Part shown: positions 1 through 64,000 of the stretch, piece by piece
How positions within the stretch are numbered: position 1 is the first letter of the stretch
Layout of the letters: each line of letters opens with the position of its first letter
Assembly (NCBI GenBank): GCA_963722305.1
Contig: CAVRKE010000002.1
Location: 40,566 to 104,565, forward strand
Reading direction: 5' to 3'
Source of the DNA: Candidatus Levyibacteriota bacterium
GTDB taxonomy: Bacteria; Patescibacteriota; Microgenomatia; Levybacterales; UBA12049
Length of the DNA: 64,000 nucleotides
Notes under the pieces: model-generated
The model's database searches: none
What the model was told of the DNA's origin: nothing
Seen by the model: the letters and a program-made list of their open reading frames with translations, nothing else
Translations under genes and position numbers: made by a program

Positions 1-467
1 GGAAAATACATAGGATTACTACCAACGAGTACATATTTATCATAGACTTTTGCGATTCTACCCCAAAACGTTCCTTCTTCCGGAGCAGCAAGCGAACCAC
101 TATGTTCATAAACTATATATGTTTTCCCCGAATACAACCCATAAACCTTTAACCACTCTCCTCTTTTGACAGATTGCAACTCAAACATTTCGAAATGCTG
201 TGTTTCTATAATCTGCTCCAATTCTTCAAGTAATTCTTTGGCAAGTGAATCAGGATTTTTGAAATAATAGTTAACAATAAACGTTGTTCCTGAAGGCACT
301 TTAAAATCAAAAATCAACCATTCATTGAAAAGACCTGATACTGCTTCGATATTGTCCACATGCGGATCTATTTGCGTTTTCCCGAAAAACTCCTCCACAG
401 CTTTTCGCATAATGGATTCATCTTGACTTGCATACTCAATAATTTTACTCAAACGAACTTGCAACAT
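1..467 (-). CDS. Hypothetical protein, partial (C-terminus lies beyond the left window edge)
   Basis: Manual translation of the minus strand gives an open frame from ATG (reverse complement of cat at 465-467) running off position 1: MLQVRLSKIIEYASQDESIMRKAVEEFFGK... It is absent from the ORF track because no stop lies inside the window. No recognisable domain. Confidence 0.35.
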   Translation of the reverse strand, partial: MLQVRLSKIIEYASQDESIMRKAVEEFFGKTQIDPHVDNIEAVSGLFNEWLIFDFKVPSGTTFIVNYYFKNPDSLAKELLEELEQIIETQHFEMFELQSVKRGEWLKVYGLYSGKTYIVYEHSGSLAAPEEGTFWGRIAKVYDKYVLVGSNPMYF

Positions 468-675
468 ATGTATCTATTGTACTTGTAATATTTTTATCTA
501 ATCATTTTTTGTATCATTTTTCAATAAGATCCTATTACGTTTAATTTCATTTGACCCCAACGGGAGTTGAGCCATCGATCGAACCTAAACTCTCTGAGTA
601 TATACTTCAGCGTTTAAACTGTACCTTAACGATGTCCAATTTAGTATTAAAATGGTCATCGACAATTTTTAACTC

Positions 676-713
676 TTGACATAGTTTATAGTTTACTATA
701 AACTATAAACTAT
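676..713 (+). promoter_or_regulatory. Sigma70-like promoter (TTGACA 676-681, TATAAA about 17 nt downstream) overlapped by a 15-bp-arm inverted repeat ATAGTTTATAGTTTA-CTA-TAAACTATAAACTAT (681-713); putative autoregulatory operator
   Basis: Read directly from the sequence. The palindrome spans the -10 region and the ATG at 712 of the downstream HTH gene. Confidence 0.4.
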
Positions 714-1686
714 GAAAACCAATACTAGAAAACTGATCGTAGAATATATAAGGGAAAATAATCAACTTAGACCACATGACTTAGCTCGCCTACTTAAAAT
801 TAGTGGTACAGCAATCCATAAACAACTAAAAAAACTTATAGACGATGGTGAACTGGAAAAAATCGGCAAGCCACCTAAAGTGTATTACGTTTTAGCATTT
901 AAAAAAGTAACTAGGCCGGAGCTGATTAATCCGGCTTTACTTCGTACTATTAATGCAAGATATCTTTATATCTCTCCAACTGGAGAATCAAAAGAAGGAT
1001 GGGAAGGGTTTCAGGCGTGGTGCGAGAAAACAAAACAAGATCCAATAAAAACAGCGAATGAATACATCTCTACACTCAAGAAATTTGACAAGTTTAAAGA
1101 GAACGATCTCATTGACGGCATGCCAAAAATGAAAAGTACTTTTAATAAAGTTTATCTAGATAAACTTTATTATCTGGATTTTTATAGTATCGAAAGATTT
1201 GGGAAAACTAAACTTGGACAAATGCTTTTATATGCCAAACAAAGTCAAAATACAAATTTAATTAGCCAACTCATAGATCAAATCCGACCTAAAATAATAA
1301 AAATTATAAAAGAAAACTCAATTGACGGAATACTTTTTGTACCCCCAACTGTGAAACGAGAAATCCAGTTTATGAAAGAGTTGGAAAAACAACTAGCACT
1401 ACCGTCAAGAATTTTATCGGTGACAAAAATAAAAACGGAAATAATTGTACCACAAAAGACTCTTTCAAAACTTGAGGATCGAATTGAAAATGCAAGAAAA
1501 ACAATTATAGTTGACGACAAAAAAGAATATAAAAATGTGCTTCTTATTGACGACGCAGTTGGATCCGGCGCCACAATGAATGAAACGGCAAGACAAATTA
1601 AAAAAATGAGTTTGGCAAGTGGCGAAATTATCGGATTGGCTATTACTGGGAGCTTTAAAGGATTTGACGTAATTAGCGAAGTGTAA
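712..1686 (+). CDS. Winged-HTH plus phosphoribosyltransferase-domain regulator (PurR-like architecture)
   Basis: N-terminal wHTH (RPHDLARLLKISGTAIHKQLKKLIDDGELEKIGKPPKVYYVL). C-terminal PRTase PRPP-binding motif VLLIDDAVGSGATMNETARQI. Confidence 0.6.
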   Translation: MKTNTRKLIVEYIRENNQLRPHDLARLLKISGTAIHKQLKKLIDDGELEKIGKPPKVYYVLAFKKVTRPELINPALLRTINARYLYISPTGESKEGWEGFQAWCEKTKQDPIKTANEYISTLKKFDKFKENDLIDGMPKMKSTFNKVYLDKLYYLDFYSIERFGKTKLGQMLLYAKQSQNTNLISQLIDQIRPKIIKIIKENSIDGILFVPPTVKREIQFMKELEKQLALPSRILSVTKIKTEIIVPQKTLSKLEDRIENARKTIIVDDKKEYKNVLLIDDAVGSGATMNETARQIKKMSLASGEIIGLAITGSFKGFDVISEV

Positions 1687-1778
1687 TTTAGTCTTCTTAT
1701 CTCTTCTTATAAACCTCCATTAGATTCTTGAAATGAGCTAACAATGGTTCAAAATAAGGATTGCTGGCGGTACTCGTG

Positions 1779-2201
1779 CTATTCTCGAACCATATATTTG
1801 ACTAATTCCATTCCCGTTTTGACTTTTTCAAAACCAAATTTTTCGTAAAAAGAAATATTGGGAGGGTTTTCTTCCCAAGCGAATAATCCGATTGAAACAT
1901 ATCCCTTATCTTTTACTTTATCTATTAACATTTCCATAATTCTTGTTCCAATCCCCTTCCCCTGAAATTCAGGATGAACACAAATATCATAAAACATACA
2001 CATTACGCCATCTTCCATGATTCTTCCAAATCCCACCAGTGTATTTTGACTATAAGCGGTAACAATGTAGGTCGACTTTTCAAATATCTTTTGCCACTTT
2101 GCTTTATCTCTTTTCCAGCCTATCGCCTTAAATAATTCGTTAAGTTTCTCGATAGATACGCTTTCCGAATCGGAAAAAACTATATCATTTACTGCCGCCA
2201 T
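1779..2201 (-). CDS. GNAT family N-acetyltransferase
   Basis: Acetyl-CoA binding motif HPEFQGKGIGTRIMEMLIDKVKDKGY; about 140 aa, typical GNAT size. Confidence 0.85.
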   Translation of the reverse strand: MAAVNDIVFSDSESVSIEKLNELFKAIGWKRDKAKWQKIFEKSTYIVTAYSQNTLVGFGRIMEDGVMCMFYDICVHPEFQGKGIGTRIMEMLIDKVKDKGYVSIGLFAWEENPPNISFYEKFGFEKVKTGMELVKYMVRE

Positions 2202-2233
2202 ACTAATTCCATTATAGCAGTTTTTAACTAAAC

Positions 2234-2503
2234 CTTGACAAAAAACGCTTAAGAAGCTATCCTAAGAACGTTCTTTCGGGGTAATTGTGTAAGTCAAAAT
2301 CGGCGGTATACTCCGCGAGCCCAAAAGGCATGAGCTTTTGAAATTAAAGCAGCGACCGTCCTTCAATAAACTCAGGATGCTGAGCGAAGTCGAAGCATAT
2401 AGTCGGGACCGAGTCAAACTCGGCTGCGTGAAAGCAGAATAGAAAGAATTTTGAACGTTTTTAAGGCGTTCTTATTGCAATACCCCGAAGGGGGTATTTT
2501 TTT
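2234..2503 (+). promoter_or_regulatory. Promoter (TTGACA 2234-2239, 17-nt spacer, TATCCT 2257-2262) and ~235-nt structured leader ending in an intrinsic terminator (TACCCC-GAAG-GGGGTA + T7, 2481-2503) that also sequesters the SD-like GAAGGGGG; riboswitch/attenuator candidate of unknown class
   Basis: The terminator T-run abuts the ATG at 2504. Several internal hairpins (e.g. CCGAGT-CAAA-ACTCGG at 2409-2423). The downstream gene is an ECF-type S component, a gene class commonly under riboswitch control. Confidence 0.35.
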
Positions 2504-3085
2504 ATGAAAAAATTGACCACCCGCGAAATCGCTTTAGCTGCCGGCCTGGCTGCCATTTCGGCAGTTGTCCAATTAATTCACATCGGCTATCAATCACCGC
2601 AATTTGGGATGTGGATTGATTTTGTGGCAGTCACCTGGATTATCGGCATTTTCCTTTTTGGATCCCGCATGGCTTTTATCGTTTCTGTCGTCGGGACAAT
2701 TTTTATTGCTCTTTTTGCACCCGATACCTGGCTAGGCGCATCAATGAAATGGCTGGCAAGCTTCCCTGTTTGGTTTTTACTTGGAGTCTGGATTTTTAAA
2801 AAAGGCCAGGCTTTTGAGTATTATAAAAAATGGCAAAGGCTGCTTATTCCGCTTTTTATTGCCATTGTTATCCGCTGTTTGATTATTATTCCCCTGAACT
2901 ATTTCTACGCCATCCCGATTTGGACCGGCTTAAGTCCCACAAAAGCGATGGCGGTAATCCCCTGGCAAATAATCGCAGTCTTTAACATTATCCAAAGCTT
3001 CGTTGACGTCGGAGTAGCTTGGCTTTTGGTCTACAAATTTGGGCTAAACCGTTTTGCTCCTTTTAATCAGACAAAAAAAGACTGA
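2504..3085 (+). CDS. ECF-transporter substrate-specific (S) component-like membrane protein
   Basis: 193 aa, about 6 TM segments, N-terminus MKKLTTREIALAAGLAAISAV typical of S components. Directly followed by an ABC ATPase and a T-like protein. Confidence 0.45.
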   Translation: MKKLTTREIALAAGLAAISAVVQLIHIGYQSPQFGMWIDFVAVTWIIGIFLFGSRMAFIVSVVGTIFIALFAPDTWLGASMKWLASFPVWFLLGVWIFKKGQAFEYYKKWQRLLIPLFIAIVIRCLIIIPLNYFYAIPIWTGLSPTKAMAVIPWQIIAVFNIIQSFVDVGVAWLLVYKFGLNRFAPFNQTKKD

Positions 3086-3087
3086 AT

Positions 3088-3825
3088 ATGAAAAACGGAA
3101 TAATATTGCAGGATATTTCGGTAAGTTATCGGTCAGGGATTTCACAGCTTAAAAATATCTCCGTGCAAATTCCAAAAGGGACTTTTTTGGGCATTACGGG
3201 CGTAAACGGATCCGGAAAAACCACTTTCGCTCTACTTTTAAACGGACTTATCCCTCACGAAATACCGACGAAATTAAACGGAAATGTTTTTGTCGACGGT
3301 GTGAATACTAAGAAAAAACCGGTCGCTTATTTTGCCGATAAGGTTGGCATGCTTTTTCAGAACCCGGATTTTATGTTGTTTAACCTGACCGTTTTTGCTG
3401 AAATCGCTTTCGGACTTAGTAAGCAAACTGATATTGACAATAAAGTCTTCGAAGCTTTGGGAATGGTGGGTCTTAAGGGCTTTGAGAAACGCGATCCGCA
3501 AACCTTGTCTTTAGGCGAAAAGCAGAAGGTCTGCCTGGCAAGCGTCTTAGCCAGGGACTCTGAATATATCGTCCTTGATGAACCGGTGGCAATGCTTGAC
3601 TACAAAGGCGCAGTCAGTCTTTATGAACTGCTGATGAAACTGAATCGACACGGAAAAACGATTATTGTGATTGAGCATGATACGGATTTCTTACTTAAAT
3701 ATGCCAAACGGGTTGTAATTTTAGAACAGGGCGAAATAGTTTCTGCCGGAAAACCAACTTCCATTTTTTCACACAGAGAGCAATTGAAAAAATTAGGAAT
3801 CAAGATCCCCCAACCGATATTATGA
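3088..3825 (+). CDS. ABC transporter ATP-binding protein (ECF A component / CbiO-like)
   Basis: Walker A GVNGSGKTT, ABC signature LSLGEKQKV, Walker B IVLDEP, H-loop IEHD. Confidence 0.85.
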   Translation: MKNGIILQDISVSYRSGISQLKNISVQIPKGTFLGITGVNGSGKTTFALLLNGLIPHEIPTKLNGNVFVDGVNTKKKPVAYFADKVGMLFQNPDFMLFNLTVFAEIAFGLSKQTDIDNKVFEALGMVGLKGFEKRDPQTLSLGEKQKVCLASVLARDSEYIVLDEPVAMLDYKGAVSLYELLMKLNRHGKTIIVIEHDTDFLLKYAKRVVILEQGEIVSAGKPTSIFSHREQLKKLGIKIPQPIL

Positions 3826-4385
3826 AAAAATCCGTTACTGTTTTAAAAATTATTTTGCTTTTGGCAGTTAATTTTTTTGTGTTTTTGACAAAAAATATTT
3901 TTTTACTGTCCGGAATTTTTTTACTTATCACAATCATGCTCCTACCAACAAAGTACTCACTAATCAGTAGGCTAAAAGTAATTCTGCCAATTTGTTTGAT
4001 AATTTTGCTCTCGCAAATGATTTTTAATTCTGCCTTTTCTTTGGAACAACGTTTTATCTTTGGCTATCTTAGCTCAATACGTATTATTATTGTCAGCCTT
4101 TCGGTATTTGTGTTTTTGGCAACGACTGCGCTTTCCGAAATTGTCGCTGTCTTTAATTTTTTACCAAAAGATTGGCTATTGCTACTCACTATTACCTGCT
4201 ATCTAATTCCGGCGACATTAAGCGAAGTAGAACATATCCGCGTCGTCCAAAAATCGCGGACTGCTTATAAAAACCGCTGGAATGTTATCAAAAATATTGC
4301 TTCTTTGTTTGTACCTCTACTGCACCGAATTTTTAATCGGGCCGAGGTAATCTCCCTTACTATTGTTTCCAGAACTATTGAATAA
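3822..4385 (+). CDS. Small membrane protein, putative ECF T component (CbiQ-like, short)
   Basis: Start overlaps the ATPase stop by 4 nt (operonic). Multi-TM. Conserved-looking cytoplasmic stretch EHIRVVQKSRTAYKNRW. Only 187 aa, which is short for CbiQ. Confidence 0.4.
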   Translation: MKKSVTVLKIILLLAVNFFVFLTKNIFLLSGIFLLITIMLLPTKYSLISRLKVILPICLIILLSQMIFNSAFSLEQRFIFGYLSSIRIIIVSLSVFVFLATTALSEIVAVFNFLPKDWLLLLTITCYLIPATLSEVEHIRVVQKSRTAYKNRWNVIKNIASLFVPLLHRIFNRAEVISLTIVSRTIE

Positions 4386-4390
4386 CCCAC

Positions 4391-4999
4391 TTACGGATAC
4401 TGGTAGCAAAAGATGGCAAAGCGAAAGTCAGCAAACAGCAACCACCAAGCGGATACTATTATCAAAAGTGTCAGGATAACCCATCCCCATTTTTGCGCGT
4501 TCATGAATTTTCCAATCCCCAGCAGTGAAATCAAGCCAAAGACAATATAGAACAAGCTGATTCTTAGCAGAAAAGGAATTCGGGAGTAAAAGAAAAGCTC
4601 TGTGAACGGCAATACCAAGAACAATCCGCACAACACCCATTGCCACATTTTCTTAACCTTAGAGGCGAAAAAGTAATAGCCGGCGGCTAAGATTCCAAAA
4701 CCGCCGATAAACGGAAACAGTTCGCCCTGAAAAACAAAATCCCAAAAACGGAAATAGGTTTTAATAATTAACAGCAAGCCATCAACCAACTTGTTGTGGA
4801 AAAAACGGATTAGCAGAAATGGTAAGCCTGAATCTTGGCTCATTTCTCCCTGCAGTTGCAAAACCAGCGGCCCGAAATTGACATGCAAAAGCTCCTGGAA
4901 ATTCTTGCAATGGATAAGCCAGAAAATTAAATTTGCCAGTTCAACTGCAGCCGCCATTAATAAAAATAATAGCGTGATTTTTTTCTTCATAGTTTCCAA
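4391..4999 (-). CDS. Hypothetical integral membrane protein
   Basis: 202 aa, several hydrophobic helices, no recognisable motif. Confidence 0.4.
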   Translation of the reverse strand: METMKKKITLLFLLMAAAVELANLIFWLIHCKNFQELLHVNFGPLVLQLQGEMSQDSGLPFLLIRFFHNKLVDGLLLIIKTYFRFWDFVFQGELFPFIGGFGILAAGYYFFASKVKKMWQWVLCGLFLVLPFTELFFYSRIPFLLRISLFYIVFGLISLLGIGKFMNAQKWGWVILTLLIIVSAWWLLFADFRFAIFCYQYP

Positions 5000-6579
5000 A
5001 ATTGGGCAAAAATATCTTTATTTTGTCCCGGTAAATAAACAGTATCGATAATGTTCGGAGCTGATTTTATTCCATAATACGCACGGATATACAAGGTTGA
5101 ACCGGTTGTCCAATTTTTTGGTTTTTGCCAGGAAGGAGAAACGACCAACGGTTTAAATTTATCACCGGTATAAAATCCAAAATAAAGCGGTATTGTCGAA
5201 GCCCCCAAATTACTGTCAACCACAATATGCTGGAATTCTGGCTGGTATTTTACCGCTTTTGTGACCATTTGTTCATTCCCCGCTCCCCAATCAAGACTGT
5301 TGATAATCGGATAATGCTGGTAATAAAAGTGCAGATAAAAAATAAATTCATAAACAATAAACAACATTATTACGCAGGCTACTAAAATGCGTTTGCCTTT
5401 TAAAAGTTTTCCCATTGCCCAGAGAAAACCATAGGCAACCATTATCGTTAAAGGAACCACCATTAAAAGTGACCTTAACGTGTGGGGACTGGGTACTGTT
5501 GCGGCGGCAGAAAATGGAACAGCAAAGAGCAGGGCAAAAACTGTCAGACTGAAAGGACTTTTCCAGTTTTTGATAAAGAAATACAAACCGATAAGCAGAA
5601 ATGGAAATTCCCAATATGGCATCGGCCCAAAACCGGCTATTTGGTGTCTGCCGATTCCGTCGCCAACGTTAAACAGGAAATTTAAGGAAAAATAGGAAAG
5701 GTAGTTACTTAAAAACATTAGCGGGTAATGAATTATTTTTTCTATTAGCGAAAGATTTGCGTATTGGCTAAAAGCCGAAGTTTCCGCAAAGCGTGTCATG
5801 CCTGCTCCGGTCAGAGTAAACATAATCATTGGGGTAATTAAAATTACGAAAAATATTGAACTTAAGATAATTCCTTTGAGCATTTGTCTTTGTTTAACAA
5901 TAAAAATAACGGCAATAACTAAAAAAGTAGCCGGAACCAAAAGCCTGTAAGCATTATAGGAATAAGTCGTTAAAGCCAGAGATAAAAAGCTTAAAATGAG
6001 TAAGAATAACTGCTTTCTTTTATACGCCAAGATTGCACAAAGTAGTCCGAAAAGATAGAAAGGTAAAGCAATAGTGGCATCAAAACCGGCTCGGGAAAAT
6101 TGGAGGTGCCAGGGGGAAATCGCTAAAAAAAGAGTCGCCGTTAAAGCCAGAATCGGCGGAGCATGTGGCAAATATTTTTTACCAAGCTTGGCCAACTCTT
6201 CAACCAGCCAATAAAAAATTAAGAGTGTTAAAATTCCGCTAACCAGTGCCGGAAAACGGACGGCTAAGTCCGTTCTGCCAAAAATGGCAGTGCCTAAGGC
6301 TGAACCATAAACAAACGCCGGCATTTTATATTCGCCAAAAGCCTTAAACCACAACGGATATCTGACACCATGTTCATCTACGCCTTTAGTTAAAATTGTA
6401 TAGCCGTTATAAGCATCCGATATTTCATCGATGTATAAACCGGGGGGAACAGCCGGCACTTTATAAAGTCTTAAAAAAACACCCAGGGCAAAGATGAGAA
6501 AGAGAAACCAGTACTTATGTTTTTCCACAAAACCAACTGTCATCTCTCTCATTAAAGCCGAAGACCATTCAGAAGTCAA
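4987..6579 (-). CDS. GT-C fold membrane glycosyltransferase (GT39/ArnT/PMT-like)
   Basis: 530 aa polytopic protein with a first-loop acidic motif (PGLYIDEISDAYNGYTIL) typical of the ArnT/PMT_2 family. Confidence 0.6.
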   Translation of the reverse strand: MTSEWSSALMREMTVGFVEKHKYWFLFLIFALGVFLRLYKVPAVPPGLYIDEISDAYNGYTILTKGVDEHGVRYPLWFKAFGEYKMPAFVYGSALGTAIFGRTDLAVRFPALVSGILTLLIFYWLVEELAKLGKKYLPHAPPILALTATLFLAISPWHLQFSRAGFDATIALPFYLFGLLCAILAYKRKQLFLLILSFLSLALTTYSYNAYRLLVPATFLVIAVIFIVKQRQMLKGIILSSIFFVILITPMIMFTLTGAGMTRFAETSAFSQYANLSLIEKIIHYPLMFLSNYLSYFSLNFLFNVGDGIGRHQIAGFGPMPYWEFPFLLIGLYFFIKNWKSPFSLTVFALLFAVPFSAAATVPSPHTLRSLLMVVPLTIMVAYGFLWAMGKLLKGKRILVACVIMLFIVYEFIFYLHFYYQHYPIINSLDWGAGNEQMVTKAVKYQPEFQHIVVDSNLGASTIPLYFGFYTGDKFKPLVVSPSWQKPKNWTTGSTLYIRAYYGIKSAPNIIDTVYLPGQNKDIFAQFWKL

Positions 6580-6588
6580 TATTCGAAG

Positions 6589-7290
6589 TTAAACTCCGGG
6601 GGCCGGATTAGAAGGCGGCGGTGTCGGCGATGTTTCCGCGGGAGCCGCTGTCGCTTCAGCCGGAGCTTCAGTTGCTTCCGGTTGAGCTTCTGCAGCAGTA
6701 GGTGAAGCGGCAGAAGGTTCACCACGAGTTATTGGTATCTCTGTACGAATCCCAATACGTGCCCTATCTTCATAACCTTTGATTATCCTTGCTAGAGTTT
6801 CCAAGGCTGCTCTCGCTTCAGGTGATTCTGGCATTCCATTGGCCTCTGTATCTGTGGTTTTATCAAGTACTTCTCCTGCCTCTGATTGACCTGCTTCTGT
6901 AGCTGACGTTGCTGCTGAAGCATCTGTGGCAATTGCTTGATTCATTCCATGCAAAAGATCAGCTGCTTCTTGAGTCTGATTCGCATCCGCGGTAACTGAT
7001 GCATTCATGTCGTGTAAAAGGGCAGTCGCTTCAGCTACTGGACCTCCGGAAGGTGTAGCCAACACTTGACCTGCTTCTCCAGGTTGTCCTAAGATTACAG
7101 GATTAACTCCGGGTTCTCCAGCCGCTGGTTGAAAAACCGACGTATCCGGTTGCCTTGCTCCTGATGCTGATTGTACTCCCTCTACTGGCGCAGGCGTAGC
7201 AGCAATTGGACTCACATCTGGTTGTTGCCCTACTCCTGTTGGTACTTCTGATGTTCCTCCTGGTCCTCCCATATAATATAGTATGAACAC
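6589..7290 (-). CDS. Pro/Ala/Thr/Gly-rich low-complexity protein (hypothetical)
   Basis: 233 aa with internal repeat LLHDMNASVTADA / LLHGMNQAIATDA. Visibly GC-richer than flanking DNA. Confidence 0.4.
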   Translation of the reverse strand: MFILYYMGGPGGTSEVPTGVGQQPDVSPIAATPAPVEGVQSASGARQPDTSVFQPAAGEPGVNPVILGQPGEAGQVLATPSGGPVAEATALLHDMNASVTADANQTQEAADLLHGMNQAIATDASAATSATEAGQSEAGEVLDKTTDTEANGMPESPEARAALETLARIIKGYEDRARIGIRTEIPITRGEPSAASPTAAEAQPEATEAPAEATAAPAETSPTPPPSNPAPGV

Positions 7291-7321
7291 ACTGAGAAAG
7301 CTTTGTCAATATGAAAAAATT

Positions 7322-8173
7322 GGGTAATCCCACCCTGTTGGTACAAAATCGTTAGAATATGATTATGTACCATTTAAAACAAGTACCTACGGATGCCCAG
7401 ATTAAAAAGTTTCTCAGAAGAACTGTTTTTGGTAGAAATATCTTCTGTCCAAAGTGCAAATCCTGGAATATTGTTCGCTTTGAAAAAAGATACAGATGTA
7501 GACAATGTCAGATTAAGTTCTCGCTGTTTTCCCATACCTGGCTTTGCAATGTGAAGATTCCTTTGCAGAGATTTTGGTTAATTCTCTGGTGCTGGACAAA
7601 ACAAATGCCGGTTAAACAGACTGAAGATCTAACTTCTTTGTCTGAGAAGGGAGTCAGACATTACTTTGACTTGTTCAGAGAACAATTACCAAGAGATCAG
7701 AGGCTTCTAGAGCATATTGTCCAGCTTGATGAGGCCTACTTTGGCAGATTTGGTAATACCGCACTTCTCATGGGAAAGGAGAGAGGAACCAGAAAGCTTG
7801 CTTATCAAATCCTCTCCTCTGATGCCCCAGCGAAGAAAGATGCAATTGATTTTGTTAGAACTTACGTTAAACCAGAGTCTCAACTAAATACAGATGGCTC
7901 TACTATTTACAAAAATATTGATAAGTATTATCCTCTATTCCATATGACAGACATTCACAAGAAATTTGAGTTTACCAACACCTCTGAAATTGAAGGAATG
8001 TTTGGCGTTTTAAGGACTTTTATCCGGAGGATGTACCACCATGTCAGTGAAGAAAAGCTTGAAGAATATGTCTGTGAATTTTACTGCAGATTTTCCAGAC
8101 CGGAAATGTTTAAATCTCCTTACCATTACTTGCAAAACACGCTACATGCTTTACCAACAGGGTAGGAGAACCC
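7322..8173 (+). mobile_element. IS1595-family insertion sequence (ISXO2-like), 852 bp, with 22-bp imperfect TIRs (GGGTAATCCCACCCTGTTGGTA / reverse complement of TACCAACAGGGTAGGAGAACCC, 19/22 identical) and 8-bp direct target duplication AAAAAATT (7314-7321 and 8174-8181)
   Basis: The TIRs and the target-site duplication were read directly from the sequence. An 8-bp duplication is characteristic of IS1595. Confidence 0.75.
7359..8165 (+). CDS. IS1595-family (ISXO2-like) DDE transposase
   Basis: N-terminal Zn-finger CPKCKS...RCRQC. DDE-region motifs QLDEAYFG, NTDGSTIYK, FTNTSEIEGMFGVLRTFIRR. Confidence 0.8.
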   Translation: MIMYHLKQVPTDAQIKKFLRRTVFGRNIFCPKCKSWNIVRFEKRYRCRQCQIKFSLFSHTWLCNVKIPLQRFWLILWCWTKQMPVKQTEDLTSLSEKGVRHYFDLFREQLPRDQRLLEHIVQLDEAYFGRFGNTALLMGKERGTRKLAYQILSSDAPAKKDAIDFVRTYVKPESQLNTDGSTIYKNIDKYYPLFHMTDIHKKFEFTNTSEIEGMFGVLRTFIRRMYHHVSEEKLEEYVCEFYCRFSRPEMFKSPYHYLQNTLHALPTG

Positions 8174-8276
8174 AAAAAATTCTTAATGGTTTGAACTAAA
8201 TGTCTTCCGTGGTAAAGATATTCAATGGTTTGATTTCGTTTCACTCAATCAAACCACTTCGCTACACTTCGTTTGC

Positions 8277-10655
8277 TCAGTCCACCGGTTCGGGAGGTGT
8301 GGCGTGAAGGACCGGATGCGGACTGATTCTTGGCTCGGGTTTTGGCTGAAGCGCTCTGGTTAAAGCCACATCCAAAACTTCATCCATGTGTTCGACAAAT
8401 ACAAATTTAAGTTCTTTAAGCACTTCTTTTGGCACATCTTCCAAATCTTTTTTATTATCTTTTGGCAAAATAATGGTTTTCAGCCCCGCCCGGTGCGCGG
8501 CAATCATTTTTTCTTTCACTCCGCCGATTTCCAAAACCCTGCCTCTAAGCGTTATTTCCCCGGTCATGCCGACAGTTCGGTTGACCGGAATTTTGGTTAA
8601 AGCCGAAGTAATGGCGGTCGTGATGGCGATACCGGCCGACGGCCCGTCTTTTGGCACTGCCCCTTCGGGCACATGCACATGAACGTCTAATTTTTGGTAG
8701 AATTTTTCATCCAACCCCAGTGCTTTAGCCCTGGCCCGAATATAACTTAGTGCTGCCTGGCAAGATTCTTTCATGACGTCGCCCAGTTGTCCGGTCAAAA
8801 GCAAGTTGCCTTTTCCGGGCATTAAAGCCACCTCTATAAATAGTATGTCTCCGCCGGCTTCGGTCCAGGCTAGTCCTGTTGACATGCCGATTTCATCCTT
8901 TTTTTCAACACTGGTGGAGCTGAACTTAACCGGCCCCAAAAACTTGGTGACATTATTTTTAGTCACCACTACTTTTTCCTTTTTGCCTTCGGCAACCTGT
9001 TTGGCCACTTTTCTAAGGATTGACGCCAGCTGTCGTTCTAAGGCTCTGACTCCCGCTTCTCTGGTGTAATGGTCGGCAACAAACCTGATGGCTTCGTCTT
9101 CAAATTCAACGTTGGTCGATTTAAGCCCGTGATTTTCCATTTGTTTTTTCAAAAGAAAATCTTTAGCAATCCGGAATTTTTCCTCCTGGGTGTAACCGGC
9201 AAAATTAATTATCTCCAAGCGGTCTCTTAAAGCCGGAGGAATGGTATCTAAAACATTGGCGGTAGTAATAAACATTACATCCGATAAATCAAACGGCACT
9301 TCCAGATAATGATCCGAGAAACCGAAATTTTGCTCCGGATCCAAGGCTTCCAATAGCGCCGAAGAAGGATCGCCCCGAAAATCTGCTCCGACCTTGTCGA
9401 TTTCATCCAACATGAAAACCGGATTTCTTGTTCCTGCATCTTTAATGCCTTGAATGATACGGCCGGGCAGTGCGCCCACATAGGTGCGTCGGTGTCCCCT
9501 AATCTCCGCCTCATCCCTAATTCCGCCAAGCGATACTTTGACAAATTTTCTGTCTAATGCTCTGGCGATTGATTTACCAATTGAGGTTTTGCCCACCCCC
9601 GGCGGCCCGACAAAACAGAGAATCGGTCCCTTCATTTTTCCGGACAGCTTATGCACCGCCAGGTACTCAACAATCCTTTCTTTGATTTTTTCCAAACCGT
9701 AATGGTCTTCGTCCAGAATTTTTTCTGCCTGCTTGATGTCTACCTTACTTTTACTCAACACACTCCAGGGAAGATCCAACAGCCAATCAAGATAGTTACG
9801 GATATAACCCGCCTCCGGATTAAACTGGTTCATCTGGGAAAGTTTGGTAATCTCTTTTTTCGCTTTTTCCTCGATGTCTTTGGGCATTTTTGCCTTTTTT
9901 AGCTTATCCGATAATTCCCTGGTTTCACTGTCCTCATCGGATTCACCTAACTCTTTTTCGATGGTCTTTAAGCGTTCCCGAAGCATCACTTCGCGGGCTC
10001 CCTTTTCAAATCTCTCCTGGGTTTTGGAAGCAATTTTTTTCTCCAGTTCCAGCACTTTTATTTCGCGGCTTAAAAGTTCGACTACTTTCTCCAAACGTTT
10101 CTTGACATCAATTTCTTCCAGCAGCTCCTGTCTTTCCGCGGGCCGAAGGTCTAAAACCGAAGCTACCAAATCCGCCAGCTGCGAAGGGGTATTTTCCGAC
10201 ATCACATTCATAAACACCAGGAAATCAACAAACTTACCTAAATTAATTGCCCGTTTAAATTCCGTCACCAAATGGTTTGTCAAGGCTTTGATTTCCGGCG
10301 TGTCGATAGCTTCTTCCAAAACCTCCTCAACTCTGGCCATTAGATACGGAGAATCTTCCATAAATTCCAAAATCTTGATTCTGGATAAGCCTTTAATCTG
10401 GGCGTTTATTTCGCCTTCCGATTTAATCATGCGCTCAATGTGCGATAATGTACCAACCGCATAGAGGTCGGAAGGTGATGGATCGTTTAATTTGGCATTC
10501 CTTTGCAACACGAAACCGACAATTCTTTCCTGGGAAAAAGACGACTCGAGAGCCGCCAAGCTCTTTGGCCTGCCGAAAGTCAGGACCGAATCGGTATTGG
10601 GGAAAATTATGCCATCTCTAATTGGGATGATTGGGACTATTTTTTCCATATTCAC
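8277..10655 (-). CDS. lon: ATP-dependent Lon protease
   Basis: Lon N-domain, AAA+ Walker A GPPGVGKTS, proteolytic domain with catalytic Ser in PKDGPSAGIAITTA. Likely GTG start at 10653-10655. Confidence 0.95.
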   Translation of the reverse strand: MNMEKIVPIIPIRDGIIFPNTDSVLTFGRPKSLAALESSFSQERIVGFVLQRNAKLNDPSPSDLYAVGTLSHIERMIKSEGEINAQIKGLSRIKILEFMEDSPYLMARVEEVLEEAIDTPEIKALTNHLVTEFKRAINLGKFVDFLVFMNVMSENTPSQLADLVASVLDLRPAERQELLEEIDVKKRLEKVVELLSREIKVLELEKKIASKTQERFEKGAREVMLRERLKTIEKELGESDEDSETRELSDKLKKAKMPKDIEEKAKKEITKLSQMNQFNPEAGYIRNYLDWLLDLPWSVLSKSKVDIKQAEKILDEDHYGLEKIKERIVEYLAVHKLSGKMKGPILCFVGPPGVGKTSIGKSIARALDRKFVKVSLGGIRDEAEIRGHRRTYVGALPGRIIQGIKDAGTRNPVFMLDEIDKVGADFRGDPSSALLEALDPEQNFGFSDHYLEVPFDLSDVMFITTANVLDTIPPALRDRLEIINFAGYTQEEKFRIAKDFLLKKQMENHGLKSTNVEFEDEAIRFVADHYTREAGVRALERQLASILRKVAKQVAEGKKEKVVVTKNNVTKFLGPVKFSSTSVEKKDEIGMSTGLAWTEAGGDILFIEVALMPGKGNLLLTGQLGDVMKESCQAALSYIRARAKALGLDEKFYQKLDVHVHVPEGAVPKDGPSAGIAITTAITSALTKIPVNRTVGMTGEITLRGRVLEIGGVKEKMIAAHRAGLKTIILPKDNKKDLEDVPKEVLKELKFVFVEHMDEVLDVALTRALQPKPEPRISPHPVLHATPPEPVD

Positions 10656-10665
10656 TTTGAACGTA

Positions 10666-10700
10666 TTAGCACTCTATCATATCAGTTGCTAGCTGTCAAG
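10666..10700 (-). promoter_or_regulatory. lon promoter region: TTGACA (reverse complement of 10694-10699), 17-nt spacer, TAGAGT; overlapped by a CIRCE-like element (TTAGCACTC-N9-AGTTGCTAG at 10666-10692; one half a perfect CIRCE half-site)
   Basis: Read from the sequence. CIRCE consensus is TTAGCACTC-N9-GAGTGCTAA. The second half is degenerate. Confidence 0.3.
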
Positions 10701-10830
10701 ACTTGTTTTAAGCCTTAGCAAACTGCCGTCACTGATATTACAACATGGAAAACTTAGGTAAAGCTGAAAAATAATGTTGGGGTTAACCCTGTTAAATGGT
10801 TGAACCAAAGCTCTGCTTTATTTAATGGGG

Positions 10831-10860
10831 TTGACACACTACAGGTAACGAAACTACAAT
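10831..10860 (+). promoter_or_regulatory. Sigma70-like promoter TTGACA (10831-10836), 18-nt spacer, TACAAT (10855-10860) for the gene at 10890
   Basis: Read from the sequence. Nearby palindromes GGGTTAACCC (10780-10789) and GGTTGAACC. Confidence 0.35.
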
Positions 10861-10889
10861 TAAGATAATGATTTATCAGGGGTTTTTAT

Positions 10890-12077
10890 ATGATTTATTT
10901 AAGTGATTTATTAAATAAAAAAGTTTATTTTAATCAAAAAGTGTTTGGAGAAATGGTCGATTTTGCCGTCTTACAAAGCTCGCCTAACCCCTCTGTTTCT
11001 AAAGTAGTCATCAAAAGACTTGGTAAGAAACTAACAATTTCTCCCTCTTTTCTCGCGATGAGAAAAAACGGTGCGCTTTTAACCGACGAAAAAGCACCAC
11101 TCCTCCCCTTCGACGAAGGGGATTTTTATTTAAATGAGGACCTTTTGGATAAACAGGTTATCGATACTAATGATAAACGCTTGGTCAGGGTTAACGACAT
11201 TGTTTTCGAAAGCAACGGCGAACTTAAGGTTATCGGCATTGATATCGGGGCAGCGGGACTGCTTAGAAGATTGGGCCTGGAGAAAATTATCAAGATTCCC
11301 CATAAAATTCTTCCCTGGCAAATGATTGAAGCTTTTGACTATCAAACCGGAAATATAAAAATCAGCTTAACTCAAGATAAACTAAACAATATGCACCCAA
11401 GTGAACTGGCGGATATTCTGGAAGACTTAGGGACCAAAGAAAGGCAGGGAGTGGTGGAAAGCCTGGAGGCGAAAAGAGCCGCCAGGGCCATCGAAAAAAC
11501 CGAAGAGAAAACCCAGGAAGCAATTTTAGAAGAATTGCCAAAAACTAACCTTAAAGATATTGTCGGCAAAATGCATGTTGCCAATTTAGCTAACATTTTT
11601 TATAAACTTAATCCCTTAAGAACCAGAGAGATGGTGGACCTCATGGACAAAGACAAGGCGGGCAAAGTGGAAAAATTGCTTGATTTTGGAGCTTACACTG
11701 CCGGCGGAGCAATGCGCACCGGATTTGTATCTTTAGATGGGAACACTACAGTCAAGGAAACCATTAACACTCTTTATAAGTTAGTCCCAAAGCCCGAAGC
11801 AATTGTGGTTACCAATGGCAACGGCAGGTTGGTTGGGACTATTTATACTAAAGATATTTTGGACAGCGATTCGCTAGCCGTTTTAAAAGATCTTGTTTCG
11901 GAGCGAAAATTTGTTTTTCCGGAAGCCGATTTTAACCAGGTAATCAGCCTTTTTGGCAGATATAACTTAAGAGCTCTACCGGTAGTGGATAAAGACAGAA
12001 AGCCGCTGGGCATTGTCACTGCCGGCATTGTCTTATCGAAGATTGAGGAAAGAACGCAGACTGATGAAATTATTTAA
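10890..12077 (+). CDS. Soluble MgtE-N-domain / CBS-pair protein with N-terminal PRC-barrel-like region (Mg2+-sensor-like, no TM domain)
   Basis: MgtE_N-like helical region (HPSELADILEDLGTKERQGVVESLEAKRAARAIEK ... LANIFYKLNPLRTREMVDLMD) followed by two CBS-like motifs. No MgtE membrane domain. Confidence 0.65.
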   Translation: MIYLSDLLNKKVYFNQKVFGEMVDFAVLQSSPNPSVSKVVIKRLGKKLTISPSFLAMRKNGALLTDEKAPLLPFDEGDFYLNEDLLDKQVIDTNDKRLVRVNDIVFESNGELKVIGIDIGAAGLLRRLGLEKIIKIPHKILPWQMIEAFDYQTGNIKISLTQDKLNNMHPSELADILEDLGTKERQGVVESLEAKRAARAIEKTEEKTQEAILEELPKTNLKDIVGKMHVANLANIFYKLNPLRTREMVDLMDKDKAGKVEKLLDFGAYTAGGAMRTGFVSLDGNTTVKETINTLYKLVPKPEAIVVTNGNGRLVGTIYTKDILDSDSLAVLKDLVSERKFVFPEADFNQVISLFGRYNLRALPVVDKDRKPLGIVTAGIVLSKIEERTQTDEII

Positions 12078-13335
12078 ATTAATTAAGAAAAGATTAATTT
12101 TCCTCCTTCCTATTATGGCTGTTATTGGACCCGGAATTATTGCCGGGAACGCCGATAATGACGCCGGAGGAATTACAACTTATTCGGTCGCGGGAGCCAA
12201 CTTCGGACTGTCGCTTTTATGGGTACTGCTTTTGACCACTTTTGCCTTAGCCATCACTCAGGAAATCGGGGCGCGCATGGGACTGGTCACAGGGAAAGGC
12301 TTGGCTTCAATTATCAGGGAAAAATTTGGCATTCGCTGGACCACTTTTGTGATGGCCTGTCTGTTTATCTCAAACATTGGCACTATTTCTGCCGAATTTG
12401 CCGGGGTTGCTACAGCCCTGAGCATTTTTCATATCTCGAAATTTATCTCCGTTCCAATCGCTATCGCTGCGATATTTTTGCTGGTCACAAGAGGCAATTT
12501 TAAAAAACTGGAAAGGCTTTTTTTACTAATGTCCGTTTTTTATATTTGCTACATCGTTTCGGCACTCCTTGCCCATCCTAATTTCGGATTGGCGTTAAAA
12601 AGCCTGGCAATGCCTGTCGGAATCAAATTGAATGGTGTCTACATTTTAACTTTAATGGCGGTGATCGGAACCACCATCACCCCCTGGGGACAGTTTTTTA
12701 TCCAAGATTATGTCGTTGATAAAAAACTGACAAAGAACGATTTAAAAATCGAAAGAGGCGACGTATTTGTAGGCAGTTTTTTTACCAATTTCATTTCCTT
12801 TTTCATTATCGTCGCCTGCGCCGCCACACTGTTTGCTAAAGGAATAAGAATTACCGATGCCAGTCAGGCAGCTTTAGCTTTGGTACCTTTAGCCGGGCAG
12901 TTTGCGGCGGCTTTGTTTGCTTTCGGATTTTTAAATGCATCCCTGTTTGGTGCCGCCATCGTCCCGGTTACCACCTCTTATGTTATAACCGAAGCTTTTG
13001 GTTTAGAGTCCGGTTTGAATTTTAAATTCAGAGAAGCTCCGGAGTTTTACGGACTATTCTTACTGCTGTTAATCCTTGGAGGGACAGTTGTATTACTGCC
13101 GTTTATTCCTCTAATTACAATCCTGGTTGTTACCCAGGCCATTAACGCCGCGCTTTTAATTCCGATCTTTATTTTCCTTTATATTGTGTCTAATGATAAA
13201 AAACTACTCGGGGAATACGTCAACGGCAAAATCGTCAATATTGTTTTGATTATTACTTTAATTCTAATTGCAGCTGCTTCCACTCTTTATGCAATTTCTT
13301 TCTTCGCCCCCAGCCTCTTCAATTTTTTCCACTAA
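12064..13335 (+). CDS. NRAMP-family divalent-cation transporter with non-canonical metal site (NRMT-like, putative Mg2+/Mn2+ transporter)
   Basis: TM1 motif GPGIIAGNADNDAGGITTYSVAGANFGLSLLW against canonical GPG...DPGN...LLW. TM6 reads GTTITPWGQFF in place of the A-x-x-MPH motif. Probable true start ATG 12064 (MKLFKLIKK), overlapping the upstream stop by 14 nt. The ORF track extends it to 12013. Confidence 0.7.
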   Translation: MKLFKLIKKRLIFLLPIMAVIGPGIIAGNADNDAGGITTYSVAGANFGLSLLWVLLLTTFALAITQEIGARMGLVTGKGLASIIREKFGIRWTTFVMACLFISNIGTISAEFAGVATALSIFHISKFISVPIAIAAIFLLVTRGNFKKLERLFLLMSVFYICYIVSALLAHPNFGLALKSLAMPVGIKLNGVYILTLMAVIGTTITPWGQFFIQDYVVDKKLTKNDLKIERGDVFVGSFFTNFISFFIIVACAATLFAKGIRITDASQAALALVPLAGQFAAALFAFGFLNASLFGAAIVPVTTSYVITEAFGLESGLNFKFREAPEFYGLFLLLLILGGTVVLLPFIPLITILVVTQAINAALLIPIFIFLYIVSNDKKLLGEYVNGKIVNIVLIITLILIAAASTLYAISFFAPSLFNFFH

Positions 13336-13427
13336 TGACAACATAAACTTACAAGCTATATCTATTTTAGGACTTGACAACTACTTATTTTTAGATATAC
13401 GATATATTTGAATTTATCATTTCATTA

Positions 13428-14324
13428 ATGAATATTAAAACCGGACTACATCACATTAGGCATACACGACCTCAGTGGTATAAACAATATCACGAATGGG
13501 AACCGCACGTCTTTTTGCACTGGACTGCCTTTATTATTTCTTCCATCATTATCCTTTTGGGTTTAACCAATGCAGTTTCCCAATTGCAGGTAAAAAAAGC
13601 CGGCGCCACCTCGTCGTCAACCACCTTAAGCCAAGACTTAACTTCAGGTACACTGACAATTAGTAATACCGGTGGCCAAACTTTAACTGCAGGAGCTGTT
13701 TCCACCAGCAGTCAACTAACCACCGGCAGCTTGGGAACAATTACTTTGGTTGACAACCGAGGAACCGGTGTTGGCTGGAGTGCAACCGCCACCTCAACAA
13801 ATTTTATAAAATATAATAATCCGGTGACAACCGGAGGAACAAATGATACTCTCAGCGTAGACAGTACCTCAACCTACGATAGTACCACCGGAGGAACTTA
13901 TACGGTTACCATTACCACCGGCGGATCGGTTGGAACGGCCAAGTTTGATGTCAGTGGATTGGAAACTGCAACCGGCGTCTCTACCGGTGCAAGTGTATCT
14001 GTGGGAACACGCGGATTGGTGCTTGATTTTGCCGCCGCCACTTATACTACCAGTGATTCATGGACTATCAGAGTTGATGTTATACCGGTTACCGGTTTAC
14101 AAATCACTCCGGGTACGTTAACCACTATTGCCGGTTCGTCTTCAAACGTTACTGCCGGATCTGTACATACCTTTACCGATACAGCCGATGCCACCGATTT
14201 AATTACTGCCTCATCCGGTTATGGAATGGGATCGTACTCAGTCGCCCCTGCTTTACAATTAACCATTCCCGCCAGCAGCTACGCAAATACCTATACGGCA
14301 ACTGTGGTTGAAACCGTTCTCTAA
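13428..14324 (+). CDS. WxL-like cell-surface protein (CscB-like)
   Basis: Signal/TM segment, Thr/Ser/Gly-rich core, motif DNRGTGVGWSATATSTNF and C-terminal YSVAPALQLTIPASSYANTYTATV resembling the two WxL motifs. Confidence 0.5.
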   Translation: MNIKTGLHHIRHTRPQWYKQYHEWEPHVFLHWTAFIISSIIILLGLTNAVSQLQVKKAGATSSSTTLSQDLTSGTLTISNTGGQTLTAGAVSTSSQLTTGSLGTITLVDNRGTGVGWSATATSTNFIKYNNPVTTGGTNDTLSVDSTSTYDSTTGGTYTVTITTGGSVGTAKFDVSGLETATGVSTGASVSVGTRGLVLDFAAATYTTSDSWTIRVDVIPVTGLQITPGTLTTIAGSSSNVTAGSVHTFTDTADATDLITASSGYGMGSYSVAPALQLTIPASSYANTYTATVVETVL

Positions 14325-14335
14325 AGATATTCATT

Positions 14336-15427
14336 ATGACTAACCTGCCTTCCATATTTAAAAAGTTTGTTTTTGGTCGAAACGTTCTTTTACCCCTCCT
14401 TTTTTTTGTTTTGACTTTTTTTTTGTTCGTTGTGCCGGTCTTAGCTGTAAGCTCACAAACTATTAGCGCCAACCCCACCAATCCATCGCCGTCGGACCCC
14501 AGATCAAAATCCTGGTTTATTTATTCTCTGCCGGCCGGCGTCACGAAAAAAGACACTGTTACTGTTGAAAATAACAGCAATCAACCGATTACCTTAAAAG
14601 TCTATGCGGCCGACTCATTAAAAACCAGCCAAGGTGGTTTTGCCCTCGCCAACGAAGACGCAGCAAAGAAAGGGTTAGGTTCATGGGTAAAATTAAGCGT
14701 TGCGGAAGTAACCCTCGGTCCGAATGAAGAAAGAAACATTCCTTTTACTATTTCTATCCCCGCGCAAACTCCAACGGGTGAATATTCCGGCGGAATAATT
14801 TTTCAAGAAACGCAGCCACAAAAATTTACTGGCGGCAACGGCGTTGGAATCAACGTTATTTCCCGAGTCGGAGTACGAATTTATGAAACAGTACCGGGAG
14901 TTAATCAACTAAGCTTGGCCGTTAAGGATTTTCGCTATTCGGTGGCGGACAACAATCTGATTTTTAGCTTTACGGTTGAAAATAAAGGCACAGTCTTTAT
15001 TTCACCAACGGGGACGCTGGAAGTGAAAGATATGATTGGACAAGTGATAAGCGATATACCGCTAGATAACATATTGGGTGTAGTCATACCCGGAGTACCC
15101 AGAACAATAGTCGTCCCCACACAAATTGCCTCACCGATATTTGGTTGGAATACGGCCAGTGTCGCCCTATATTACTCTCCAACCAAAACCGCCATGGCCA
15201 GCATTGTCTTTATGCCAAATCTATGGCCACTGTACATCATAGTTTTTCTAATTGTCTTATTTGTCCTCTACTTATTGCTGAGAAAAAAATTAGTCGGTGC
15301 TAAGGGTAAGCTTTTAACCAACAAGCCGTCAGCGAAAGTCCTACTCGGTGTCGGTGCTATTTTATTGGGGACGGTTATATTTAGTTATCTGATTGTTTAC
15401 CTCTTTGGTTTATTACTGACAAAATAA
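14336..15427 (+). CDS. DUF916-like cell-surface protein with C-terminal membrane anchor (CscA-like)
   Basis: Signal peptide. SWFIYSLPAGVTKKDTVTVENNSNQPITLKVYAAD and GEYSGGIIFQE match the DUF916 pattern. C-terminal TM anchor WPLYIIVFLIVLFVLYLLLRKK. Confidence 0.5.
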   Translation: MTNLPSIFKKFVFGRNVLLPLLFFVLTFFLFVVPVLAVSSQTISANPTNPSPSDPRSKSWFIYSLPAGVTKKDTVTVENNSNQPITLKVYAADSLKTSQGGFALANEDAAKKGLGSWVKLSVAEVTLGPNEERNIPFTISIPAQTPTGEYSGGIIFQETQPQKFTGGNGVGINVISRVGVRIYETVPGVNQLSLAVKDFRYSVADNNLIFSFTVENKGTVFISPTGTLEVKDMIGQVISDIPLDNILGVVIPGVPRTIVVPTQIASPIFGWNTASVALYYSPTKTAMASIVFMPNLWPLYIIVFLIVLFVLYLLLRKKLVGAKGKLLTNKPSAKVLLGVGAILLGTVIFSYLIVYLFGLLLTK

Positions 15428-15518
15428 TATCTGCCTTGCTTCTTTGGATGAGCGCTTCATATTCTCATATTTTTATACTACAATTAGATTGAAGCCTCTT
15501 TAATGGGGTTTTAACAAA

Positions 15519-18392
15519 ATGAAGTTTTGGACAAAATTTTGGCAGAAAAATAAAATCAGTTTTAAAAAACGCTTTGTTTATACCATCCTTCTAACCATCA
15601 TTTTCTTATTTTTAACTACGTCCAAGGCTTTTGCTACTACCTACAATTGCACCACCACTACCAGCGGCACTTGGAACTGGAATGTTGCCGCTGATTGGAC
15701 ATCGGGCACTTGCAACGGTACCTATCCCGGAGGGACCGGGGCACCGGATGTTTACAATGTCGCCATTAATTCTACCACTGCCACCACCATTAATCTGAAT
15801 GTTAATCCGGCAACCATCGGCACTATTACCATTATTGGCAACGGAGTTAGCCACACCATCAACTTTAACGGCCATACCATGACTACCAGCAGCACCACCA
15901 CCATCAATGCCCCAACAGCTGTCATGACCAATTCAATCTCGGTTGATAGCGGTACTTTTAATGCCGGCGGAAACGTGACAATTACCTCCGGCTCAGCCGC
16001 CACCAGGGTTTCCCAGCTCACTGTCTCGACCGGCAATATCAATATTAGCGGCAGCGTGACCTATGGCGGAACAGCAGCAGGAGCTAAATTAATAGTTTCA
16101 AGTGTTGGCAATATCAGTGCCACCAGTGTTGGCGCCAGCGGATATTTTAGCGCCACATCGTCAGGCACTTTAAAACTTACGGGAGCAGCGCCGGTTATTC
16201 AGGTCGGAGCAAATTATACTTATGCCAATTTAAATATGGCCGGATCCGGAACTGCTACTTTTTCCGCCAGCGGTGGGGCACTAAGCGGAACTCTGACTAT
16301 AAATTCCGGAACTTTAGATTTTGGCGCTAATGCCGTCACTGTTTCCGGCGCAACGGAAGTAACGGGTAGCGGAACAATTACTTTTTCATCAGCCACTAAT
16401 ACCAAGATTTTCGTCGGTCTTGTCACGTTAGACTCGGGCAGCATTTGGAATAATTCCGGCAATAGCGCGGTCACTTTTGAAGGAGGACTGACGAACAACG
16501 GCGCGGCCACACTGACGATGGGAACAGGCACGCAAACTTTTAGCACCAATGCCCAAGCCATCGGCGGGACTAGCGGAATCTCTATTCCGAGCATGACTGT
16601 GACAGGCATTGTGGTCACCAATAATTTTACTAGTAGCGCCGTCTCCTTAACCGTTACTACTACTCTTGCGGGAACAGGGACTTTAAGGCAAGCTGCCAAC
16701 GGCTATTTAACTATTTCCGGCAATACCACTATTACCACCTTGGATTGCACGACCAATACTCCCAATACGGTTGAGTATAACGGCTCAGGCGCACAAACCG
16801 TCAAGGGCACTACCTATTATTATTTGCTGCATTCAGGCGCCGGCAACGGCACGATTGGCGCAAATACGACCGTGAATAATAATCTAGACGTCACCGGAGG
16901 GACCTTTACTATCGGAGCATACACAACCTCCGTCAGCGGCACTACTACTATTAGTAGCGGTGCTACCCTAGCTATTACCTCAACTACCGGCACGAAAACC
17001 TTTACCAATCTGACTATTTCCGATGGCGGTACATTCAGTTTTAGCGCCGCAGAGGCAATTACTATGAGCGGAAATTTAACCATCAATGGCGCCGGAGCAA
17101 TTAGCGGTACCACCGGTCTTTGGACCTTTCAGGCTGCTTCCGGCGGAACAATCGGCGGCACCACCACCGGAACCACCACCCTGGGCTCTGCCACCTTTAC
17201 CACCGCCTATTCGGTCGGAATTCCAATCACCTCAACCGGCACTTTAACTGTCACCGGAGTGACTTTAACCAATAATTCTACTCTGACGGCCTCAGCTGCT
17301 TTATCCGGAACATCAGGCACGCTTTTGCAGGGTGCTAATTCAACCTTAATTTTAGGCACAACCAGTGGAATCACCACCCTCACTGCCAACGCCAGTCCAA
17401 ACTTAGTGAAATATATCGGCACGTCCACACAAACGATTAAAGTTCCCTCATCAAGCTACAATAATTTGGAATATGCCGGATCAAGTACGGGCACTTTGGG
17501 AGGCAGTTTTACGGTCGACGGAAATTTTACCATTGACAGTGGCGGCACGGTTGCCGCATCCACTTATAATCTAAGCATTGGCGGAAATTTTTCCAATAGC
17601 GGGACGTTTACGGCCAACACCGGCACGGTGACCTTTGTGAATGCGGCCTTAACCTCTACTATTTCAAATCCTTCCTCCGGTACAACTTTTAATAATTTTA
17701 CCGTCAATACTGCCGGTAAAGCTTTAGTTTTTGACCACACTGACCAGACAACTATCGGCGGAACTTTGACGTTAAACGGGCAGGCCTGCGGCACCATGAT
17801 TACTCTGTCGTCCGATCTTGGCGGCTCTCAGTTTAGCATTAATGCTACCGGCACAAAAAGCGTCACTTATGTCAACGTCACGGATTCCAAGGCCATCACC
17901 GCAATTTCGGTTACCAATAGTAAAGGTTCTAACTATACCAATTGGACTTTTGGTTCGACGACCTGCGGCAGTTTAACTTTAGCCAATCAATCTACTACCA
18001 CTTTAACTGCGGTGACACTTAGCTATCCGGCGCCAAATAGTACCGGCAGTTTAGGACTGGTTACGGCCACCGATACCAGAGGCACCAATGTCGGCTGGAG
18101 CCTAACAGCCACCTCCAGTAATTTTACCGTCAGCTCACATACCATCAATGTCACCAATTTTACCATTAACCCCAACAACTCAACCTTAACTGTAGTTTCC
18201 GGTTCGGGTACCGGGGTTACTGCCGGCACTGCGCATACTTTTACCGGCACCTCCGACCCGGCCACCGTAATTACTACTTCAGGCGAAAACGGTACCGGAC
18301 AATATACGATTAACCCCGATTTAAGCCTGACTATTCCGGCCGGCTCTTATACGGGCAGCTATACTGCTACCATTACTCTGACTTTACAGTAA
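15519..18392 (+). CDS. Large Thr/Gly/Ser-rich surface protein with C-terminal WxL-like domain (CscC-like)
   Basis: 957 aa, N-terminal anchor/signal, long beta-helix-like T/G/S/N repeats, C-terminal DTRGTNVGWSLTATSSNF ... LSLTIPAGSYTGSYTATI. Confidence 0.5.
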   Translation: MKFWTKFWQKNKISFKKRFVYTILLTIIFLFLTTSKAFATTYNCTTTTSGTWNWNVAADWTSGTCNGTYPGGTGAPDVYNVAINSTTATTINLNVNPATIGTITIIGNGVSHTINFNGHTMTTSSTTTINAPTAVMTNSISVDSGTFNAGGNVTITSGSAATRVSQLTVSTGNINISGSVTYGGTAAGAKLIVSSVGNISATSVGASGYFSATSSGTLKLTGAAPVIQVGANYTYANLNMAGSGTATFSASGGALSGTLTINSGTLDFGANAVTVSGATEVTGSGTITFSSATNTKIFVGLVTLDSGSIWNNSGNSAVTFEGGLTNNGAATLTMGTGTQTFSTNAQAIGGTSGISIPSMTVTGIVVTNNFTSSAVSLTVTTTLAGTGTLRQAANGYLTISGNTTITTLDCTTNTPNTVEYNGSGAQTVKGTTYYYLLHSGAGNGTIGANTTVNNNLDVTGGTFTIGAYTTSVSGTTTISSGATLAITSTTGTKTFTNLTISDGGTFSFSAAEAITMSGNLTINGAGAISGTTGLWTFQAASGGTIGGTTTGTTTLGSATFTTAYSVGIPITSTGTLTVTGVTLTNNSTLTASAALSGTSGTLLQGANSTLILGTTSGITTLTANASPNLVKYIGTSTQTIKVPSSSYNNLEYAGSSTGTLGGSFTVDGNFTIDSGGTVAASTYNLSIGGNFSNSGTFTANTGTVTFVNAALTSTISNPSSGTTFNNFTVNTAGKALVFDHTDQTTIGGTLTLNGQACGTMITLSSDLGGSQFSINATGTKSVTYVNVTDSKAITAISVTNSKGSNYTNWTFGSTTCGSLTLANQSTTTLTAVTLSYPAPNSTGSLGLVTATDTRGTNVGWSLTATSSNFTVSSHTINVTNFTINPNNSTLTVVSGSGTGVTAGTAHTFTGTSDPATVITTSGENGTGQYTINPDLSLTIPAGSYTGSYTATITLTLQ

Positions 18393-18533
18393 ACAAAACT
18401 CTACAATCTACCCAGTTTCCAAAGGACTTTTTTTCACAAAGTGATTGCATTTACAACTTGTTTATGAAAAAATATATATAAGCTGTTATGCATACTAATC
18501 TAAATAGAAAAGCACTTATTCGTTACAATACCG

Positions 18534-19454
18534 ATGAATAGTCCGAAACCAAGCCTTCACAAGCTTATCTATCACCACTTAAGATATACCAGACCACAAT
18601 GGTATAGGGATTACCACAAGTGGAAACACGTTGATACCCTGCATTGGCTGACGCTTATTTTTTCCTCCTTTGCAATTGTGGTCGGATTTATGAACGCCTT
18701 ATTGTTAATACAACAGTCTCCCTTGAATTCTACTTATGCCGCTTCCGGAACAACCACTATCAGTCAGCAAGTTAACGCCGGAACGCTCAATATCAGTACC
18801 AATACCAGTTCTACCTTAACGGCCGTGACTGTCAACGCCACCTCCAGCCAATCTTCTACCGGTAACCTTGGCACATTAACTGTTACCGATAACCGGGGTT
18901 CGGGTGTCGGCTGGTCTTCAACCGCCACCAGTAGCGACTTCACCTTTATTAACGCGGCGGTAAAAGTGTCCGGCTCAAATAGTACGGTCACTTCCGGAGG
19001 AACCTATACTAATTCAACCGCCGGCACTTATACGATTACCATTACTACCGGCGGAGCGGTTGGGGTGGCCAAATTTAGCGTAGCGGGCTTAGAATCCGCC
19101 TCCAACCAGACTACCGGCACAGGAGTAGCTATTGGCACCAGAGGCGTAACCGCGACTTTTGGTACCGCCACCTACGCACTTAGCGATTCCTGGACGATTC
19201 GGGTGGATACAATACCGGTAACTAATTTAATGCTTACTCCCAATACTTTTACCACCGTCGCCGGTTCCTCAACCGGTGTTAGTAACGGAACCGCGCATAC
19301 TTTTACCACCACTTCAGACCCGGCAACTATCATTACCGCCTCCTCGGGCAACGGAATGGGCTCTTATTCGGATAATCCGGCCCTACAGCTGACTGTTCCG
19401 GCTGCATCTTATGCAAATTCTTATACGGCAACCATTACCGAAACCGTCAATTAA
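18534..19454 (+). CDS. WxL-like cell-surface protein (CscB-like paralogue)
   Basis: Paralogue of the 13428 gene: DNRGSGVGWSSTATSSDF and ALQLTVPAASYANSYTATI. Confidence 0.5.
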   Translation: MNSPKPSLHKLIYHHLRYTRPQWYRDYHKWKHVDTLHWLTLIFSSFAIVVGFMNALLLIQQSPLNSTYAASGTTTISQQVNAGTLNISTNTSSTLTAVTVNATSSQSSTGNLGTLTVTDNRGSGVGWSSTATSSDFTFINAAVKVSGSNSTVTSGGTYTNSTAGTYTITITTGGAVGVAKFSVAGLESASNQTTGTGVAIGTRGVTATFGTATYALSDSWTIRVDTIPVTNLMLTPNTFTTVAGSSTGVSNGTAHTFTTTSDPATIITASSGNGMGSYSDNPALQLTVPAASYANSYTATITETVN

Positions 19455-19458
19455 AAAT

Positions 19459-21051
19459 ATGCTTAAATTACTTTCCAGATTTAAGAAACAATTCGTAATC
19501 GGCTTGTTTTTGTTTTCTGCCTTAGTTTTTTTCTTCAGTGTCAGTCGTACTTTTGCCGCCGAGGGAAACCTGGGGGCATATCCGACCAATTTTGACGAAA
19601 GCAATCCGAAAACCAAATCCTGGTTTATTTACCAATTAAAACCGGGCGAGTCAAAAGACGACAGCATCACAGTTGTTAATAATTCCGATAAAGAATTGAG
19701 CGTTAGAGTATATGCTGTTGATGCCACCACCACCAGTGACGGGGCCTTTGCCCTTCTCAATGAAAACCAAAGGCAGAATGATGTCGGCAGCTGGGTCAGT
19801 ATCTCCAAGGATGTCATTACCATTGCACCGAGAAGCCGCATCGATGTGCCCTTTACTATTTCTATTCCCAAATACGTTACTGTCGGAGATCACGCCGGCG
19901 GGATTATTGTTCAAGAAGCAACCGCTCCTACAGCCGCTAATGCAGGGATGGCCTTGAATATTGTCTCCAGAGTCGGCACCAGGATTTACGAAACAGTACC
20001 GGGAGACAAAGTGATTAAGCTGGACCTGACCGGTTTTGCTTACAAAATTATCGACACGCATCTGGTTTTTACTTTTAATTTGGTGAATCAAGGCAACGTG
20101 ATTTTAAATCCAACCGGAGACTTGGAAGTTAAAGACTATACCGGTAAAACGATTGATAAGATTACCCTCGGCAATTTGGGTTCGGTTTTTCCCGGAAAAC
20201 CGACCGCTATCACCGTCGCATCCACCCAGACCGCTCCTATATTTGGGCAATATACGGCAGTGGCAACTGTCAATTATTCTCCGATCGAGTCTATTTCTAA
20301 GAGCTTAACGTTCTTTATTTACGTCAACGACTGGCGCTACGCCTCAATAATTCCACTGGCGCTATTGGCACTCTTGATTTTATTTAGAGTGCGTAAAATT
20401 ATTCCTTCCTGGTTTAGAAACCGCCGCAGATTTACCGACACCGTAATTCCCGCGCCCCAACCGGCTCCGGCCATTGCGAAAAGCGTGGGAAAGAAACACC
20501 AGAAAGAACCGCTTATTTTAGCCGAGGAGCAAGCTATACCGGAAAATTACGTCGACAGTTTATTTGTGGCGCACCACCTTAAACTACTGGTTATTCTAAA
20601 CGCAATTGTTATCGTAGTCCTTAGTATTTTGTTCGGATTTATCTTGCAATCTTCGGTAATTACGAAAATAACTTCGGCTGCAAACGGTAATAATCCTTCC
20701 CTACCCGCTTCTAATGTTAATCCCCAGCCGACGGCTGTTCCGCCTCCGGCTGCACCCCCAGCCTCTGCCCCGGTGCCGACCGTAGCAAAAGCGGATATGC
20801 AAATTCAAATCTTAAACGGAGGCGGTGTGATTGGCGCTGCCAAAGCTTTAGCCGACAAACTAACCGCGGCCGGTTTTAACATCACCCAAATCGGCAATGC
20901 CGCTACCGAATCGGCCCAAACAATTGTTGAATATCCTGATCTGCAAAGTTCGGGAACAAACCTGTTAATCAATGCCTTGGAACCCGATTATTCAAATGTG
21001 GTAGAACAGTCCACCGATTCCTCTTATTTTGTAATCATTATCGGGAGATAA
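19459..21051 (+). CDS. DUF916-like surface protein with TM segment and C-terminal LytR_C-type domain
   Basis: KSWFIYQLKPGESKDDSITVVNNSDKELSVRVYAVD (DUF916-like), TM helix, Pro-rich linker, C-terminal MQIQILNGGGVIGAAKALADKLTAAGFNITQIGNA...IVEY (LytR_C-like). Probable start ATG 19459 (MLKLLSRF) 4 nt after the upstream stop. The ORF track gives 19411. Confidence 0.5.
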   Translation: MLKLLSRFKKQFVIGLFLFSALVFFFSVSRTFAAEGNLGAYPTNFDESNPKTKSWFIYQLKPGESKDDSITVVNNSDKELSVRVYAVDATTTSDGAFALLNENQRQNDVGSWVSISKDVITIAPRSRIDVPFTISIPKYVTVGDHAGGIIVQEATAPTAANAGMALNIVSRVGTRIYETVPGDKVIKLDLTGFAYKIIDTHLVFTFNLVNQGNVILNPTGDLEVKDYTGKTIDKITLGNLGSVFPGKPTAITVASTQTAPIFGQYTAVATVNYSPIESISKSLTFFIYVNDWRYASIIPLALLALLILFRVRKIIPSWFRNRRRFTDTVIPAPQPAPAIAKSVGKKHQKEPLILAEEQAIPENYVDSLFVAHHLKLLVILNAIVIVVLSILFGFILQSSVITKITSAANGNNPSLPASNVNPQPTAVPPPAAPPASAPVPTVAKADMQIQILNGGGVIGAAKALADKLTAAGFNITQIGNAATESAQTIVEYPDLQSSGTNLLINALEPDYSNVVEQSTDSSYFVIIIGR

Positions 21052-21116
21052 TAAAAATTGCTGATTAGAAAGTTTTTCTTTTACCCGAAGCCTCTTAAAC
21101 TTTATAAAATAACGGC

Positions 21117-21647
21117 TTATATTTGCGGTGTGGCAACGGCAACAAACCTCTTGCTATCCAAAAACCCGGTGCAGGTATAAATGGTGATTCTACTGTCTTT
21201 TGTTTGCGCTAAAATATGCGTCTCATTGGGGTCGACTACCGAAGTAAACTGAATCACAAACGTTCTTGTTTGCCCGTTATTTAGAACAATTTGAATCGTT
21301 TGCCCCGGTTTCATATTAGTCAATTTACCCAGCAGACTTATCCAATTATGTCCGTATAAAATGCTGTTGCCTCTGGCGCCCGGAACCGGAGAGGATAAAA
21401 GATAAGAAATACCCTTATCGGTTGTTTCCCATTGCCCGTTGGTAATTTTTGCACCATAGATTCCTTCGTCTATTTTTTGTGACGGGATAATTATCCTCAC
21501 GGGAATTAAATTTGAACTCGAAGCACTAACTACTTTTAGATTGTTGAATTCAATTGTTTTTGGACTGTAACGCTGAAAAACCAAGTAGGCACCAAAAAGT
21601 AGTAATAATAGGCCTGAGAAAATTAGAAATTTAGAAGAGAGGCTCAT
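21117..21647 (-). CDS. Sortase (small, class A/E-like)
   Basis: N-terminal TM anchor. Catalytic His in ILYGHNW, Cys in RITIYTCTG (TLxTC-type), Arg in KRFVAVA. Confidence 0.75.
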   Translation of the reverse strand: MSLSSKFLIFSGLLLLLFGAYLVFQRYSPKTIEFNNLKVVSASSSNLIPVRIIIPSQKIDEGIYGAKITNGQWETTDKGISYLLSSPVPGARGNSILYGHNWISLLGKLTNMKPGQTIQIVLNNGQTRTFVIQFTSVVDPNETHILAQTKDSRITIYTCTGFLDSKRFVAVATPQI

Positions 21648-21660
21648 TTTTTCCTTCCTT

Positions 21661-22302
21661 TTATTGCTTTTTCTTTAAAGCCGAAAGAACTCCGCCGCCA
21701 AGCAAAGCCAGCCCCAAGGTGAATACGCTTAAGATAAAGACGATGTTACCGGTTGAAGCCAGTCCAAGCACTGCTTGTGTTGAAGCAGCTAAAACCTGCG
21801 GTGCCTGGGTGCATGACGGACAACTGGATAATCCATCACTTCTTCCGTCTCCACCGCCGCCTCCGCCACCGCCGCCACCCGAATTTGAAGAAGGAGCGCT
21901 GCAGCTATAGCTTAAGTTTTGGGCCAAATAAGGAGCTGCTTCTAATCCCCAGGCCGAACCGTCGGGGATATAAATCCAACCCTGATTAACTAAAACGTCT
22001 TTTTGGTCCTCTGTTAAACTGGATATTTTCCACCAGTTGGTTTGTATTCCACCACCGTTAACGGTACATAAACACTGCGTGACGGTTGCCTCATCCAAAG
22101 TATAAACCGTATCGCTTCCTGTATAAGTGGTGCTGTCTCCCGGTACGCCATGGACTCCGTCCGCGTAGCTTACCGTTACATCTCCTTGGGGATTAAGACA
22201 AGCGGGAAAAGTGGGAGAAACTACGGCGTATGCCGGTCTAACAAAAGCCGATAATAAAATTGCTATTGACAATACCTGTAAAAATAAATACTTGCCTGAC
22301 AT
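21661..22302 (-). CDS. Secreted Cys-containing protein with poly-Gly tract and C-terminal LAxTG-type sorting signal (putative sortase substrate)
   Basis: Signal peptide. GGGGGGGGGGG tract. C-terminus LASTG + hydrophobic segment + KKKQ. Confidence 0.5.
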   Translation of the reverse strand: MSGKYLFLQVLSIAILLSAFVRPAYAVVSPTFPACLNPQGDVTVSYADGVHGVPGDSTTYTGSDTVYTLDEATVTQCLCTVNGGGIQTNWWKISSLTEDQKDVLVNQGWIYIPDGSAWGLEAAPYLAQNLSYSCSAPSSNSGGGGGGGGGGDGRSDGLSSCPSCTQAPQVLAASTQAVLGLASTGNIVFILSVFTLGLALLGGGVLSALKKKQ

Positions 22303-22604
22303 AAAATATATTAAAGCTGTTTTTTTCTATTCAGCAAAATGTTATAGGATTATAGCACTCTTTTTGGAAATGTCAACAGTCAATCCTATAATACTAGCTT
22401 GAGCGTAAGCAACCATTAAACTAAAAGTAATTCCTTTGTTTTAAAACCGCAGCCAATAAAACCCTTTCTGCTTTTTTGAATAATAATTTAAAATTTATGC
22501 TGTAAATTAGATTACAAAATCCAAGTAATTATGTTTACTGAAAGGCTAATTCTTCATCACATATAGTTGATTTAGTAGAACTACACACTATATATATTAA
22601 GACT

Positions 22605-22847
22605 ATGGCACAAACACATCTTGTAAACGCTAAAGGGAATATTCATTCAACCAAAACGGTTTCGGATCACTTGATGCAAGAGCTGATTAGCGCCATGAAA
22701 GACGTGGACGCTTTTGGTAGCGTGGAGATTATGATTCAAGATTATGCGGTGACGCAAATAACGCACCGTTGCATTAGAAAAACAAATGGCTTCCATGAGG
22801 AAGAAACCATAAAGAAAATGAGTTACAAAATGCACCCGGAAGAATAA
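22605..22847 (+). CDS. Small YezD/DUF2292-like protein
   Basis: 80 aa. GSVEIMIQDYAVTQITHRCIRKT resembles the YezD motif. Followed by a strong terminator. Confidence 0.4.
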   Translation: MAQTHLVNAKGNIHSTKTVSDHLMQELISAMKDVDAFGSVEIMIQDYAVTQITHRCIRKTNGFHEEETIKKMSYKMHPEE

Positions 22848-22884
22848 TCTAAAGAAAAGCAGAGGTTATGCCGACCGCAACCGG

Positions 22885-22917
22885 AGGCACCCGTCGAAGA
22901 GGGTGCCTTTTTTTTTA
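22885..22917 (+). terminator. Intrinsic terminator AGGCACCC-GTCGAAGA-GGGTGCCT + T9
   Basis: Read from the sequence. Confidence 0.7.
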
Positions 22918-23009
22918 TTTAAAAATTAAACAAAAATATGTAGATTGATATACAAACAATATGGGATATAAATAAACATAAGTAAAAATAGACATATATC
23001 ATTTTATCA

Positions 23010-23273
23010 TTGACAAACTTAGCAGAATATGATATATATAAACACTCTGTCTTAACTATGAGATATAATAGTGGCAATAACGGTACTAATAAATTCCTGA
23101 CTGTACAGGAAGTCTCTTCTCTTCTGCGTCTGAGCATGCTGACGATTTATAAGTATATTAAAGAAGGAAAAATCTCCGTCGTCGAATTTGGCGGCCACTA
23201 CCGAATCAGCACTGCCTCACTAAATACTTTCATTCAAGAACATACTTTCGAAGAGAAAAAGGAGGAAAAGTAA
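23010..23273 (+). CDS. Excisionase-family helix-turn-helix DNA-binding protein
   Basis: FLTVQEVSSLLRLSMLTIYKYIKEGKISVVEFGGHYRISTASLNTFIQ (HTH_17/excisionase-type). Ends 1 nt before the GT megagene. Confidence 0.55.
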   Translation: MTNLAEYDIYKHSVLTMRYNSGNNGTNKFLTVQEVSSLLRLSMLTIYKYIKEGKISVVEFGGHYRISTASLNTFIQEHTFEEKKEEK

Positions 23274-23274
23274 G

Positions 23275-26274
23275 ATGAAAACCCGAGAAATAAGCGTGGT
23301 TATACCTATCTATAATGAGGCGAAAAACTTGCCGGAACTAATTACGCGTCTTGAACAAGCGCTTGATAAAACCGGGAAAAAATATGAATTGCTGTTTATT
23401 GACGACCATTCGACTGATGATACGGACAAAGTTTTTCAGGCACGAAAAGACGACCAAAATTTAGTCTTGCTTAAAAAGAAAGGCCAAAAAGGCAAAGCTT
23501 ATTCGCTTACGGAAGGTTTTGCTGCTGCCACAGGGGACGCGGTCGTCATGATTGATGCGGATTTACAGTATCCGCCGGAAGCAATCCCCGGAATGGTAGA
23601 AGCTTTGGAAAATGCGGATATCGTAGTCGCCAACAGGAAAAACTATCAAGATTCCCTGCTTAGAAAAGCGCTGAGCAGGACTTTCAGGTTTGGCTTTGGC
23701 AGACTGCTTTTCGGGCTTAACCACGATATTCAATCGGGCCTGAAAGTTTTTTCCCGCGACGTTATTCAAACGATTAATTTTGCGCCTGCATCCGCGTGGA
23801 CTTTTGATTTGGAAATGCTGCATATCGCCCGACATGCGGGATACTCCATAAAAAACTTTGACATTGATTTTGAAAGAAGAAAAAACGGGCATTCAAATGT
23901 TAATGTGCTTAAAACTGCTTTTGAAATTGGCTTTAATTCCCTAAAGCTGCGGACAAAACGGCTTAGTCCCATAACCGTTAAACCGCAAAACGCCGGAAAT
24001 ATGCTTGGAGCAGGTGTTAGGTATAAAAAAAGAGTTTACGTCACACATACGACGCTGTCCCATCATGTGTCCGCACTAAGGACATTTACCTTTTTACAAA
24101 AAGGCATTATCACGCTTTTCCTGATTACTATAATAGTAGGGCTTGCCTTAAAGCCCCTGTTTACCCTTCAAGCTTTAGTGGCTCTTTTAAGCCTGATCTA
24201 TTTTATTGATGTTTTCTTTAATCTTTTTCTGATATTAAAAAGTCTTTCTTTCCCTCAGGAAATTGTTTCTACAGATAAAGAATTGGCCCAAATTAACGAT
24301 AAAGACTTACCGGTTTACACAATTCTTTGTCCTTTATACCGGGAGGCCCATGTTATTCCGCAGTTTATGAATGCGATTAGAAAGCTTTCTTATCCTCGGG
24401 AGAAACTGGATGTAATTCTGCTTTTGGAAGAAGACGACGAAGAATCGATTGCGTCTGTGAAAAAAATGAGATTGCCTGCCTTTGTACGTACCGTTATTGT
24501 TCCTCATTCTATTCCAAAAACCAAGCCGAAAGCCTGCAATTACGGGTTAGCTTTTGCCCGGGGAGAATATTTGGTTATTTTTGATGCCGAAGATATTCCC
24601 GAGCCGATGCAGCTTAAAAAAGCCGTCTTAGGCTTTCAGAAAGTGCCGGCCAATACAATTTGCCTTCAGGCAAAACTTAACTATTATAATCCGCACCAAA
24701 ATCTTTTAACGCGCTTTTTTACCGCCGAGTATTCTTTATGGTTTGACGTAACCCTAACCGGACTGCAATCCATTAACACCACTATTCCTTTGGGAGGAAC
24801 TTCAAACCATTTTAAGATTGAAAGCCTGCGGAAAGTAGAAGGCTGGGATCCGTTTAACGTCACCGAAGACGCGGACCTGGGCATGCGGCTTTTTAAGCGG
24901 GGCTACAAAACCGCCATTATTGACTCCATAACACTTGAGGAAGCAAACAGCAAATACGGCAACTGGCTAAGACAGCGCTCCCGATGGATAAAAGGCTACA
25001 TGCAGACCTACCTGGTGCATGTTCGGGAAACTCTTTCTTTTACTAAAGAGCAGGGCATTCATTCGCTTATTTTTCAGCTTATTATCGGCGGGAAAATCGC
25101 CTTTGTTCTCATTAATCCCCTTTTGTGGCTGGCGACCATTGCCTATTTTACGCTTTACGCTTTTGTCGGTCCGCAGATAGAAGCTTTATACCCGTCGGGC
25201 GTGTTTTACATGGCCGTCGTCTCTTTAGTTTTTGGGAATTTCTTGTTCCTTTACTACTACATGATTGGCGTTGCCAAAAAAGAGCAATGGACGCTGATGA
25301 AGTTTGTTCTTTTAATCCCGATTTACTGGCTGATGATAAGCGTTGCCGCGTTTATCGCTTTATACCAACTGATTTTTAAACCGCATTATTGGGAAAAAAC
25401 AGTGCACGGATTCCATCTTGCGCCAAGTAAAAAAGTTCCGGCCGTTTTCGCTACTGCCATTGCTACGGAAGAAGTCATTTATCTAGCTCCTTTCAGATGG
25501 AGGGCTTTACCAGAAAAAATCGCAACCAGGATAGTGTTTGTTCAAAGCAAAATAATAGAATCGGGGCTAAAGCTCTCCTTACTGATAACAACAGCGATAA
25601 CTACGCTCTTGGATAAAAAGAATTTATACCTTAGTGGAGTCTTATTAATAAGCGCTACGATGACGTCTAACATTCTGAACTTAATCTTTAATATTTATTT
25701 AGGCAGAGCGCTGAGCCTTGAGGAGTTTGGTGAAATAAGTTTATTTACTAGCCTTTTGTACTTAGTTTCTATTCCTTTGGGATCTTTTTCGTCTACGATT
25801 TCGCACAACATTGCCTACCTGTATGGCAAACAATCTAAAGAACATGCACAGGGATACCTTAAATATATTTTTAGAAAATCTCTTGTTTTTGGAATTATTC
25901 TTAGCACGTTATGGTTTTTGCTAACTCCATTTTTGTCAAAGTTTTTCCAGACCGAGTCTCTGGTTCCGATCATCCTTTTTTCACCAATTTGGTTTATAAA
26001 CGTAGCCAGTTCTAATTTCTCAGGATTTTTTGCGGGAACATTATCTTTCGGGAAAAAAGGGTTGATACTTCTGACAGAGTCGGTCGCCAGGCTAATACTG
26101 GCAATTTTATTGGTTTCTGCCGGCTTTTCAAATATTGTATTCTTGGCGATTGTTTCATCTTTAAGCATATCGGTTATAGTCGGTTGGTTATTAGCAAAAG
26201 GGGATCAGGCAAAAGAAGTATCCGTAGCGGACAGAAAGTTTAATTTTACCTTTCTTTCTAACTTCCAATCTTAA
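23275..26274 (+). CDS. Multidomain glycan-synthesis protein: DPM1-like GT2, cellulose-synthase-like processive GT2 (QxxRW), then the N-terminal half of a Wzx-type flippase
   Basis: Domain 1: VVIPIYNEAKNLPEL...LLFIDDHSTDDT...MIDADLQYPPE. Domain 2: YTILCPLYREAH...IFDAEDIPEP...QRSRWIKGYMQ. Flippase start: LGRALSLEEFGE with 6 TMs. The flippase continues out of frame in the next ORF. Confidence 0.7.
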   Translation: MKTREISVVIPIYNEAKNLPELITRLEQALDKTGKKYELLFIDDHSTDDTDKVFQARKDDQNLVLLKKKGQKGKAYSLTEGFAAATGDAVVMIDADLQYPPEAIPGMVEALENADIVVANRKNYQDSLLRKALSRTFRFGFGRLLFGLNHDIQSGLKVFSRDVIQTINFAPASAWTFDLEMLHIARHAGYSIKNFDIDFERRKNGHSNVNVLKTAFEIGFNSLKLRTKRLSPITVKPQNAGNMLGAGVRYKKRVYVTHTTLSHHVSALRTFTFLQKGIITLFLITIIVGLALKPLFTLQALVALLSLIYFIDVFFNLFLILKSLSFPQEIVSTDKELAQINDKDLPVYTILCPLYREAHVIPQFMNAIRKLSYPREKLDVILLLEEDDEESIASVKKMRLPAFVRTVIVPHSIPKTKPKACNYGLAFARGEYLVIFDAEDIPEPMQLKKAVLGFQKVPANTICLQAKLNYYNPHQNLLTRFFTAEYSLWFDVTLTGLQSINTTIPLGGTSNHFKIESLRKVEGWDPFNVTEDADLGMRLFKRGYKTAIIDSITLEEANSKYGNWLRQRSRWIKGYMQTYLVHVRETLSFTKEQGIHSLIFQLIIGGKIAFVLINPLLWLATIAYFTLYAFVGPQIEALYPSGVFYMAVVSLVFGNFLFLYYYMIGVAKKEQWTLMKFVLLIPIYWLMISVAAFIALYQLIFKPHYWEKTVHGFHLAPSKKVPAVFATAIATEEVIYLAPFRWRALPEKIATRIVFVQSKIIESGLKLSLLITTAITTLLDKKNLYLSGVLLISATMTSNILNLIFNIYLGRALSLEEFGEISLFTSLLYLVSIPLGSFSSTISHNIAYLYGKQSKEHAQGYLKYIFRKSLVFGIILSTLWFLLTPFLSKFFQTESLVPIILFSPIWFINVASSNFSGFFAGTLSFGKKGLILLTESVARLILAILLVSAGFSNIVFLAIVSSLSISVIVGWLLAKGDQAKEVSVADRKFNFTFLSNFQS

Positions 26275-26302
26275 CGGAATTTCCCTTATTACCTTTCTTA
26301 CT

Positions 26303-26914
26303 TTGGATGTTATTCTGGTAAAACACTTTTTAACTCCAACGGCAGCGGGCCAATATGGGCTTCTGTCTTTAATTGGGAAAATGACTTACTTTCTCGGCTC
26401 GTTATTCGTACCTTTTGTAATCCCGATAATCTCTCACCATGAGGGAGCAAAGAAGAACAGCGAGCAGGTTTTTCTATTCCTCTTTGCTACAACATTTGCC
26501 TTTTGCGCCGCTTCATTTGTGGGACTGGGTTTATTGGGACAATACATTGTTCCGCTAATTTTTGGGGCAAAAACCCAAGCAATCATTCCCCTTCTGGCGC
26601 CATACGTTTTAGCCATGGCAATTTTTACAATATCGCAGCCTATTGTTTCCTATTTCCAGGCTAAAGAGAATTACTCTTTTACAATAGTCGGATTTTTAGT
26701 TGCACTTATCCAAATCGGTCTAACCTGTTTATTCCATGAAAACCTTGAGCAAATAGTTTTAGTCATGCTTACCACAAGCATTATTAATCTCACTTTAATG
26801 GCCCCGCTTTACGCTTTTCAGAAAGAAGTTAAAATAATAACTTCAAATCTTAAGGACTTTTACGGTCTCTTTAACTCTGTAAGGTGGAGAAAAAACCTGA
26901 ATACAATCCTTTAG
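26303..26914 (+). CDS. C-terminal half of the Wzx-like flippase (out of frame with the upstream ORF; frameshift or sequencing error)
   Basis: VILVKHFLTPTAAGQYGLLSL... is the polysacc_synt_C-type region. Deleting one T from TTTT at about 26243-26247 restores a continuous ...DRKFNLPFFLTSNLNGISLITFLTLDVILVKHFL... reading frame. Confidence 0.55.
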   Translation: MDVILVKHFLTPTAAGQYGLLSLIGKMTYFLGSLFVPFVIPIISHHEGAKKNSEQVFLFLFATTFAFCAASFVGLGLLGQYIVPLIFGAKTQAIIPLLAPYVLAMAIFTISQPIVSYFQAKENYSFTIVGFLVALIQIGLTCLFHENLEQIVLVMLTTSIINLTLMAPLYAFQKEVKIITSNLKDFYGLFNSVRWRKNLNTIL

Positions 26915-26929
26915 ACAAACTCAGAATTC

Positions 26930-28012
26930 TTGATTCTTAACTGGAGGGATACAAAGCATAAATGGGCAGGCGGAGCGGAGGTTTACGTCCATGAGCTGGC
27001 TAAACTTTGGGTCAAAGACGGAAATAGCGTCACGCTTTTTTGCGGAAACGATGGCCATGAGGTAAGAAACGAAGTCATTGACGGCATCCAAATCTACAGA
27101 CGCGGAGGGTTTTACACTGTTTATGTTTGGGCGCTTTTGTATTACCTGTTTCGCTTCAGGGGAAAATATGATGTGATTATTGATTCGGAAAACGGCATTC
27201 CCTTCTTTAGCCCGCTCTATGCAAATATTCATAAGTTTTTGCTTATTCATCATGTTCATCAGGAGGTGTTTAGAAAAAGCTTAAGGTGGCCGCTTTCAAC
27301 CATCGCCTTGTTCTTGGAGGCAAAGCTGATGCCTCTGGTTTACAGAAATGTACAGGTGGTCACTGTTTCACCTTCTTCCAAAGAGGAAATATTAAGGCAT
27401 GGGCTTACCAAAAAGGAACCACTCACTATTTATAACGGGGTTGACACTCTCAAGTTTAAACCCGGCCAAAAAAGCGAAAAACCGTTAGTCTTATACCTGG
27501 GAAGACTGCAGCGCTACAAGAGTTTGGATATTTTTATCAAAGCGGCTAAAGGAATTTTAGCACAAATTCCGGAGACTGAATTTGTCATTGCCGGAGAAGG
27601 AGGAGAAAAGATGCATCTAATTAAATTAGCCAAAAAAATGGGAATTTTAGACAAAATTAAATTCACCGGAAAAGTAACCGAGGAGGAAAAAATTGCACTT
27701 TTCCAAAAAGCCTGGGTTTTCATGAATCCCTCACTAATGGAAGGCTGGGGCATTACCACTATCGAGGCAAATGCCTGCGGTACACCAACCATCGCTTCCA
27801 ATGTTCCCGGGCTTAGGGACTCGGTCAGCAATTTAAAAACCGGAATTCTTGCCGATTATGGAAATAATGAAGCTTTTGCCCAAGACGCGATTATTCTTCT
27901 TCAAGACAAAATTTTAAGGAAAGAAATGTCTTTAAACGCTATTGAATGGGCCAAAAATATAGCTGGGAACAAAGCGCAATGGTCTTCTATGAGACATTAT
28001 CAAATCACTTAG
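26930..28012 (+). CDS. GT4 family glycosyltransferase
   Basis: Glycos_transf_1 motif EGWGITTIEANACGTPTIASNVPGLRDSV. Confidence 0.8.
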   Translation: MILNWRDTKHKWAGGAEVYVHELAKLWVKDGNSVTLFCGNDGHEVRNEVIDGIQIYRRGGFYTVYVWALLYYLFRFRGKYDVIIDSENGIPFFSPLYANIHKFLLIHHVHQEVFRKSLRWPLSTIALFLEAKLMPLVYRNVQVVTVSPSSKEEILRHGLTKKEPLTIYNGVDTLKFKPGQKSEKPLVLYLGRLQRYKSLDIFIKAAKGILAQIPETEFVIAGEGGEKMHLIKLAKKMGILDKIKFTGKVTEEEKIALFQKAWVFMNPSLMEGWGITTIEANACGTPTIASNVPGLRDSVSNLKTGILADYGNNEAFAQDAIILLQDKILRKEMSLNAIEWAKNIAGNKAQWSSMRHYQIT

Positions 28013-28084
28013 AAAGAAATCCAATCGTAAGAAGCAATGGATTAGCTTACGTACTGAACAGGTTTATGTCTTTATTGTAAAAAT

Positions 28085-29068
28085 ATGAAAAAATTAAAAA
28101 TCGCAATTATGGATATGGACAATCTTAAAAATCCTTTTTGGGGAGCCGGCCAAGCTAGGGTAACTAGAGAAGTGGGTAAAAGACTAGCAAAGAAGCATGA
28201 TGTAATTGTTTACAGCTCTAAATATCCCGGATATAAAGATTATGTTGAAGACGGAATAGTCTATAAACATATCGGAATAGTCAGTAAGAGCTCTAAGCTA
28301 ACAAACATTGCCTACTTATTAAGCGTTCCTTTGCAGGTCAGAAAAATAAAAGATGCCGATATTATTATTGAAGAATTTAACGCGCCAATTTCGGTAAGTT
28401 TTTCTCCGCTTTTTACAAAAATACCGATAATTGCGATTCCGACTATTTTTGCGGCAGAAAAATTTGCTAAGAAATATCATCTGCCTTTTGATTGGGTGGA
28501 GGCTATAGGCGTAAAATTGTATAAATATTTCCTGCCCTATTCTGCTACTGACAGCGGCAAAATAAAAAGACTGCATCCGAAAGCAATATATAAGATTGTA
28601 CCGGTAGGAGTCGGAGAAGAATATTTTGCCATAAAACATCTTAAGCCGGAATATATTCTGTTTTTAAGCAGATTTGATATCCACCAAAAGGGACTTGACT
28701 TGCTTTTGGACGCTTATGCAAAAATTTCCGATAAAATCGGCTATCCGCTTGTGCTGGCTGGGCACGGCTCAGACGAGCAAAAAGTCAGAGCCTTAATAAA
28801 GGAATTAAAACTTGAGAAAAAAATTAGCATAGTTGGTCCGGCATATGGGAAAAAGAAATTTGATTTAATCTCAAAAGCCATCTTTGTGGCGTTTCCTTCT
28901 AGATTTGACGAGTTATCTCTCTGGGCTCTTGAAGCATTGGCGTCGGGAATGCCTTTAGTGGCCTTTGATATACCTGAAGCAAACTGGTCGGACAAAAAGC
29001 GTCGCCTTAAAAGCAAAACCATTCGATACGGACGAATACGCAAAACTAATGCTAAAAGCAACGGATAA
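28085..29068 (+). CDS. GT4 family glycosyltransferase, with apparent frameshift near 28993-28997 (A5)
   Basis: FPSRFDELSLWALEALASGMPLVAFDIPEA is the GT4 EX7E region. The C-terminal tail is nonsense. The true C-terminus continues in the ORF at 28965-29201. Confidence 0.65.
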   Translation: MKKLKIAIMDMDNLKNPFWGAGQARVTREVGKRLAKKHDVIVYSSKYPGYKDYVEDGIVYKHIGIVSKSSKLTNIAYLLSVPLQVRKIKDADIIIEEFNAPISVSFSPLFTKIPIIAIPTIFAAEKFAKKYHLPFDWVEAIGVKLYKYFLPYSATDSGKIKRLHPKAIYKIVPVGVGEEYFAIKHLKPEYILFLSRFDIHQKGLDLLLDAYAKISDKIGYPLVLAGHGSDEQKVRALIKELKLEKKISIVGPAYGKKKFDLISKAIFVAFPSRFDELSLWALEALASGMPLVAFDIPEANWSDKKRRLKSKTIRYGRIRKTNAKSNG

Positions 29069-29201
29069 AAATCTCAATCAAACAATGCGCATAGCCGCAC
29101 GTAATTTGGCGAGAAAATATAACTGGGACGAGGTAACAAAAGATTTCGAAGACTTTTTCAAAGAAGTATTCAAAAGGGAGGGTAAATATGTACAAAGATA
29201 A
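28965..29201 (+). CDS. Displaced C-terminal segment of the preceding GT4 gene
   Basis: KSVALKAKPFDTDEYAKLMLKATDKNLNQTMRIAARNLARKYNWDEVTKDFEDFF is a typical GT4 C-terminus. Removing one A at 28993-28997 would join it to the upstream ORF. Confidence 0.45.
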   Translation: MIYLKQTGRTKSVALKAKPFDTDEYAKLMLKATDKNLNQTMRIAARNLARKYNWDEVTKDFEDFFKEVFKREGKYVQR

Positions 29202-29994
29202 AGTTTTTGTAACAAAAACATTTTTACCTCCGCTTGAGGAATATGTCAAATACTTAGAAAAAGTTTGGGATTCACGCTGGCTGACAAACAATGGGCAATT
29301 GGCCGTAGAGCTGGAAAATAAGCTGAGCGAATATCTTGGAGTCAAGCATGTAATTTTTGTCTCAAACGGAACAATCGCGATTCAGATGGCAATTAAAGCT
29401 CTGGATATTAAAAAAAGTATTATTACTACCCCACTCACTTTTATTGCTACCACTTCTTCTATTCTTTGGGAGAAATGCAAACCTGTTTTCGTTGACGTTG
29501 ATCCGAATACCTTTTGTATTGACCATACAAAAATAGAAGCAGCTATAACCGAAGACACAGAGGCAATCCTTGCCGTACACGTTTATGGATATCCCTGTAA
29601 CGTTAAAGAGATTGAAAAAATAGCCAGAAAACATAATCTAAAAGTTATTTATGATGCGGCACATGCCTTTGGAGTGAAAATTGATGGAGAATCCATATTT
29701 AAATTCGGCGATATCTCAACCCTTAGCCTGCATGCCACTAAACTTTTTCATACCGCTGAGGGGGGACTCGTCCTGACAAACAATGACGCATTGGCAAAAA
29801 AAATTGAACTGCTTAAGGATTTTGGCCTGGAAGGAGAAAACCCAATAGAAATAGGTATTAACGGAAAAAATTCCGAACTGCATGCGGCCCTGGGTTTAGC
29901 AAATTTTAAGCACCTAGACGAAATTAGAGAGTGCAGAAAAAAATTGTCGAAAAATACAAGGAACTGCTTTCGGGAACTAATCTTCATAATGTAA
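29188..29994 (+). CDS. DegT/DnrJ/EryC1/StrS-family PLP-dependent sugar aminotransferase (N-terminal ~250 aa; frame lost at an A7 tract 29937-29943)
   Basis: SLHATKLFHTAEGG contains the PLP lysine. The C-terminal 20 aa are nonsense after the A7 run. Confidence 0.7.
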   Translation: MYKDKVFVTKTFLPPLEEYVKYLEKVWDSRWLTNNGQLAVELENKLSEYLGVKHVIFVSNGTIAIQMAIKALDIKKSIITTPLTFIATTSSILWEKCKPVFVDVDPNTFCIDHTKIEAAITEDTEAILAVHVYGYPCNVKEIEKIARKHNLKVIYDAAHAFGVKIDGESIFKFGDISTLSLHATKLFHTAEGGLVLTNNDALAKKIELLKDFGLEGENPIEIGINGKNSELHAALGLANFKHLDEIRECRKKLSKNTRNCFRELIFIM

Positions 29995-31184
29995 GCTACT
30001 TTAATAACGTTGAATATAATTACGCTTATTTCCCGATTGTCTTTACTACGGAAAGCGATTTATTAAAAGCTGAAAAAGCACTTCGAGAACAAAATATCTT
30101 TGCCAGAAGATATTTTTATCCTTCCTTAAATACACTACCGTTTGTGGAATATATGCCATGCCCGAATTCCGAATCTATCGCAAAAAGAATTCTGTGTCTT
30201 CCTTTATATCACGATCTTCCGCTTGAAAAAGTCGAAGAAATAGCCGGCATTATTAAGGAAACTTTAGAAAAAAATAAACCGACTTTAACTGTCGGCATTC
30301 CTGCCCATAACGAGGAAGAAAATATCGTTAATTTAATTCAAGCAATATTAAACCAAAAAGACGGAAATTACGCTCTTCAAGAAATAGTTATTGCTTCCGA
30401 TGCCTCTACCGATAAAACAGTTTCTTTGGTAAATGAACTTCGGAAAAAAGACCCGAGAATAAAAGTTATTGGGAGTGAGACAAGAAGAGGCAAAACCTAT
30501 CGCTTAAATGAATTATACACCATGCATAATAGTGATTTTATTCTGACTTTGGATGGTGACGTTTTATTAAAAGATTCCGACTCTATTGAGAAAATGGTCA
30601 ATATCTTTTTGGAGGATAAAGATGCCTGCGTAGTCGCTGGTCATTTAAGACCGATTAAACCTGAGTCGTTTATTGGTAAGGTAATTTATACAAGCGACGT
30701 TTTGTGGGATACGGTAATAACGCAGATTAATAATGGAGACCATATTGCAAATCTTTATGGAGCCGCCCACATGTTAAGGAAAGATTTTTCAAAATCTTTT
30801 GTGTATCCGACAAATATTAGCTGCGATGAGGAATATCTATATATAAAGGCTAAAGAGAAGAATGGATTCCGCTACGCCAGAAATGTGTATATTCTATTTA
30901 TGGCGCCGGCAACCATCAAAGAAGTTATTTTGCAAGGCAGGAGGGCCTTAAAAGAGCGAAAAGCTTTAGTTGAAATATTTGGCAATGCTGTCCTTAAACT
31001 TCATCACGTTCCCATAAAATATAAACTTCAGGGGATCTTAAAAATGTTAGGTTCTAGCCCATTGTATACGATTTTATCCTTGTTACTAATGCTCGTTATA
31101 AAAGTTTTTCCATATGAAGATTCCCTTAATAAACAGGGGATGTGGCAAATTGCTTCTTCGACAAAGACTGTCACTGAAGCGTAA
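29931..31184 (+). CDS. DegT aminotransferase C-terminal domain fused in frame to a GT2 glycosyltransferase
   Basis: N-terminus KIVEKYKELLSG...ILCLPLYHDLPLEKVEEIAGI is the DegT C-terminus. TLTVGIPAHNEEENI...IASDASTDKT is a GT2, with no stop or start codon between them. One extra A in the A7 tract would give ...ECRKKIVEKYKELL... in frame with the 29188 ORF. Confidence 0.7.
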   Translation: MQKKIVEKYKELLSGTNLHNVSYFNNVEYNYAYFPIVFTTESDLLKAEKALREQNIFARRYFYPSLNTLPFVEYMPCPNSESIAKRILCLPLYHDLPLEKVEEIAGIIKETLEKNKPTLTVGIPAHNEEENIVNLIQAILNQKDGNYALQEIVIASDASTDKTVSLVNELRKKDPRIKVIGSETRRGKTYRLNELYTMHNSDFILTLDGDVLLKDSDSIEKMVNIFLEDKDACVVAGHLRPIKPESFIGKVIYTSDVLWDTVITQINNGDHIANLYGAAHMLRKDFSKSFVYPTNISCDEEYLYIKAKEKNGFRYARNVYILFMAPATIKEVILQGRRALKERKALVEIFGNAVLKLHHVPIKYKLQGILKMLGSSPLYTILSLLLMLVIKVFPYEDSLNKQGMWQIASSTKTVTEA

Positions 31185-31191
31185 ATAAACT

Positions 31192-32085
31192 ATGAACAAA
31201 AAGAGTATCGCAAAAAAAATAAGCATAACCATAGGAATTCCGGCTTACAACGAAGAAGCAAATATTGCTATGTTACTGGATAAAATCCTTCTGCAAAAAG
31301 GCAATAGTTTTGTCGTAAAAAAAATAATCGTCGTCTCGGATTCGGACTTGGACAACACTAATAAGATTGTGTCGGAATATAAAAATACAAAAATTCATTT
31401 GGTCGCTAACGCCAGCCGAAAAGGTCAAGTTTATGCACAAAATTTGATTTTTAAACTGGCCGATACCGATTTGGTAGTTTTGTTTGAAGCCGACACTTAT
31501 CCTGAAAATGAAGACTATCTATCGAACTTGATAAAACCTTTATTCAAAAATAAAAATGTCGGCCTAATTCAAGGATCAATGCAACCGTTAAAACCTAAAA
31601 CGATGATAGCAAAATGTTTAGCGATGCAATTTAAGATTTTTTCAAAAATTATGTTGACCTATCATTCCCAGAAGAATCCAATCCCTTCCGGAAGAGGTGG
31701 CCGGGCTTTTACAAAAACTGTCTACAAAAATCTTATTTGGCCAACTTCAGTTCCTGAAGATGAATATGCATATCTTTGGTGTGCTGCAAAAGGAATTGAA
31801 ACTATGCTTCAGAAATCTGCAATTTGTTATTTCCGATTACCTCAAACAGTTTCTGAATATATAAAATCTATGCAAAAAAATAAATCTGCGTCTATAACCA
31901 TTCATAAGTATTTTTCTTCGGAAATAATTTCTTCTACCATGTCTACTTCTTCTAGGGAAAAGGCGCTTATCTTCTTTTATTTTCTACTTGCAGATCCCGC
32001 ACTTTGCCTCAGATACATTTTTTTAAGAGTGGCCGTATGCTTTGGAACAAAAAATTTGGAGTTTACTGATTTTTGGACAACATAA
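31192..32085 (+). CDS. GT2 family glycosyltransferase (paralogue 2)
   Basis: ISITIGIPAYNEEANI...VVSDSDLDNTNKIV. Confidence 0.75.
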   Translation: MNKKSIAKKISITIGIPAYNEEANIAMLLDKILLQKGNSFVVKKIIVVSDSDLDNTNKIVSEYKNTKIHLVANASRKGQVYAQNLIFKLADTDLVVLFEADTYPENEDYLSNLIKPLFKNKNVGLIQGSMQPLKPKTMIAKCLAMQFKIFSKIMLTYHSQKNPIPSGRGGRAFTKTVYKNLIWPTSVPEDEYAYLWCAAKGIETMLQKSAICYFRLPQTVSEYIKSMQKNKSASITIHKYFSSEIISSTMSTSSREKALIFFYFLLADPALCLRYIFLRVAVCFGTKNLEFTDFWTT

Positions 32086-32089
32086 GAAT

Positions 32090-33025
32090 ATGAAAAAAAA
32101 TAAATTATATAAACTAAGTATTGGCATACCTGCTTATAACGAAGAAGAAGGCATCGAAAACTTGCTGAATTCTATACATCTCCAGAAACAAAAGTCTTAT
32201 GTTATAGAAAAAATTATCGTTGCTTCCGACGGAAGTACGGACAATACAGAAAGCATTGTCTCGAAGATATCTAAGAAGAAAAATAATGTCATGCTGGTGC
32301 CATACAAAAAAAGAGAAGGCAAGGCAGAGCGTCTTAATAATTTGTTAAAATTAAATAAGAGCGAAATTCTGCTAATTTTAGATGCAGATACCATATTGTC
32401 GGAAATATATATCTTAGAAAAGCTATTTAAGTATTTTAAAAAGGCAGAGGTAGGCATTGTCGGGTTAAATATGAAACCGGTTAATTCCGAAAAACTTATC
32501 GGAAAACTAATTAATACCTGGTATCAGTTGTGGTACGAGGTAAGAAAAAATGTCAATGGTGGCGATTCTATTCATAATATAAGAGGGGGAGCATTTGCGA
32601 TTCGGAAATCATTAGCCCAAGAAATTCAAATCCATAAAAATATTCAACAAGTGGGAAGACTTGCCTATCTTACATCGCATAAAAAGGGATTTACTTTTGC
32701 TTTTGCTAAAGATGCAATAATTTTATATCGGGCTCCCGATAATTTATCTGACTATATTTCAACCCTAACTAGAGGAGATAATATTGAAACAAATTATTTT
32801 GAAAAGGCTTTTGGTAAGGAAATTAATAAACAATATTCTGTACCGAGAGAAAATAAAATTAAAGCTTTACTTAAGATGATTATAAAAAATCCTGCTATGC
32901 TTATCTTATCTTTCTTGTTTATAAATGCGGCAAATATTTTAGCCAGGAATAAAAAAAGCTTAGATAATCATGGGTTTTGGCAAATAGCTTCTTCAACCAA
33001 AAGAAGCATTAATATTAATTTTTAA
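32090..33025 (+). CDS. GT2 family glycosyltransferase (paralogue 3)
   Basis: LSIGIPAYNEEEGI...VASDGSTDNTESIV. C-terminal FWQIASSTK shared with paralogue 1. Probable start ATG 32090 (MKKNKLYK). The ORF track gives 32042. Confidence 0.75.
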   Translation: MKKNKLYKLSIGIPAYNEEEGIENLLNSIHLQKQKSYVIEKIIVASDGSTDNTESIVSKISKKKNNVMLVPYKKREGKAERLNNLLKLNKSEILLILDADTILSEIYILEKLFKYFKKAEVGIVGLNMKPVNSEKLIGKLINTWYQLWYEVRKNVNGGDSIHNIRGGAFAIRKSLAQEIQIHKNIQQVGRLAYLTSHKKGFTFAFAKDAIILYRAPDNLSDYISTLTRGDNIETNYFEKAFGKEINKQYSVPRENKIKALLKMIIKNPAMLILSFLFINAANILARNKKSLDNHGFWQIASSTKRSININF

Positions 33026-33028
33026 GAG

Positions 33029-34558
33029 ATGAAAAGAATTTATTTAATATTTACTGTAATTATAATCATTCTGACAATTGCTTTTTTGACAGTGGCTATA
33101 CGTGGTAAAGCAGGTAATCCTATTGCTTATCAATCGGATTACAATACACAGCTCGGAGGACCATTTGAAGCTTCAAATAGCACTTCCAGATATGCTTTGA
33201 CTGAGGCAATAGTTAAAACCGGAACTTTTTTTCTCAATCCTACCCTTGCCCAATTTGGTTCTCCGGATGTAATTGTAAATAAAAAAGGGCAATATATTTC
33301 TATATTTACTCCGGGAGTATCCTTTATTGCAGTTCCATTTTATATTTTAGGTGAAAATTTTGGAATGCCGCAATTATTCACTTATTTATCTGTTTTCTTA
33401 ATTTCGGTTTTGAATGCTTTTTTAATCGCCAGATTGGCCTACAAGCTTGGGGCGAAATATTATACAAGTCTTTTAAGCGGTCTCATTTTTTTGTTTGCGA
33501 CAAATGCCCTACCGTATTCACAAACCCTCGCCCAGCATCAAGCCAGCGTTCTCGTAATTTTATTAAGCTTATTAAGCATATTTAGTCCCCCAACTTTACT
33601 CAAGAACATCATTCTAGGAATGCTATTTGGAATAGGAGCTTTAATTGACGTACCTAATGCTTTCTTTTTAATGCCCATCTTAATCTACGTTTTATTTCAG
33701 GATTTTAATCTCGAATCCAACGGTAAAAAGTTGGTTATGTTTTTCAAATTAAATATTTTAGGTCTTATTATAGGAGTAATTCCGTTTCTTGTGTTATTTG
33801 GTGTTTACAATAATATTACCACCGGGTCCTATTTTAAACTGGCACAAACAGGTGGACAACGCTTCTCGGTTACATCCGTAAACGGAAAAGCACCCGTAAG
33901 CACCTCAAATACATCTAATGGAACATTCTTTCTGCCATTTAACACTAGATATCAACTGAACGGCTTGTACACTTTGTTAATAAGTAATGAAAGAGCTTGG
34001 ATATATTATAGCCCCATTCTCTTCTTAGGACTTTTGGGAATTTTTGTTCTTTATAAAAATAGGAAGAATGATAAAGTTGCCATCATAATGGCATCCGTTA
34101 TCTTGACGAATATTATTGTCTATTCAATGTTTTCTGATCCATGGGGCGGATGGGCTTTCGGACCAAGATACCTAATACCAAGCGCTGCAATATTAAGCAT
34201 CTTTATTGGTATCGCCATAGAAAGGTACAAGCAAAATATTTTTTTCGCGGTAATCCTATTTGTTTTAACGGCATATAGTATTTTTGTAAGTTCTCTAGGA
34301 GCATTCACTACCACTGCTATTCCTCCAAAGCAGGAAGCGGAACATTTAATTACCCCTATTCCTTATACCTATCAGTATAATTTGGATTTACTCAACAAAA
34401 ATTTTTCAAGTTCTTTAATCTATAATTTGTACGTACCAAAAATAATAACTCCGCGAAACTTTTTATACATTTATACCGCGCTATTACTCCTCTTCTTTAG
34501 CGGAATTTACACTGCAGCCATAGTTGATAAGAACGAACAAGGAGAAGAAAATGAATAA
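33029..34558 (+). CDS. GT-C fold polytopic membrane glycosyltransferase (ArnT/PMT-like)
   Basis: 509 aa, about 12 TMs. First-loop region SRYALTEAIVKTGTFFLNP resembles the ArnT/PMT loop motif. Confidence 0.5.
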   Translation: MKRIYLIFTVIIIILTIAFLTVAIRGKAGNPIAYQSDYNTQLGGPFEASNSTSRYALTEAIVKTGTFFLNPTLAQFGSPDVIVNKKGQYISIFTPGVSFIAVPFYILGENFGMPQLFTYLSVFLISVLNAFLIARLAYKLGAKYYTSLLSGLIFLFATNALPYSQTLAQHQASVLVILLSLLSIFSPPTLLKNIILGMLFGIGALIDVPNAFFLMPILIYVLFQDFNLESNGKKLVMFFKLNILGLIIGVIPFLVLFGVYNNITTGSYFKLAQTGGQRFSVTSVNGKAPVSTSNTSNGTFFLPFNTRYQLNGLYTLLISNERAWIYYSPILFLGLLGIFVLYKNRKNDKVAIIMASVILTNIIVYSMFSDPWGGWAFGPRYLIPSAAILSIFIGIAIERYKQNIFFAVILFVLTAYSIFVSSLGAFTTTAIPPKQEAEHLITPIPYTYQYNLDLLNKNFSSSLIYNLYVPKIITPRNFLYIYTALLLLFFSGIYTAAIVDKNEQGEENE

Positions 34559-36248
34559 AATTAAAAAATATCAAACAACAATAAAGAGTTTTTTTCAAAC
34601 TTTTGCTGTTCCATGGATCAGCAAAAACGAGATGGAAATAGATATCCCCCTCAATGAAGAGGCTAATAGTAAGGTTTTAAATATTTTAAAAACACATACG
34701 GTTTTGTTTTTACTTATCATCTTATCGGTGGTATCAATTACCAGTTTTATCGTCTTCTACTTTAACCACTTGGGCTTGGCTTATAATGACGCCCGCTCAC
34801 ATCTTGACATCGGACGGCGTGTGGTGGAAGGATTAAAACCCGGTTTTGCACAACTCGGAAGCGTTTGGCTTCCCCTACCCCATCTTTTAATGGTTTTAAC
34901 TATCTGGAATGATTTCATGTGGCATTCTGGTCTTGCCGGTGCTTTACAGTCAATGATTTCCTTTGTGGCAACCGGCTATTTAATTTATCTGTTTCTTAAA
35001 AAATTAGGCGTTGGACTGGTTGGCCGGTTGGTCGGTGTTTTTATTTTTGCGGCCAACCTGAATATTTTGTATTTACAATCCACCGCTATGACAGAACTCT
35101 TACTGATCGCCACCATGATGGCCGGGGTTTATGAGCTCTTAAACTGGTTTAATAACGATAAAATTTTAAGTTTGATAAAAGCGGCTTTTTGGATTATGCT
35201 TTCAACCTTAATCCGCTACGACGGCTGGTTCTTGCTGGTCCTGGCAACCTTGCTTATCGGAATTCAGGTGCTGCGTAAAAAAGGCTATAAGGCCTCCGAA
35301 GGCACTGTGATTTTGTTTGCAACCCTGGCCGGCTTTGGAATAGTGTTATGGGTTTTCTGGAATTGGTTAATTTTTAAAGACCCTTTGTATTTTATTTTCG
35401 GCCCTTATGCCGCTGCTACACAGCAACAGCAACTGGCAGCGGCCGGAGTGCTTGCAACCAAGGGGAATTTATTATTCTCCATAAAAGTATATCTTTACGC
35501 TTTACTCTATAACTCCAACGCCTTCGTGACAATTCTTGGCACAATCGGAGCAATTGTCTTCTGGTTTGATAAAAGAATAAATCTTTCGGTAAAAATTGGC
35601 TCGCTGACGCTTTTGGCGCCGCTGATTTTTAATATTCTCGCTCTCTATCTTGGCCAGTCCGTACTTTTTATCCAGGGCCTATCCGGAAACACCTGGTTTA
35701 ACGTCCGCTACGGAATAATGGTTATGCCGTCCATTGCCATATTCATCGGCTATCTTGTCAACAGATTTAAAGACCTGCGTGCAGTAATGATTGGACTGCT
35801 ATTGTTTGTGCTTTTCTTTTCGTTTGCCAATGCCGATGCGGTAACAATTGACGATGCCAGAGTCGGTTCCAGCCAGAAAAATGTCTCGGAAGTTTCCGGC
35901 TGGCTTAATAAAAATGCCAAGGATAAGCCGGGGTTTGTTTTAATCTCTGCCGCCAGCCATGACGCGGTTATTTTTTCCTCCGGCCTGCCGATGAGCAAAT
36001 TTATTCATGAAGGAACGGGTGAGTATTGGCTTGATGCCACCACCTCACCTGACAGATGGGCACGCTGGATTGTGATGCGCACAAATGATGTAAATGACTC
36101 AACGTTTAAACTGGTGAGTAAATCGACTGCCTACAGAAATGGCGACTATACTTTAGTTAACCACTATCCTTTTGCCGATATCTATCAGTTGAAACCGCAA
36201 TTTATTAAGTATTTGCACACCACGCCTATTTTGGGCAAACAAAGATGA
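34551..36248 (+). CDS. Polytopic membrane protein with C-terminal soluble domain, GT-C-like (putative glycosyltransferase)
   Basis: First-loop motif YNDARSHLDIGRRVVEG...LGSVWLPLPHLL, multi-TM core and about 150-aa C-terminal extracellular domain. Probable start ATG 34551 behind AAGGAGAAG. The ORF track gives 34524. Confidence 0.4.
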   Translation: MNKIKKYQTTIKSFFQTFAVPWISKNEMEIDIPLNEEANSKVLNILKTHTVLFLLIILSVVSITSFIVFYFNHLGLAYNDARSHLDIGRRVVEGLKPGFAQLGSVWLPLPHLLMVLTIWNDFMWHSGLAGALQSMISFVATGYLIYLFLKKLGVGLVGRLVGVFIFAANLNILYLQSTAMTELLLIATMMAGVYELLNWFNNDKILSLIKAAFWIMLSTLIRYDGWFLLVLATLLIGIQVLRKKGYKASEGTVILFATLAGFGIVLWVFWNWLIFKDPLYFIFGPYAAATQQQQLAAAGVLATKGNLLFSIKVYLYALLYNSNAFVTILGTIGAIVFWFDKRINLSVKIGSLTLLAPLIFNILALYLGQSVLFIQGLSGNTWFNVRYGIMVMPSIAIFIGYLVNRFKDLRAVMIGLLLFVLFFSFANADAVTIDDARVGSSQKNVSEVSGWLNKNAKDKPGFVLISAASHDAVIFSSGLPMSKFIHEGTGEYWLDATTSPDRWARWIVMRTNDVNDSTFKLVSKSTAYRNGDYTLVNHYPFADIYQLKPQFIKYLHTTPILGKQR

Positions 36249-37249
36249 AAAAAAATACACTTTTTAAAATAATTATTTTTGTCATCATGGTTGGCATTAT
36301 TTGTGCTGCTGCATATTTGGGACAACAATCTTTCACTCCCGGTAGCACAACCATCTGGAGTTTCCAGTCTATTGATACGATGAAGTATTCACGGGATTTA
36401 AGCAGACAAGAACTGGATAATACTTCCTTTGACGCAGTGATAGATACGCAGATCAAAAATATCGCCGCTACCGGAGCGACCTACGTGGCAATCGACACTC
36501 CGTACGACGAAGAATTTTTTCCCATGCTGCAAAGATGGGTAGCAGCTGCCAGAAAATATAATCTTAAGGTTTGGTTTAGAGGCAATTGGTCCGGCTGGGA
36601 AGGCTGGTTTGGCTATTCAAAAATTGACAGACAAACTCACATTGCAAAAACTAAACAGTTTATTCTAGAACACAGCGCTATATTTCAAGACGGCGATGTC
36701 TTTACCGCTTGTCCGGAATGCGAGAACGGCGGACCGGGCGACCCCAGAGTAACCGGAGACATTGCGGGATACAGACAATTTCTTATCGACGAATATCAAG
36801 TTACCAAAGCGGCTTTTAAGCAAATCGGTAAAAATGTCGCTTCAAATTATGACTCGATGAATGGTGATGTTGCAACTGTGGTAATGAATAAATCAACCAC
36901 AAAAGCACTTGACGGAATTGTGACCATTGACCATTATATCGCCACTCCCGAACAACTGGCGGCTAAAGTTGCGGCGCTTACAAAGCAGTCCGGCGGAAAG
37001 ATCGTCCTTGGGGAATTTGGGGTGCCTATCCCAAACGTTAATGGAGATATGACCGAGGACCAACAGGCTGCCTGGATTTCGCGCGCCTTGCAACTACTGG
37101 AAAACACGCCTAATGTTGTCGGCATGAATTATTGGACCAATGTCGGCAGCAGCACGGCCCTTTGGAATGACGACGGAAGCGAAAGAAAAGCGGTGTCGGC
37201 AATTAAGAGTTTTTATAACGTAAGGCTCGTTCAAGGTATTACCCGCTGA
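36245..37249 (+). CDS. Membrane-anchored putative glycoside hydrolase (TIM-barrel, GH5-like)
   Basis: N-terminal TM anchor. Candidate nucleophile motif VLGEFGVP and upstream acidic ECENGGP. Weak family assignment. Confidence 0.35.
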   Translation: MKKNTLFKIIIFVIMVGIICAAAYLGQQSFTPGSTTIWSFQSIDTMKYSRDLSRQELDNTSFDAVIDTQIKNIAATGATYVAIDTPYDEEFFPMLQRWVAAARKYNLKVWFRGNWSGWEGWFGYSKIDRQTHIAKTKQFILEHSAIFQDGDVFTACPECENGGPGDPRVTGDIAGYRQFLIDEYQVTKAAFKQIGKNVASNYDSMNGDVATVVMNKSTTKALDGIVTIDHYIATPEQLAAKVAALTKQSGGKIVLGEFGVPIPNVNGDMTEDQQAAWISRALQLLENTPNVVGMNYWTNVGSSTALWNDDGSERKAVSAIKSFYNVRLVQGITR

Positions 37250-37310
37250 AAAATCTTATCTTCTTAAGATAAAATTTGACAAAGAGTTTTTAAAGGAGTA
37301 CAAAAAGCTT

Positions 37311-37718
37311 ATGAAAAAGGCAGGGTTTTTGGTTATTCCTCTGCTGCTTTTAATCTTTTCTGCTCATTCTTCTTTTGCCGATAATGTACAAACCGGCAAT
37401 GTCGTAGACGCCCAAAGTACGGTTGAAAATAATGTCCAGGGAAGCGGTTCTGTTACCACCCATATCGAAACCTCGGCCAACGGACAAACCAATGTGATAG
37501 ACACCAACGGCAACGGCACGGTAAACGTCACTAACAACAACGGTAATGTGAGCATCACTAAAACTCCCGACGTAAACATTACCCAAACCCAAGTTGAGAC
37601 ACAAATTTCCACCCCAACACCAAAAATCACGCCGCCAATTATTCATAAACCTTCCTTGATGTCAAATATTTTTACCAACATTACCGATTTCATCAAACGC
37701 GTATTTCGCGATCTCTAA
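37311..37718 (+). CDS. Secreted Asn/Thr-rich small protein (hypothetical)
   Basis: Signal peptide MKKAGFLVIPLLLLIFSAHSSFA. N/T/V-rich low-complexity sequence. Confidence 0.4.
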   Translation: MKKAGFLVIPLLLLIFSAHSSFADNVQTGNVVDAQSTVENNVQGSGSVTTHIETSANGQTNVIDTNGNGTVNVTNNNGNVSITKTPDVNITQTQVETQISTPTPKITPPIIHKPSLMSNIFTNITDFIKRVFRDL

Positions 37719-37736
37719 AAGGAAGGAGGTGAAATA

Positions 37737-38813
37737 ATGAATTTTAAAAAATCTATAATCGTGGCCGCTGCGGGAACGCTATTATTTGGAGCTCTTGCAA
37801 CCGGCGTCTTCGCGACCTCGGGAAATTTCAGAGACTGGAATTGGTTCCAGCATAATAATCACTATAACGGTAATAATAAAAATTTCAATGCCGATATCCA
37901 GCTGCAGAAATCACAGTGTGGACAAAATTTAGGCAAACCAATTATTGATGTAACGTTAAAGACTCAAAATGATGTTGATGACGGATACAACACTAACGCC
38001 GACAACGTTGAGAGTAATTGGGCTTTTGATTATTACAATAAACATATCCAGGTCTGGCCAACCGGGACATGGAACGTAACAGGAACATATACGTTCGATA
38101 CTATATACTTAGGCAACCCTTATAACTATTCCGTAACTTTGTCTCAAAGCGTAAATATAATTACGGGTAGTTTGGACGATAGCTATGGACCGGGCGTATT
38201 GCCTATAATTAATGGTTCCTTATCCGGTAATACGATTACGTTTTCGGTGAACTATGGTTCCAGTTCTTCGCAAGGTACAAGAACCTTTACGGGCACCATT
38301 GATTCGTCCGGACACATGACGGGTAAATGGACCGAAACCGGACCGGAAAAAGGTTCTGACACCTGGTCAGCCACAGTCGGAGTAGCGACAATCAGTAATA
38401 GTTACTGTGCTGTTGTTACTTATGACGGGCAATTCTATGCCATCCCGGGACAACTTAGTCCTGGTTACGGATACAATGCCCAAATTGGTTCGCCTGTAAA
38501 TGGCGATATGGACGGAGGATATAGAGCGACTTTCAATGCTACTTTTGCGCCAAGCGATTTACCGAACTGGCCAACAAACGGAAAAGTTGCATCAACTATT
38601 AATAACGCCTGCGTAGTTTATCTTAGCAAGGATAACGGAAATAACTGTAAGGGCGCTGTTGATTGGTTAAGTAAATACTTTACTTCCACAGAAGTTCCGG
38701 CTTTTAATTCTTTTAACGAAGTATGGTGGGGCTGGAAATATGATGGCGGAAGTCATGGAACTTGGATTGACGCAAGCGATCTTACAAACGGAAGCTTGGG
38801 GAATATCCAATAG
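37737..38813 (+). CDS. Secreted hypothetical protein
   Basis: Signal peptide. 358 aa, Gly/Asn/Thr/Trp-rich, with no recognisable catalytic motif. Confidence 0.4.
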   Translation: MNFKKSIIVAAAGTLLFGALATGVFATSGNFRDWNWFQHNNHYNGNNKNFNADIQLQKSQCGQNLGKPIIDVTLKTQNDVDDGYNTNADNVESNWAFDYYNKHIQVWPTGTWNVTGTYTFDTIYLGNPYNYSVTLSQSVNIITGSLDDSYGPGVLPIINGSLSGNTITFSVNYGSSSSQGTRTFTGTIDSSGHMTGKWTETGPEKGSDTWSATVGVATISNSYCAVVTYDGQFYAIPGQLSPGYGYNAQIGSPVNGDMDGGYRATFNATFAPSDLPNWPTNGKVASTINNACVVYLSKDNGNNCKGAVDWLSKYFTSTEVPAFNSFNEVWWGWKYDGGSHGTWIDASDLTNGSLGNIQ

Positions 38814-38830
38814 TATATTAACCTACTCTA

Positions 38831-38860
38831 AAACAGACGGATTAAACCCCGTCTGTTTTT
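38831..38860 (+). terminator. Intrinsic terminator AACAGACGG-ATTAAACC-CCGTCTGTT + T6
   Basis: Read from the sequence. Confidence 0.65.
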
Positions 38861-39050
38861 TATTTAAAAATTGATAATTAGGTTTAAAAAAACTCTTTTA
38901 GTAAAGAATCCTTTTATTTAAATATCTCTGATTCCCCATTATTGTAAATCAAGTTTTTGTTATCATCTAAAAAATCTTCCGGCGCTTTGGTTTCGGAGAA
39001 TACTGCCGGTATATTTGACTCTCTAGCTATTTCTGCTAGAATGGCCGAGC

Positions 39051-40058
39051 ATGAAAGACGGAGAAAGGAGGCTGGGGCTTTTTGCCACGTTGGCATACGC
39101 AGCAGCAGTCGCTGTTTCTTGTCGCGGAGGTGGCATGGCTCCAAGAACTCCAAGCGTGCCATCGCCAGTCGGTCCTGGTCCGACAGAAATGTTACGCTCA
39201 CCAACAATAGCACCAACGACAGCACCGATTTTAGAACTGACTCCAACGCCTGACAGTAGTAATCCCTCCGGTGTGGCAATGCCGGTTGGTGATATTCCCG
39301 GCTGGCACATGATATTTAGCGATGATTTCAACGCGAATGTACCGGTCGGAGAATTTAGTGGCTGCAGACCTTCTCCTCCTCTAGTTTGTAGGGGACTTCC
39401 TGCTAGCGTACGGGCAAAATGGTGGGCTTATCCGGACGGATGGCCCGACACCAGCGGAAACGGTGAGTATTATCCTTCAACGGTGTTAAGCGAGGAAGGT
39501 AGTATATTAAATATGCATCTTCATACGGCGGATGGAATTCATATGGTAGCAGCTCCGGTGCCTTTATTGCCAAAGCAAGACACTGTTGGCAGTGAAGGCG
39601 GATTGGAATATGGCCGTTATGTGATTCGTTTCCGTGCTGATGCAATCTCCGGTTACAAAACTGCCTGGTTACTCTGGCCGGAAAGCGAAAACGGGCTTAA
39701 AGATGGGGAAATCGATTTTCCCGAAGGGAACCTAACCGGCAACATTGACGCCTTTATGCATTGGCAGAACGGAACATCAGGAAAATCTCATGACGCCTAT
39801 ATGACCGACATAACCTATACGGTCTGGCATACGGCAGAAATTGACTGGACGCCGACATCGGTAACTTTTTTACTTGATGGGGTAAAAGTTGGAGAATCAA
39901 CCGCCAAAATACCCGATACGCCAATGCACTGGGTGCTGCAGACCGAAACATCAACCGTCGGCCCAGTCCCAACTAATACAGCTTCGGGAAATGTTCAAGT
40001 TGATTGGGTTGCCGTATATGTACCCAGTAACAACCCGCAGCCGCAAGCTGCTTTCTGA
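39051..40058 (+). CDS. Glycoside hydrolase family 16-like lipoprotein (beta-glucanase/laminarinase type)
   Basis: Lipoprotein signal RRLGLFATLAYAAAVAVSC. Pro/Thr linker. GH16 catalytic motif E-x-D-x-x-E in DGEIDFPEG. The region is GC-rich relative to its surroundings. Confidence 0.65.
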   Translation: MKDGERRLGLFATLAYAAAVAVSCRGGGMAPRTPSVPSPVGPGPTEMLRSPTIAPTTAPILELTPTPDSSNPSGVAMPVGDIPGWHMIFSDDFNANVPVGEFSGCRPSPPLVCRGLPASVRAKWWAYPDGWPDTSGNGEYYPSTVLSEEGSILNMHLHTADGIHMVAAPVPLLPKQDTVGSEGGLEYGRYVIRFRADAISGYKTAWLLWPESENGLKDGEIDFPEGNLTGNIDAFMHWQNGTSGKSHDAYMTDITYTVWHTAEIDWTPTSVTFLLDGVKVGESTAKIPDTPMHWVLQTETSTVGPVPTNTASGNVQVDWVAVYVPSNNPQPQAAF

Positions 40059-40716
40059 TCCTTTTTTGTCTGTCCATTACTTTTACCTCTAAATCATAAT
40101 TCCTACGGCTTTTGTAAATTAAGCCTATTCCCCCGGGTAATTTATGGGTTGTGACCCGCGTCGCATGATCTACGATTTAGGACGTACACTTGTGGTTCGA
40201 GTCTTGAGCCGGAGGAAAATTCAGTATCGCTGGACTAATCACGGAGTATAATTCCTAGTAGCTGGAAACCCTTTGCTGATAGAGAAGATTTATCGTCTTC
40301 TCTGCAAGTTTATCCAGCAAACTATTGTAAACTGCTAAAAATTTAGCAGATATCTTTAATAAAATGTTAACCCGTATGCTGTTTCTTTTCATATCTTCAA
40401 TCTATAACCCTTACCTTAAATTTTGCTTAAAACTTGTAGCTTGTCTTTTTCCAATTGCCAATAGCCTACTACAGTTTACGTCAAATATTGCTCCACCGTT
40501 TTTTCTGCTTGACAAAGCAATCTAAAAGAGATAAAGTTTACCTACACTAAGTCTGCCTCATTGTTAGGAACTGTCCACGAATCATCTGCCAACTGCCAAA
40601 AAAATCTACTGCCTGGTTAATTAAAAATTAATTTAGGAACAGAAAAATTTAAAAAAATCTTTAGACTTATGGATTCGACAAATAACGGAAACTTATTTGT
40701 TAAGAGGCTAAGTGCA

Positions 40717-40757
40717 AACCGATGTTTATATAGCGGAGATAAAGCATCGGTTTTTTT
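40717..40757 (+). terminator. Strong intrinsic terminator (AACCGATGTTTAT-loop-ATAAAGCATCGGTT + T7)
   Basis: Read from the sequence. Ends a ~700-nt non-coding stretch. Confidence 0.6.
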
Positions 40758-40814
40758 GTGGAAAATACATAAATTTAATTAATTAAACTTATGACGAAGG
40801 GAGGTGAAATATAA

Positions 40815-41231
40815 ATGAAAAAACTTTTAATAACAGGAGCAGCCGCAGGACTTTTATTAGTTTCTGCAGCAGCAGCTTTTGCTAAACCACCTATGCCAGG
40901 AACATCCAACATGGCATTTGTTACCAGCAACGTTAGCGCATCTTCCGTAACAGGAGGAAATAGTACCAGCGCAACTTGGGGTAGCAATAGAGTTACAACG
41001 GGAAATGCCTACTCAACAGCAGGAGCAGGTACTCTTGCTAATACAAACGTCGGAGGCGGAAACGCATCCAATACTGCGTTTGTTCTCAGCAATGTTGGTG
41101 CAGGTTCCTCAACAGGAGGAAACTCGACAGTCGCATCTGGGTTTGGTAGCAATACCGTTACAACGGGAAATGCCCACTCAACAGCAGGAGCGCTGACCGT
41201 GGTTAACACCAACCTGTCATTCGGTAGATAA
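40815..41231 (+). CDS. Small secreted protein made of two ~50-aa N/T/S/G-rich repeats (novel repeat family)
   Basis: Signal peptide. Repeat units NMAFVTSNVSASSVTGGNSTSATWGSNRVTTGNAYSTAGAGTLANTN and NTAFVLSNVGAGSSTGGNSTVASGFGSNTVTTGNAHSTAGALTVVNTN. Confidence 0.5.
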   Translation: MKKLLITGAAAGLLLVSAAAAFAKPPMPGTSNMAFVTSNVSASSVTGGNSTSATWGSNRVTTGNAYSTAGAGTLANTNVGGGNASNTAFVLSNVGAGSSTGGNSTVASGFGSNTVTTGNAHSTAGALTVVNTNLSFGR

Positions 41232-41407
41232 ACCGAAATTCTTTTTTGTCCCTGGGGAAGAGGTATGCCTTAGGCACTCTTCCCCGGGACGAAAGAATTT
41301 ACCCTGTTAAATGCTATAGCGCTGCACCAGCTTTGCCGGTATTTAACAGGGTGAACCCGCAGGGCGGGAAGATTTAAGAAATAAGATTTAGGATTTAAGA
41401 ATTAAAA

Positions 41408-43591
41408 ATGAAAAGACAATTTAGAAAATCAATCGCACTGCTCTTAACAGTATTCTTACTGTTTTTCTACGTGGCTTATCCGGTGCTGTCTTACGCCCAG
41501 GACGTTCCGACCGATACGCCAACGCCAACAGTTGATCCTTCGTCAAGCTCAGGACCTTCGGCGCCGACTGATACTCCGACACCAACCGTTGACCCTTCGG
41601 TAACGGACACGCCAACACCAACAGTTGATCCGACAGCTACCGACACTCCAACACCAACCATTGATCCATCGGCAGATCCTACTGATACGCCAACGGTAAC
41701 TCCGACCGATACGCCAACACCTACCACCGACATTTCTAACAATGCTGACGTTAACGACAATAGTCAATCGGATGCCAATAGCGGCGACAATACCATCATT
41801 AGTACCGGCAGTGCAACCGATGATGCCACCCCTTCGGCCGATGACAATTCCCAAAATCCAACCGATGACTCAACGGGAGCAGGTCAAAACGGTTCTTCAG
41901 CTGGCTCATCAATTAACACCGGCGACGCCACTTCGTCAACCTCGATTGTTAATGATGTCAACACTAACTCTATAAATTCCAGCGTTGTCAACCAAACGCT
42001 GAACATTTTTGTCGCCCAAAACGGCGACCTGAATTTGTCCGACCCTTTCACGATTGCGGCCGACGCCATTTCCGCTCATCCGCTGGACAGCGTCATTAAC
42101 GTTTCCGTCACCAATGTCAATAACTATGCCTATATTACCAACGACGTTGCCTCACAAGCTTTAACCGGACAAAACTTGATCAGTACCGCCGACCAAAGCG
42201 CTTCGCTGACTACCGGAAGCGCCGACAGCGCAGTTTCGCTTTTAAACAAAGTCAATTTTACGGTGGTTAATTCGCAAATCCATTTGGTGACAATAAACAT
42301 TTTTGGCAACTTAAACGGCAACATCATTTTGCCCGACCCAACCGCTTCGACCAATTGTTCTGGTTGCGGTGTAAGTACCACTATTAATAATACCGCTACG
42401 GTTAACAATAATCTTAGCTCAACTGCCGATACCGGTAATAATTCAATTGTGGCCTCAGGCAGCGCCACCATTGTAACCGGAAATGCCCAAAGCGCTGTTA
42501 ATACTTTAAACATTGTTAATACCAATCTCTTAGGCGCTAATGCCGAAGTTTTATATATTAACGATTTAGGGACTTGGAATGGCAATTTTATCGGCTGGGG
42601 TAATTTTGCGGCGACCAGTGGCGGAGGAAGCCTGGTCCTTTACAGTCTTACTCCCGGCGCAGGCGGCTCTCCAACCGACCTGACTCAAGCCGGCATTACT
42701 AATACTGCTTTTGTCACTAACAACGTTTCCTCTTTGGCTTTAAGCGGCGGCAATTCGATTAACGGCGGGAATTCTTCGATTACCACCGGCAATGCTTTCA
42801 GCGCCATTTCTTTAATGAATTTTATTAACACTAATTTTATCAACTCGTTTGGTTTTTTTGGCTTTATTAATATTTTCGGTAACTGGACCGGCAATATTGG
42901 CGGAGCCAGTCAGTTTGCCGCTTTGAATGCAGCCAATTCCGATACTTCCCCATCCAGCGACTCGGGGACCGGTAACGCAAATACGACTCAGGACCAAGGC
43001 GGACAGCTAAGTATTGATAATACCAATAATGTCGGCTTATATGCTTTACCCGGCGATACGGTCACATTCTTCATGACAATTAAAAATAGCGGAACCGGTA
43101 AAGTTTATGGGACAAAACTAAACTTGACGCTTATGCATAACGGTCAAGCCTTAGGAACAGCCAGCTTTGCTTTGGGTGATATTGCCGGAGGGCAAAGTGG
43201 AAAAGTCACCACCGGCATTGTTCTTCCCAAAAATACTCTTCCGGGCTATTACATTGCGGTCGCAGATGTTAGCGGCAATGTCGGACCGGACAACAGTTCT
43301 GTTTCGGCCAACTCCAATAGTGACTTTACGGTTTTTGGTAGGACCATTGTCGCCGCTGCCAGCTATAACGGTGGCAACCATCCAAAAACGGCTGTTTTAG
43401 GCTCGACAAATAAAAAAGGTCTGGCTATTAAAAGCGCTGCTGAAAACTTGCTCTATCTTTCCTTAATTTTCCTACTGCTTTTTGTCTATTTCTCTTTAAG
43501 ATTAATCAGAGGCAGAAAATATCTGCTTGAAGTAATCTCCAGCCCCAGTTTTAAAGAAAAACTGGTCTCGATACGGATGCTGCTTTTATAA
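41408..43591 (+). CDS. Large surface protein: signal/TM, Pro-Thr repeat linker, at least 4 copies of the same N/T/S repeat, DUF11/CARDB-like domain, C-terminal TM anchor
   Basis: PTDTPTPTVDPS x6. Repeats such as NTAFVTNNVSSLALSGGNSINGGNSSITTGNAFSAISLMNFINTN. DUF11-like LYALPGDTVTFFMTIKNSGTGKVYGT. C-terminal LYLSLIFLLLFVYFSL. Confidence 0.55.
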   Translation: MKRQFRKSIALLLTVFLLFFYVAYPVLSYAQDVPTDTPTPTVDPSSSSGPSAPTDTPTPTVDPSVTDTPTPTVDPTATDTPTPTIDPSADPTDTPTVTPTDTPTPTTDISNNADVNDNSQSDANSGDNTIISTGSATDDATPSADDNSQNPTDDSTGAGQNGSSAGSSINTGDATSSTSIVNDVNTNSINSSVVNQTLNIFVAQNGDLNLSDPFTIAADAISAHPLDSVINVSVTNVNNYAYITNDVASQALTGQNLISTADQSASLTTGSADSAVSLLNKVNFTVVNSQIHLVTINIFGNLNGNIILPDPTASTNCSGCGVSTTINNTATVNNNLSSTADTGNNSIVASGSATIVTGNAQSAVNTLNIVNTNLLGANAEVLYINDLGTWNGNFIGWGNFAATSGGGSLVLYSLTPGAGGSPTDLTQAGITNTAFVTNNVSSLALSGGNSINGGNSSITTGNAFSAISLMNFINTNFINSFGFFGFINIFGNWTGNIGGASQFAALNAANSDTSPSSDSGTGNANTTQDQGGQLSIDNTNNVGLYALPGDTVTFFMTIKNSGTGKVYGTKLNLTLMHNGQALGTASFALGDIAGGQSGKVTTGIVLPKNTLPGYYIAVADVSGNVGPDNSSVSANSNSDFTVFGRTIVAAASYNGGNHPKTAVLGSTNKKGLAIKSAAENLLYLSLIFLLLFVYFSLRLIRGRKYLLEVISSPSFKEKLVSIRMLLL
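41500..41725 (+). repeat. Imperfect tandem DNA repeats (~33-36 bp units) encoding the PTDTPTPTVDPS linker
   Basis: Repeated CCGAC(C/T)GATAC(G/T)CCAAC(A/G)CCAAC(A/C)GTTGATCC units are visible in the sequence. Confidence 0.5.
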
Positions 43592-43594
43592 AGA

Positions 43595-44197
43595 CTATTG
43601 TTTGATGTATAAGAGGTAGGGAATAATCCCCAAAATATTAATCAAAGCCGCAAGCAAGAATAAAGGCCCAAAACCGTACAGGCTGGCAATAAATCCCCCC
43701 AGGGCTGTTGCCAAAGCAATTCCGAGCAGGGTCACCGCATCATAAAGTCCCCACTCCGTTGGTTCCTTATTGTGGTCTAAATGAGCAGAAAACAAAGAGT
43801 TTTTGGCCGGAGTGGCAATGCCGATGGCTATTCCGGTAATCACATAGTAAAAAAATAATTGGACCAATGAGTGGGAGAAGGAAAATCCAACGTAAGCGCC
43901 GCTTAGTAAAATCATACCGATAATCGTCATCCACAGTTTATGGAAATCGCTTTTGCCGGTTGAATATCTCCCTGCAATCACTTCGACAATGACTCTGGTA
44001 ATCAGATAAAAACTGAAGGCCGAGGCGGCAATTTGGATATTCCCGCCTTTAATATCGTTAATGACAAAAATGGCAAATATCGGAGTGACAAAATTCCAGG
44101 CAGCCCAGAAAAAAGTTTCGGATACAATAAACGCTTCAACAATCCGGTTAAGATTAAAATGAGAAGGAACTCTCCCAATAAAGGTTTCCCTAAGCAT
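43595..44197 (-). CDS. Six-TM membrane protein resembling the C-terminal half of an MFS transporter (possibly truncated)
   Basis: 200 aa. Loop motif IAGRYSTGKSDFHKLW between TMs resembles the MFS motif. No N-terminal half upstream. Confidence 0.4.
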   Translation of the reverse strand: MLRETFIGRVPSHFNLNRIVEAFIVSETFFWAAWNFVTPIFAIFVINDIKGGNIQIAASAFSFYLITRVIVEVIAGRYSTGKSDFHKLWMTIIGMILLSGAYVGFSFSHSLVQLFFYYVITGIAIGIATPAKNSLFSAHLDHNKEPTEWGLYDAVTLLGIALATALGGFIASLYGFGPLFLLAALINILGIIPYLLYIKQ

Positions 44198-44242
44198 AAT
44201 TTATTGTAACCACAATTGTTTGTAAAACACAATCGGAGGCTT

Positions 44243-45382
44243 TTAGTTTACATCCTTACCCACTGCTTCGGAAATGTTGATGAAACCGTCTTTTTTCAGC
44301 AGCTCGACCAGCTCAATATTGATTTGAGCCACCAGTTGCGGCCCGACAAAAATTAAACCCGTAATTAACTGTATTAGAGATGCCCCGAGTTTGATTTTCC
44401 GGTACGCGTCTTTGGCGCTGAACACTCCTCCACAACCGACAATCACCAACTGATGAGCGTATTTCCGATACGCCAGTTCGATTAATTCGTTAGAACGCTG
44501 CTCGGTCGGTTTTCCGCTAAAATTCCCCAGCGGAAATTTTTTAATTTCTGCGGCGTTGAAGGTTTTGTCTTTTCGGTTTTTTTGCAAGTTTCCAAAGACA
44601 ACTCCGGCTACGGGAAAATTTGTAATGACATCTAACATTTTTTCCGTTTCTTCATTGCTTGTCTCAATCGGCATCTTTACCAGTAACGGCTTTTTCAACT
44701 TAAGATTCGTGACGGCAGTTAAAAGTTCCTTAAGATGTTGGGGAGAATAAAAATCTACATCGCCAAAAAGATTAGGGCAACTGATATTCAATTCGTAATA
44801 ACTGAAATTTACTCTTGAGCACTCGGCTATTTTGAAGGCGGAGACAATGTCCTCAACCGCTTCTTTTTGAGTCATTTCTTTAACGCTATTTGTTTTGCCG
44901 ATGCTTATTCCGACCGGAATTTTGAATCTGGTTTTTTGCAACTTTTTTACAATTTCTTTTATCCCGGGATTTTTAAAACCTTTATTCACCATTAAAGCTT
45001 TTGATTTAGTCAGTCTGCCAAGTCTTGGTTTCGGATTGCCGCCATAGGCATGATTAGTGATAGTACCAACCGTATCAAAGCCAAAACCAAGCGAAGGCAA
45101 AATTTTAGTTAGCTTTGCCTGATAATCAAATCCGGCGGCCAGTCCGATTGGGTTTTCAAATTCAATTCCGGCAACGGTTTGTGATAATTTTCTGTTTTTA
45201 AAATAAAAAATTCTTTTAAGCAAACTTCTGGAGAATCCTAAATCACCTAAGATTTTTCCGTAACTGGTGATAAATTCGTGAACAAATTCCGGCTCGAATA
45301 AAAACAAAACTCTTTTTATTAAACTGCCGTAAAGCAACGAATAACCCCTCAGGAAAAATTTCTGCATTATTGAATTATACAA
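44243..45382 (-). CDS. pyrD: Dihydroorotate dehydrogenase (class 2-like)
   Basis: GLAAGFDYQA, GFGFDTVGTIT...GNPKPRL, NKGFKN, LNISCPN, PLLVKMP, VIVGCGGV...GASLIQLITGLIFVGP align with E. coli PyrD motifs. Confidence 0.75.
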   Translation of the reverse strand: MYNSIMQKFFLRGYSLLYGSLIKRVLFLFEPEFVHEFITSYGKILGDLGFSRSLLKRIFYFKNRKLSQTVAGIEFENPIGLAAGFDYQAKLTKILPSLGFGFDTVGTITNHAYGGNPKPRLGRLTKSKALMVNKGFKNPGIKEIVKKLQKTRFKIPVGISIGKTNSVKEMTQKEAVEDIVSAFKIAECSRVNFSYYELNISCPNLFGDVDFYSPQHLKELLTAVTNLKLKKPLLVKMPIETSNEETEKMLDVITNFPVAGVVFGNLQKNRKDKTFNAAEIKKFPLGNFSGKPTEQRSNELIELAYRKYAHQLVIVGCGGVFSAKDAYRKIKLGASLIQLITGLIFVGPQLVAQINIELVELLKKDGFINISEAVGKDVN

Positions 45383-45432
45383 CGGACGTCAGCTTAATTG
45401 AAGAGGAATTACAACTCTGCTAGAATCTGTCT

Positions 45433-46476
45433 ATGGGCAAAGAAAAACAGAATCTATACAATCCTGTCATCGACATCTTAAGGACAATTTCCATCTTTGC
45501 GGTAATATTGGTCCACACTACCACCAGAACACTTGAAGTTACTAAGTACAATCTATTAAAAACTCCCTGGACGCTGTTTTTGAATCAGGCCGCCCGCTTT
45601 GCCGTTCCCCTCTTTTTTATGATCTCCGGTTTTGTGCTGGAGTTAAATTATCATTTGCACGAAAGCTATCTTACCTATCTTAAAAAAAGATTCAGCCGGA
45701 TCTTTGTCCCTTATGTTTTTTGGAGTATAATTTATTATTTTTTTGTTTACTATAAAAACCGTGACCCTAATTTTTTACGCTCTTTGATTTTCGGAGACGC
45801 ATCTTATCAGCTCTATTTTATCCCGTCACTGCTAATTTTCTATTTGCTTTTTCCGTTTTTGCATAAATATTTCAAACTTGTTGGTAATAAATGGATGATG
45901 ATTGCACTTGGCTTATTCCAACTCTTTTTTCTTTACTTTGATTACAACATCAAAGCTCTGCCGTTTTATTATCCACTGAATATTGCTTTGTTAAATTACT
46001 TTGTTTTTATCTTAGGCATGTCTTTAGCCCGCAATCAGAAAATATTCTTGAACTTTATTAAACAATGGAAAATGGTATTATTTGTTGGAACAGTACTTTT
46101 TGCTTGCCTGGTTTTTTTTGAAGGCTTAACCGGTTACCTGGCAACTAAAAATTACGGCCTGTTTTACTCCTCATGGCGCCCGAGCATCCTGGTTTACACT
46201 CTCTTTTTTGCCGGCTTTATGTACTGGGTTTTTGACCGCAAGTTAAAATTTATTTCAATTATAAAAATTTTTGCCAAACTATCCTTTTTTGTATTTTTTA
46301 TTCATGTAATTATTCTTGAAGCACTCTGGTACTTAATCGGAGTCAAAATCTTCCAGCTAAGACTTGCACAGCAAGTTTGGTACGACCCTTTGTATTTTTT
46401 GGCAGTGACTGGCATCTCGTTTTCAATTGCCTACCTCGTCCACAAAATTCCGTATCTGTCCAAACTGACAGGGTAA
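45433..46476 (+). CDS. Acyltransferase family 3 membrane O-acyltransferase
   Basis: N-terminal ILRTISIFAVILVHTT (Acyl_transf_3 signature), about 10 TMs. Confidence 0.75.
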   Translation: MGKEKQNLYNPVIDILRTISIFAVILVHTTTRTLEVTKYNLLKTPWTLFLNQAARFAVPLFFMISGFVLELNYHLHESYLTYLKKRFSRIFVPYVFWSIIYYFFVYYKNRDPNFLRSLIFGDASYQLYFIPSLLIFYLLFPFLHKYFKLVGNKWMMIALGLFQLFFLYFDYNIKALPFYYPLNIALLNYFVFILGMSLARNQKIFLNFIKQWKMVLFVGTVLFACLVFFEGLTGYLATKNYGLFYSSWRPSILVYTLFFAGFMYWVFDRKLKFISIIKIFAKLSFFVFFIHVIILEALWYLIGVKIFQLRLAQQVWYDPLYFLAVTGISFSIAYLVHKIPYLSKLTG

Positions 46477-46490
46477 ACTTATTTACTCCC

Positions 46491-47405
46491 TTAACTGGCA
46501 TTGGGGCTCTTAATGATATGTTTCTTGCGCTCAGCGATTATTCCCAAACCAAGTCTTAAGATTGTTTCTTCCAAAACTTTTCTGATATCCGAACCTTTTT
46601 GGTAATTTCCCGTATATGGCCCAAGCGTAATTCTGTTTCCTCTGGCCAGTTCATAGCCTTTTTCGAAACTGCCAAAGGGAGCTGAGACGCCAATGCCCGT
46701 CCCGCCGTTTCCGGTAATGGCCGAAAGGCAGGGAATGTCACTTGGCCCGTCACCTAAATAAATCATCTGGGGAAAGGGAATCCTTTGCATATTTCCTGGG
46801 ATTGAATCGTTAATTGTGTAGGGATTGTCTCTTAAATCTTTAACGCTAATGCCTTTTCGGATTCCGTGAACATATCTGGTTTTTTCGGTAAAAGTAATCG
46901 TTGACTTTACGCCAAATGGTTGTTGAGAATTTTTATTGTAGGCGAAATTACAACCGAAAATGCCGTCAACCAGCGGAGCAATCTTGGTACTTCTGATTAT
47001 CTCTTCCAAACCACCGCTGATGATGTAAAACTCAAGCGAAATTTTGGCATTTTTGAGCTCTTTATTAGCTCTGACATAATCCTTGAGCTCTTGCAAAGCC
47101 TTCGGCAGTCCCGGAAACAAAGAAAGCTTCCGACCTGTATCTATTAGTGCTTTTTTTGAAATATCGAGCTTTTGTGCTTGAGTAAGCTCAAGCATCTTTT
47201 GCATGTAGGCAAGCGGAGGATCCCAGGCCTGTCTGACCATGTCATTGACCTCTGCCCAAAACTGCTTAACATCAATTCCTTGCTTTTCTAGAAAAAACGA
47301 AATCGTATCCGGCCCTAAGGTCTCGTCAAAATCAAAAATAATTCCAATCACTGCTTCAACCATGCAACAATTATAGCACTCCTTATTATGTAAAAGGCTT
47401 ATCAC
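46491..47405 (-). CDS. HAD-superfamily hydrolase
   Basis: Motif I FDFDETL, motif IV YLGDGPSD. The start may be the internal Met (MVEAVIG...) at about 47363. Confidence 0.65.
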   Translation of the reverse strand: MISLLHNKECYNCCMVEAVIGIIFDFDETLGPDTISFFLEKQGIDVKQFWAEVNDMVRQAWDPPLAYMQKMLELTQAQKLDISKKALIDTGRKLSLFPGLPKALQELKDYVRANKELKNAKISLEFYIISGGLEEIIRSTKIAPLVDGIFGCNFAYNKNSQQPFGVKSTITFTEKTRYVHGIRKGISVKDLRDNPYTINDSIPGNMQRIPFPQMIYLGDGPSDIPCLSAITGNGGTGIGVSAPFGSFEKGYELARGNRITLGPYTGNYQKGSDIRKVLEETILRLGLGIIAERKKHIIKSPNAS

Positions 47406-47880
47406 TTAAGTGTTTGCCGAAAAGGTGTTCGGTTTCGCCAAACCAGGCGTTTTCGTGGGTGCCGATATACTTGAAACCTTTACTTTGGTAGAAACCCTTA
47501 TTCTTTTCCGTTTCCGTATAAAGATAAATATAATGGAATTTATTTTCCAAAGCCCATTTTTCCATTTGTTCCAAAAGTGCGCTGCCAACTCCCTTACCCC
47601 GGTATTGTTTGACCACAATAAACCATTCGACAAAAACTACTCCTCCATATTCCGGTTTTAAGGCGATAAATCCGACTAAATTGTTATTTACGTAAACTCC
47701 GAAGATAACATTTTGTTTAATCTTTAAAAAATCCCTGAAAAACTTTTTGCCATAGATTTTTTTATAGGAAGTTTTTGTTTTTGTTTGATAAGGAAAATCT
47801 TCACCAAGAGAAACTCCAATTATTTCCGCAACTTTATCCGCGTCTTTTATAGAAATAATTTTACTAATTTTATAATTCAT
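47386..47880 (-). CDS. GNAT family N-acetyltransferase
   Basis: VKQYRGKGVGSALLEQMEKWALEN. Confidence 0.8.
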   Translation of the reverse strand: MNYKISKIISIKDADKVAEIIGVSLGEDFPYQTKTKTSYKKIYGKKFFRDFLKIKQNVIFGVYVNNNLVGFIALKPEYGGVVFVEWFIVVKQYRGKGVGSALLEQMEKWALENKFHYIYLYTETEKNKGFYQSKGFKYIGTHENAWFGETEHLFGKHLSDKPFT

Positions 47881-47987
47881 GTTGCCTTGCCACCATTATA
47901 GACATGTTTGCCTTCGCTTTCAAATTAAATGAACAAAAGCATTTTTGCTCCTTTGACAGAAATTTAAAATTAAGCTAAGCTAAGTAT

Positions 47988-50837
47988 ATGCTGCCTAGGA
48001 ATTTAGATACGCTACTTTCTCCAAAATCAATTGCCGTGGTTGGTGCCTCCAGTGCGCCGGAAAAAGTCGGGGCAATTGTTTTAAGCAACATTGTTGCTTC
48101 AAAATTTACCGGCCACCTTTATCCTGTTAACCCAAACGAGCAAAAAATAAATAATCTACAGTGTTATCCAAATGTCAAAAGCCTTCCCGAAATAGTCGAT
48201 TTGGCAGTAATTGCCATTCCCTCGAATTTGGTTAACCAGGTTCTGATTGAAATCGGGGAAAAGGGCATTAAAAATGTGGTGGTTTTTAGCGCCGGCTATA
48301 AAGAAATCGGTCCGGACGGAAAAGCTTTGGAAGATGCTCTTATCCAAATTGCCCAAAAATATAATTTGAACATTTTGGGGCCGAATTGTTTGGGGTTTGT
48401 CAACAATCTTTGTCCGGTTAATGTTACTTTCGGCCAACCGGTGCATCAGGAAGGAAACTTACGTTTTGTTTCCCAATCGGGCGCTTTGGCTGCCAGCCTT
48501 TTTGACTACTGTAATGCTACCGGTTTAGGTTTTAGAGAATTTATCACTTTAGGTAATAAAGCGGTGGTTAACGAAAATGACGTTTTAGCGCATTTTTTGG
48601 ACCAAGATAAAAAAATGCCCGATGACGGTAAACAATATCCAATCGGCATGTATTTGGAATCAATTTCCGACGGTAAAGAACTCCTAGAAATTACCCGACA
48701 GCTGTCTTTGAAAAATCCGGTTTTTATTATTAAACCCGGCAAGACTCAGGCTGCCGCCAAAGCAATGCAGTCCCACACCGGCGCAATTGCCGGAGCCGAC
48801 AACGTTTTGCAGGAAGCGCTATTAGAAACAGGGGTCACCCGCTGTGAAACCTTGGAAGATTATTTTGATTTATCCCGCGCGATGTCTTGGGAAAAAGCAC
48901 CAATGGGACCAAAAGTGGCCATCGTTTCCAATGCCGGCGGCCCGGCAGTGATTAGCGCCGACGCGGTGGCAATGGAAGGCTTAGAGTTAGCCGAGTTTGA
49001 TGATGAAACTAAACAGAAATTGCACGAAGTACTGCCCCGCTATGCCAGCGTTTTGGATCCGGTTGACGTCTTGGGAGATGCTTTAGCCGACAGAATTGGC
49101 AAAGCCTGCGAGATCATTTTGCAAACCAATAAAGCACAAAGTTTAGTGGTAATCTTAACTCCCCAAGTGATGACCCAAATTGAAAAAACCGCAGAAAGGA
49201 TCGGAGAACTTGGTAAAAAATATAGTATCCCGATTTTTTGTTCTTTTATCGGCGGCTCACTAATTGCCGAAGGCGAGAAGAAACTAAATGAATTTAAAAT
49301 TCCCTCGTTCAGATTTCCGGAAAGAGCAATTTCCGCCATTAAACAGATGTGGAAATGGAAAGAATGGCAGCAAAAAAATGTCAATTTGACCCTTCCGCAA
49401 CCGAGCTGTCTTCTCTCCGATGACAACAAAAACAAAGTCCGTGCTATCTTAACCAAAGCTTTAACCGCCCACCAAACTTCCTTAGACAATTTAGATGCTA
49501 ACGAAATCCTAAAGTTATCCGGCATTCCTACTCCACCAACCCAAGTCGTTACGACTATCGATGAGGCCAAAAAATTTGCGGCGGAAAATGTTTGGCCGGT
49601 GGTTTTAAAACTTTCTTCGCCCGGGCTTTTACACAAAGCCGACGTCGGCGCGATTATCACCAAAATCGGAAATGACGGTGAACTGGAAACCGCCATGGTT
49701 AATCTTGACCACAAAATTACCGAGCTACCTGCCAATATCCAAGCTCACGTCGTTAAGCAAATCCAAAAAGGCATTGTCTACGGCATTGAAGTCATTGTTG
49801 GCATCAAACGCGACCCAAATTTCGGCCCGGTACTGTTATTCGGCGCCGGCGGAAAATTGGCGGAGCTGATTATGGACAGGAATTTACACCTTCTGCCAAC
49901 GAATTTGGATCAGGTTAAAGAACTGGTGACTCAATCAAAAATCTACATCATGCTTAAAGGTTATCGTGGAGAACCACCGTTTGCCTTAGATAAGCTATAC
50001 GACACTATTATGAAGTTAACCAGTTTAATCGATTGCCTACCGCAAGTTTCGCAAATCGAGATAAACCCTTTAATCGTTACTCAAAACGATGTCTGGGCGG
50101 TTGACGGAAAAGTGGTATTTGAAGAACAGGCAAAACCGGCGGTAAATCCTCCTCAATTTAAAGTTGCCGAAACAATTGAATGTGAAACCTTAGCCGGCAA
50201 CTTCCACAGCTTTGTTTTTAAGATTGAAGCACCGCTTAAGTTTATACCGGGCCAATACATCAGCGTTAAAGTTGCCACTACCCGCATTAACAGTTATTCG
50301 ATTGCCGACCATGACGGTGAAAATAAATTTGGGCTCTTAATTGACACTTCGCCCGGAGGACCCGGCTCCAAATATTTTGAGAACTTAAAAGTCGGCGACA
50401 AGATAACTTACCTTGGACCATTCGGGATATTCACTTATAAACCCGACCCCGTTAAAAATATTTTATTTCTGGCAACCGGTTCGGGTTTGGCTCCTCTTAG
50501 GTGCATTATTGATGACCTTTTGAAAGTCCGGAACGTTCAGACACCGATTACTCTTTATCTGGGGCTAAGATTCCCGGCCGACGTTTTCTGGCAGGATTAT
50601 TTTGCCGACTTAGCTAAACAATATCCAAATTTCCACTTTATCTTGGCAATTTCCAAACCCGACCAAACCTGGAAAGGCAAAACCGGACATATTACCGACC
50701 TGGTTGCGAAGGATTTTCCCGATGCCTCACAATGCTGCGCTTACCTTTGCGGTAATAAATTAATGGTGGAGGAAACAACTCAGATTTTAATTTCCCATGG
50801 TTGTAAAAAAGAGCGTGTGTACACCGAAAAATTCTGA
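47988..50837 (+). CDS. ADP-forming acetyl-CoA synthetase (fused alpha-beta) with a C-terminal ferredoxin-NADP reductase-like FAD/NAD(P)-binding domain
   Basis: CoA-binding SIAVVGASSAPEKVGAIV, succinyl-CoA-ligase-like and ATP-grasp regions (about 700 aa), then FNR-like RINSYSIAD, LGPFGIF, FLATGSGLAP, ERVYTEKF. Confidence 0.8.
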   Translation: MLPRNLDTLLSPKSIAVVGASSAPEKVGAIVLSNIVASKFTGHLYPVNPNEQKINNLQCYPNVKSLPEIVDLAVIAIPSNLVNQVLIEIGEKGIKNVVVFSAGYKEIGPDGKALEDALIQIAQKYNLNILGPNCLGFVNNLCPVNVTFGQPVHQEGNLRFVSQSGALAASLFDYCNATGLGFREFITLGNKAVVNENDVLAHFLDQDKKMPDDGKQYPIGMYLESISDGKELLEITRQLSLKNPVFIIKPGKTQAAAKAMQSHTGAIAGADNVLQEALLETGVTRCETLEDYFDLSRAMSWEKAPMGPKVAIVSNAGGPAVISADAVAMEGLELAEFDDETKQKLHEVLPRYASVLDPVDVLGDALADRIGKACEIILQTNKAQSLVVILTPQVMTQIEKTAERIGELGKKYSIPIFCSFIGGSLIAEGEKKLNEFKIPSFRFPERAISAIKQMWKWKEWQQKNVNLTLPQPSCLLSDDNKNKVRAILTKALTAHQTSLDNLDANEILKLSGIPTPPTQVVTTIDEAKKFAAENVWPVVLKLSSPGLLHKADVGAIITKIGNDGELETAMVNLDHKITELPANIQAHVVKQIQKGIVYGIEVIVGIKRDPNFGPVLLFGAGGKLAELIMDRNLHLLPTNLDQVKELVTQSKIYIMLKGYRGEPPFALDKLYDTIMKLTSLIDCLPQVSQIEINPLIVTQNDVWAVDGKVVFEEQAKPAVNPPQFKVAETIECETLAGNFHSFVFKIEAPLKFIPGQYISVKVATTRINSYSIADHDGENKFGLLIDTSPGGPGSKYFENLKVGDKITYLGPFGIFTYKPDPVKNILFLATGSGLAPLRCIIDDLLKVRNVQTPITLYLGLRFPADVFWQDYFADLAKQYPNFHFILAISKPDQTWKGKTGHITDLVAKDFPDASQCCAYLCGNKLMVEETTQILISHGCKKERVYTEKF

Positions 50838-50849
50838 TAAGATATTTAA

Positions 50850-52571
50850 ATGGAAGAAAAAATTTTTAGCGTTACAATTGGCGGAGCGGCAGGACAAGGC
50901 ATTAAGGCGGCCGGCCTGATGTTGGCAAAAGTCGCAACGAGACTTGGTAAAAACGTTTACACCTATTCCGAGTTTCCTTCGCTTATCAAAGGCGGACATA
51001 ATTTAACCCAGGTTTCCATTTCCCAAGAATCAGTCACTGCCCCAAGAAAAACTAATCAATTCTGGGTTGCGCTTGACCAGAATACTTTGAATGTTCATCT
51101 GAACGAGTTTACTGACGGATGCGAAATTCTTTTTGATGAGGAACGAAAATATGATCTGTCAAAAATCAATAAAAATTCTATTCTTTTACCACTTCCCTTG
51201 GGAAAATTGGCCAAAGACGCCGGCGGCTCGGAGATAATGAGTAATACTGTCGCGGTTGGTGCGGTTGTCGCAATGCTAAGCGGAGATTTACAAGTTGTTA
51301 AAGACTTATTACAGGATGAGTTCGGGCACAAGGGTGAAGAAGTTGTAAGACTAAATCATCTGGCGGCAGAAAACGGTTATAATTACGCTTTGGAACATTT
51401 TGGAGATAGGAAAAAGGTGATCTTGACCAAGGAAGACACAGTTGAACCGAAAATGGTGACTAATGCCAACGACGCGGTGGCCCTTGGCGCAATTGCCGCC
51501 GGCCTGCAGTTTGCCGCCATTTATCCGATGTCTCCGATTTCCGAAATTCTGACTGTTTTGGCAGCTAATCAGGAACAATTCGGCTACATTTACAAACAAC
51601 CCGAAGATGAAATTGCCGCCATAAATATGGCTATCGGCGCCTCTGTCGCCGGGGCAAGAGCAATGACTGCCACTTCGGGCGGCGGATTTAGCCTCATGGT
51701 TGAAGGGTATGGGTTGGCCGCAATGATTGAAACGCCCTTAGTCATTATTGACGGGATGCGCCCCGGGCCTGCCACCGGACTGCCAACCTGGAGTGCTCAG
51801 GGAGATTTGCGGTTCGTACTCCATGCACATCAGGGAGATTTTCCCAAAATTGTTTTGGCTGCCGGAGACGCCGAAGAAGCTTTTTACTTAACCATGCAGG
51901 CCTTTAATTTGGCCGACAAGTACCAAACTCCGGTAGTGCTTTTGATTGATAAAAATATTTGCGAGCATGACCAAAGTATGCCGATTTTTGACTATGCAAA
52001 CTATAATATCGATAGAGGGAAGTTCACAAGCGAAAATAAAGACGGGTATGAAAGATATGCTTTGACTGATGATGGCATTTCCGAAAGAACTGTCCCCGGC
52101 TCCGGCAATTTTTTTATTGCCAATTCTTACGAACACACCCCACTTGGCCATGATTCCGAGGAAATTATCGATATTGAAGCCCAGATGCGCAAAAGGATGA
52201 AAAAACTGGTTACCTGCGCCGCTAACGAAGACATCTCGCCAAAACTGTACGGTCCGGCCGAAGGTGCCAACGCCACCATCGTTTCTTGGGGCAGTAACAA
52301 AGGTAGCATTCTTGAAGCTTTGAAAAACTTTCCGAATGTTAACTTTCTAGACATTACTTGGATGAGCCCATTTCCCGTTGAACAAGTTAAAAAAGTGTTG
52401 CTAAACGCCAAACATGTTGTCAATATTGAATGCAATTATACCGCGGCCTTGGGCGGATTAATTAAAGAGCAGACCGGAATCGAAATTAGTGATAATTTTT
52501 TGAAATACGACGGCCGGCCGTTTTTTCCAGAAGAAATTATTAAGAAATTAGAAACTGTTTTGCAAAAATAA
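50850..52571 (+). CDS. 2-oxoacid:ferredoxin oxidoreductase alpha subunit (fused gamma-alpha)
   Basis: N-terminal POR gamma-type domain ITIGGAAGQGIKAAGLMLAK, followed by the POR/KOR alpha domain. Confidence 0.85.
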   Translation: MEEKIFSVTIGGAAGQGIKAAGLMLAKVATRLGKNVYTYSEFPSLIKGGHNLTQVSISQESVTAPRKTNQFWVALDQNTLNVHLNEFTDGCEILFDEERKYDLSKINKNSILLPLPLGKLAKDAGGSEIMSNTVAVGAVVAMLSGDLQVVKDLLQDEFGHKGEEVVRLNHLAAENGYNYALEHFGDRKKVILTKEDTVEPKMVTNANDAVALGAIAAGLQFAAIYPMSPISEILTVLAANQEQFGYIYKQPEDEIAAINMAIGASVAGARAMTATSGGGFSLMVEGYGLAAMIETPLVIIDGMRPGPATGLPTWSAQGDLRFVLHAHQGDFPKIVLAAGDAEEAFYLTMQAFNLADKYQTPVVLLIDKNICEHDQSMPIFDYANYNIDRGKFTSENKDGYERYALTDDGISERTVPGSGNFFIANSYEHTPLGHDSEEIIDIEAQMRKRMKKLVTCAANEDISPKLYGPAEGANATIVSWGSNKGSILEALKNFPNVNFLDITWMSPFPVEQVKKVLLNAKHVVNIECNYTAALGGLIKEQTGIEISDNFLKYDGRPFFPEEIIKKLETVLQK

Positions 52572-52590
52572 TACCAAAGGTACTTTACGT

Positions 52591-53451
52591 ATGACACAAA
52601 TTGCCGATTTAACCACACAATGTTCACCAACCTGGTGCCCGGGTTGTGGAGATTTTGCCATTTGGGCGGCGTTTAAAAACGCCGCTGTTGCCCAAGGTTG
52701 GGATGATACCAATACGGTTTTGGTTGCCGGTATCGGCTGCCACGGACATATTTTGAATTATGTCAAACTGACTTCGGTTGAAGGCTTGCACGGCCGGGCC
52801 ATACCGGTGGCAACCGGCCTTAAAATGGCCAATCATAACCTGAATACTTTTGTTTTTACCGGCGACGGAGATTGTTTGGCAGAGGGTGGAAACCATTTTA
52901 TCAATGCCTGCCGCAGAAACCATGACCTTACCGTCCTTCTTCACGACAATGCCATTTATGGATTAACAACCGGTCAGACTTCGCCCCGTTCACCCCACGG
53001 ATTTAAATCAAAATCTACTCCTTTTGGTAACTTGGACGAACCGATTTCTCCAGTCAGTCTGGCGATTGCTTCCGGCGCAACTTTTGTCGCCAGAGAGTAC
53101 GCAGCTCATATTCCCCAACTGGCAGAGCTAATCGCTAAAGCCAACCAGCATAAAGGCTTTGCCCTGATTGATGTTTTACAGCCTTGTGTCACCTGGAACG
53201 AAGAATATAATCACGCTTTTTACCAAGCAAATACTTATTATCTCGGCGATGATCATGATAAAACCAGCGAGGTCAAAGCTTTTGAAAAATCGCTGGAGTG
53301 GGAAGAGAAGAAAATCCCCTTGGGAATTTTCTATGAGGCCGCAGGAAGGGCGTCTTATGAAATGCAAATTCCGCAAATTAAAGATAAAACTTTAGTGGCA
53401 ACGCCTCCCACCAAAAAAGACTTAACAGAGATTTTCAAAAAATACACCTAA
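52591..53451 (+). CDS. 2-oxoacid:ferredoxin oxidoreductase beta subunit (TPP-binding)
   Basis: WCPGCGDFAIW and GIGCHG...TGDGD TPP-binding motifs. Confidence 0.85.
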   Translation: MTQIADLTTQCSPTWCPGCGDFAIWAAFKNAAVAQGWDDTNTVLVAGIGCHGHILNYVKLTSVEGLHGRAIPVATGLKMANHNLNTFVFTGDGDCLAEGGNHFINACRRNHDLTVLLHDNAIYGLTTGQTSPRSPHGFKSKSTPFGNLDEPISPVSLAIASGATFVAREYAAHIPQLAELIAKANQHKGFALIDVLQPCVTWNEEYNHAFYQANTYYLGDDHDKTSEVKAFEKSLEWEEKKIPLGIFYEAAGRASYEMQIPQIKDKTLVATPPTKKDLTEIFKKYT

Positions 53452-53454
53452 AAC

Positions 53455-54162
53455 CTAATAACCGGTAAATATCTCCATGGCGATATTTTTTGCTTCAATT
53501 TGAAGTTCTCTCAAAATCTTGAAAGCCGGAATGACGAAACTTTGTTCTCCCGTTACAACATAAGTGCTATTTTGAAAATTTGGAATTTGATTTTTAATCA
53601 ATTCTGAATTTAGAGCATTGGCTTCCGAAATAATTGGAATGAACGTGAATGATGAGTTTTCTTTTGCGTAATCTGTAAGTTCTTGAAGAAACACCGCTTC
53701 CTCCTGATTTTTGCAAACGTAAATTAAGCCGACTTTATTCTGCAAAGACTTCGCCTTTACTTCCCTGATGATGCTCATAAATGGCGCCACGCCGATTGCG
53801 TCCGCGATCCACACGAACTGCTGATTAATATCGGCCGGAAGATGATTATGTCCGTCAACGCCGTCAATTTCTACTTCGGCTCCAACCGGAAGCTCTAATA
53901 ACGATTTTTTAAAAGCACTGGCGCCAATCTTAGTTAGTATTGAAATTGAGCCGGCTTCCGTCGGGCTGTTAATGAATCCGAATTTGCGGCTGTTGCCTCG
54001 TTCGTCGGCGTAAGGAGGATTTATCAATGTCAGTGAAAAAAATTGTCCGGCCACAAACGGAAACGGCTGACCCGATAAGTCTAATTGAACTTCGAATAAT
54101 TCTTTAGACAGCTGCTGCTTGTTTTTTATTTTTACTTTCATTCCTATCTTAAATAATAGCAC
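53455..54162 (-). CDS. FNR-like FAD/NAD(P)-binding oxidoreductase (no Fe-S domain)
   Basis: Beta-barrel FAD domain plus nucleotide-binding GVAPFMSII region. 235 aa. Confidence 0.55.
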   Translation of the reverse strand: MLLFKIGMKVKIKNKQQLSKELFEVQLDLSGQPFPFVAGQFFSLTLINPPYADERGNSRKFGFINSPTEAGSISILTKIGASAFKKSLLELPVGAEVEIDGVDGHNHLPADINQQFVWIADAIGVAPFMSIIREVKAKSLQNKVGLIYVCKNQEEAVFLQELTDYAKENSSFTFIPIISEANALNSELIKNQIPNFQNSTYVVTGEQSFVIPAFKILRELQIEAKNIAMEIFTGY

Positions 54163-54173
54163 ATCGCCGGATT

Positions 54174-54485
54174 TTGCTGCTTGAAAAGTTTTTTAAAAAT
54201 GTTTATGATAATTTAAGCATGGATAATCAAACGCCCGCAACCGGTGACCAAGAATTTCAAATCGGCAAATACAAGATTAAAGTCATCAGAGACCTTTGCA
54301 TTGGCGCCGCTTCGTGTGTTGCTGTTTCCCCCAGTACTTTCCAGCTGGACTCAGAGAATAAAGCCGTGGTCGAACCGGGCTCAAATGACACGCCGGAAAA
54401 CATTCTCATGGCCGCCCAGTCTTGTCCAACTAAAGCCATCATTATTATCGACACCGAAACCAATACCCAGGTCTGGCCTGCATAA
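54174..54485 (+). CDS. Small single-cluster ferredoxin
   Basis: CIGAASCVAVSP...CPTKAI matches the mono-cluster (Fer4_13/15-type) ferredoxin pattern. Confidence 0.6.
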   Translation: MLLEKFFKNVYDNLSMDNQTPATGDQEFQIGKYKIKVIRDLCIGAASCVAVSPSTFQLDSENKAVVEPGSNDTPENILMAAQSCPTKAIIIIDTETNTQVWPA

Positions 54486-54487
54486 AT

Positions 54488-55402
54488 ATGTCTTCAACTC
54501 TCAAAAAAGGCATTTACTTTGCGTTTTTGACTGCTCTTATTTCGGGGGTTTCAAACTTTGTGAATAAAATTGCGGTTGACGTGATTAAACCGCCTCTGGT
54601 TTTTACCGCCGAGAAAAATGCTTTTGTTGGACTACTGATTATCGGTGCGCTCATTGCCACCTGGAAATGGCAGAAAATTAAAAAGCTGAACAGGAAACAG
54701 ATTATTTATCTTTTGGCAATCGGTATTATTGGTGGCTCACTGCCTTTTTACCTCTTTTTTACCGGCCTGTCACAAATTCCGGCTATCAACGGCGCCATCA
54801 TTAATAAAACCTTAATTATTTGGGTAGCAATCTTAGCCATTCCGCTACTGAAAGAGCGAATGTCGCCGCTACTCGTTACTGCCGTGGCACTTTTATTTTA
54901 TGCCAATTTACTTATCGGCGGTTTTGCTAAATTTCAGTTTTCCCAGGGCGAATTATTTGTATTGCTAGCCACTCTGCTTTGGGCGGTGGAGTATGTTTTA
55001 GCTAAAAAAATTCTGCCGGAAGTTGATCCGGATATTGTTACTGCTGCCAGAATGGGTTTTGGTTCCTTAATCTTATTGGCCGCCGCCGCAGTGGTGGCGC
55101 CGGCCGCCTTGGTCAGGGGTTTTATCCCGACACCCACACAGTTTTTCTGGATGGCAACAACCGTTATCCTTTTGTTAGGATATGTGACTACCTGGTATCG
55201 GGCTTTGAAATTTGCGCCCGTGACGCTGGTTGCCTCGGTTTTAGTCAGTGCAACACTGATAACTAACGTTCTTTCGGCCATTTTTGTCACCCACGCTTTA
55301 GACTTAGGATTAGTCATTCAAGCCTTCTTTACGGTTTTAGGGGTTGTCTTCTTGTGGCTGGCTTCGGAAAAGCTTAGTTTTAAAAAAACTGCTGCAGTTT
55401 AA
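54488..55402 (+). CDS. EamA/DMT-superfamily transporter
   Basis: 10 TMs with a duplicated EamA-like architecture. Confidence 0.65.
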   Translation: MSSTLKKGIYFAFLTALISGVSNFVNKIAVDVIKPPLVFTAEKNAFVGLLIIGALIATWKWQKIKKLNRKQIIYLLAIGIIGGSLPFYLFFTGLSQIPAINGAIINKTLIIWVAILAIPLLKERMSPLLVTAVALLFYANLLIGGFAKFQFSQGELFVLLATLLWAVEYVLAKKILPEVDPDIVTAARMGFGSLILLAAAAVVAPAALVRGFIPTPTQFFWMATTVILLLGYVTTWYRALKFAPVTLVASVLVSATLITNVLSAIFVTHALDLGLVIQAFFTVLGVVFLWLASEKLSFKKTAAV

Positions 55403-55411
55403 TATTCGATA

Positions 55412-56821
55412 TTATTTGGCCACTTTAGACCTTTCATCTGAAACTTGTTTAAGATAAGGAAAAACCTCAATAATAACCTCAGGTTCTACCCGATGACCAA
55501 CCTTACCTTCATAAAATCCGTATCTGTTAATCATTTCTCCCAATAATAAATTAAAATGCATCGATTTTCCATTGGTTAAGTTGTGCACCTCGACATCTGT
55601 CCGACCACCCGTATCGTCATGAAAAGGAGAAAGAACTGCTGATACATAATTGCCCAACACGTCTACTTTATATTCACTCCCACGAAAAGCAAACTCTTCA
55701 CCAAATCCAAAATTTACTATCATTGCAACGTATCTAAGAGGTAGTGCCAAATCCTGATGAGTTAACCCAAGGCTTTGGACAAATTCGTTATCTACGGCAA
55801 GAACATCAATTAATGAATCGTCCTTTGAAATAAAACCGCCAAATGAAGCAGCTCCGCCTAGTTTTCCCGGCCGCATTTCATCCTCCAACTCTGCTAAAGA
55901 TTGGCCATTGAGGCCGTTTAAATTCCTAATTACCTCGGTACTATTAGTTCCACAGATCATAAATGATGGTGAAGATTTATCTGGATAAGGAGTCTGATCT
56001 TCTAAGCCCAACTCCTTTGCAGTAAGTTCTCTAGATTGCTGTATTTCTCCTAGGCTGGCTATACCAAGAGAATAAAATAATTCCCCGGTTAATAAGTTGC
56101 TCCTTAAACTAAGACTTATTGTTGGCGACAATGCTTTTGGATATTTATTGACAGCAAGTATTTCCGTTGTTTCATCAAGTTGATAATATTGAAATATTCT
56201 TTGATCAATTGGTGTTAAAAGCTGTAAGAGGACGTCATCTTTAATGATAGCAATTACATCTTGTTGTCCTCCGTCTTTGATTTTTATTTTCCAAACCCCC
56301 GAATCGTCTGGATCTTCTGTAAAATCGGCTGCTGCCAGCTGAGCAGTTATTGGCAATAATGATAATTGTTGTAATTTAGCTGTTAACTCATCTTCCGGTT
56401 TAGCCAAATAAGAATTCATCGATCCGTCTGTATAACTTCCTGTTGCTAAAACTCCATCTTTATTCGTTTGCAACACTTGAATTGCGGGTGTATTGCTAAA
56501 CTCGTCGAATCTACCAACAGAAATTGCCTTTACCTGTCGGGGGTCGATAAAATGTTCGTAATCAATAAAAAAATTGTACCTTCCGCTAACAGGATCTATA
56601 GTTAAAACAAACCCTTCTTTATCTTGATGGGCTAAATAAGCACTACCTCCGACAGACTTAAAACCTAATTCTGTTAGATGTTGCCTTCTTTGTTCTGCTA
56701 ATTGACTTGGCATTGGTCTTTCTCCCATATTGGTCGTAAAATTATACCCCGGCACGTTCATTTTGTCAACTATAGGCTTAAGGTTAGAGGTTTTTGAGTA
56801 CCTTCTTCGTCCAGTATTCAA
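55412..56821 (-). CDS. Uncharacterised protein (469 aa)
   Basis: No signal peptide or TM. No motif I can assign. An internal ...SFMICGTNST... is the only weakly Ntn-hydrolase-like feature. The true start may be MNVPGYNF at about 56761. Confidence 0.4.
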   Translation of the reverse strand: MNTGRRRYSKTSNLKPIVDKMNVPGYNFTTNMGERPMPSQLAEQRRQHLTELGFKSVGGSAYLAHQDKEGFVLTIDPVSGRYNFFIDYEHFIDPRQVKAISVGRFDEFSNTPAIQVLQTNKDGVLATGSYTDGSMNSYLAKPEDELTAKLQQLSLLPITAQLAAADFTEDPDDSGVWKIKIKDGGQQDVIAIIKDDVLLQLLTPIDQRIFQYYQLDETTEILAVNKYPKALSPTISLSLRSNLLTGELFYSLGIASLGEIQQSRELTAKELGLEDQTPYPDKSSPSFMICGTNSTEVIRNLNGLNGQSLAELEDEMRPGKLGGAASFGGFISKDDSLIDVLAVDNEFVQSLGLTHQDLALPLRYVAMIVNFGFGEEFAFRGSEYKVDVLGNYVSAVLSPFHDDTGGRTDVEVHNLTNGKSMHFNLLLGEMINRYGFYEGKVGHRVEPEVIIEVFPYLKQVSDERSKVAK

Positions 56822-57488
56822 GATTATTTATTTCTTCTTCCTCGAGAATTTTGACTACCATTTGCCAATGCACTGCTACCGTATCGCCCTTTTTCAGATT
56901 TGGAGCTAAAGCTGGATTAAACGGAATTTGAGTTTTGATTTTACTAAGTGAATATTTATTGCTTGATTTTTTCAATGAATTAAGATTAATAGTTGTCTTG
57001 TTTTTCGCAATTGACCGAACCTCTCCCCATCTAATCATGCAATTGTTGATCGAATTAAGATTAAACGGTACTGCACCACTGGCTTTACCGACACCGACGT
57101 GTAAAACGTGAAATAAATGACTGGGGATAAATTGTTTAGGCTTTTTGAGTTTTAATTCTTCGATAAAAAAATCCGGTACTCCCTGTTTCTTAAAATAATC
57201 TAACAAAACCGAATAATCTTTGGCTTTGAATTTTTTGAGAAGCTTATTTCCCAACCAATAACTTTCAATTACTGGATAGGAAAACTTTGGACGTTTGGTA
57301 ATTTTAGCAATTGTCTGAAGATAAGGATGCAAAACAATAAACTTCGTTACTTCTTCCTCAACGCCTACACATGTACCCTTGCTGATGCAATTTTTGAACT
57401 TGAAAGTGGCTGTTTTTTTGCCACAATAACCCAACGCATTGGGTGGCAAGGAAAAGCGTGATTCCAATTGTAAAGCGGTGTCTTTCAC
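56784..57488 (-). CDS. Uncharacterised Lys-rich protein with an N-terminal four-Cys cluster (234 aa)
   Basis: GYCGKKTATFKFKNCISKGTCVG. Co-directional with, and overlapping or abutting, the 55412 gene. Confidence 0.4.
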   Translation of the reverse strand: MKDTALQLESRFSLPPNALGYCGKKTATFKFKNCISKGTCVGVEEEVTKFIVLHPYLQTIAKITKRPKFSYPVIESYWLGNKLLKKFKAKDYSVLLDYFKKQGVPDFFIEELKLKKPKQFIPSHLFHVLHVGVGKASGAVPFNLNSINNCMIRWGEVRSIAKNKTTINLNSLKKSSNKYSLSKIKTQIPFNPALAPNLKKGDTVAVHWQMVVKILEEEEINNLEYWTKKVLKNL

Positions 57489-57574
57489 CGAATAATGATA
57501 ATGCTTATGCTAAAATAAGTCCAGCACCTTTCTTGAAACGTTAATCCCAGTGTGATAGGCGGAATTTTGAAAAG

Positions 57575-57991
57575 GTGCTGGATAAATCAATGAATATTTA
57601 TGTTTTTGGTAATGTTGATGTGCCCGAGGATAACCTGGCTTTTATAGTTGCCGATAAACTCAGGGGTGCAATTCCTCAGATTAAATTTGTGAAAGTAAAA
57701 CCAAATGAGGACCTGCCGTTTATTGGCAAGAAGCGGGTTGTAATCTTGGATGCAATTGAAGGCATTGAAAAGATAACTGAATTGAAAAACGCGGATTTAG
57801 ACAAGTTGGTTTTATCTAAAAGCCTAACGGTCCATGATTTCGATTTAGGCTTCCAACTAATGTACTTACAAAAAATCGGCAAGCTCGGAGATGTCATGAT
57901 TATCGGTTTACCGCTGAGAAAAAAAATCAACTATTCGCGGGTCCAGTCTATCTTGAGAAAATTAGTGGCGCAGGACATGCAGGGGTCGTAA
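57575..57991 (+). CDS. Hydrogenase maturation endopeptidase (HycI/HybD-like)
   Basis: IYVFGNVDVPEDNLAFIVADKL, VVILDAIEG, LTVHDFDLG and IIGLP match the protease family pattern. Adjacent to the hydrogenase. Confidence 0.6.
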   Translation: MLDKSMNIYVFGNVDVPEDNLAFIVADKLRGAIPQIKFVKVKPNEDLPFIGKKRVVILDAIEGIEKITELKNADLDKLVLSKSLTVHDFDLGFQLMYLQKIGKLGDVMIIGLPLRKKINYSRVQSILRKLVAQDMQGS

Positions 57992-59232
57992 GCCCGGACG
58001 ATTTTCTCCGCCGCCAAATGAAGAAAGGCTTCATCTTTGTCTAAATTTTCGTTAAAATATTTTTTTAAGTCGTTTTCAATTGTAATTTGGTTTTGTGAAG
58101 TCGGAACGATCACATCGTAATCCTCAATCAGCCCTTTGTCGTTAATTTTTGCCATGTGGTATAAAGTGCCGCGGGGCGCTTCGACTACCCCGACTCCCGT
58201 ACCGGCCTGAGGCGCTTTTCTGACCGGTTGTTCGGCTGTAATTTTAATTGTTTTTAAAATATCTAGGGCATCATCAACGCACTGCAAAACTTCGAGCGCC
58301 TGCGCCAGATTATTGTGGTACAAATTATTTGACGGAAAGACTTTAAGATATTCTTCCACGTCCGCTTTCGTCTGTGGGTTGAGTAAATCTTTATTAAAGT
58401 TTACACGCGCCAATGCGCCAACCAGATAATCCTCCTTGCCTGCGGAAAAAACGTAGCCGTTTGACTCCGAATACGGAATAACCACTTCTTCTAAGAAACT
58501 TAAGAAATCTTTAGCTTGAATCCTTTTGCCGCCGGAACTAACCAAATCGCCCTCCAAAAAATCAAACTGTTTATCGTTTCTTAGATATAAATAATCGGAA
58601 TTTCTAACTAATGACTCTTTCCAGTCATAAAAAGTTTTTATCCCCCGCAAAACCTGCGGTCTGATTGCTTGGAGTTTGGCAATTAAATCGGGAAATTTGG
58701 ACGGGTCAGCTGTTCTTAAAAATCCGCCGACTGTCGGAAACGGCGCGTGAATGGCCGCCCCGATTACGACATTAGTTATTTCCGTCCCGACTTTTTTAAT
58801 ATCAAACGAGTCATGTAGCAGCACATGCCCGGGACTATCGTGGTCATCCGGAATATCCAAAATCGAATCAACGCCCAAAACATCCGGCAGAGTGAAAAAA
58901 TACAAATGCAAAGCGTGGTCTCTAATCATTAACCCGTCGTAGGCTAAACGACGCAGTAGTTTTGTCTGTTCGGAAACTACAATCCCCTCTGCCATTTCAA
59001 TCGCTTTAATCGAGGCAAAAAGATGGGCAACAGAACAGGTCCCGCAAATTCTGGATAGAAATGAAGGCACCGCAATAATCGGCTTTCCTTTGACAGCCTG
59101 TGTATAAAAACGCCTGTAGTCCTGGATAATGAATTTTAAGTCGCTGACCTTATCGTTAGCAACGGTGACTTTAAGTCCGGCCGAGCCTTCAATTTTGGTA
59201 ATGTTATCAATGGTAATTTCGCCTGAGTGCAT
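57931..59232 (-). CDS. [NiFe]-hydrogenase large subunit
   Basis: N-terminal RICGTCSVAH. C-terminal DPCMSCATN followed by a 9-aa extension (processing site). Confidence 0.85.
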   Translation of the reverse strand: MHSGEITIDNITKIEGSAGLKVTVANDKVSDLKFIIQDYRRFYTQAVKGKPIIAVPSFLSRICGTCSVAHLFASIKAIEMAEGIVVSEQTKLLRRLAYDGLMIRDHALHLYFFTLPDVLGVDSILDIPDDHDSPGHVLLHDSFDIKKVGTEITNVVIGAAIHAPFPTVGGFLRTADPSKFPDLIAKLQAIRPQVLRGIKTFYDWKESLVRNSDYLYLRNDKQFDFLEGDLVSSGGKRIQAKDFLSFLEEVVIPYSESNGYVFSAGKEDYLVGALARVNFNKDLLNPQTKADVEEYLKVFPSNNLYHNNLAQALEVLQCVDDALDILKTIKITAEQPVRKAPQAGTGVGVVEAPRGTLYHMAKINDKGLIEDYDVIVPTSQNQITIENDLKKYFNENLDKDEAFLHLAAEKIVRAYDPCMSCATNFLKIDWTRE

Positions 59233-59736
59233 TTAGATAATTCCGAAAAGCTTTAAGTATTTTTGTAAAATTGTCTGAAAGGTAGTGACGTTCATCGGAC
59301 AACCCGGCACTACGTCGTCAACCTTAATTACCTCGTCCAGCTTTTTGACTTTCTGATTGTAATTAAAATCCTTTAAGTACCTTTGGATTTTCTCGTTTAA
59401 ATCTTTGTCTACAAACTGGTTTCTGGTGGCCGAGGGCAGCCCGGTAACGGCGCAGGCGCCGATTGCCACGACGTATTTGGCATTGGCGCGGATTTTTTGC
59501 ATTTCTTCCTCCTGTTTTTGCGAAGACGCGGCCCCCTCGATAAACGCCACGTCCAAATTGGTCATGTCGTTTTTCGTCTTTAGAGCCCGCATGTATCTAA
59601 ATTCTACCACCTTTTTCCATTCATCCAAATTGTCGTTTAGAAGCTCCGTCAAAAGAATGGTCGAATCCTCACAACAGGTAAAACTAAACCAACCAACCAC
59701 TAATTTCTTTTTTTGAGAAGTTTGAACAGAATCCAT
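59233..59736 (-). CDS. [NiFe]-hydrogenase small subunit (NuoB-like fold)
   Basis: WFSFTCCEDS, GACAVTG and VPGCP cysteine motifs. Confidence 0.8.
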   Translation of the reverse strand: MDSVQTSQKKKLVVGWFSFTCCEDSTILLTELLNDNLDEWKKVVEFRYMRALKTKNDMTNLDVAFIEGAASSQKQEEEMQKIRANAKYVVAIGACAVTGLPSATRNQFVDKDLNEKIQRYLKDFNYNQKVKKLDEVIKVDDVVPGCPMNVTTFQTILQKYLKLFGII

Positions 59737-59795
59737 GCCGTAAATCTATAATACCAGAAATTAGCAGAGAAAAAAATGGTAGAATAGAAGTTGAT

Positions 59796-59999
59796 ATGTG
59801 TATTGCCGCTCCCGGAAAAGTAATTGCCATTGAAGACAAAAAAGCCCTGATTGATTATCAGGGTGAAACAAGATACGCCATGCTGGCCGATGAAAAGGTT
59901 AAAATTGGTTCCTATGTTTTAGTGCAAATGGGAATTATTATTGAGGTTTTAACTCAGAAAGAAGCTCGGTCCGCCGCCAAAGCCTGGAAAAGTAATTAA
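59796..59999 (+). CDS. hypC: Hydrogenase assembly chaperone HypC/HupF
   Basis: N-terminal MCIAAPGKVIAI. 67 aa. Confidence 0.8.
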   Translation: MCIAAPGKVIAIEDKKALIDYQGETRYAMLADEKVKIGSYVLVQMGIIIEVLTQKEARSAAKAWKSN

Positions 60000-60004
60000 A
60001 TTGG

Positions 60005-60391
60005 TTAATTTTTATCATCCATTTCATCCCAAGGACTTCCGAGCTGAAAAAAGTTTCCGTCGGGGTCGGCAAGAGTAGCAATCAACATTTTATCGTCCTT
60101 GTCTTCGGACATTGAATAAGGCTCGGCGATTACTTTTGCGCCTAAATCCTTAATCCTCTCAAACTCTTCTTCGACGGCATCGGTTTCAAAATTAAACATG
60201 ATGCGTTCGGGATTTTTACTTTTGCCGTTGACTTTATCATGCGGACCGATTGTTATCATTCCCTGCCCGACCGCAAAACTATAATATTCCTGGTCTGACC
60301 AGTCGGGATCTTTCTTGAACACTTTTTGATAAAAGTCGGCTAACTCTTTAGGCTTTTCGGAAAAAATGAGAATTGATTTGAAATCCAACAT
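60005..60391 (-). CDS. VOC/glyoxalase-family protein
   Basis: 128 aa with beta-alpha-beta-beta-beta-like segments. Weak. Confidence 0.5.
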   Translation of the reverse strand: MLDFKSILIFSEKPKELADFYQKVFKKDPDWSDQEYYSFAVGQGMITIGPHDKVNGKSKNPERIMFNFETDAVEEEFERIKDLGAKVIAEPYSMSEDKDDKMLIATLADPDGNFFQLGSPWDEMDDKN

Positions 60392-60466
60392 TATTTACTC
60401 CTTTCCAGAGGATTTTAGTTCAATTCTGAATACAACGCTGTTAGTTTTCTTACAAAATCTGAATTA

Positions 60467-60829
60467 TTATTTTAGCCCTTTTTGCAAGGCACGAAAACAT
60501 AACAGGGCGCAGTTGTGGCGGGCCGGAGTTATGGAAACCGGCAAAGTTTTGAGAACATCTTCATCTTTGATTTTACGAAGTTTTGAAAGCGTTTGATTTT
60601 TGATTTTTTCGGTGAAAAGCGAAGCCGAGGCTTTGGAAATTGCACAACCTTCGGCTGTAAATTGAACCGCAACCAGTTTGTTATTTTCAATTTTTCCCGT
60701 CAATCTTATTCTATCTCCGCAAGTCGTGTTTATTTCCGATACGTCGAAATCCGAATTTTTGACCGTTCCATAATTTTGCGGGTTTTGCCAATGCTCTAAA
60801 ATAATCTCCCTGTATAGTTGATCTTCCAT
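60467..60829 (-). CDS. sufU: SufU/IscU-like Fe-S cluster scaffold
   Basis: LYREIILEHWQNPQNYG, TTCGDRIRL, EGCAISKASASLFTE, RHNCALLCFRAL. Confidence 0.8.
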   Translation of the reverse strand: MEDQLYREIILEHWQNPQNYGTVKNSDFDVSEINTTCGDRIRLTGKIENNKLVAVQFTAEGCAISKASASLFTEKIKNQTLSKLRKIKDEDVLKTLPVSITPARHNCALLCFRALQKGLK

Positions 60830-60861
60830 AAATCTTTTTCTTATATCTTAAATCTTACGTC

Positions 60862-62073
60862 TTAAATCCTGAATATTCTTTTTACTTCCTCTATCCCTTT
60901 AAATAATTTGTCTGCGTCTTTTTTAGTGTTATAGATGGCAAAAGAGGCACGGACCGTACTCGAAACTCCCAAGACCTGATGGAGAATTTGGGCGCAGTGA
61001 TGGCCAGTCCTGACACAAATTTGTTGCCTATTCAGGATTTCGCCGACATCATGCGGATGAATATTGCCGATGTTGAAGGCAAAAACGGGCAACCTGTCTT
61101 TTGCGTTTTTGCTTCCGTACAAAGTTACATTTTTGGTTTTTTGGAAAAGCCGAAGGCAGTACCTGGTTAATTCTGCTTCGTAAGCAATGATTTTTCTGAT
61201 GCCGATTAAATTCATGTAATCAATCGCCGCTCCTAAGCCCGCCACTGCTTCCAGCCGACCTGTCCCCGCTTCAAACTTCTGTGGAGGAGGAGAAAAAGTG
61301 GCTTTTTCTTTAGTCACATTTTCAATCATGTGACCGCCGCTAAAAATCGGCTCAAGAATATCCAGCAATTCATTTTTTGCCCATAATACCCCGACTCCCG
61401 ACGGTCCATACATTTTATGGCCGGAAAAAGCCAAGAAATCACAACCCATCTTTTGGACGTCGACCCGAAGGTGCGGTATTGACTGGGCCGCGTCAATGAT
61501 AATTTTTGCGTTTGGACATTTTCTCCGCAAAATTGGAACAATTTCGGCAAGTGGATTAATTGTTCCTAAAACATTTGAAGCCTGGGTTAAAGAAATTATT
61601 TTTACCTTTTTAAAATTGAGTGATGAACGAAACAACGCTTTATAATCCAATCTAAAATCTTTATCTAGCGGAAGAAAAAATATTTTAAATCCTAGTTCTT
61701 CTTTTAATCTTTGCCAGGGAACGATATTGGAATGGTGTTCCATTTCCGACAAAACGACGATGTCTCCCCGCTGCAAGCGCTTTCGCGCGTAGCCGATTGC
61801 TACGAGATTTAGGCTTTCGGTGGTGTTGCTGGTAAAAATAACTTCTGAAGCATTTTTTGCGTGAATAAAATCGGCCACTTTTTGCCTTGTTCCTTCGTAA
61901 ATTTCGGTTGCCTCAACACTTAAATCATAAATGCCCCGGTGGACATTACTGTTGTATTTTGTGTAGAAATTCTGCACCGCAGCGATAACTGGTTTTGGCT
62001 TTTGCGCTGTCGCAGCGCTATCCAGATATACTAGATTTTTATGCGTCGTAAAAATCGGGAAGTCGTTTTTCAT
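60862..62073 (-). CDS. sufS: Cysteine desulfurase (SufS-type, class V aminotransferase)
   Basis: PLP lysine in SGHKMYGPSGVGVLW. Catalytic Cys region RTGHHCA. Confidence 0.85.
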   Translation of the reverse strand: MKNDFPIFTTHKNLVYLDSAATAQKPKPVIAAVQNFYTKYNSNVHRGIYDLSVEATEIYEGTRQKVADFIHAKNASEVIFTSNTTESLNLVAIGYARKRLQRGDIVVLSEMEHHSNIVPWQRLKEELGFKIFFLPLDKDFRLDYKALFRSSLNFKKVKIISLTQASNVLGTINPLAEIVPILRRKCPNAKIIIDAAQSIPHLRVDVQKMGCDFLAFSGHKMYGPSGVGVLWAKNELLDILEPIFSGGHMIENVTKEKATFSPPPQKFEAGTGRLEAVAGLGAAIDYMNLIGIRKIIAYEAELTRYCLRLFQKTKNVTLYGSKNAKDRLPVFAFNIGNIHPHDVGEILNRQQICVRTGHHCAQILHQVLGVSSTVRASFAIYNTKKDADKLFKGIEEVKRIFRI

Positions 62074-62633
62074 AGTTTTAATCTCCTTGCCTGTTGCTTG
62101 ATTGGCCCTTCGGGAAATTGCTCTATAAAACTTTCAAGAAATCCCTGAACAATTAATTTTTCCGCTTGGTTTTGCGAAAGTCCCCGCGACATTAAATAAA
62201 ATATTTCCGTATCGTTGACCCTTCCGACAGTAGTCGCATGCCCAGCCTTAACATCGTTTTCCAAAATTTCTAAACCCGGTACCGCTCGCCCCTTTGCCTG
62301 GTTTGATAATAACAGTAAATTGGCAGATAGCCAAGCACCTGCCCCCTTACTGCCTTTGGCAATTTTGACCAGACCGTTAAAATCAACGCTCGCGCTATCG
62401 TTGATTACACCCTTCACAATCACTTTGCTTTTGGTTGCCTGAGCCTGATGGTTAACGTAGATTTGAATTTTAACCTTATCCTCTTTTTTCCCCAAAAGCA
62501 ACATTAGAAAAGTCAGGCTTACCCCAACACCGGTAAGTTGAATGCTGTAATTAATCTCTGACTCTTCTCCAACCCACACCACGGGAAGAATCACTTCCTC
62601 GTTCTCTTTCTTAATTCTTAATTCATGATTCAT
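62070..62633 (-). CDS. sufD: Short SufD-like Fe-S assembly protein (SufBD beta-helix domain only)
   Basis: C-terminal GHATTVGRVNDTEIFYLMSRGLSQNQAEKLIV parallels the SufB/D C-terminus. Confidence 0.55.
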   Translation of the reverse strand: MNHELRIKKENEEVILPVVWVGEESEINYSIQLTGVGVSLTFLMLLLGKKEDKVKIQIYVNHQAQATKSKVIVKGVINDSASVDFNGLVKIAKGSKGAGAWLSANLLLLSNQAKGRAVPGLEILENDVKAGHATTVGRVNDTEIFYLMSRGLSQNQAEKLIVQGFLESFIEQFPEGPIKQQARRLKL

Positions 62634-62663
62634 AATACTTCGCTCGATTCTTTCGGATTTCGC

Positions 62664-64000
62664 TCAGCCCACCGCCCCTTCCATCGAAAGATTGATAAGA
62701 CGATTTAACTCCACCGCATATTCCAAGGGTAATTCCTTAACAATCGGTTCGATGAAACCATTAACTATTAGTGAAGTCGCCTGCGCTTCATTTAGTCCCC
62801 TCGACATTAAATAAAATAGCTGCTGTTCGCCGATTTTGGAAACCGATGCCTCATGCCCCAAGGTGACATCCTGCTCCTCGACAATATTGGTAGGATAAGT
62901 GTCCGACCTTGACTTTTCATCCAACAAAAGCGCATCACAACGGACAAACGATTTGCTGCCTTTTGCGCCATGGGCAATCTTAACCATTCCGCGGTAACTC
63001 GCCCTGCCGCCGTTAACGCTGACCGATTTTGAGGTAATGGTACTGGTCGTAAACGGCGCTAAATGAATGGCTTTCCCGCCCGCATCCTGGTACTGTCCTT
63101 TTCCGGCATAAGCCAGTGATAACAACTCCCCATGTGCTCCCTTTCCCGCCAAAATTAACGACGGGTATTTCATGTTAATTTTAGAACCCAAATTTCCGTC
63201 TATCCATTCGCCGACCCCGTCTTCTTCGATTCTCATCCTTTTTGTCACCAAGTTATAGACGTTTCCGCTCCAATTTTGGATAGTGGTGTAACGCACTCTG
63301 GCGCCTTTTTTAACAATCACTTCGACGACTGCCGCATGTAAGGAATCGCTAGTGTAAATCGGCGCCGAACAACCCTCGACGTAATGGACGTAACTGCCTT
63401 CTTCGGCAATAATCAGGGTCCTTTCAAACTGTCCGACCGCCTTGGCATTAATCCGAAAATAAGCCTGCAGCGGAATTTCCACTTTGACATTTTTGGGAAC
63501 ATATAAAAAACTTCCTCCGCTCCAAACCGCTGTGTTTAAGGCACTGAATTTATTATCGTCTGCCGGAACCAAACTGCCAAAATATTTCTTGATAATTTCC
63601 GGATATTTTTGGACCGCCGTATCCGTGTCGATAAAAATTACACCTTTTTTCTCCCACTGCGCTTTTAAATTATGATAAATAACTTCCGAATCGTATTGGG
63701 CGCCTACCCCTGCCAAAAAGTTTCTTTCCGCTTCGGGAACGCCGATCTTGTCATAAGTATCCCGAAGGTCTTTTGGCATCTCCAGCCAGGTTTTAAATTT
63801 TTTTCCGGTCGGGCTGTTGTAGTAATAAATGTTCTTGAAGTTTAATTTGGAAAGATCCGGCCCCCAGCTTGGTAGTTTTTTCTTTTCAAAAACTGCATAG
63901 GCATTGGTTCTTATTTTTGTCATCCAGTCCGGTTCGTTTTTGTAATGGGAAATTTGTTCGACGATTTTTTTACTGATGCCTTTGGGGGTTTTGAAAACCG
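62664..64000 (-). CDS. sufB: Fe-S cluster assembly protein SufB (N-terminus runs beyond the right window edge)
   Basis: C-terminal SufB core. The frame stays open upstream of the annotated Met: ...KGISKKIVEQISHYKNEPDWMTKIRTNAYAVF matches the SufB N-terminal RNEPEWMLEFRLNAY region, so the gene is partial. Confidence 0.8.
   Translation of the reverse strand, partial: VFKTPKGISKKIVEQISHYKNEPDWMTKIRTNAYAVFEKKKLPSWGPDLSKLNFKNIYYYNSPTGKKFKTWLEMPKDLRDTYDKIGVPEAERNFLAGVGAQYDSEVIYHNLKAQWEKKGVIFIDTDTAVQKYPEIIKKYFGSLVPADDNKFSALNTAVWSGGSFLYVPKNVKVEIPLQAYFRINAKAVGQFERTLIIAEEGSYVHYVEGCSAPIYTSDSLHAAVVEVIVKKGARVRYTTIQNWSGNVYNLVTKRMRIEEDGVGEWIDGNLGSKINMKYPSLILAGKGAHGELLSLAYAGKGQYQDAGGKAIHLAPFTTSTITSKSVSVNGGRASYRGMVKIAHGAKGSKSFVRCDALLLDEKSRSDTYPTNIVEEQDVTLGHEASVSKIGEQQLFYLMSRGLNEAQATSLIVNGFIEPIVKELPLEYAVELNRLINLSMEGAVG

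Follow-up and report, generated by a model that had tools for sequence, protein, structure and literature searches.

Two adjacent genes in the analysed stretch of DNA (64,000 nt, hereafter the window) encode exported proteins that share an all-beta repeat of ~48 residues, rich in N, T, S and G. Both ORFs were confirmed, and the features of the pair lie on the + strand: the small gene (138 aa, 40815–41231) is followed by the large gene (727 aa, 41408–43591). To our preferred reading we give slightly better than an even chance. It holds that the pair are structural proteins of a Levybacteria-type (Microgenomates, CPR) bacterium, and that an anchored scaffold and an abundant secreted short paralogue would assemble into a surface structure.

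The initial annotation placed two copies of the repeat in the small protein and at least four more in the large one, and profile searches agree with it. The two small-protein copies are in tandem (residues 31–78, 40905–41048, HMM i-E 4e-25; and residues 85–133, 41067–41213, i-E 2e-24). Three of the four large-protein copies are recognized as contiguous by HMM, and the fourth is interrupted by an insert. The consensus begins with a long strand (N-x-A-x-V-x-N-x-V-x-S-x-A) and a T-G-x-N turn, and continues with two short strands on either side of a variable loop; a T-G-x-A turn then leads into a second long strand, which ends N-x-V-N-T-N. The motif first proposed for the repeat does not hold literally, as it fits no copy and some of its spacers are wrong by 1–2, but a relaxed form fits exactly the five contiguous copies and matches nothing else when the window is translated in all six frames. 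BLASTP aligns the small protein with the large one in three places (E 2e-15 to 3e-13), and hhalign relates the two families with 97.9% probability (E 5.8e-13). A small-family profile, built from homologues only and leaving out the window's own small protein, scores 76.8 bits against residues 100–520 of the large protein, compared with a mean of −46 and a maximum of −31.2 for 500 block-shuffles. The repeat common to both proteins thus stands far above a composition effect. N and G are also conserved at specific positions across 71 and 21 sequences.

Within the libraries searched, the repeat is a genuine, previously uncurated domain family, as had been suspected when it could not be assigned to a described one. 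No family for it was found in Pfam (2025 copy; whole proteins to E ≤ 1, single repeats to E ≤ 10) or NCBIfam r20, and PDB gave no match to it either by sequence (single proteins and profiles) or by fold. Judging from profile matches, the repeat extends beyond this gene pair and belongs to a large Patescibacteria-wide family: 1,235 cluster representatives (clusters at 50% identity) match at E ≤ 1e-3 across Patescibacteria, Ca. Paceibacterota included. Most of these representatives are large proteins with three to six copies, while small proteins with two or three bare copies make up 12 of the 147 top new matches, several of which have Cys pairs of the kind usual in extracellular proteins. For the large protein itself there are at least 265 homologues of ~700 aa, none of them annotated, and with source names that go no further than Levybacteria, Microgenomates or Patescibacteria. 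Among ten wider relatives scanned, seven carry DUF11 over the Pfam cutoff, C-terminal of the repeats. A nearby 135-aa protein (37311–37718) was considered as a half-repeat member and rejected, 18 of 300 shuffles scoring equally.

The gene order, small before large, is kept in all seven loci inspected (i.e. the window, L003, the contig of P0008, L005, L006, L007 and L008), and the pairing is independently backed by neighbouring locus tags (Q8P80_02505/02510 and C4559_03930/03935). The surroundings are those of a cell-surface locus: a Pfam scan of ~30 ORFs in the window found a sortase (21117–21647) and a protein resembling a sortase substrate, along with WxL and WxLIP proteins and GH16; glycosyltransferase genes, like GH16, lie close to the pair. 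The spacer between the two genes is strongly structured (whole-spacer dG −76 kcal/mol, z −7.4) and contains a long GC-rich hairpin (41243–41295) and a second stable hairpin (41298–41355). The long hairpin is also present in L003, L005, L006, L007 and L008 (z −4.1 to −5.1); the second is missing from all five of these relatives, whose spacers are shorter. A role of the long hairpin as a canonical terminator was rejected because its U-run lies before the stem, and Rfam gave only sub-threshold chance matches, on the hairpin, for the spacer and the 750-bp upstream region. The small gene is preceded by the Shine–Dalgarno sequence GGAGGTGA (40800–40807), 7 nt upstream of its ATG. Among the window's 52 ORFs, 8-nt matches occur in only two, the small gene included, and matches of at least 7 nt in only three; the large gene has none. 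Taken with a putative role of the hairpin, this ribosome-binding site suggests that the small protein may be made in excess.

Both proteins had been described as secreted, and each indeed begins with a Sec-type signal peptide. That of the small protein (MKKLLITGAAAGLLLVSAAAAFA, 23 aa, 40815–40883) is unusually conserved across its family, with 12 invariant positions within residues 1–23 (n = 11 sequences), while the mature parts of the homologues are only 31–88% identical to the window protein. In view of this conservation a SipW/TasA-type signal was considered, and no NCBIfam match was obtained. The rest of the protein consists of two bare repeat cores and has no membrane anchor. Its mature part is nearly uncharged, with N, T, S and G making up 62% of residues and N, T, S, G or A 74%. 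A word-indexed search found ten close homologues, and a broader profile collected 78 small proteins of 74–284 aa (mostly 128–215 aa). In a genome scan with the small-family alignment, signal peptide included, the only species-representative genome matched was that of a Levyibacteriota MAG. The first copy is modelled by AF2 as two short strands enclosed by two long ones, the pattern also modelled for the repeats of the large protein, in a monomer of low confidence (pLDDT 57.6) that is too uncertain to serve in fold comparison. A need for a partner could account for this poor model, and a shallow alignment could do so just as well. On its antisense strand, too, the small gene is largely open, and in two relatives gene callers picked that strand.

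The large protein has a modular architecture. Its signal peptide (residues 1–30, ending LSYA|Q; 41408–41497) corresponds to an AF2 helix at 2–23 and is conserved in homologues. It is followed by a Pro/Thr-rich region (41498–41734; pLDDT <50), for which the initial annotation had described a sixfold linker encoded by tandem DNA repeats. Six TDTPTxT cores are present in the protein, but at the DNA level there are only three contiguous 36-nt units, and these are only 68–92% identical, so the DNA repeats are old and diverged. The length and PT content of this region vary widely between homologues, a variability seen at family level only, since the other copies of the window's linker that were found are identical to it. 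A stalk would not usually be N-terminal and distal to the membrane as this region is, which counts against the preferred reading.

Four repeat units come next. Unlike the tandem copies of the small protein, each lies within a unit of ~90–105 aa that also holds a conserved hydrophobic element ('..INIFGNxNGNI..'), which is present in every large-protein unit and absent from the small protein in the alignment of units. In unit 1 (residues 110–228, 41735–42091) the core is split by a ~20-aa acidic insert and followed by a hydrophobic extension and a helix; HMM half-matches (110–137 and 158–187) are weak alone, and the profile matches 106–137 and 157–196. The cores of units 2 (residues 238–283, 42119–42256, HMM i-E 9e-12, not in the seed), 3 (residues 327–373, 42386–42526, i-E 5e-23, also by hhalign and profile) and 4 (residues 431–476, 42698–42835, i-E 2e-23, also by profile) are uninterrupted. 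AF2 models the repeat region as all-beta (pLDDT about 80–90) with strands of 11–15 residues. Beta-solenoids consist of short regular coils (about 18–30 aa) stacked in a helix, and the modelled strands would argue more for a hairpin or meander sheet than for a classical solenoid.

C-terminal to the repeats lies a CARDB-type, Ig-like beta-sandwich (residues 534–642, 43007–43333). The DUF11/CARDB-like domain proposed earlier is borne out by a CARDB match (PF07705) of 23.4 bits against a cutoff of 22.7 (E 7e-5), reported for the C-terminal domain scanned in isolation and not for the full-length protein; DUF11 (PF01345) reaches 14.7 bits, under its cutoff of 24.6. Neither model matches the repeat region at E ≤ 10 (residues 228–511 scanned alone). 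The chain ends with the expected membrane anchor, a transmembrane helix (residues 681–697) followed by a basic RLIRGRK patch and a conserved tail ending in FKEKLVSIRMLLL (43448–43588 altogether). All these are conserved in homologues, and AF2 places C-terminal helices at 670–701, 703–711 and 715–726.

Taken together, these features suggest how the pair might work. The large protein would be exported by its cleavable signal peptide, held by the transmembrane helix with its basic, positive-inside stop, and perhaps processed further at a VLG motif that is conserved in the family. Seen from the membrane, the Ig-like domain would come first, then the four repeat units and finally a flexible tip rich in Pro and Thr, with the extra hydrophobic strand of each unit covering the repeat core. 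We infer that the small protein, secreted in excess owing to its perfect ribosome-binding site and the conserved hairpin, may dock on the anchored protein at its homologous units, or polymerize from these units, via beta-sheet pairing. The outcome could be a surface coat or fibre serving envelope structure or attachment. A more specific version, in which the two-repeat subunit, abundant and nearly uncharged, polymerizes in a functional-amyloid-like manner through stacking of beta-sheets on an anchored, homologous nucleator sorted by an undescribed VLG-type sortase signal, giving a CPR-specific fibre or coat, is in our view unlikely. If true, surface filaments of monoderms would gain a new class, and Microgenomates a candidate attachment apparatus.

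Other explanations have to be weighed against co-assembly. That the repeat similarity is an N/T/S/G low-complexity artefact and the small ORF no real gene is highly improbable: the composition bias is strong and the gene's antisense frame is open, but the shuffle control and the positional conservation of N and G contradict it, as do the conserved signal peptide, the + strand ribosome-binding site and the 78 homologous small proteins. A rather unlikely alternative is that duplication has given two independent surface proteins with a common domain that do not co-assemble, the large one being a free-standing anchored adhesin or envelope protein and the small one a soluble binder of, for example, host or matrix glycan. 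Adjacency and common repeats also fit two paralogues acting separately, many superfamily members are large proteins with pairing known from the inspected loci only, AF2 is confident about the large protein's repeat region as a monomer, and GH16 and glycosyltransferase genes are nearby. Yet the small-to-large order and the spacer hairpin are strict in every locus examined, and the small protein, with its poor monomer model, lacks exactly the covering strand that each large unit has.

The VLG motif raises another question, namely whether the large protein is a sortase substrate. V-L-G (residues 663–665, 43394–43402) lies 15 residues before the transmembrane helix; L664 is invariant and V663 and G665 are ≥90% conserved (n = 71 sequences). 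The motif occurs 11–30 aa before the helix in 81 of 92 family members, compared with 0 in a control window. The protein encoded beside the sortase has, in the window, L003 and L005, a C-terminus made up of (A/Q)VLG(L/A)S, a hydrophobic segment and a KK-rich tail; that of L006 has AVQGLS in place of the VLG form, and in L008 a large surface protein upstream has several VLG motifs, with no sortase seen in that stretch. In L003, L005, L006 and the P0008 contig a sortase gene is found within 2–4 kb upstream of the pair, and sortase is near-ubiquitous in Microgenomates (PMC6744442). Cleavage at VLG as a non-canonical signal could link the large protein to peptidoglycan in the manner of a pilus base, with the small protein bound non-covalently; the latter cannot be a sortase-polymerized pilin because it has no sorting signal. 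We consider this scenario unlikely, since the large protein contains no LPXTG or LAXTG-type motif or known variant and matches no NCBIfam sorting-domain model, the distance from motif to helix is long, the window's sortase is 19 kb from the pair, and no literature on a VLG sorting signal was found. Moreover, the 23-residue tail beyond the basic patch (30 residues beyond the helix in all) is conserved although cleavage would discard it, and a conserved tail past a basic stop-transfer sequence is atypical of sortase substrates.

Much of bacterial diversity belongs to the CPR/Patescibacteria, which are believed to live attached to other cells and whose exported proteins mostly lack annotation. 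The repeat defines a large surface-protein family (>1,200 clusters at 50% identity) that is in no curated library or solved structure searched, so that thousands of proteins now called 'hypothetical' would gain an annotation from its curation. With its conserved pairing, the long/short gene pair offers a definite candidate, open to testing, for a structure of the envelope or of attachment in Microgenomates, and VLG is a possible non-LPXTG sorting motif. Our analysis also exposes a systematic annotation error, in that gene callers sometimes take the antisense ORF of the small gene.

We finally compared the pair with known systems. At its C-terminal end the large protein has a domain of the type found in DUF11, CARDB and TIGR01451 'conserved repeat domain' proteins, and wider relatives have a clear DUF11 in the same position, one being labelled as TIGR01451 family by its source. 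These models cover only the Ig-like domain of ~110 residues, not the family-defining repeat region of ~400 residues. The large protein recalls LPXTG-type sortase substrates of Gram-positive bacteria in its succession of a short conserved motif, a hydrophobic helix and a basic patch and, in relatives, in nearby sortase genes, but the basic patch is followed by the extra conserved tail, the spacer is longer, and the candidate motif is VLG(A/S/T) instead of LPXTG or LAXTG.

Resemblance to curli (CsgA/CsgB; Curlin_rpt, PF07012) and Fap lies in a small secreted N/G/S/A-rich protein with imperfect strand-turn-strand repeats and G-N turns, whose gene adjoins that of a surface-bound paralogue; in curli and Fap this paralogue nucleates. 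Homology with curli was rejected: hhalign of the small-family profile against E. coli CsgA gave 0.05% probability, Curlin_rpt had no Pfam match (whole proteins E ≤ 1, single repeats E ≤ 10), and the S-x5-Q-x-G-x-G-N-x-A-x3-Q motif is absent from the pair. Curli also require the outer-membrane channel CsgG. No csgE/F/G-type secretion genes were found among the ~30 window ORFs scanned with Pfam, all ORFs flanking the pair included. CPR are without a Gram-negative envelope (PMC6744442).

The pair has no sequence relationship with chaplins (no PF03777 match; whole proteins E ≤ 1, repeats E ≤ 10). It has another motif, a ~48-aa unit, a polar instead of hydrophobic composition and no LAXTG signal, and its long form adds a CARDB domain and a PT region; amyloid fibres at the surface are a chaplin trait. 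Chaplins of Streptomyces comprise long forms with a sortase anchor (ChpA–C) and short forms (ChpD–H), which together build a surface layer or fibres on a monoderm envelope with sortases. The likeness, as a functional analogy only, lies in this division of labour: in both systems, long anchored proteins carry a small beta-forming domain in several copies, and short secreted paralogues consist essentially of that domain behind a signal peptide.

Two adjacent plus-strand genes, lying where the initial annotation had placed them, encode secreted proteins of 138 aa (40815–41231) and 727 aa (41408–43591) that share an Asn/Thr/Ser/Gly-rich, all-beta repeat of ∼48 residues. At the N-terminus of the small protein, MKKLLITGAAAGLLLVSAAAAFA forms a Sec-type signal peptide whose cleavage site reads A-F-A; the rest consists of two tandem ∼48-residue copies (residues 31–78 and 85–133). 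N, T, S and G make up 62% of the mature protein (74% including A), which has three basic and zero acidic residues. In the signal peptide (40815–40883), 12 of 23 positions are invariant among 11 sequences, a conservation far above that of the mature part; this is unusual for the Sec type and may point to a dedicated recognition step for the small protein.

BLASTP aligns the small protein with three places in the large one (E = 2e-15, 2e-14 and 3e-13), and hhalign, run between the alignments of both families, reports a probability of 97.9% (E = 5.8e-13), pairing both small-protein copies with two consecutive large-protein units save for a ∼32-column insertion in the large protein. Because both proteins are compositionally biased, a control profile was built from small-protein homologues only, with the window's own sequence excluded, and scored against shuffles. 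It scores 76.8 bits on residues 100–520 of the large protein, whereas 500 local-composition-preserving shuffles average −46 and reach −31.2 at most. The similarity exceeds chance, and there is next to no prospect that it is a composition artefact. The motif formula first proposed matches nothing in its literal form, some of its spacers being slightly off; when relaxed, it finds exactly five uninterrupted copies and no other match in the six frames of the 64-kb window.

A repeat HMM seeded with four clear copies recovers both copies of the small protein and, in the large protein, the seeds at 327–373 and 431–476, a copy independent of the seeds at 238–283 (i-E = 9e-12) and a fourth interrupted by an acidic insert (110–137 and 158–187), so that the count of at least four copies stands. 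The insert comprises ∼20 residues in the loop of unit 1. The AlphaFold2 model of the large protein (71-sequence alignment) has a mean pLDDT of 70, with ∼80–90 in the repeat units, >90 in the C-terminal domain and low values only in the Pro/Thr-rich (PT) region and linkers. Each unit spans ∼90–105 residues and contains (i) a long strand (N-x-A-x-V-x-N-x-V-x-S-x-A) followed by a T-G-x-N turn; (ii) two short strands flanking a variable loop, then a T-G-x-A turn; (iii) a second long strand terminating in N-x-V-N-T-N; and (iv) a third long strand, i.e. a conserved hydrophobic extension (x-I-N-S ... I-N-I-F-G-N-x-N-G-N-I). Asn and Gly occupy the majority of invariant positions in the family. The small protein holds only the first part of this unit, twice, and ends directly after N-T-N; its model has the same strand pattern at low confidence (pLDDT 57.6).

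The PT region follows the signal peptide of the large protein and is the most variable stretch among its homologues. It does contain six TDTPTxT cores, as initially described, but the tandem DNA repeats said to encode them exist only in part: just three 36-nt units are contiguous and copies are 68–92% identical, so the array is old. Inside this region an additional first-half motif (..N-S-A-x-V..S-x-T-G-x-N..) is present in some homologues (e.g. P0014) and in the family consensus but not in the window protein (41735–41900 compared); a crude regular-expression count finds first-half-type motifs in the N-terminal region of 51 of 116 family members.

No family in the libraries searched accounts for the repeat, as the initial annotation had supposed. 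In Pfam-A (2025 copy), neither whole protein has a match at E ≤ 1, and even at E ≤ 10 the repeat-only region, single repeats and the mature form of the small protein have none; NCBIfam release 20 returns only noise; PDB sequences give no match to single-sequence or profile queries; and no description was found in the literature on CPR surface proteins, sortase signals and amyloids. Curli units are also N/G/S/A-rich strand-turn-strand elements with G-N turns, but the likeness is superficial (hhalign probability 0.05%) and kinship was rejected.

A word-indexed search recovered 10 small-protein homologues and at least 265 large-protein homologues, the latter all ∼700 aa, all 'hypothetical' and named as Levybacteria, Microgenomates or Patescibacteria. 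An exhaustive HMMER search with the mature small-family profile against 1.84 billion cluster representatives matched 1,235 proteins at E ≤ 1e-3 (480 at E ≤ 1e-10). The best 150 of these 1,235 include 147 new proteins, most of them 600–1100 aa with 3–6 copies; 12 are small with 2–3 bare copies, and several of these 12 have Cys pairs that separate the copies. With a subsequent profile search, the small family grew to 78 clusters. In a Pfam scan of 10 of the 147 new proteins (eight large, two small), seven large ones carry DUF11 above the cutoff C-terminal to the repeat region, one of them together with a peptidoglycan-binding domain. Since one divergent member comes from Ca. Paceibacterota, the repeat occurs in at least two of the major CPR lineages. 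It defines a genuine, widespread and uncurated family among CPR surface proteins, in which a long/short gene pair is conserved.

The surface location, CARDB domain and C-terminal anchor of the large protein hold as first described. Its C-terminus runs ..TAVLGSTNKKGLAIKSAAEN, LLYLSLIFLLLFVYFSL, RLIRGRK and YLLEVISSPSFKEKLVSIRMLLL in succession and comprises a conserved VLG motif (43394–43402, +), a spacer, a transmembrane helix, a basic stop-transfer and a conserved tail. Among the 92 family members in which a simple hydropathy scan detects the helix, 81 have VLG 11–30 residues ahead of it, compared with 0 for a control window taken from another part of the proteins. Similar ends, i.e. (A/Q)VLG(L/A)S, a hydrophobic stretch and a Lys-rich tail, occur in proteins encoded next to sortase genes: at 21661–22302 (−) beside the window's sortase (21117–21647, −), and in relatives' loci in an fn3 protein (L003, 5694–6455), a 155-aa protein (L005, 2712–3179) and a 143-aa protein with AVQGLS (L006, 4159–4590). 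In L008, a large surface protein encoded upstream of the pair (19–3402) has several VLG motifs and then the same kind of anchor. The recurrent signature in sortase neighbours and the large repeat family can be written as (A/Q/T)VLG(A/L/S)(S/T), 10–25 residues, a hydrophobic helix and a basic tail; no description of it was found in the literature. Since such ends adjoin sortase genes and sortase is near-ubiquitous in Microgenomates (PMC6744442), VLG may be a lineage-specific, non-LPXTG sorting motif. The large protein could then be a sortase-processed, wall-anchored variant, which is compatible with the main reading but improbable, as sortase substrates do not typically have a conserved tail such as its 23 residues past the basic patch.

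The small gene precedes the large one in all seven loci inspected (the window, L003, L005, L006, L007, L008 and the contig of P0008), and neighbouring locus tags in two NCBI MAGs independently confirm the adjacency. The N/T/S/G/A codon make-up leaves the small gene's reverse strand mostly stop-free, and gene callers annotated an antisense ORF in L006 (5410–5853, −) and L007 (5453–5881, −), where the true plus-strand gene is intact with its conserved signal peptide; the corresponding window ORFs are 40775–40987 and 41009–41212 (−). Protein databases therefore contain too few members of the small family, which partly explains its apparent rarity.

An 8-nt Shine-Dalgarno (GGAGGTGA) lies 7 nt upstream of the small gene, and the large gene has none; only 3 of 52 window ORFs have one of ≥7 nt. 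With a dG of −76 kcal/mol (z −7.4), the 176-nt spacer between the two genes forms two very stable hairpins, one at 41243–41295, conserved in five relatives, and one at 41298–41355, with only sub-threshold chance matches in Rfam. Hairpin 1 was rejected as a canonical intrinsic terminator: its U-run precedes the stem and none lies downstream, so it may rather be an mRNA-end stabiliser or a processing site (e.g. for RNase III). The Shine-Dalgarno and the stable, conserved hairpin suggest that the small protein is made in excess. The 750 bp upstream (40059–40814) contain no ORF ≥60 aa, one promoter-like site (40509–40537) and no Rfam match. In L006, a (CTTAAAA)n tandem repeat (∼5930–6000) lies directly upstream of the large-gene homologue.

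Elsewhere in the window, genes for a WxL-domain protein and a WxLIP_PGBD + LytR_C protein (18534–21051, +) adjoin the sortase and its substrate-like neighbour (21117–22302, −), forming a Firmicutes-style surface-protein cluster in a CPR genome. A DUF2292/YezD-like protein (80 aa; 22605–22847, +) recurs in L003 (7635–7877), L007 (5123–5359) and L005 (4933–5100); its gene directly precedes the small repeat gene in L003 and L007, lies two genes upstream in L005 and is 18 kb away in the window. Window and L003 copies are 88% identical, whereas the repeat proteins of both loci share just 43–52%. Two secreted proteins lack a family: one of 135 aa (37311–37718, +), whose homologues adjoin sortase in L003 and L005 and whose match as a half-repeat carrier is not statistically significant, and one of 358 aa (37737–38813, +), whose 8-nt Shine-Dalgarno, the window's only other, suggests high expression.

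In brief, the repeat observation is confirmed with minor corrections, and its interpretation is partly supported: the novelty of the repeat, the surface location, the CARDB domain and the anchor hold, and a fibre or adhesin is a candidate function. Of the two exported proteins, the large one is held by its C-terminus and exposes the CARDB domain, four repeat units and a PT-rich tip, while the small one is free, nearly uncharged and consists of two repeats without the hydrophobic covering strand of each large-protein unit. The gene pair is conserved, as is the hairpin in its spacer. We propose that the small protein, produced in excess, would use beta-sheet pairing either to bind the anchored protein's homologous units or to polymerise from them, yielding a coat or fibre. 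That the two are independent paralogues that do not co-assemble seems rather unlikely, though clearly the most credible of the alternatives. The repeat family is valuable for annotation and the gene pair is a testable candidate envelope or attachment structure; it would be a conceptual surprise only if co-assembly into a new fibre type proved true. The closest known logic, with no homology, is that of the Streptomyces chaplins, of which the long forms are anchored and multi-domain and the short forms secreted and single-domain; CsgB/CsgA, likewise not homologous, is a looser analogue.

Follow-up and report, generated by a model that had tools for sequence, protein, structure and literature searches.

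The locus analysed here raises a simple question: why would a reductase module be attached to an enzyme that forms ATP from acyl-CoA, and with which partner would it exchange electrons? The gene lies in a window of 64,000 nucleotides of DNA from Candidatus Levyibacteriota bacterium and encodes a protein of 949 amino acids, in which an ADP-forming acyl-CoA synthetase (ACD) is followed by an FNR-type module. A preliminary description of this DNA, made from its letters and open reading frames, had proposed this architecture and placed it in a compact pathway leading from pyruvate to acetate.

Architecture of the fusion protein

The Pfam search suggested in the preliminary description was carried out and bears out both halves of the protein, which is built as follows.

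47988..50837, plus strand: ACD-FNR fusion gene, 949 aa (open reading frame; six Pfam domains above cut-offs; homologue survey; AF2 model)
47988..49382, plus strand: ACD alpha part, aa 1-465, with CoA-binding, Succ_CoA_lig and Ligase_CoA_2 subdomains (Pfam)
48774..48776, plus strand: phospho-histidine H263 within SHTGA (aligned to "shtga" of 8wzu)
49455..50117, plus strand: ACD beta part, aa 490-710, ATP-grasp_5 (Pfam, E 9e-57)
49632..49634, plus strand: second histidine H549 (aligned with "HKsD" of 8wzu and with the 4xyl_B beta subunit)
50118..50159, plus strand: inter-module linker, about aa 711-724 (low conservation and low pLDDT)
50160..50834, plus strand: FNR-type FAD/NAD(P)H module without an Fe-S domain, aa 725-949 (FAD_binding_6 and NAD_binding_1)

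CoA_binding_2 (residues 13-139), Succ_CoA_lig (156-298), Ligase_CoA_2 (310-457) and ATP-grasp_5 (490-710) all match above the gathering score. The motifs SHTGA (262-266) and LHKAD (548-552) carry H263 and H549, both invariant in 120 sequences. With all subdomains and both histidines in place, the N-terminal 710 residues belong to the superfamily of NDP-forming acyl-CoA synthetases and are predicted to be catalytically competent. The ACD part scores 466.8 against a cut-off of 567.15 for TIGR02717, that is, below the level of an NCBIfam acetate-CoA ligase, 401.7 against 1200 for NF045494, and 483.6 against 1300 for NF045493 (4-hydroxybutyrate-CoA ligase). Since it stays below these equivalog cut-offs, acetate is a presumed substrate.

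The C-terminal part belongs to the FNR superfamily, matching FAD_binding_6 (731-817; 43.0 bits against a cut-off of 21.1) and NAD_binding_1 (827-930; 62.3 bits against 22) and carrying the GxxS/T, GPxG, GTGxAP and CG motifs together with an aromatic residue at the C-terminus. These are found as GGPGS (790-794), GPFG (810-813), TGSGLAP (830-836), YLCGN (919-923) and a terminal YTEKF (945-949), three of which (GPFG, TGSGLAP and YTEKF) had been pointed out before. Y770, S771, G791, G793, S794, G813, T830, G831, G922 and E947 are invariant in the 120 sequences. The "RxYS" motif named in the preliminary description is non-canonical: the sequence reads R766-I-N768-S-Y770-S771, in which the canonical Arg of "RAYS" in NqrF is matched in the alignment by N768. 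The canonical [VI]RAYS is found in some homologues. As Asn replaces this Arg in the 949-aa protein, flavin binding is assumed here, which is a point against the role proposed below.

Conservation in the homologue alignment is similar for the FNR and ACD halves. It is lowest in two stretches, one of them the linker, which has an indel hotspot at residue 715. The AF2 model has a mean pLDDT of 92, falling below 50 in the linker (residues 717-720) and low around residues 250-270, as expected of a mobile phospho-His loop. Its pTM of 0.74 is no guide to the docking of the FNR domain on the ACD body. The ACD part superposes on 8wzu with a TMt (TM-score normalised by target length) of 0.90 and the FNR part on NqrF and cytochrome b5 reductase with 0.75-0.81. 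The best structural match of the whole chain is PatZ (ACD-like plus GNAT). A literature search found no publication describing an ACD-FNR fusion. The protein is a new architecture variant built from known families, and its function is a presumed one.

Distribution of the fusion

The preliminary description had also suggested a survey of other genomes, and this found the same architecture in at least 119 protein clusters of 930-990 aa with 55-77% identity, originating from JGI, ENA, NCBI and Logan assemblies. Furthermore, the fusion is present in 21 loci from GTDB species-representative genomes labelled Levyibacteria, Roizmanbacteria, WWE3 or Patescibacteria, the complete genome CP006914 among them. 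A missed stop or a frameshift, arising in sequencing or assembly, could in principle merge two neighbouring genes, and the preliminary description had raised this as a caveat; apart from that caveat nothing supports it. Against it stand the continuous reading frame in 119 independent clusters and the 21 representative loci. The homologue survey rules out a missed stop at the ACD-FNR junction, and the probability of an artefact of either kind is negligible. The fusion is genuine and vertically maintained in CPR bacteria (Microgenomates/WWE3). It is unusual among characterised enzymes, as had been claimed, yet common in Microgenomates/WWE3, and hence a trait of the lineage and no one-off.

Genes surrounding the fusion

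The fusion gene is followed by a 2-oxoacid:ferredoxin oxidoreductase (OFOR), a ferredoxin and, further downstream, a NiFe hydrogenase.

50850..52571, plus strand: OFOR alpha, gamma-alpha fused, 573 aa (POR and POR_N domains; TIGR03710 609.4 against 482.75)
52591..53451, plus strand: OFOR beta, 286 aa, TPP-binding, single [4Fe-4S] (Pfam domains; TIGR02177 309 against 261.9)
53455..54141, minus strand: accessory free-standing FNR-like flavoprotein, 228 aa from M8 (weak Pfam and NCBIfam matches)
54219..54485, plus strand: mono-cluster ferredoxin, 88 aa, three Cys, CxxAxxC...CP (Fer4_13 and Fer4_15)
54488..55402, plus strand: EamA-family transporter (family match; kept in cluster synteny)
56784..57488, minus strand: DUF6390 protein, between transporter and hydrogenase genes (family match)
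57575..57991, plus strand: HycI-like hydrogenase maturation protease (weak: PF01750 23.0 bits, exactly at the cut-off)
57931..59232, minus strand: NiFe hydrogenase large subunit HydL, group 3b-related, "hyd2" clade (structure matches, NCBIfam)
59233..59736, minus strand: NiFe hydrogenase small subunit HydS, truncated, 166-167 aa, proximal-cluster part only

The OFOR, the mono-cluster ferredoxin and the nearby hydrogenase (57931..59736, minus strand) had all been recognised in the preliminary description, and their family matches agree. OFOR alpha starts 12 nt after the fusion gene. Both TIGRFAM cut-offs are exceeded, which identifies a two-subunit 2-oxoacid:acceptor oxidoreductase, and the match is to the broad-specificity subfamily model only. 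The ferredoxin probably starts at the ATG at 54219. All 22 of its orthologues have the same three Cys and an Ala at the position of the fourth ligand, in a motif aligned to CIGCGVC of T. maritima and CIGDAIC of P. furiosus. From this pattern it is predicted to bind a [3Fe-4S] cluster.

A second FNR-like gene is present, as had been stated, in a reading frame spanning 53455..54162 (minus strand) with a probable true start at M8 (54141). It is divergent, matching NAD_binding_1 with 24.6 bits and FAD_binding_6 below the cut-off, and orthologues occur in six loci only (L002, L084, L086, L092, L095 and L102). Since it is encoded on the opposite strand, is found in some of the loci only and carries a degenerate NAD motif here (DAIGVAP), this gene is accessory and outside the core of the cluster.

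The nearest solved structures to HydL are the sulfhydrogenase alpha subunits 5yxy and 9nez_D (E about 1e-55), and its RICGTC and DPCMSC motifs are invariant. HydS aligns only to residues 5-154, approximately, of the 261-aa HydD. Among the neighbouring genes in the window, no beta or gamma hydrogenase gene adjoins HydL/HydS. The large subunit related to group 3b, the length of the small subunit and the lack of beta/gamma neighbours place the enzyme, by sequence, with the "hyd2" NiFe hydrogenases of CPR bacteria, whose small subunit has a mean length of 164 aa (Jaffe et al. 2020, PMC7304191).

The order ACD-FNR, OFOR alpha, OFOR beta, 3-Cys ferredoxin, EamA, DUF6390, HycI-like protease and HydL/HydS is conserved. 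Where the flank of a fused locus extends to 3.5 kb or more, OFOR alpha/beta and the ferredoxin accompany the fusion (17/17 loci); where it extends to 8 kb or more, HydL does so in 10 of 11. Seen from the hydrogenase, also with at least 8 kb of flank, 16 of the 18 hyd2 loci have the fused gene or FNR domain, 16 of 18 the ferredoxin and 17 of 18 DUF6390. The HycI-like gene adjoins HydL in every case.

Several loci depart from this order. In L023, L024 and L040 the gene directly upstream of OFOR alpha encodes a free-standing FNR of 230-253 aa; L025 also has a free FNR, separated from OFOR alpha by about 6 kb. L023 and L026 have an AMP-forming ligase in the place of ACD, and FNR remains next to it (the L026 locus ends inside FNR). 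L013 and L140 retain ACD-FNR, ferredoxin and hyd2 with no OFOR between them, and L131 likewise lacks OFOR in the cluster. In L019, ACD-FNR, OFOR and ferredoxin are present, and roughly 7 kb of further flank contains no hyd2; L022, which begins inside the FNR domain, has OFOR and ferredoxin without hyd2 in its further flank. Finally, L142, and apparently also L112 and a soil clade, have hyd2 but not the cluster.

Proposed role of the gene cluster

With moderate confidence, we read the FNR module as a candidate tethered NAD(P)H:ferredoxin oxidoreductase within a fermentation cluster that would convert a 2-oxoacid to an acid and yield ATP. The two-subunit OFOR would oxidise a 2-oxoacid, probably pyruvate, to acyl-CoA and reduce the co-encoded 3-Cys ferredoxin. 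The ACD part would then convert acyl-CoA, ADP and Pi to the acid, ATP and CoA via phospho-His263 and His549. Electrons may be exchanged by the FNR module between its presumed partner, the 3-Cys ferredoxin, and NAD(P)+/NAD(P)H, in a direction that is likewise presumed, and the minimal hyd2 hydrogenase could link the same ferredoxin pool to H2. The potentials of [3Fe-4S] clusters are often too high for efficient H2 evolution or NAD(P)+ reduction, and this counts against the scheme. The compact ATP-yielding module of the preliminary description, with its own means of handling ferredoxin, is strengthened by synteny in many CPR genomes, whereas "pyruvate" and "acetyl-CoA" were assumed in it. A scheme of POR, ACS and ferredoxin-NADP reductase has been proposed earlier from the annotation of another Microgenomates genome (PMC7143001).

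Since a free FNR can lie upstream of OFOR and an AMP-forming ligase can take the place of ACD, the partner of FNR is probably OFOR/ferredoxin, perhaps the hydrogenase, and not the ATP-forming step. The preliminary description had suggested that the fusion may channel electrons or regulate the enzyme; the variable, low-confidence linker favours a tether over a rigid composite active site, and its roughly 15 residues would hold the FNR module to ACD. Most likely, genes that lay side by side (ligase-FNR-OFOR) gave rise to the fusion. Its benefit may lie in stoichiometric co-expression and proximity, with no new chemistry needed at the ATP-forming site.

The hydrogenase offers a different partner. 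Together with the 3-Cys ferredoxin, the FNR module might be the missing diaphorase of hyd2, replacing the NAD(P)-binding gamma subunit and the Fe-S beta subunit of four-subunit group 3b enzymes, and ACD-FNR, ferredoxin and HydSL would then form an NAD(P)H-linked system evolving or consuming H2, possibly as a physical complex. This would suit the hyd2 small subunit of about 166 aa without beta/gamma genes, the FNR domain and ferredoxin in 16/18 hyd2 loci, the retention of all three components without OFOR in L013 and L140, and the weak homology of the module to sulfhydrogenase gamma (9nez_C, NF040835). Jaffe et al. 2020 (PMC7304191) called the electron partners of hyd2 unknown and noted proteins with NAD-binding motifs nearby on the other strand. 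We nevertheless consider a diaphorase unlikely, if worth keeping in mind: the cluster occurs away from hyd2 in L019 (and in L022, cut inside FNR), hyd2 occurs away from the cluster, the genes are on opposite strands 7 kb apart, and the [2Fe-2S] motif at the C-terminus of HydG/PyrK-type subunits is missing from the module. The immediate 5' position of the FNR coding sequence relative to OFOR alpha, here and in the three loci with an adjacent free FNR, could instead point to a split pyruvate:NAD(P)+ oxidoreductase, whose flavin, in a complex of ACD-FNR with OFOR, would be fed directly by the [4Fe-4S] cluster of OFOR beta and yield NAD(P)H without a free ferredoxin. A precedent is PNO of Euglena and Cryptosporidium, a PFOR fused to an NADPH-P450-reductase-like domain that includes FMN. 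Such an arrangement seems rather improbable, as the ferredoxin gene is equally conserved (22 orthologues), no FMN/flavodoxin mediator domain is present, OFOR is missing from the cluster in L013, L131 and L140, and FNR is tethered to ACD, not to OFOR.

The pathway might also run in the assimilatory direction, the ligase activating acetate and OFOR serving as a pyruvate synthase, with H2 (via hyd2) and/or NAD(P)H (via FNR) as the source of electrons for its ferredoxin. The ACD and OFOR reactions are reversible, an uptake role of hyd2 is possible, and the AMP-forming synthetases in the ligase slot of L023 and L026 are of a type that usually activates; the predicted [3Fe-4S] ferredoxin, however, would be a poor low-potential donor for reductive carboxylation. 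CPR bacteria are moreover described as obligate fermenters that obtain ATP via substrate-level phosphorylation (PMC3812714, PMC7143001), and we give this direction a slim chance. Slimmer still is the chance that FNR is a redox sensor or regulator of ACD, or that the ACD-like body serves, as in Pat/PatZ, as a scaffold that senses acyl-CoA without catalysis; under both readings the protein would not be transferring electrons for metabolism. Regulation had been raised in the preliminary description, and PatZ is both the best whole-chain structural match and a protein whose appended domain begins at the same junction. However, Pat lacks the critical histidine (PMC3195501), whereas H263 and H549 are invariant here, all FNR catalytic motifs are kept, including the CG motif and the C-terminal aromatic, and the module has free-standing orthologues.

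Comparison with known systems

The HydL/HydS pair agrees with hyd2 as described by Jaffe et al. 2020 (PMC7304191) in its relation to group 3b, truncated small subunit and lack of adjacent beta/gamma genes. The association of ACD-FNR with hyd2, whose partners stood unknown there, is absent from that study. There is distant homology between the FNR module and the gamma subunit of group 3b NiFe (sulf)hydrogenases, but the module lacks the Fe-S motif of gamma, lies on the other strand than HydL/HydS and is fused to ACD. It is not itself such a subunit (HydG/PyrK-like): NF040835 scores 34.1 bits against 650, and the protein ends at EKF with no Cys cluster.

The nearest solved relatives of the FNR module are the FAD domain of NqrF, GcoB, BenC and MmoC. 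With NqrF, BenC (1krh), MmoC (1tvc), GcoB (5ogx) and Fre/LuxG it shares the FAD_binding_6 plus NAD_binding_1 fold, the GxxS, GPxG, GTGxAP and CG motifs and the C-terminal EKF. Unlike these, it lacks an attached [2Fe-2S] ferredoxin domain, has the RxYS Arg shifted by two residues and is joined to an ATP-grasp domain. NqrF, BenC, MmoC and GcoB, the nearest characterised modules, donate to [2Fe-2S] centres and not to 3Fe/4Fe ferredoxins, which counts against a ferredoxin role.

As in PNO, a 2-oxoacid:ferredoxin-type oxidoreductase and an FNR-type NAD(P)-reducing flavoprotein are brought together by fusion or adjacency. In PNO the reductase is on PFOR, whereas here FNR is on the next enzyme of the pathway, ACD, and ferredoxin has a separate gene. 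Identity with PNO is rejected, there being no flavodoxin/FMN domain and FNR being fused to ACD rather than OFOR.

Pat/PatZ (9it0, 9isq) likewise append a functional domain to an NDP-forming acyl-CoA synthetase scaffold, with the junction near residue 720. Their appended domain is GNAT and that of the fusion is FNR; the His is lost in Pat and kept in the fusion. With no GNAT match in the reading frame and the catalytic His retained, the protein is not a Pat/PatZ acetyltransferase. ACD1 of Ca. Korarchaeum (4xyl) and the fused alpha-beta 4-hydroxybutyryl-CoA synthetase of Nitrosopumilus (8wzu) have the same five-subdomain body, alpha then beta, and both phospho-histidines, at 30-33% identity and an ACD-part TMt of up to 0.90-0.91; to this body the fusion adds a C-terminal FNR module of 225 residues.

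Domain architecture and conservation of the ACD-FNR protein

The fusion gene, ACD-FNR, encodes an ADP-forming acyl-CoA synthetase (ACD) joined to an FNR-type FAD/NAD(P) module. Pfam assigned the following domains to the protein, all above the gathering score:

47988..50837, + strand: ACD-FNR gene, ORF of 949 aa
Residues 13-139: CoA_binding_2
Residues 156-298: Succ_CoA_lig
Residues 310-457: Ligase_CoA_2
Residues 490-710: ATP-grasp_5
Residues 731-817: FAD_binding_6
Residues 827-930: NAD_binding_1

The N-terminal part contains a complete NDP-forming acyl-CoA synthetase body, and the order of an ACD body followed by an FNR domain is the one given in the preliminary description. NCBIfam agrees, relating the N-terminal 700 residues to ADP-forming acyl-CoA ligases and residues 727-949 to the FNR modules of MmoC, BenC, AntC, Fre and NqrF. 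The ACD part scored 466.8 against TIGR02717, below the cut-off of 567, and its best NCBIfam match was a 4-hydroxybutyrate-CoA ligase model, far below that model's cut-off. Among solved structures, residues 8-699 align with the fused alpha-beta 4-hydroxybutyryl-CoA synthetase 8wzu (E 2e-122), and residues 751-948 with the FAD/NADH domain of NqrF (E 3e-23). The motifs claimed earlier could be located in the sequence, with the correction that the supposed RxYS reads R766-I-N768-S-Y770-S771 and has Asn at the canonical Arg position. An assignment of the FNR domain as a true group 3b gamma subunit was rejected, since the Fe-S motif is missing and the score is far below the cut-off.

A homologue search covering 5.8 billion proteins listed 120 clusters, of which at least 119 are 930-990 aa long, share the same Pfam architecture and have 55-77% identity; one further listed cluster is a 100% identical fragment. 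Source names, given for few of the listed clusters, were Levyibacteriota, Roizmanbacteria and Patescibacteria. A missed stop codon or frameshift at the junction is ruled out by these full-length fused homologues, which also stand against the more general explanation of the fusion as a sequencing or assembly artefact. Searched with the FNR domain alone, the representative library yielded 13,147 relatives, the nearest being ACD-fused proteins and free proteins of 227-246 aa with 35-61% identity. Matches of intermediate length (403-688 aa) in the representative search were discarded as other fusions, being contig-end fragments of the ACD-FNR architecture.

The ACD half appears catalytically competent, because its two catalytic histidines, H263 (in SHTGA) and H549, are invariant in an alignment of 120 sequences, whereas Pat/PatZ, which share the ACD-like body, lack the critical histidine (PMC3195501). 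In the FNR half of the same alignment Y770, S771, G791, G793, S794, G813, T830, G831, G922 and E947 are invariant, and column conservation places this half under a constraint similar to that on the ACD half. Conservation is lowest in the alpha-beta linker (466-495) and at the ACD-FNR junction (706-735), where there is an indel hotspot at 715.

The AlphaFold2 model of ACD-FNR has a mean pLDDT of 92 and a pTM of 0.74, and its confidence is low around residues 250-270, which form the mobile phospho-His loop, as well as at 353-360 and in the linker at 717-720. In a Foldseek search against the PDB the ACD part matched 8wzu with a target-normalised TM-score of 0.90, and the FNR part matched NqrF and cytochrome b5 reductase with 0.75-0.81. 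The top whole-chain Foldseek match was PatZ, whose GNAT domain is attached at the same junction. A divergently oriented GNAT acetyltransferase gene (47386-47880, - strand) lies immediately upstream of the ACD-FNR gene, a curious neighbour in view of the Pat-type enzymes, in which GNAT is fused to an ACD-like body; tblastn with it found nothing in any related locus.

Gene order around the fusion

The region downstream of ACD-FNR contains all the components named in the preliminary description, that is 2-oxoacid:ferredoxin oxidoreductase (OFOR) alpha and beta, a second FNR-like gene, a mono-cluster ferredoxin (Fd) and a NiFe hydrogenase nearby:

50850..52571: OFOR alpha, downstream of ACD-FNR
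52591..53451: OFOR beta, downstream of OFOR alpha
53455..54141, - strand: divergent FNR-like gene, between OFOR beta and Fd
54219-54485: mono-cluster ferredoxin, start set by orthologue comparison
56784-57488, - strand: DUF6390 protein
57575-57991, + strand: HycI-like protease
57931-59232, - strand: HydL, hydrogenase large subunit
59233-59736, - strand: HydS, hydrogenase small subunit

An EamA gene follows the ferredoxin, and the hydrogenase lies about 3.4 kb further on.

A survey of other genomes for the same fusion, as proposed in the preliminary description, found it at 21 loci of GTDB species representatives. This forward scan used an alignment of residues 640-949 as query, and the genomes are labelled Levyibacteria, Roizmanbacteria, WWE3 or Patescibacteria and include the complete genome CP006914. 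Mapping the window proteins onto these loci by tblastn revealed a conserved order of ACD-FNR, OFOR alpha, OFOR beta, Fd, EamA, DUF6390 (-), HycI-like (+), HydL (-) and HydS (-). Of the fused loci, all 17 that extend 3.5 kb or more downstream have OFOR alpha/beta and Fd, and 10 of the 11 that extend 8 kb or more have HydL.

The reverse scan was made in metagenomes with a HydL alignment as query and counted on the 18 loci whose sequence continues for 8 kb or more towards the fusion. The FNR domain and Fd were each found in 16 of these and OFOR alpha in 15, and wherever the sequence reaches that far the FNR domain is contiguous with an ACD. The exceptions among the 18 are L079, with an 8-kb insertion, and L142 (L001-L158 denote the related loci compared with the window); the cluster context is also missing at L112 (6.9 kb flank) and in a soil clade on short contigs. 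L013 and L140 keep ACD-FNR, Fd and the hydrogenase without OFOR in between. L019 keeps ACD-FNR, OFOR and Fd with no hydrogenase within about 7 kb of further flank, and L022, which begins inside the FNR domain, has OFOR and Fd, likewise with no hydrogenase within about 7 kb. Several loci (L004, L010, L013, L020, L023-L025) come from MAG records titled "uncultured Gammaproteobacteria", "Pseudomonadales", "Candidatus Methanoperedens" or "Saccharibacteria" and nevertheless carry the CPR-type cluster; their taxonomy is probably mis-assigned or the contigs mis-binned.

The free-standing FNR-like gene was rejected as a core component for two reasons: it occurs at six loci only, and in other lineages the slot between OFOR beta and Fd, a site of variable insertions, is filled by unrelated ORFs (0.5-3.5 kb). 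The accessory family is marked by RGNSRxFGF, GPSAFKK, GGIGIAP and a C-terminal EIFTGY; the copy in the window has DAIGVAP where its orthologues have GGIGIAP.

The DUF6390 gene stands between the transporter and the HycI-like and hydrogenase genes. Among the hydrogenase loci (L001-L158) it was recovered in 17 of 18 when 8 kb or more of flank was required, and in 37 of 45 when the requirement was 1.5 kb; conserved as it is, the protein may belong to hydrogenase maturation or function. A 469-aa ORF (55412-56821, - strand) between EamA and DUF6390 has no Pfam or NCBIfam match, and it appears restricted to this genome, because tblastn found no match in any related locus. Just upstream of HydS lies a SufB-SufD-SufS-NifU iron-sulfur assembly operon (60467-63923, - strand), which occupies the same position at L002, L004, L079, L084, L086, L095, L103 and L155. 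Since the cluster encodes many Fe-S proteins, the operon may form a functional neighbourhood with it. Elsewhere in the window a 727-aa ORF (41408-43591, + strand) is without a Pfam match, and neither a tRNA scan nor an Rfam scan gave a match in the window.

Unfused and swapped variants

At a few loci the FNR module is encoded separately:

L040: 714-aa ACD on its own, followed by a Pyr_redox_2 flavoprotein, a flavodoxin and a separate 232-aa FNR
L024: separate 230-aa FNR upstream of OFOR alpha, ACD absent from the neighbourhood
L025: ACD, flavodiiron protein, TrmB, then a free FNR
L023:8404-10816: AMP-forming acyl-CoA synthetase and free-standing FNR, followed by OFOR and Fd
L026:8354-10651: AMP-forming acyl-CoA synthetase and free-standing FNR, the locus stopping inside the FNR

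The FNR of L040 stands directly upstream of OFOR alpha, and the remaining cluster including the hydrogenase follows. In L023 and L026 the ligase, with AMP-binding and AMP-binding_C domains, ends about 10 nt ahead of the FNR gene, so the type of ligase is swapped at one fixed position of the cluster. The redox genes that separate ACD and FNR in L040 (8267-9961, Pyr_redox_2 and flavodoxin) and L025 (7372-9333, flavodiiron protein and TrmB regulator) hint at a link to O2/NO detoxification or to alternative electron carriers. In a neighbour-joining tree of FNR domains, which lacks support values and is taken as a hint, L024, L025 and L040 branch outside the fused clade, and L023 falls within it. 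This topology is compatible with a single fusion followed by exchange of the ligase.

The genes that constantly accompany the FNR module are those of OFOR and Fd, together with a ligase of either type. This constancy of OFOR and Fd argues that the functional partner of the module is the redox side of the pathway.

The ferredoxin and the hydrogenase

The 22 recovered Fd orthologues each contain three cysteines and no more, arranged as C-I-[GS]-A-x-x-C ... C-P. The position of the fourth ligand is Cys in the Thermotoga maritima ferredoxin 1vjw, Asp in that of Pyrococcus furiosus and His in the CYP51-ferredoxin fusion of Methylococcus capsulatus (6mcw, CKGHGNC), whereas it is Ala in the cluster Fd. 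Because of this Ala and established ferredoxin chemistry, Fd is predicted to carry a [3Fe-4S] cluster, which calls for caution with any model requiring a very low potential.

HydL (433 aa) is closest to the alpha subunit of group 3b sulfhydrogenases (5yxy, 9nez_D; E ~1e-55). HydS (166 aa) aligns to residues ~5-154 of the 261-aa delta subunit, and therefore the region of the medial and distal clusters is absent. No beta or gamma hydrogenase genes adjoin HydL and HydS in the window. These features match the CPR-specific hyd2 that Jaffe et al. described in 2020, in which small subunits are shortened to 164 aa on average and beta/gamma subunits do not occur consistently (PMC7304191). That study explicitly left open the function of hyd2, which is widespread in CPR/Patescibacteria, and mentions neither the ACD-FNR fusion nor the divergent cluster (PMC7304191), and a literature search for follow-ups on hyd2 found only this original paper. 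For WWE3 RAAC2 (locus L009), Kantor et al. 2013 listed PFOR, ACD and a "3B-like" hydrogenase; the fusion was not noted.

HydS has an unusual set of proximal-cluster ligands: C21, C95 and C146 are invariant among 84 orthologues (L002-L158), C22 is found in 67% of them (otherwise Ser) and C97 in 85%. The window HydS has V97, and a TCCEDS motif instead of the usual CxxC. The C-terminal end of HydL, DPCMSCATNFLKIDWIR, has Asn after the last Cys, invariant in 15 sequences; in group 3 enzymes this residue is usually His or Arg. The 3' end of HydL overlaps the convergent HycI-like protease gene by ~60 nt, and the protease matches PF01750 exactly at the cut-off.

A possible role of the cluster

CPR/Patescibacteria have minimal genomes and are supposed to live by fermentation, and to our knowledge the re-oxidation of ferredoxin and NAD(P)H in them is poorly defined. 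Judged from architecture, synteny and conservation, OFOR would oxidise a 2-oxoacid and reduce ferredoxin, the ACD half would convert the acyl-CoA to the acid with formation of ATP, and the tethered FNR module would equilibrate ferredoxin with NAD(P)(H). The ferredoxin pool would be coupled to H2 by hyd2, and the acid possibly exported by EamA. The preliminary description was correct in its observation; its interpretation holds in part and is sharpened here, with OFOR and Fd as the proposed partner of the FNR.

The same genes could be read in other ways. The FNR module might form part of a diaphorase complex with hyd2, or electrons might pass directly as in a split PNO-like arrangement. Furthermore, the cluster could run in the assimilatory direction, or the FNR domain could have a regulatory role. 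A tentative reading, in our estimate less likely than not, is that the minimal, CPR-specific hyd2 hydrogenase has its long-missing partners for electron transfer in the ACD-FNR fusion and the invariant 3-Cys ferredoxin. In that case the single-cluster small subunit would dock free ferredoxin directly, and the FNR module would serve as a detached diaphorase. A single tiny ferredoxin in a modular unit of ~10 kb would connect the ATP-yielding oxidation of 2-oxoacids with NAD(P)H balance and H2 exchange, and such a subunit organisation would be new for a group-3-type hydrogenase. The conserved cluster of ligase-tethered FNR, OFOR, 3-Cys ferredoxin and hyd2 supplies concrete, testable candidate partners for the hydrogenase, and turns the hyd2 question into a reconstitution with four or five small soluble proteins.

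ACD-FNR combines members of two well-known families in a new variant of domain architecture. Within one CPR lineage it is widespread; databases already list it under generic names, and the searchable literature does not describe it, a full-text search having returned no paper on such a fusion. The logic of the pathway is not new, because a scheme of POR, ACS and ferredoxin-NADP-reductase was proposed earlier for another genome of the Microgenomates on the basis of its annotation (PMC7143001); what is new is the fusion, together with its tight synteny with hyd2 and the ferredoxin with its three invariant cysteines.

Follow-up and report, generated by a model that had tools for sequence, protein, structure and literature searches.

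Canonical [NiFe]-hydrogenase maturation requires HypA-F. HypC and its relatives HybG and HupF are the maturation chaperones of this pathway (Pfam PF01455; structures 2z1c and 2ot2); they bind the apo-large subunit and HypD and carry Fe(CN)2CO. HybG and HupF are familiar examples of specialized HypC paralogues. The essential Cys of HypC is its N-terminal residue (Cys2 after removal of Met), and its conserved His (E. coli His51) lies in a GxxVLVHxG motif.

In Patescibacteria (CPR), the hydrogenase called hyd2 has a truncated small subunit with a mean length of 164 aa and may "support function with unknown genes"; its assembly and partner proteins are explicitly an open question (Jaffe et al., 2020, BMC Biol, PMC7304191). 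A protein family that concerns us here, DUF6390, was neither singled out nor interpreted in that study (PMC7304191). The stretch of DNA that we analyzed (the window, 64,000 nt) encodes a hydrogenase of this CPR hyd2 type. The motifs RICGTCSVAH and DPCMSCATN are present in the translation (57931..59736, minus strand) and, as in the described clusters (PMC7304191), the small subunit is short (167 aa), HypC-like families lie in the context, and neither a beta nor a gamma subunit stands out. A ferredoxin gene, recognized with Pfam, is also present in the block. Scans of the window for tRNAs and Rfam families gave no matches.

Between an EamA transporter gene and the HycI and [NiFe]-hydrogenase genes (57575..59736) lie two genes on the minus strand (Table 1). 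The first-pass annotation, which described this position correctly, read the pair as an operon and as the window's best candidate for a genuinely unknown system. We consider it likely that the region instead holds two functionally independent genes, one a DUF6390 member that belongs to the hydrogenase block and the other a separately transcribed insert. No experimentally established function exists for either protein, and to that extent the earlier description holds; as a single two-gene system it does not.

Table 1. Features of the locus (positions are those of the window)
Feature	Coordinates	Strand	Description	Basis
EamA (DMT) transporter gene	54488..55402	plus	convergent with the 433-aa gene	Pfam PF00892
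Downstream ORF as first listed	55412..56821	minus	469 aa, TTG start	
Downstream gene, revised	55412..56713	minus	433 aa, ATG start	P0001 100% identical, 433 aa
C-terminal YGFYEG domain	55415..55993	minus	about residues 241-433	alignments A1, A3
N-terminal half of the 433-aa protein	55994..56713	minus	about residues 1-240	
Cys254 of FMICGTNST (P0001 numbering)	55954..55952	minus		
Shine-Dalgarno-like GGGAGA	56721..56726	minus	7 nt upstream of ATG 56713	read from sequence
Predicted sigma-70-type promoter, perfect TTGACA-N17-TATAAT	56741..56769	minus		scan, 12/12 matches
Upstream gene, DUF6390 member	56784..57488	minus	234 aa, GTG start	ORF list, Pfam
DUF6390 HypC-like OB-barrel and C-terminal helix	56787..57041	minus	residues 150-234	
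His207	56870..56868	minus	aligned to HypC His51	
Cys150	57041..57039	minus	aligned to HypC Cys2	
DUF6390 N-terminal all-helical domain	57042..57488	minus	residues 1-149	
Cys40	57371..57369	minus	N-terminal domain, invariant	
Cys34	57389..57387	minus	N-terminal domain, invariant	
Cys22	57425..57423	minus	N-terminal domain, invariant	
HycI-type hydrogenase maturation endopeptidase gene	57575..57991	plus		Pfam PF01750
[NiFe]-hydrogenase large subunit	57931..59232	minus	433 aa	Pfam PF00374
[NiFe]-hydrogenase small subunit, truncated	59233..59736	minus	167 aa	Pfam PF01058
HypC, canonical length	59796..59999	plus	67 aa, starts MCIAAPGK	tblastn with E. coli HypC

Both ORFs are real genes, since each has many homologues. 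In the ORF list they overlap by 38 nt; however, the listed length of 469 aa for the downstream product is a mechanical over-extension, and the identical database entry (P0001) begins at ATG 56713. This start is favored because homologues begin 10-25 residues ahead of a conserved LxxxGF motif, which fits ATG 56713. The revised start, the ribosome-binding site, and the promoter thus remove the apparent overlap: a 70-nt spacer with the promoter inside separates the two genes. Thus, they are co-directional as first reported but neither overlapping nor abutting. On its other side, the DUF6390 gene is divergent from the HycI gene, with an 86-nt spacer between them.

The upstream product had been described as lacking assignable motifs. 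It matches Pfam DUF6390 (PF19927) with 114.2 bits (cutoff 25, E = 8.6e-33) over its full length (residues 9-232 on model positions 9-235 of 244), and compared to that family it is a plain member with no differences. We found 437 homologues. Two earlier remarks on its composition were confirmed: the protein is Lys-rich (15% Lys, pI 9.8), and the Cys cluster GYCGKKTATFKFKNCISKGTCVG, whose first residue is residue 20, is genuine and important. Cys22, Cys34, Cys40, and Cys150 are the only four cysteines in the protein, and all are invariant in an alignment of 29 sequences (A2). The helical N-terminal domain, which contains three of these cysteines together with an invariant His124 and a GVGxASG motif, is unique to the DUF6390 family; using hhalign, we detected no relation between this domain and E. 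coli HypA, B, D, E, F, or HycI. The literature that we searched contained no mention of DUF6390 or PF19927. IMG names some family members "hydrogenase maturation factor". PADLOC searches with both proteins of the pair gave no match, and PHROGs searches gave a single match (E = 0.049) with no named function.

The C-terminal third of DUF6390 is a HypC-type OB-fold chaperone domain that retains the equivalents of Cys2 and His51. In an AF2 model of the protein (pLDDT 90, pTM 0.89), an OB-fold beta-barrel is followed by a C-terminal helix, as in HypC, HybG, and HupF. Profile-profile comparison with the CPR HypC family gave E = 3.8e-6, with HypC covered from residue 3, and alignment to E. coli HypC placed Cys150 on Cys2 and His207 on His51. 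As in HypC, the Cys opens strand 1 and is followed by a PG/WG turn, and the aligned His is carried by a GDxVxVH motif. Motif searches recovered the Cys150 equivalent in 118 of 120 homologues and His207, which is invariant in alignment A2, in at least 111 of 120. The relationship is distant: there was no match to Pfam HupF_HypC at E ≤ 0.1 or to the NCBIfam HypC models at E ≤ 1, BLASTP against the HypC encoded in the window found nothing, and hhalign against E. coli HypC alone fell below significance. Unlike HypC, DUF6390 has an insert of ~15 residues in the barrel and a Cys-rich helical domain of 149 residues in front of it. Its Cys is therefore internal. As Asn precedes Cys150, there is no internal start at this position, and since the essential Cys of HypC is N-terminal, the chemistry of DUF6390 may differ.

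The gene neighborhood resembles that of a HypC protein in that DUF6390 lies in a hydrogenase cluster beside a HycI protease gene. In 56 Patescibacteria genomes, we found a fixed gene order: HypC, HydS, HydL, HycI, DUF6390, EamA, ferredoxin, OFOR. In 49 of 52 loci, the gene immediately upstream of DUF6390 is HycI, and HydL, HydS, and HypC are present in 38 of 39. DUF6390 is thus a fixed member of the hydrogenase/fermentation block in Patescibacteria with hyd2, a group-3b-related enzyme; this strict order and the domain analysis are what we add to the earlier description (PMC7304191). DUF6390 shares its cluster with a separate HypC of canonical length. In the window, this HypC has Gln where E. 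coli HypC has His51, as do the cluster HypC proteins in 47 of 47 cases, whereas DUF6390 retains the His.

From the fold, the two aligned residues, and the gene order, we infer that DUF6390 is a hydrogenase-maturation-type accessory protein of CPR hyd2, most likely acting in maturation of the large subunit. The HypC-like part would attach to the apo-large subunit, carry the active-site iron unit, or do both. Cys150 and His207, aided by Cys22, Cys34, and Cys40, are putative metal ligands, and the cluster HypC, which has lost its His, and the HycI protease are candidate partners. Being HypC-like but equipped with an additional Cys-rich domain, and with a gene that always accompanies HycI and hydSL, DUF6390 would be a concrete candidate for a factor in the assembly of the minimal, two-subunit hyd2.

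One alternative is that DUF6390 is a permanent Fe-S electron-transfer subunit of hyd2, taking the place of the absent beta subunit or of the distal clusters that the truncated small subunit would otherwise provide. It has exactly four cysteines, all invariant, and its gene is on the hydSL strand and always nearby, in a system with a truncated small subunit and unclear beta and gamma subunits. We regard this as unlikely, since the cysteine spacing (C22-x11-C34-x5-C40 ... C150) is not of the ferredoxin type and there was no Fer4 match in Pfam, the domain with Cys150 is HypC-like and keeps the HypC His as well, the block already has a dedicated ferredoxin gene, and between DUF6390 and hydSL lies the HycI gene in the opposite orientation.

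A bolder form of the maturation role, which we consider distinctly unlikely, is that DUF6390, as a fused protein, is by itself a complete iron scaffold on which genome-reduced Patescibacteria assemble the [NiFe] active site. Its helical domain with three cysteines would then do in cis the job that the cysteine and Fe-S domain of HypD do in trans for HypC, and the maturation pathway of hyd2 would be a shortened, non-canonical one, with HypD, E, and F reduced or absent. Consistent with this proposal, a search of 903 kb around 57 hyd2-type clusters (±10 kb flanks) revealed no homologues of HypA, B, D, E, or F, and the cluster HypC lacks His51. The literature searched held nothing specific on the Hyp gene content of CPR genomes.

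The neighboring transporter gene offers another possible partner. EamA, in other genomes normally the gene right next to DUF6390, is present in 49 of 51 DUF6390 loci and follows DUF6390 within 150 nt in 38 of these 49; by synteny counts, DUF6390 is linked as tightly to EamA as to the hydrogenase. In one locus (L045), the pair persists with no hydrogenase in the 5 kb upstream that are shown. DUF6390 might then work with EamA, for example in the handling of a metal or metabolite, with gene order alone connecting it to the hydrogenase. We judge this very unlikely. Because the two genes are convergent, they are not part of one transcript; the HypC-like fold, in which Cys and His are conserved, suggests a role in maturing the hydrogenase; and as L045 covers only 5 kb upstream, its hydrogenase may lie elsewhere.

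The DUF6390/EamA junction hosts unrelated orphan genes in several other loci (L005, L007, L008, L009, L012, L025, and L033), and the 433-aa gene is, as judged from these sequence comparisons, a lineage-specific insertion at the same junction. The insert in L008 is unrelated to the 433-aa protein. Around the 433-aa gene, there is no break in composition, and the only repeats, a hallmark of recent insertion, are short and at chance level. The gene is probably transcribed from its own strong predicted promoter. The TTGACA-N17-TATAAT in the spacer, whose -35 hexamer begins 15 nt past the DUF6390 stop codon, is the sole perfect match in the window, where 0.02 are expected, and orthologues of the gene in other contexts carry their own promoters with 10-11 of 12 matches. 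We found no terminator between the DUF6390 and 433-aa genes, so read-through could still produce some co-transcription.

The first-pass annotation had named a lack of conserved pairing among the findings that would refute its proposal, and no such pairing of the two genes was found. That they form one operon for a novel two-component system, such as a metal-binding partner and an enzyme, is extremely improbable: although they are co-directional and 70 nt apart with no terminator-like site detected between them, and both proteins are without characterized function, homologues of the 433-aa protein occur in 0 of 56 DUF6390 loci, DUF6390 occurs in 0 of 80 metagenome loci that encode the C-terminal domain of the 433-aa protein (as does any hydrogenase gene), the closest full-length homologue (P0002, 54% identity) adjoins a DsbD/thioredoxin gene instead, the spacer holds a perfect independent promoter, and the supposed catalytic nucleophile of the downstream protein is not conserved. 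Further family members also sit in unrelated contexts. For the downstream gene, our result is thus mostly corrective, placing it outside the hydrogenase system.

The nucleophile in question was the Cys of the FMICGTNST stretch, which had been noted as faintly resembling the nucleophile sites of Ntn-hydrolases. The stretch is present, starting at residue 287 of the 469-aa ORF. We aligned 12 homologues, one of which (P0013) does not include this N-terminal segment; in the 11 that cover the position, Cys254 is replaced by Gly (consensus GGxNST). As the Cys is Gly in all covering homologues, the Ntn-hydrolase reading fails. In addition, the protein does not have the alpha-beta-beta-alpha sandwich of Ntn-hydrolases, and there was no match to an Ntn-type fold.

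The 433-aa protein is acidic (pI 4.7), lacks a signal peptide, and is cytoplasmic-looking. Searches of Pfam and NCBIfam, and PDB profile searches with alignments of the protein and its C-terminal domain (A1 and A3), gave no significant match. According to the AF2 secondary structure, the N-terminal half consists of two helix-plus-antiparallel-sheet modules, both opening with an LxxxGF-type motif; domain mapping found this half in only ~20 of 160 family members. The Foldseek comparison that had been suggested returned a weak match of the N-terminal half to the PepSY C-domain of YpeB (5boi; E = 3.6e-3, probability 0.57), where tandem PepSY-like modules show the same repeated layout, and no fold match for the C-terminal domain. 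The protein is thus without a characterized relative, with PepSY-like modules as its nearest, faint structural echo.

The C-terminal domain, which we call YGFYEG, is ~175 aa long and defines a large, widespread family (663 cluster representatives) that is missing from Pfam; a look-up of the clusters returned neither names nor taxonomy. Invariant or near-invariant positions (P0001 numbering) are Asn257, Ser290, Asp308, Asn309, His319, Ser362, Phe364, Asp366, Tyr398, Gly399, Phe400, Tyr401, Glu402, Arg408, and Pro411. The many polar residues among them hint that the domain could have enzymatic activity or bind a specific ligand. Pfam searches with 26 members gave no significant match, and 18 long multidomain members matched only LRRs and, weakly, one alpha/beta-hydrolase. 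The domain was absent from the viral contigs searched, and neighborhood clustering of 27 long loci revealed no recurrent partner. Elsewhere, most members are secreted, tandemly repeated, or fused to LRRs. That the domain is a novel enzyme fold deployed at the cell surface is conceivable but distinctly unlikely.

The upstream minus-strand gene encodes a 234-aa member of the DUF6390 family, with a full-length match to Pfam PF19927 (114 bits, E 8.6e-33). The 437 homologues from a word-indexed search share 58-98% identity with it and come from lineages such as Uhrbacteria, WWE3 and Levyibacteria; IMG names four of them (4/437) 'hydrogenase maturation factor', and no paper in the literature searched mentions DUF6390 or PF19927. 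Scanning with one genome per species, we obtained 56 DUF6390 loci, all from Patescibacteria-type MAGs or genomes, and compared them with the window's proteins by tblastn, fractions counting loci with enough flank. DUF6390 is strictly linked to the CPR group-3b-related [NiFe]-hydrogenase hyd2, to HycI and to HypC. The order is fixed: HypC(-) HydS(+) HydL(+) HycI(-) DUF6390(+) EamA(-) ferredoxin(-) [FNR-like(+)] OFOR-beta(-) OFOR-alpha(-) ACD-FNR(-). HycI lies upstream of DUF6390 in 49/52 loci, HydL, HydS and HypC were found in 38/39, and EamA lies downstream in 49/51, at a distance of <=150 nt in 38. The sole long-flank exception, from a Collierbacteria bin (L045), keeps DUF6390-EamA (5115..6700), has a CNNM/CorC-type protein gene upstream and holds no hydrogenase gene within 5 kb.

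At 167 aa, the window's small subunit fits the CPR-specific, group-3b-related hyd2 clade, in which this subunit is truncated and averages 164 aa (PMC7304191). The same paper describes as unknown which subunits partner this enzyme and which genes support it. A type-3b-like hydrogenase has also been noted in the complete WWE3 RAAC2 genome (PMC3812714), which is our locus L009.

Several other features of the block were observed. A 949-aa ORF encodes an ADP-forming acetyl-CoA synthetase (CoA_binding, Succ_CoA_lig, Ligase_CoA_2, ATP-grasp_5) fused to a C-terminal FNR-like module (FAD_binding_6 and NAD_binding_1, residues 731-930). In most of the 56 loci a gene of this type is the last of the hyd2/OFOR block. 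Its product may serve as the NAD(P)-binding partner that is apparently missing from hyd2. The HycI and large-subunit genes are convergent and overlap by 61 nt (57931..57991), with an overlap of ~50-60 nt in most of the 56 loci. The large subunit ends in ...DPCMSCATNFLKIDWTRE. His or Arg precedes the HycI cleavage site in canonical large subunits, and the window's protein has Asn in its place. In a second assembly of the locus from the same organism (L002, ENA contig_174004), gene calls are fragmented, with the hydrogenase, OFOR and ACD genes split and DUF6390 called at 213 aa, which points to frameshift errors.

Genes of the window, in window coordinates
Feature	Coordinates	Strand	
335-aa ORF, GH16 glycoside-hydrolase domain	39051..40058	+	
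727-aa ORF without Pfam match	41408..43591	+	
949-aa ACD-FNR fusion ORF	47988..50837	+	
EamA transporter gene	54488..55402	+	
433-aa protein with YGFYEG domain	55412..56713	-	
DUF6390 gene, 234 aa	56784..57488	-	
HycI-type protease gene	57575..57991	+	
[NiFe]-hydrogenase large subunit	57931..59232	-	
[NiFe]-hydrogenase small subunit	59233..59736	-	
HypC, 67 aa	59796..59999	+	

The DUF6390 protein is Lys-rich (15%; pI 9.8) and has four Cys in all. In an alignment of 29 sequences (mean column identity 57%), all four (Cys22, Cys34, Cys40 and Cys150) are invariant, as are His124, His207 and the GVGxAS and RWG motifs. AlphaFold2 predicts a confident single unit (pLDDT 90, pTM 0.89): an all-helical domain over residues 1-150 leads into a beta-barrel (153-214), and a helix (217-233) closes the chain. 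Profile-profile comparison with 47 HypC proteins of these clusters (probability 87%, E 3.8e-6) paired residues 151-234 with HypC from residue 3 onward. When the protein is aligned by MAFFT to E. coli HypC (NC_000913.3), Cys150 corresponds to Cys2, the WG turn to the PG turn, and GDTVAVHW to GQWVLVHVGF, which places His207 with His51. The C-terminal domain is thus HypC-like, with both HypC signature residues. The similarity lies below ordinary sequence detection by Pfam, NCBIfam, BLASTP against the window's HypC and hhalign against E. coli HypC. All 47 cluster HypC proteins retain Cys2 but carry Gln in place of His51, and it is the HypC-like domain of DUF6390 that still has the His. The HypC role may be shared between the two proteins.

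We infer that DUF6390 acts in large-subunit maturation. The HypC-like domain would serve as a docking or iron-carrying module, and the three-Cys helical domain could give extra ligands. Unlike in the HypC family, which is defined by an N-terminal Cys, the Cys of DUF6390 is not N-terminal; since the family models also give no match, DUF6390 should not be classed as a HypC member and resembles in function, at most, a HypC paralogue that carries an extra domain. Less likely is that DUF6390 is an Fe-S electron-transfer subunit, since its Cys spacing is not ferredoxin-like and the block already encodes a ferredoxin. Also less likely is a partnership with EamA, whose gene is convergent with that of DUF6390. 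In the window and the 56 loci (903 kb, flanks that are a fraction of each genome), tblastn at E<=0.01 found no match to E. coli HypA, B, D, E or F; E. coli HypC does match in the same 903 kb. DUF6390, a HypC-like variant with a Cys-rich N-terminal domain and a link to hyd2, a hydrogenase that is itself poorly understood, is a directly testable maturation candidate.

The first-pass annotation had taken this gene and the downstream gene for a two-gene operon and a candidate unknown system, a claim for which lack of conserved pairing was the test set beforehand. The sequence itself is real, and the pairing is not conserved, so the claim fails that test. The 433-aa protein has no tblastn match in any of the 56 syntenic loci, and hydrogenase, HycI and DUF6390 genes are absent from 80 metagenome loci holding its C-terminal YGFYEG domain. 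The downstream gene is an insertion unrelated to the hydrogenase block; neither repeats nor compositional signs of recent transfer were found around it. Other orphan genes, mutually unrelated, occupy the DUF6390/EamA junction in L005, L007, L008, L009-L011 (WWE3-type), L012, L025 and L033, and genes are likewise inserted at the HycI/DUF6390 or HydL/HycI junction in L013, L019, L048 and L058. The L008 insert shows no relationship to the 433-aa protein. The junctions on either side of DUF6390 are hot spots where unrelated, lineage-specific genes insert. Most of these genes have no Pfam match; among the inserts are genes for an RDD-family protein and for a Cys-rich secreted protein of 1043 aa, as well as a cassette that combines ArsR-like and thioredoxin-like genes.

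A word-indexed search found only 13 relatives of the 433-aa protein; exhaustive phmmer at E<=1e-3 gave 663 cluster representatives, 340 of them at E<=1e-10. The part conserved in this family is the C-terminal domain (~175 residues), with the aligned motifs GGxNST, LNG, MRPG, GFLG, DN, LGLTHQ, SPFxD, YGFYEGK and YRVxP. It occurs alone after a signal peptide, as 2-4 tandem copies, joined to LRR or HEAT repeats, and within very long proteins without a Pfam match; the window's N-terminal module precedes it in only ~20/160 proteins. Contigs with the N+C architecture lacking a signal peptide have 41-51% GC (L066, L080-L083, L130, L131), and those with the short secreted form 54-65%. A DsbD/thioredoxin gene adjoins the closest orthologue (54% identity), other members sit in unrelated housekeeping contexts, and 27 long loci showed no recurrent neighbor. 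The domain was not found in viral contigs. It represents a sizeable family not described by Pfam.

In the AlphaFold2 model of the 433-aa protein (pLDDT 78.7 overall, 85-95 across most of the C-terminal domain), an alpha/beta domain comes after two modules, each built from a helix plus an antiparallel sheet. Neither the protein nor this domain has a match in PDB profile searches, Pfam, NCBIfam, PADLOC or PHROGs. Its sole Cys, within FMICGTNST, had been suggested as a nucleophile and does not hold up, being Gly in 11/11 aligned homologues covering the position (the homologue P0013 is without this segment). Invariant or near-invariant polar residues are Asn257, Ser290, Asp308, Asn309, His319, Ser362, Asp366, Glu402 and Arg408 (numbered as in P0001, the database copy). 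Given such residues, the LRR fusions and how often signal peptides occur, the most reasonable guess is an enzyme or specific ligand-binding module, which would be extracytoplasmic in most lineages; any specific activity proposed for it would be doubtful.

Both minus-strand ORFs of the first-pass annotation are present in the ORF list (55412..56821, 469 aa, TTG start, and the 234-aa ORF, GTG start; 38 nt overlap), the peptides it quoted occur in their products, and it correctly placed a transporter gene on one side and the hydrogenase locus on the other. The 469-aa ORF was over-extended: in public gene calls the product has 433 aa and begins at Met37, ATG 56713 (P0001, 100% identity). A conserved LxxxGF motif sits 10-25 residues after the homologues' starts, and the minus strand reads ...TAA(56786..56784)-N14-TTGACA-N17-TATAAT-N14-GGGAGA-N7-ATG. 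Because gene calls, homologue starts and this promoter/GGGAGA layout place the start at ATG 56713, the two genes do not overlap. The downstream gene has its own predicted promoter and ribosome-binding site. The promoter scores 12/12 in a promoter scan, and the perfect TTGACA-N17-TATAAT is the sole copy in 64 kb (0.02 expected from shuffles); near-consensus promoters (10-11 of 12) also precede orthologues in other genomes. A scan of the spacer found no terminator-like site, and therefore read-through from DUF6390 may occur. Directly 5' of the -35 hexamer lies the heptamer CCTATAG (56770..56776, minus strand). Two orthologues whose contexts are unrelated (L001, L081) have it at the corresponding upstream position, and it could represent a conserved element of regulatory or UP-like type.
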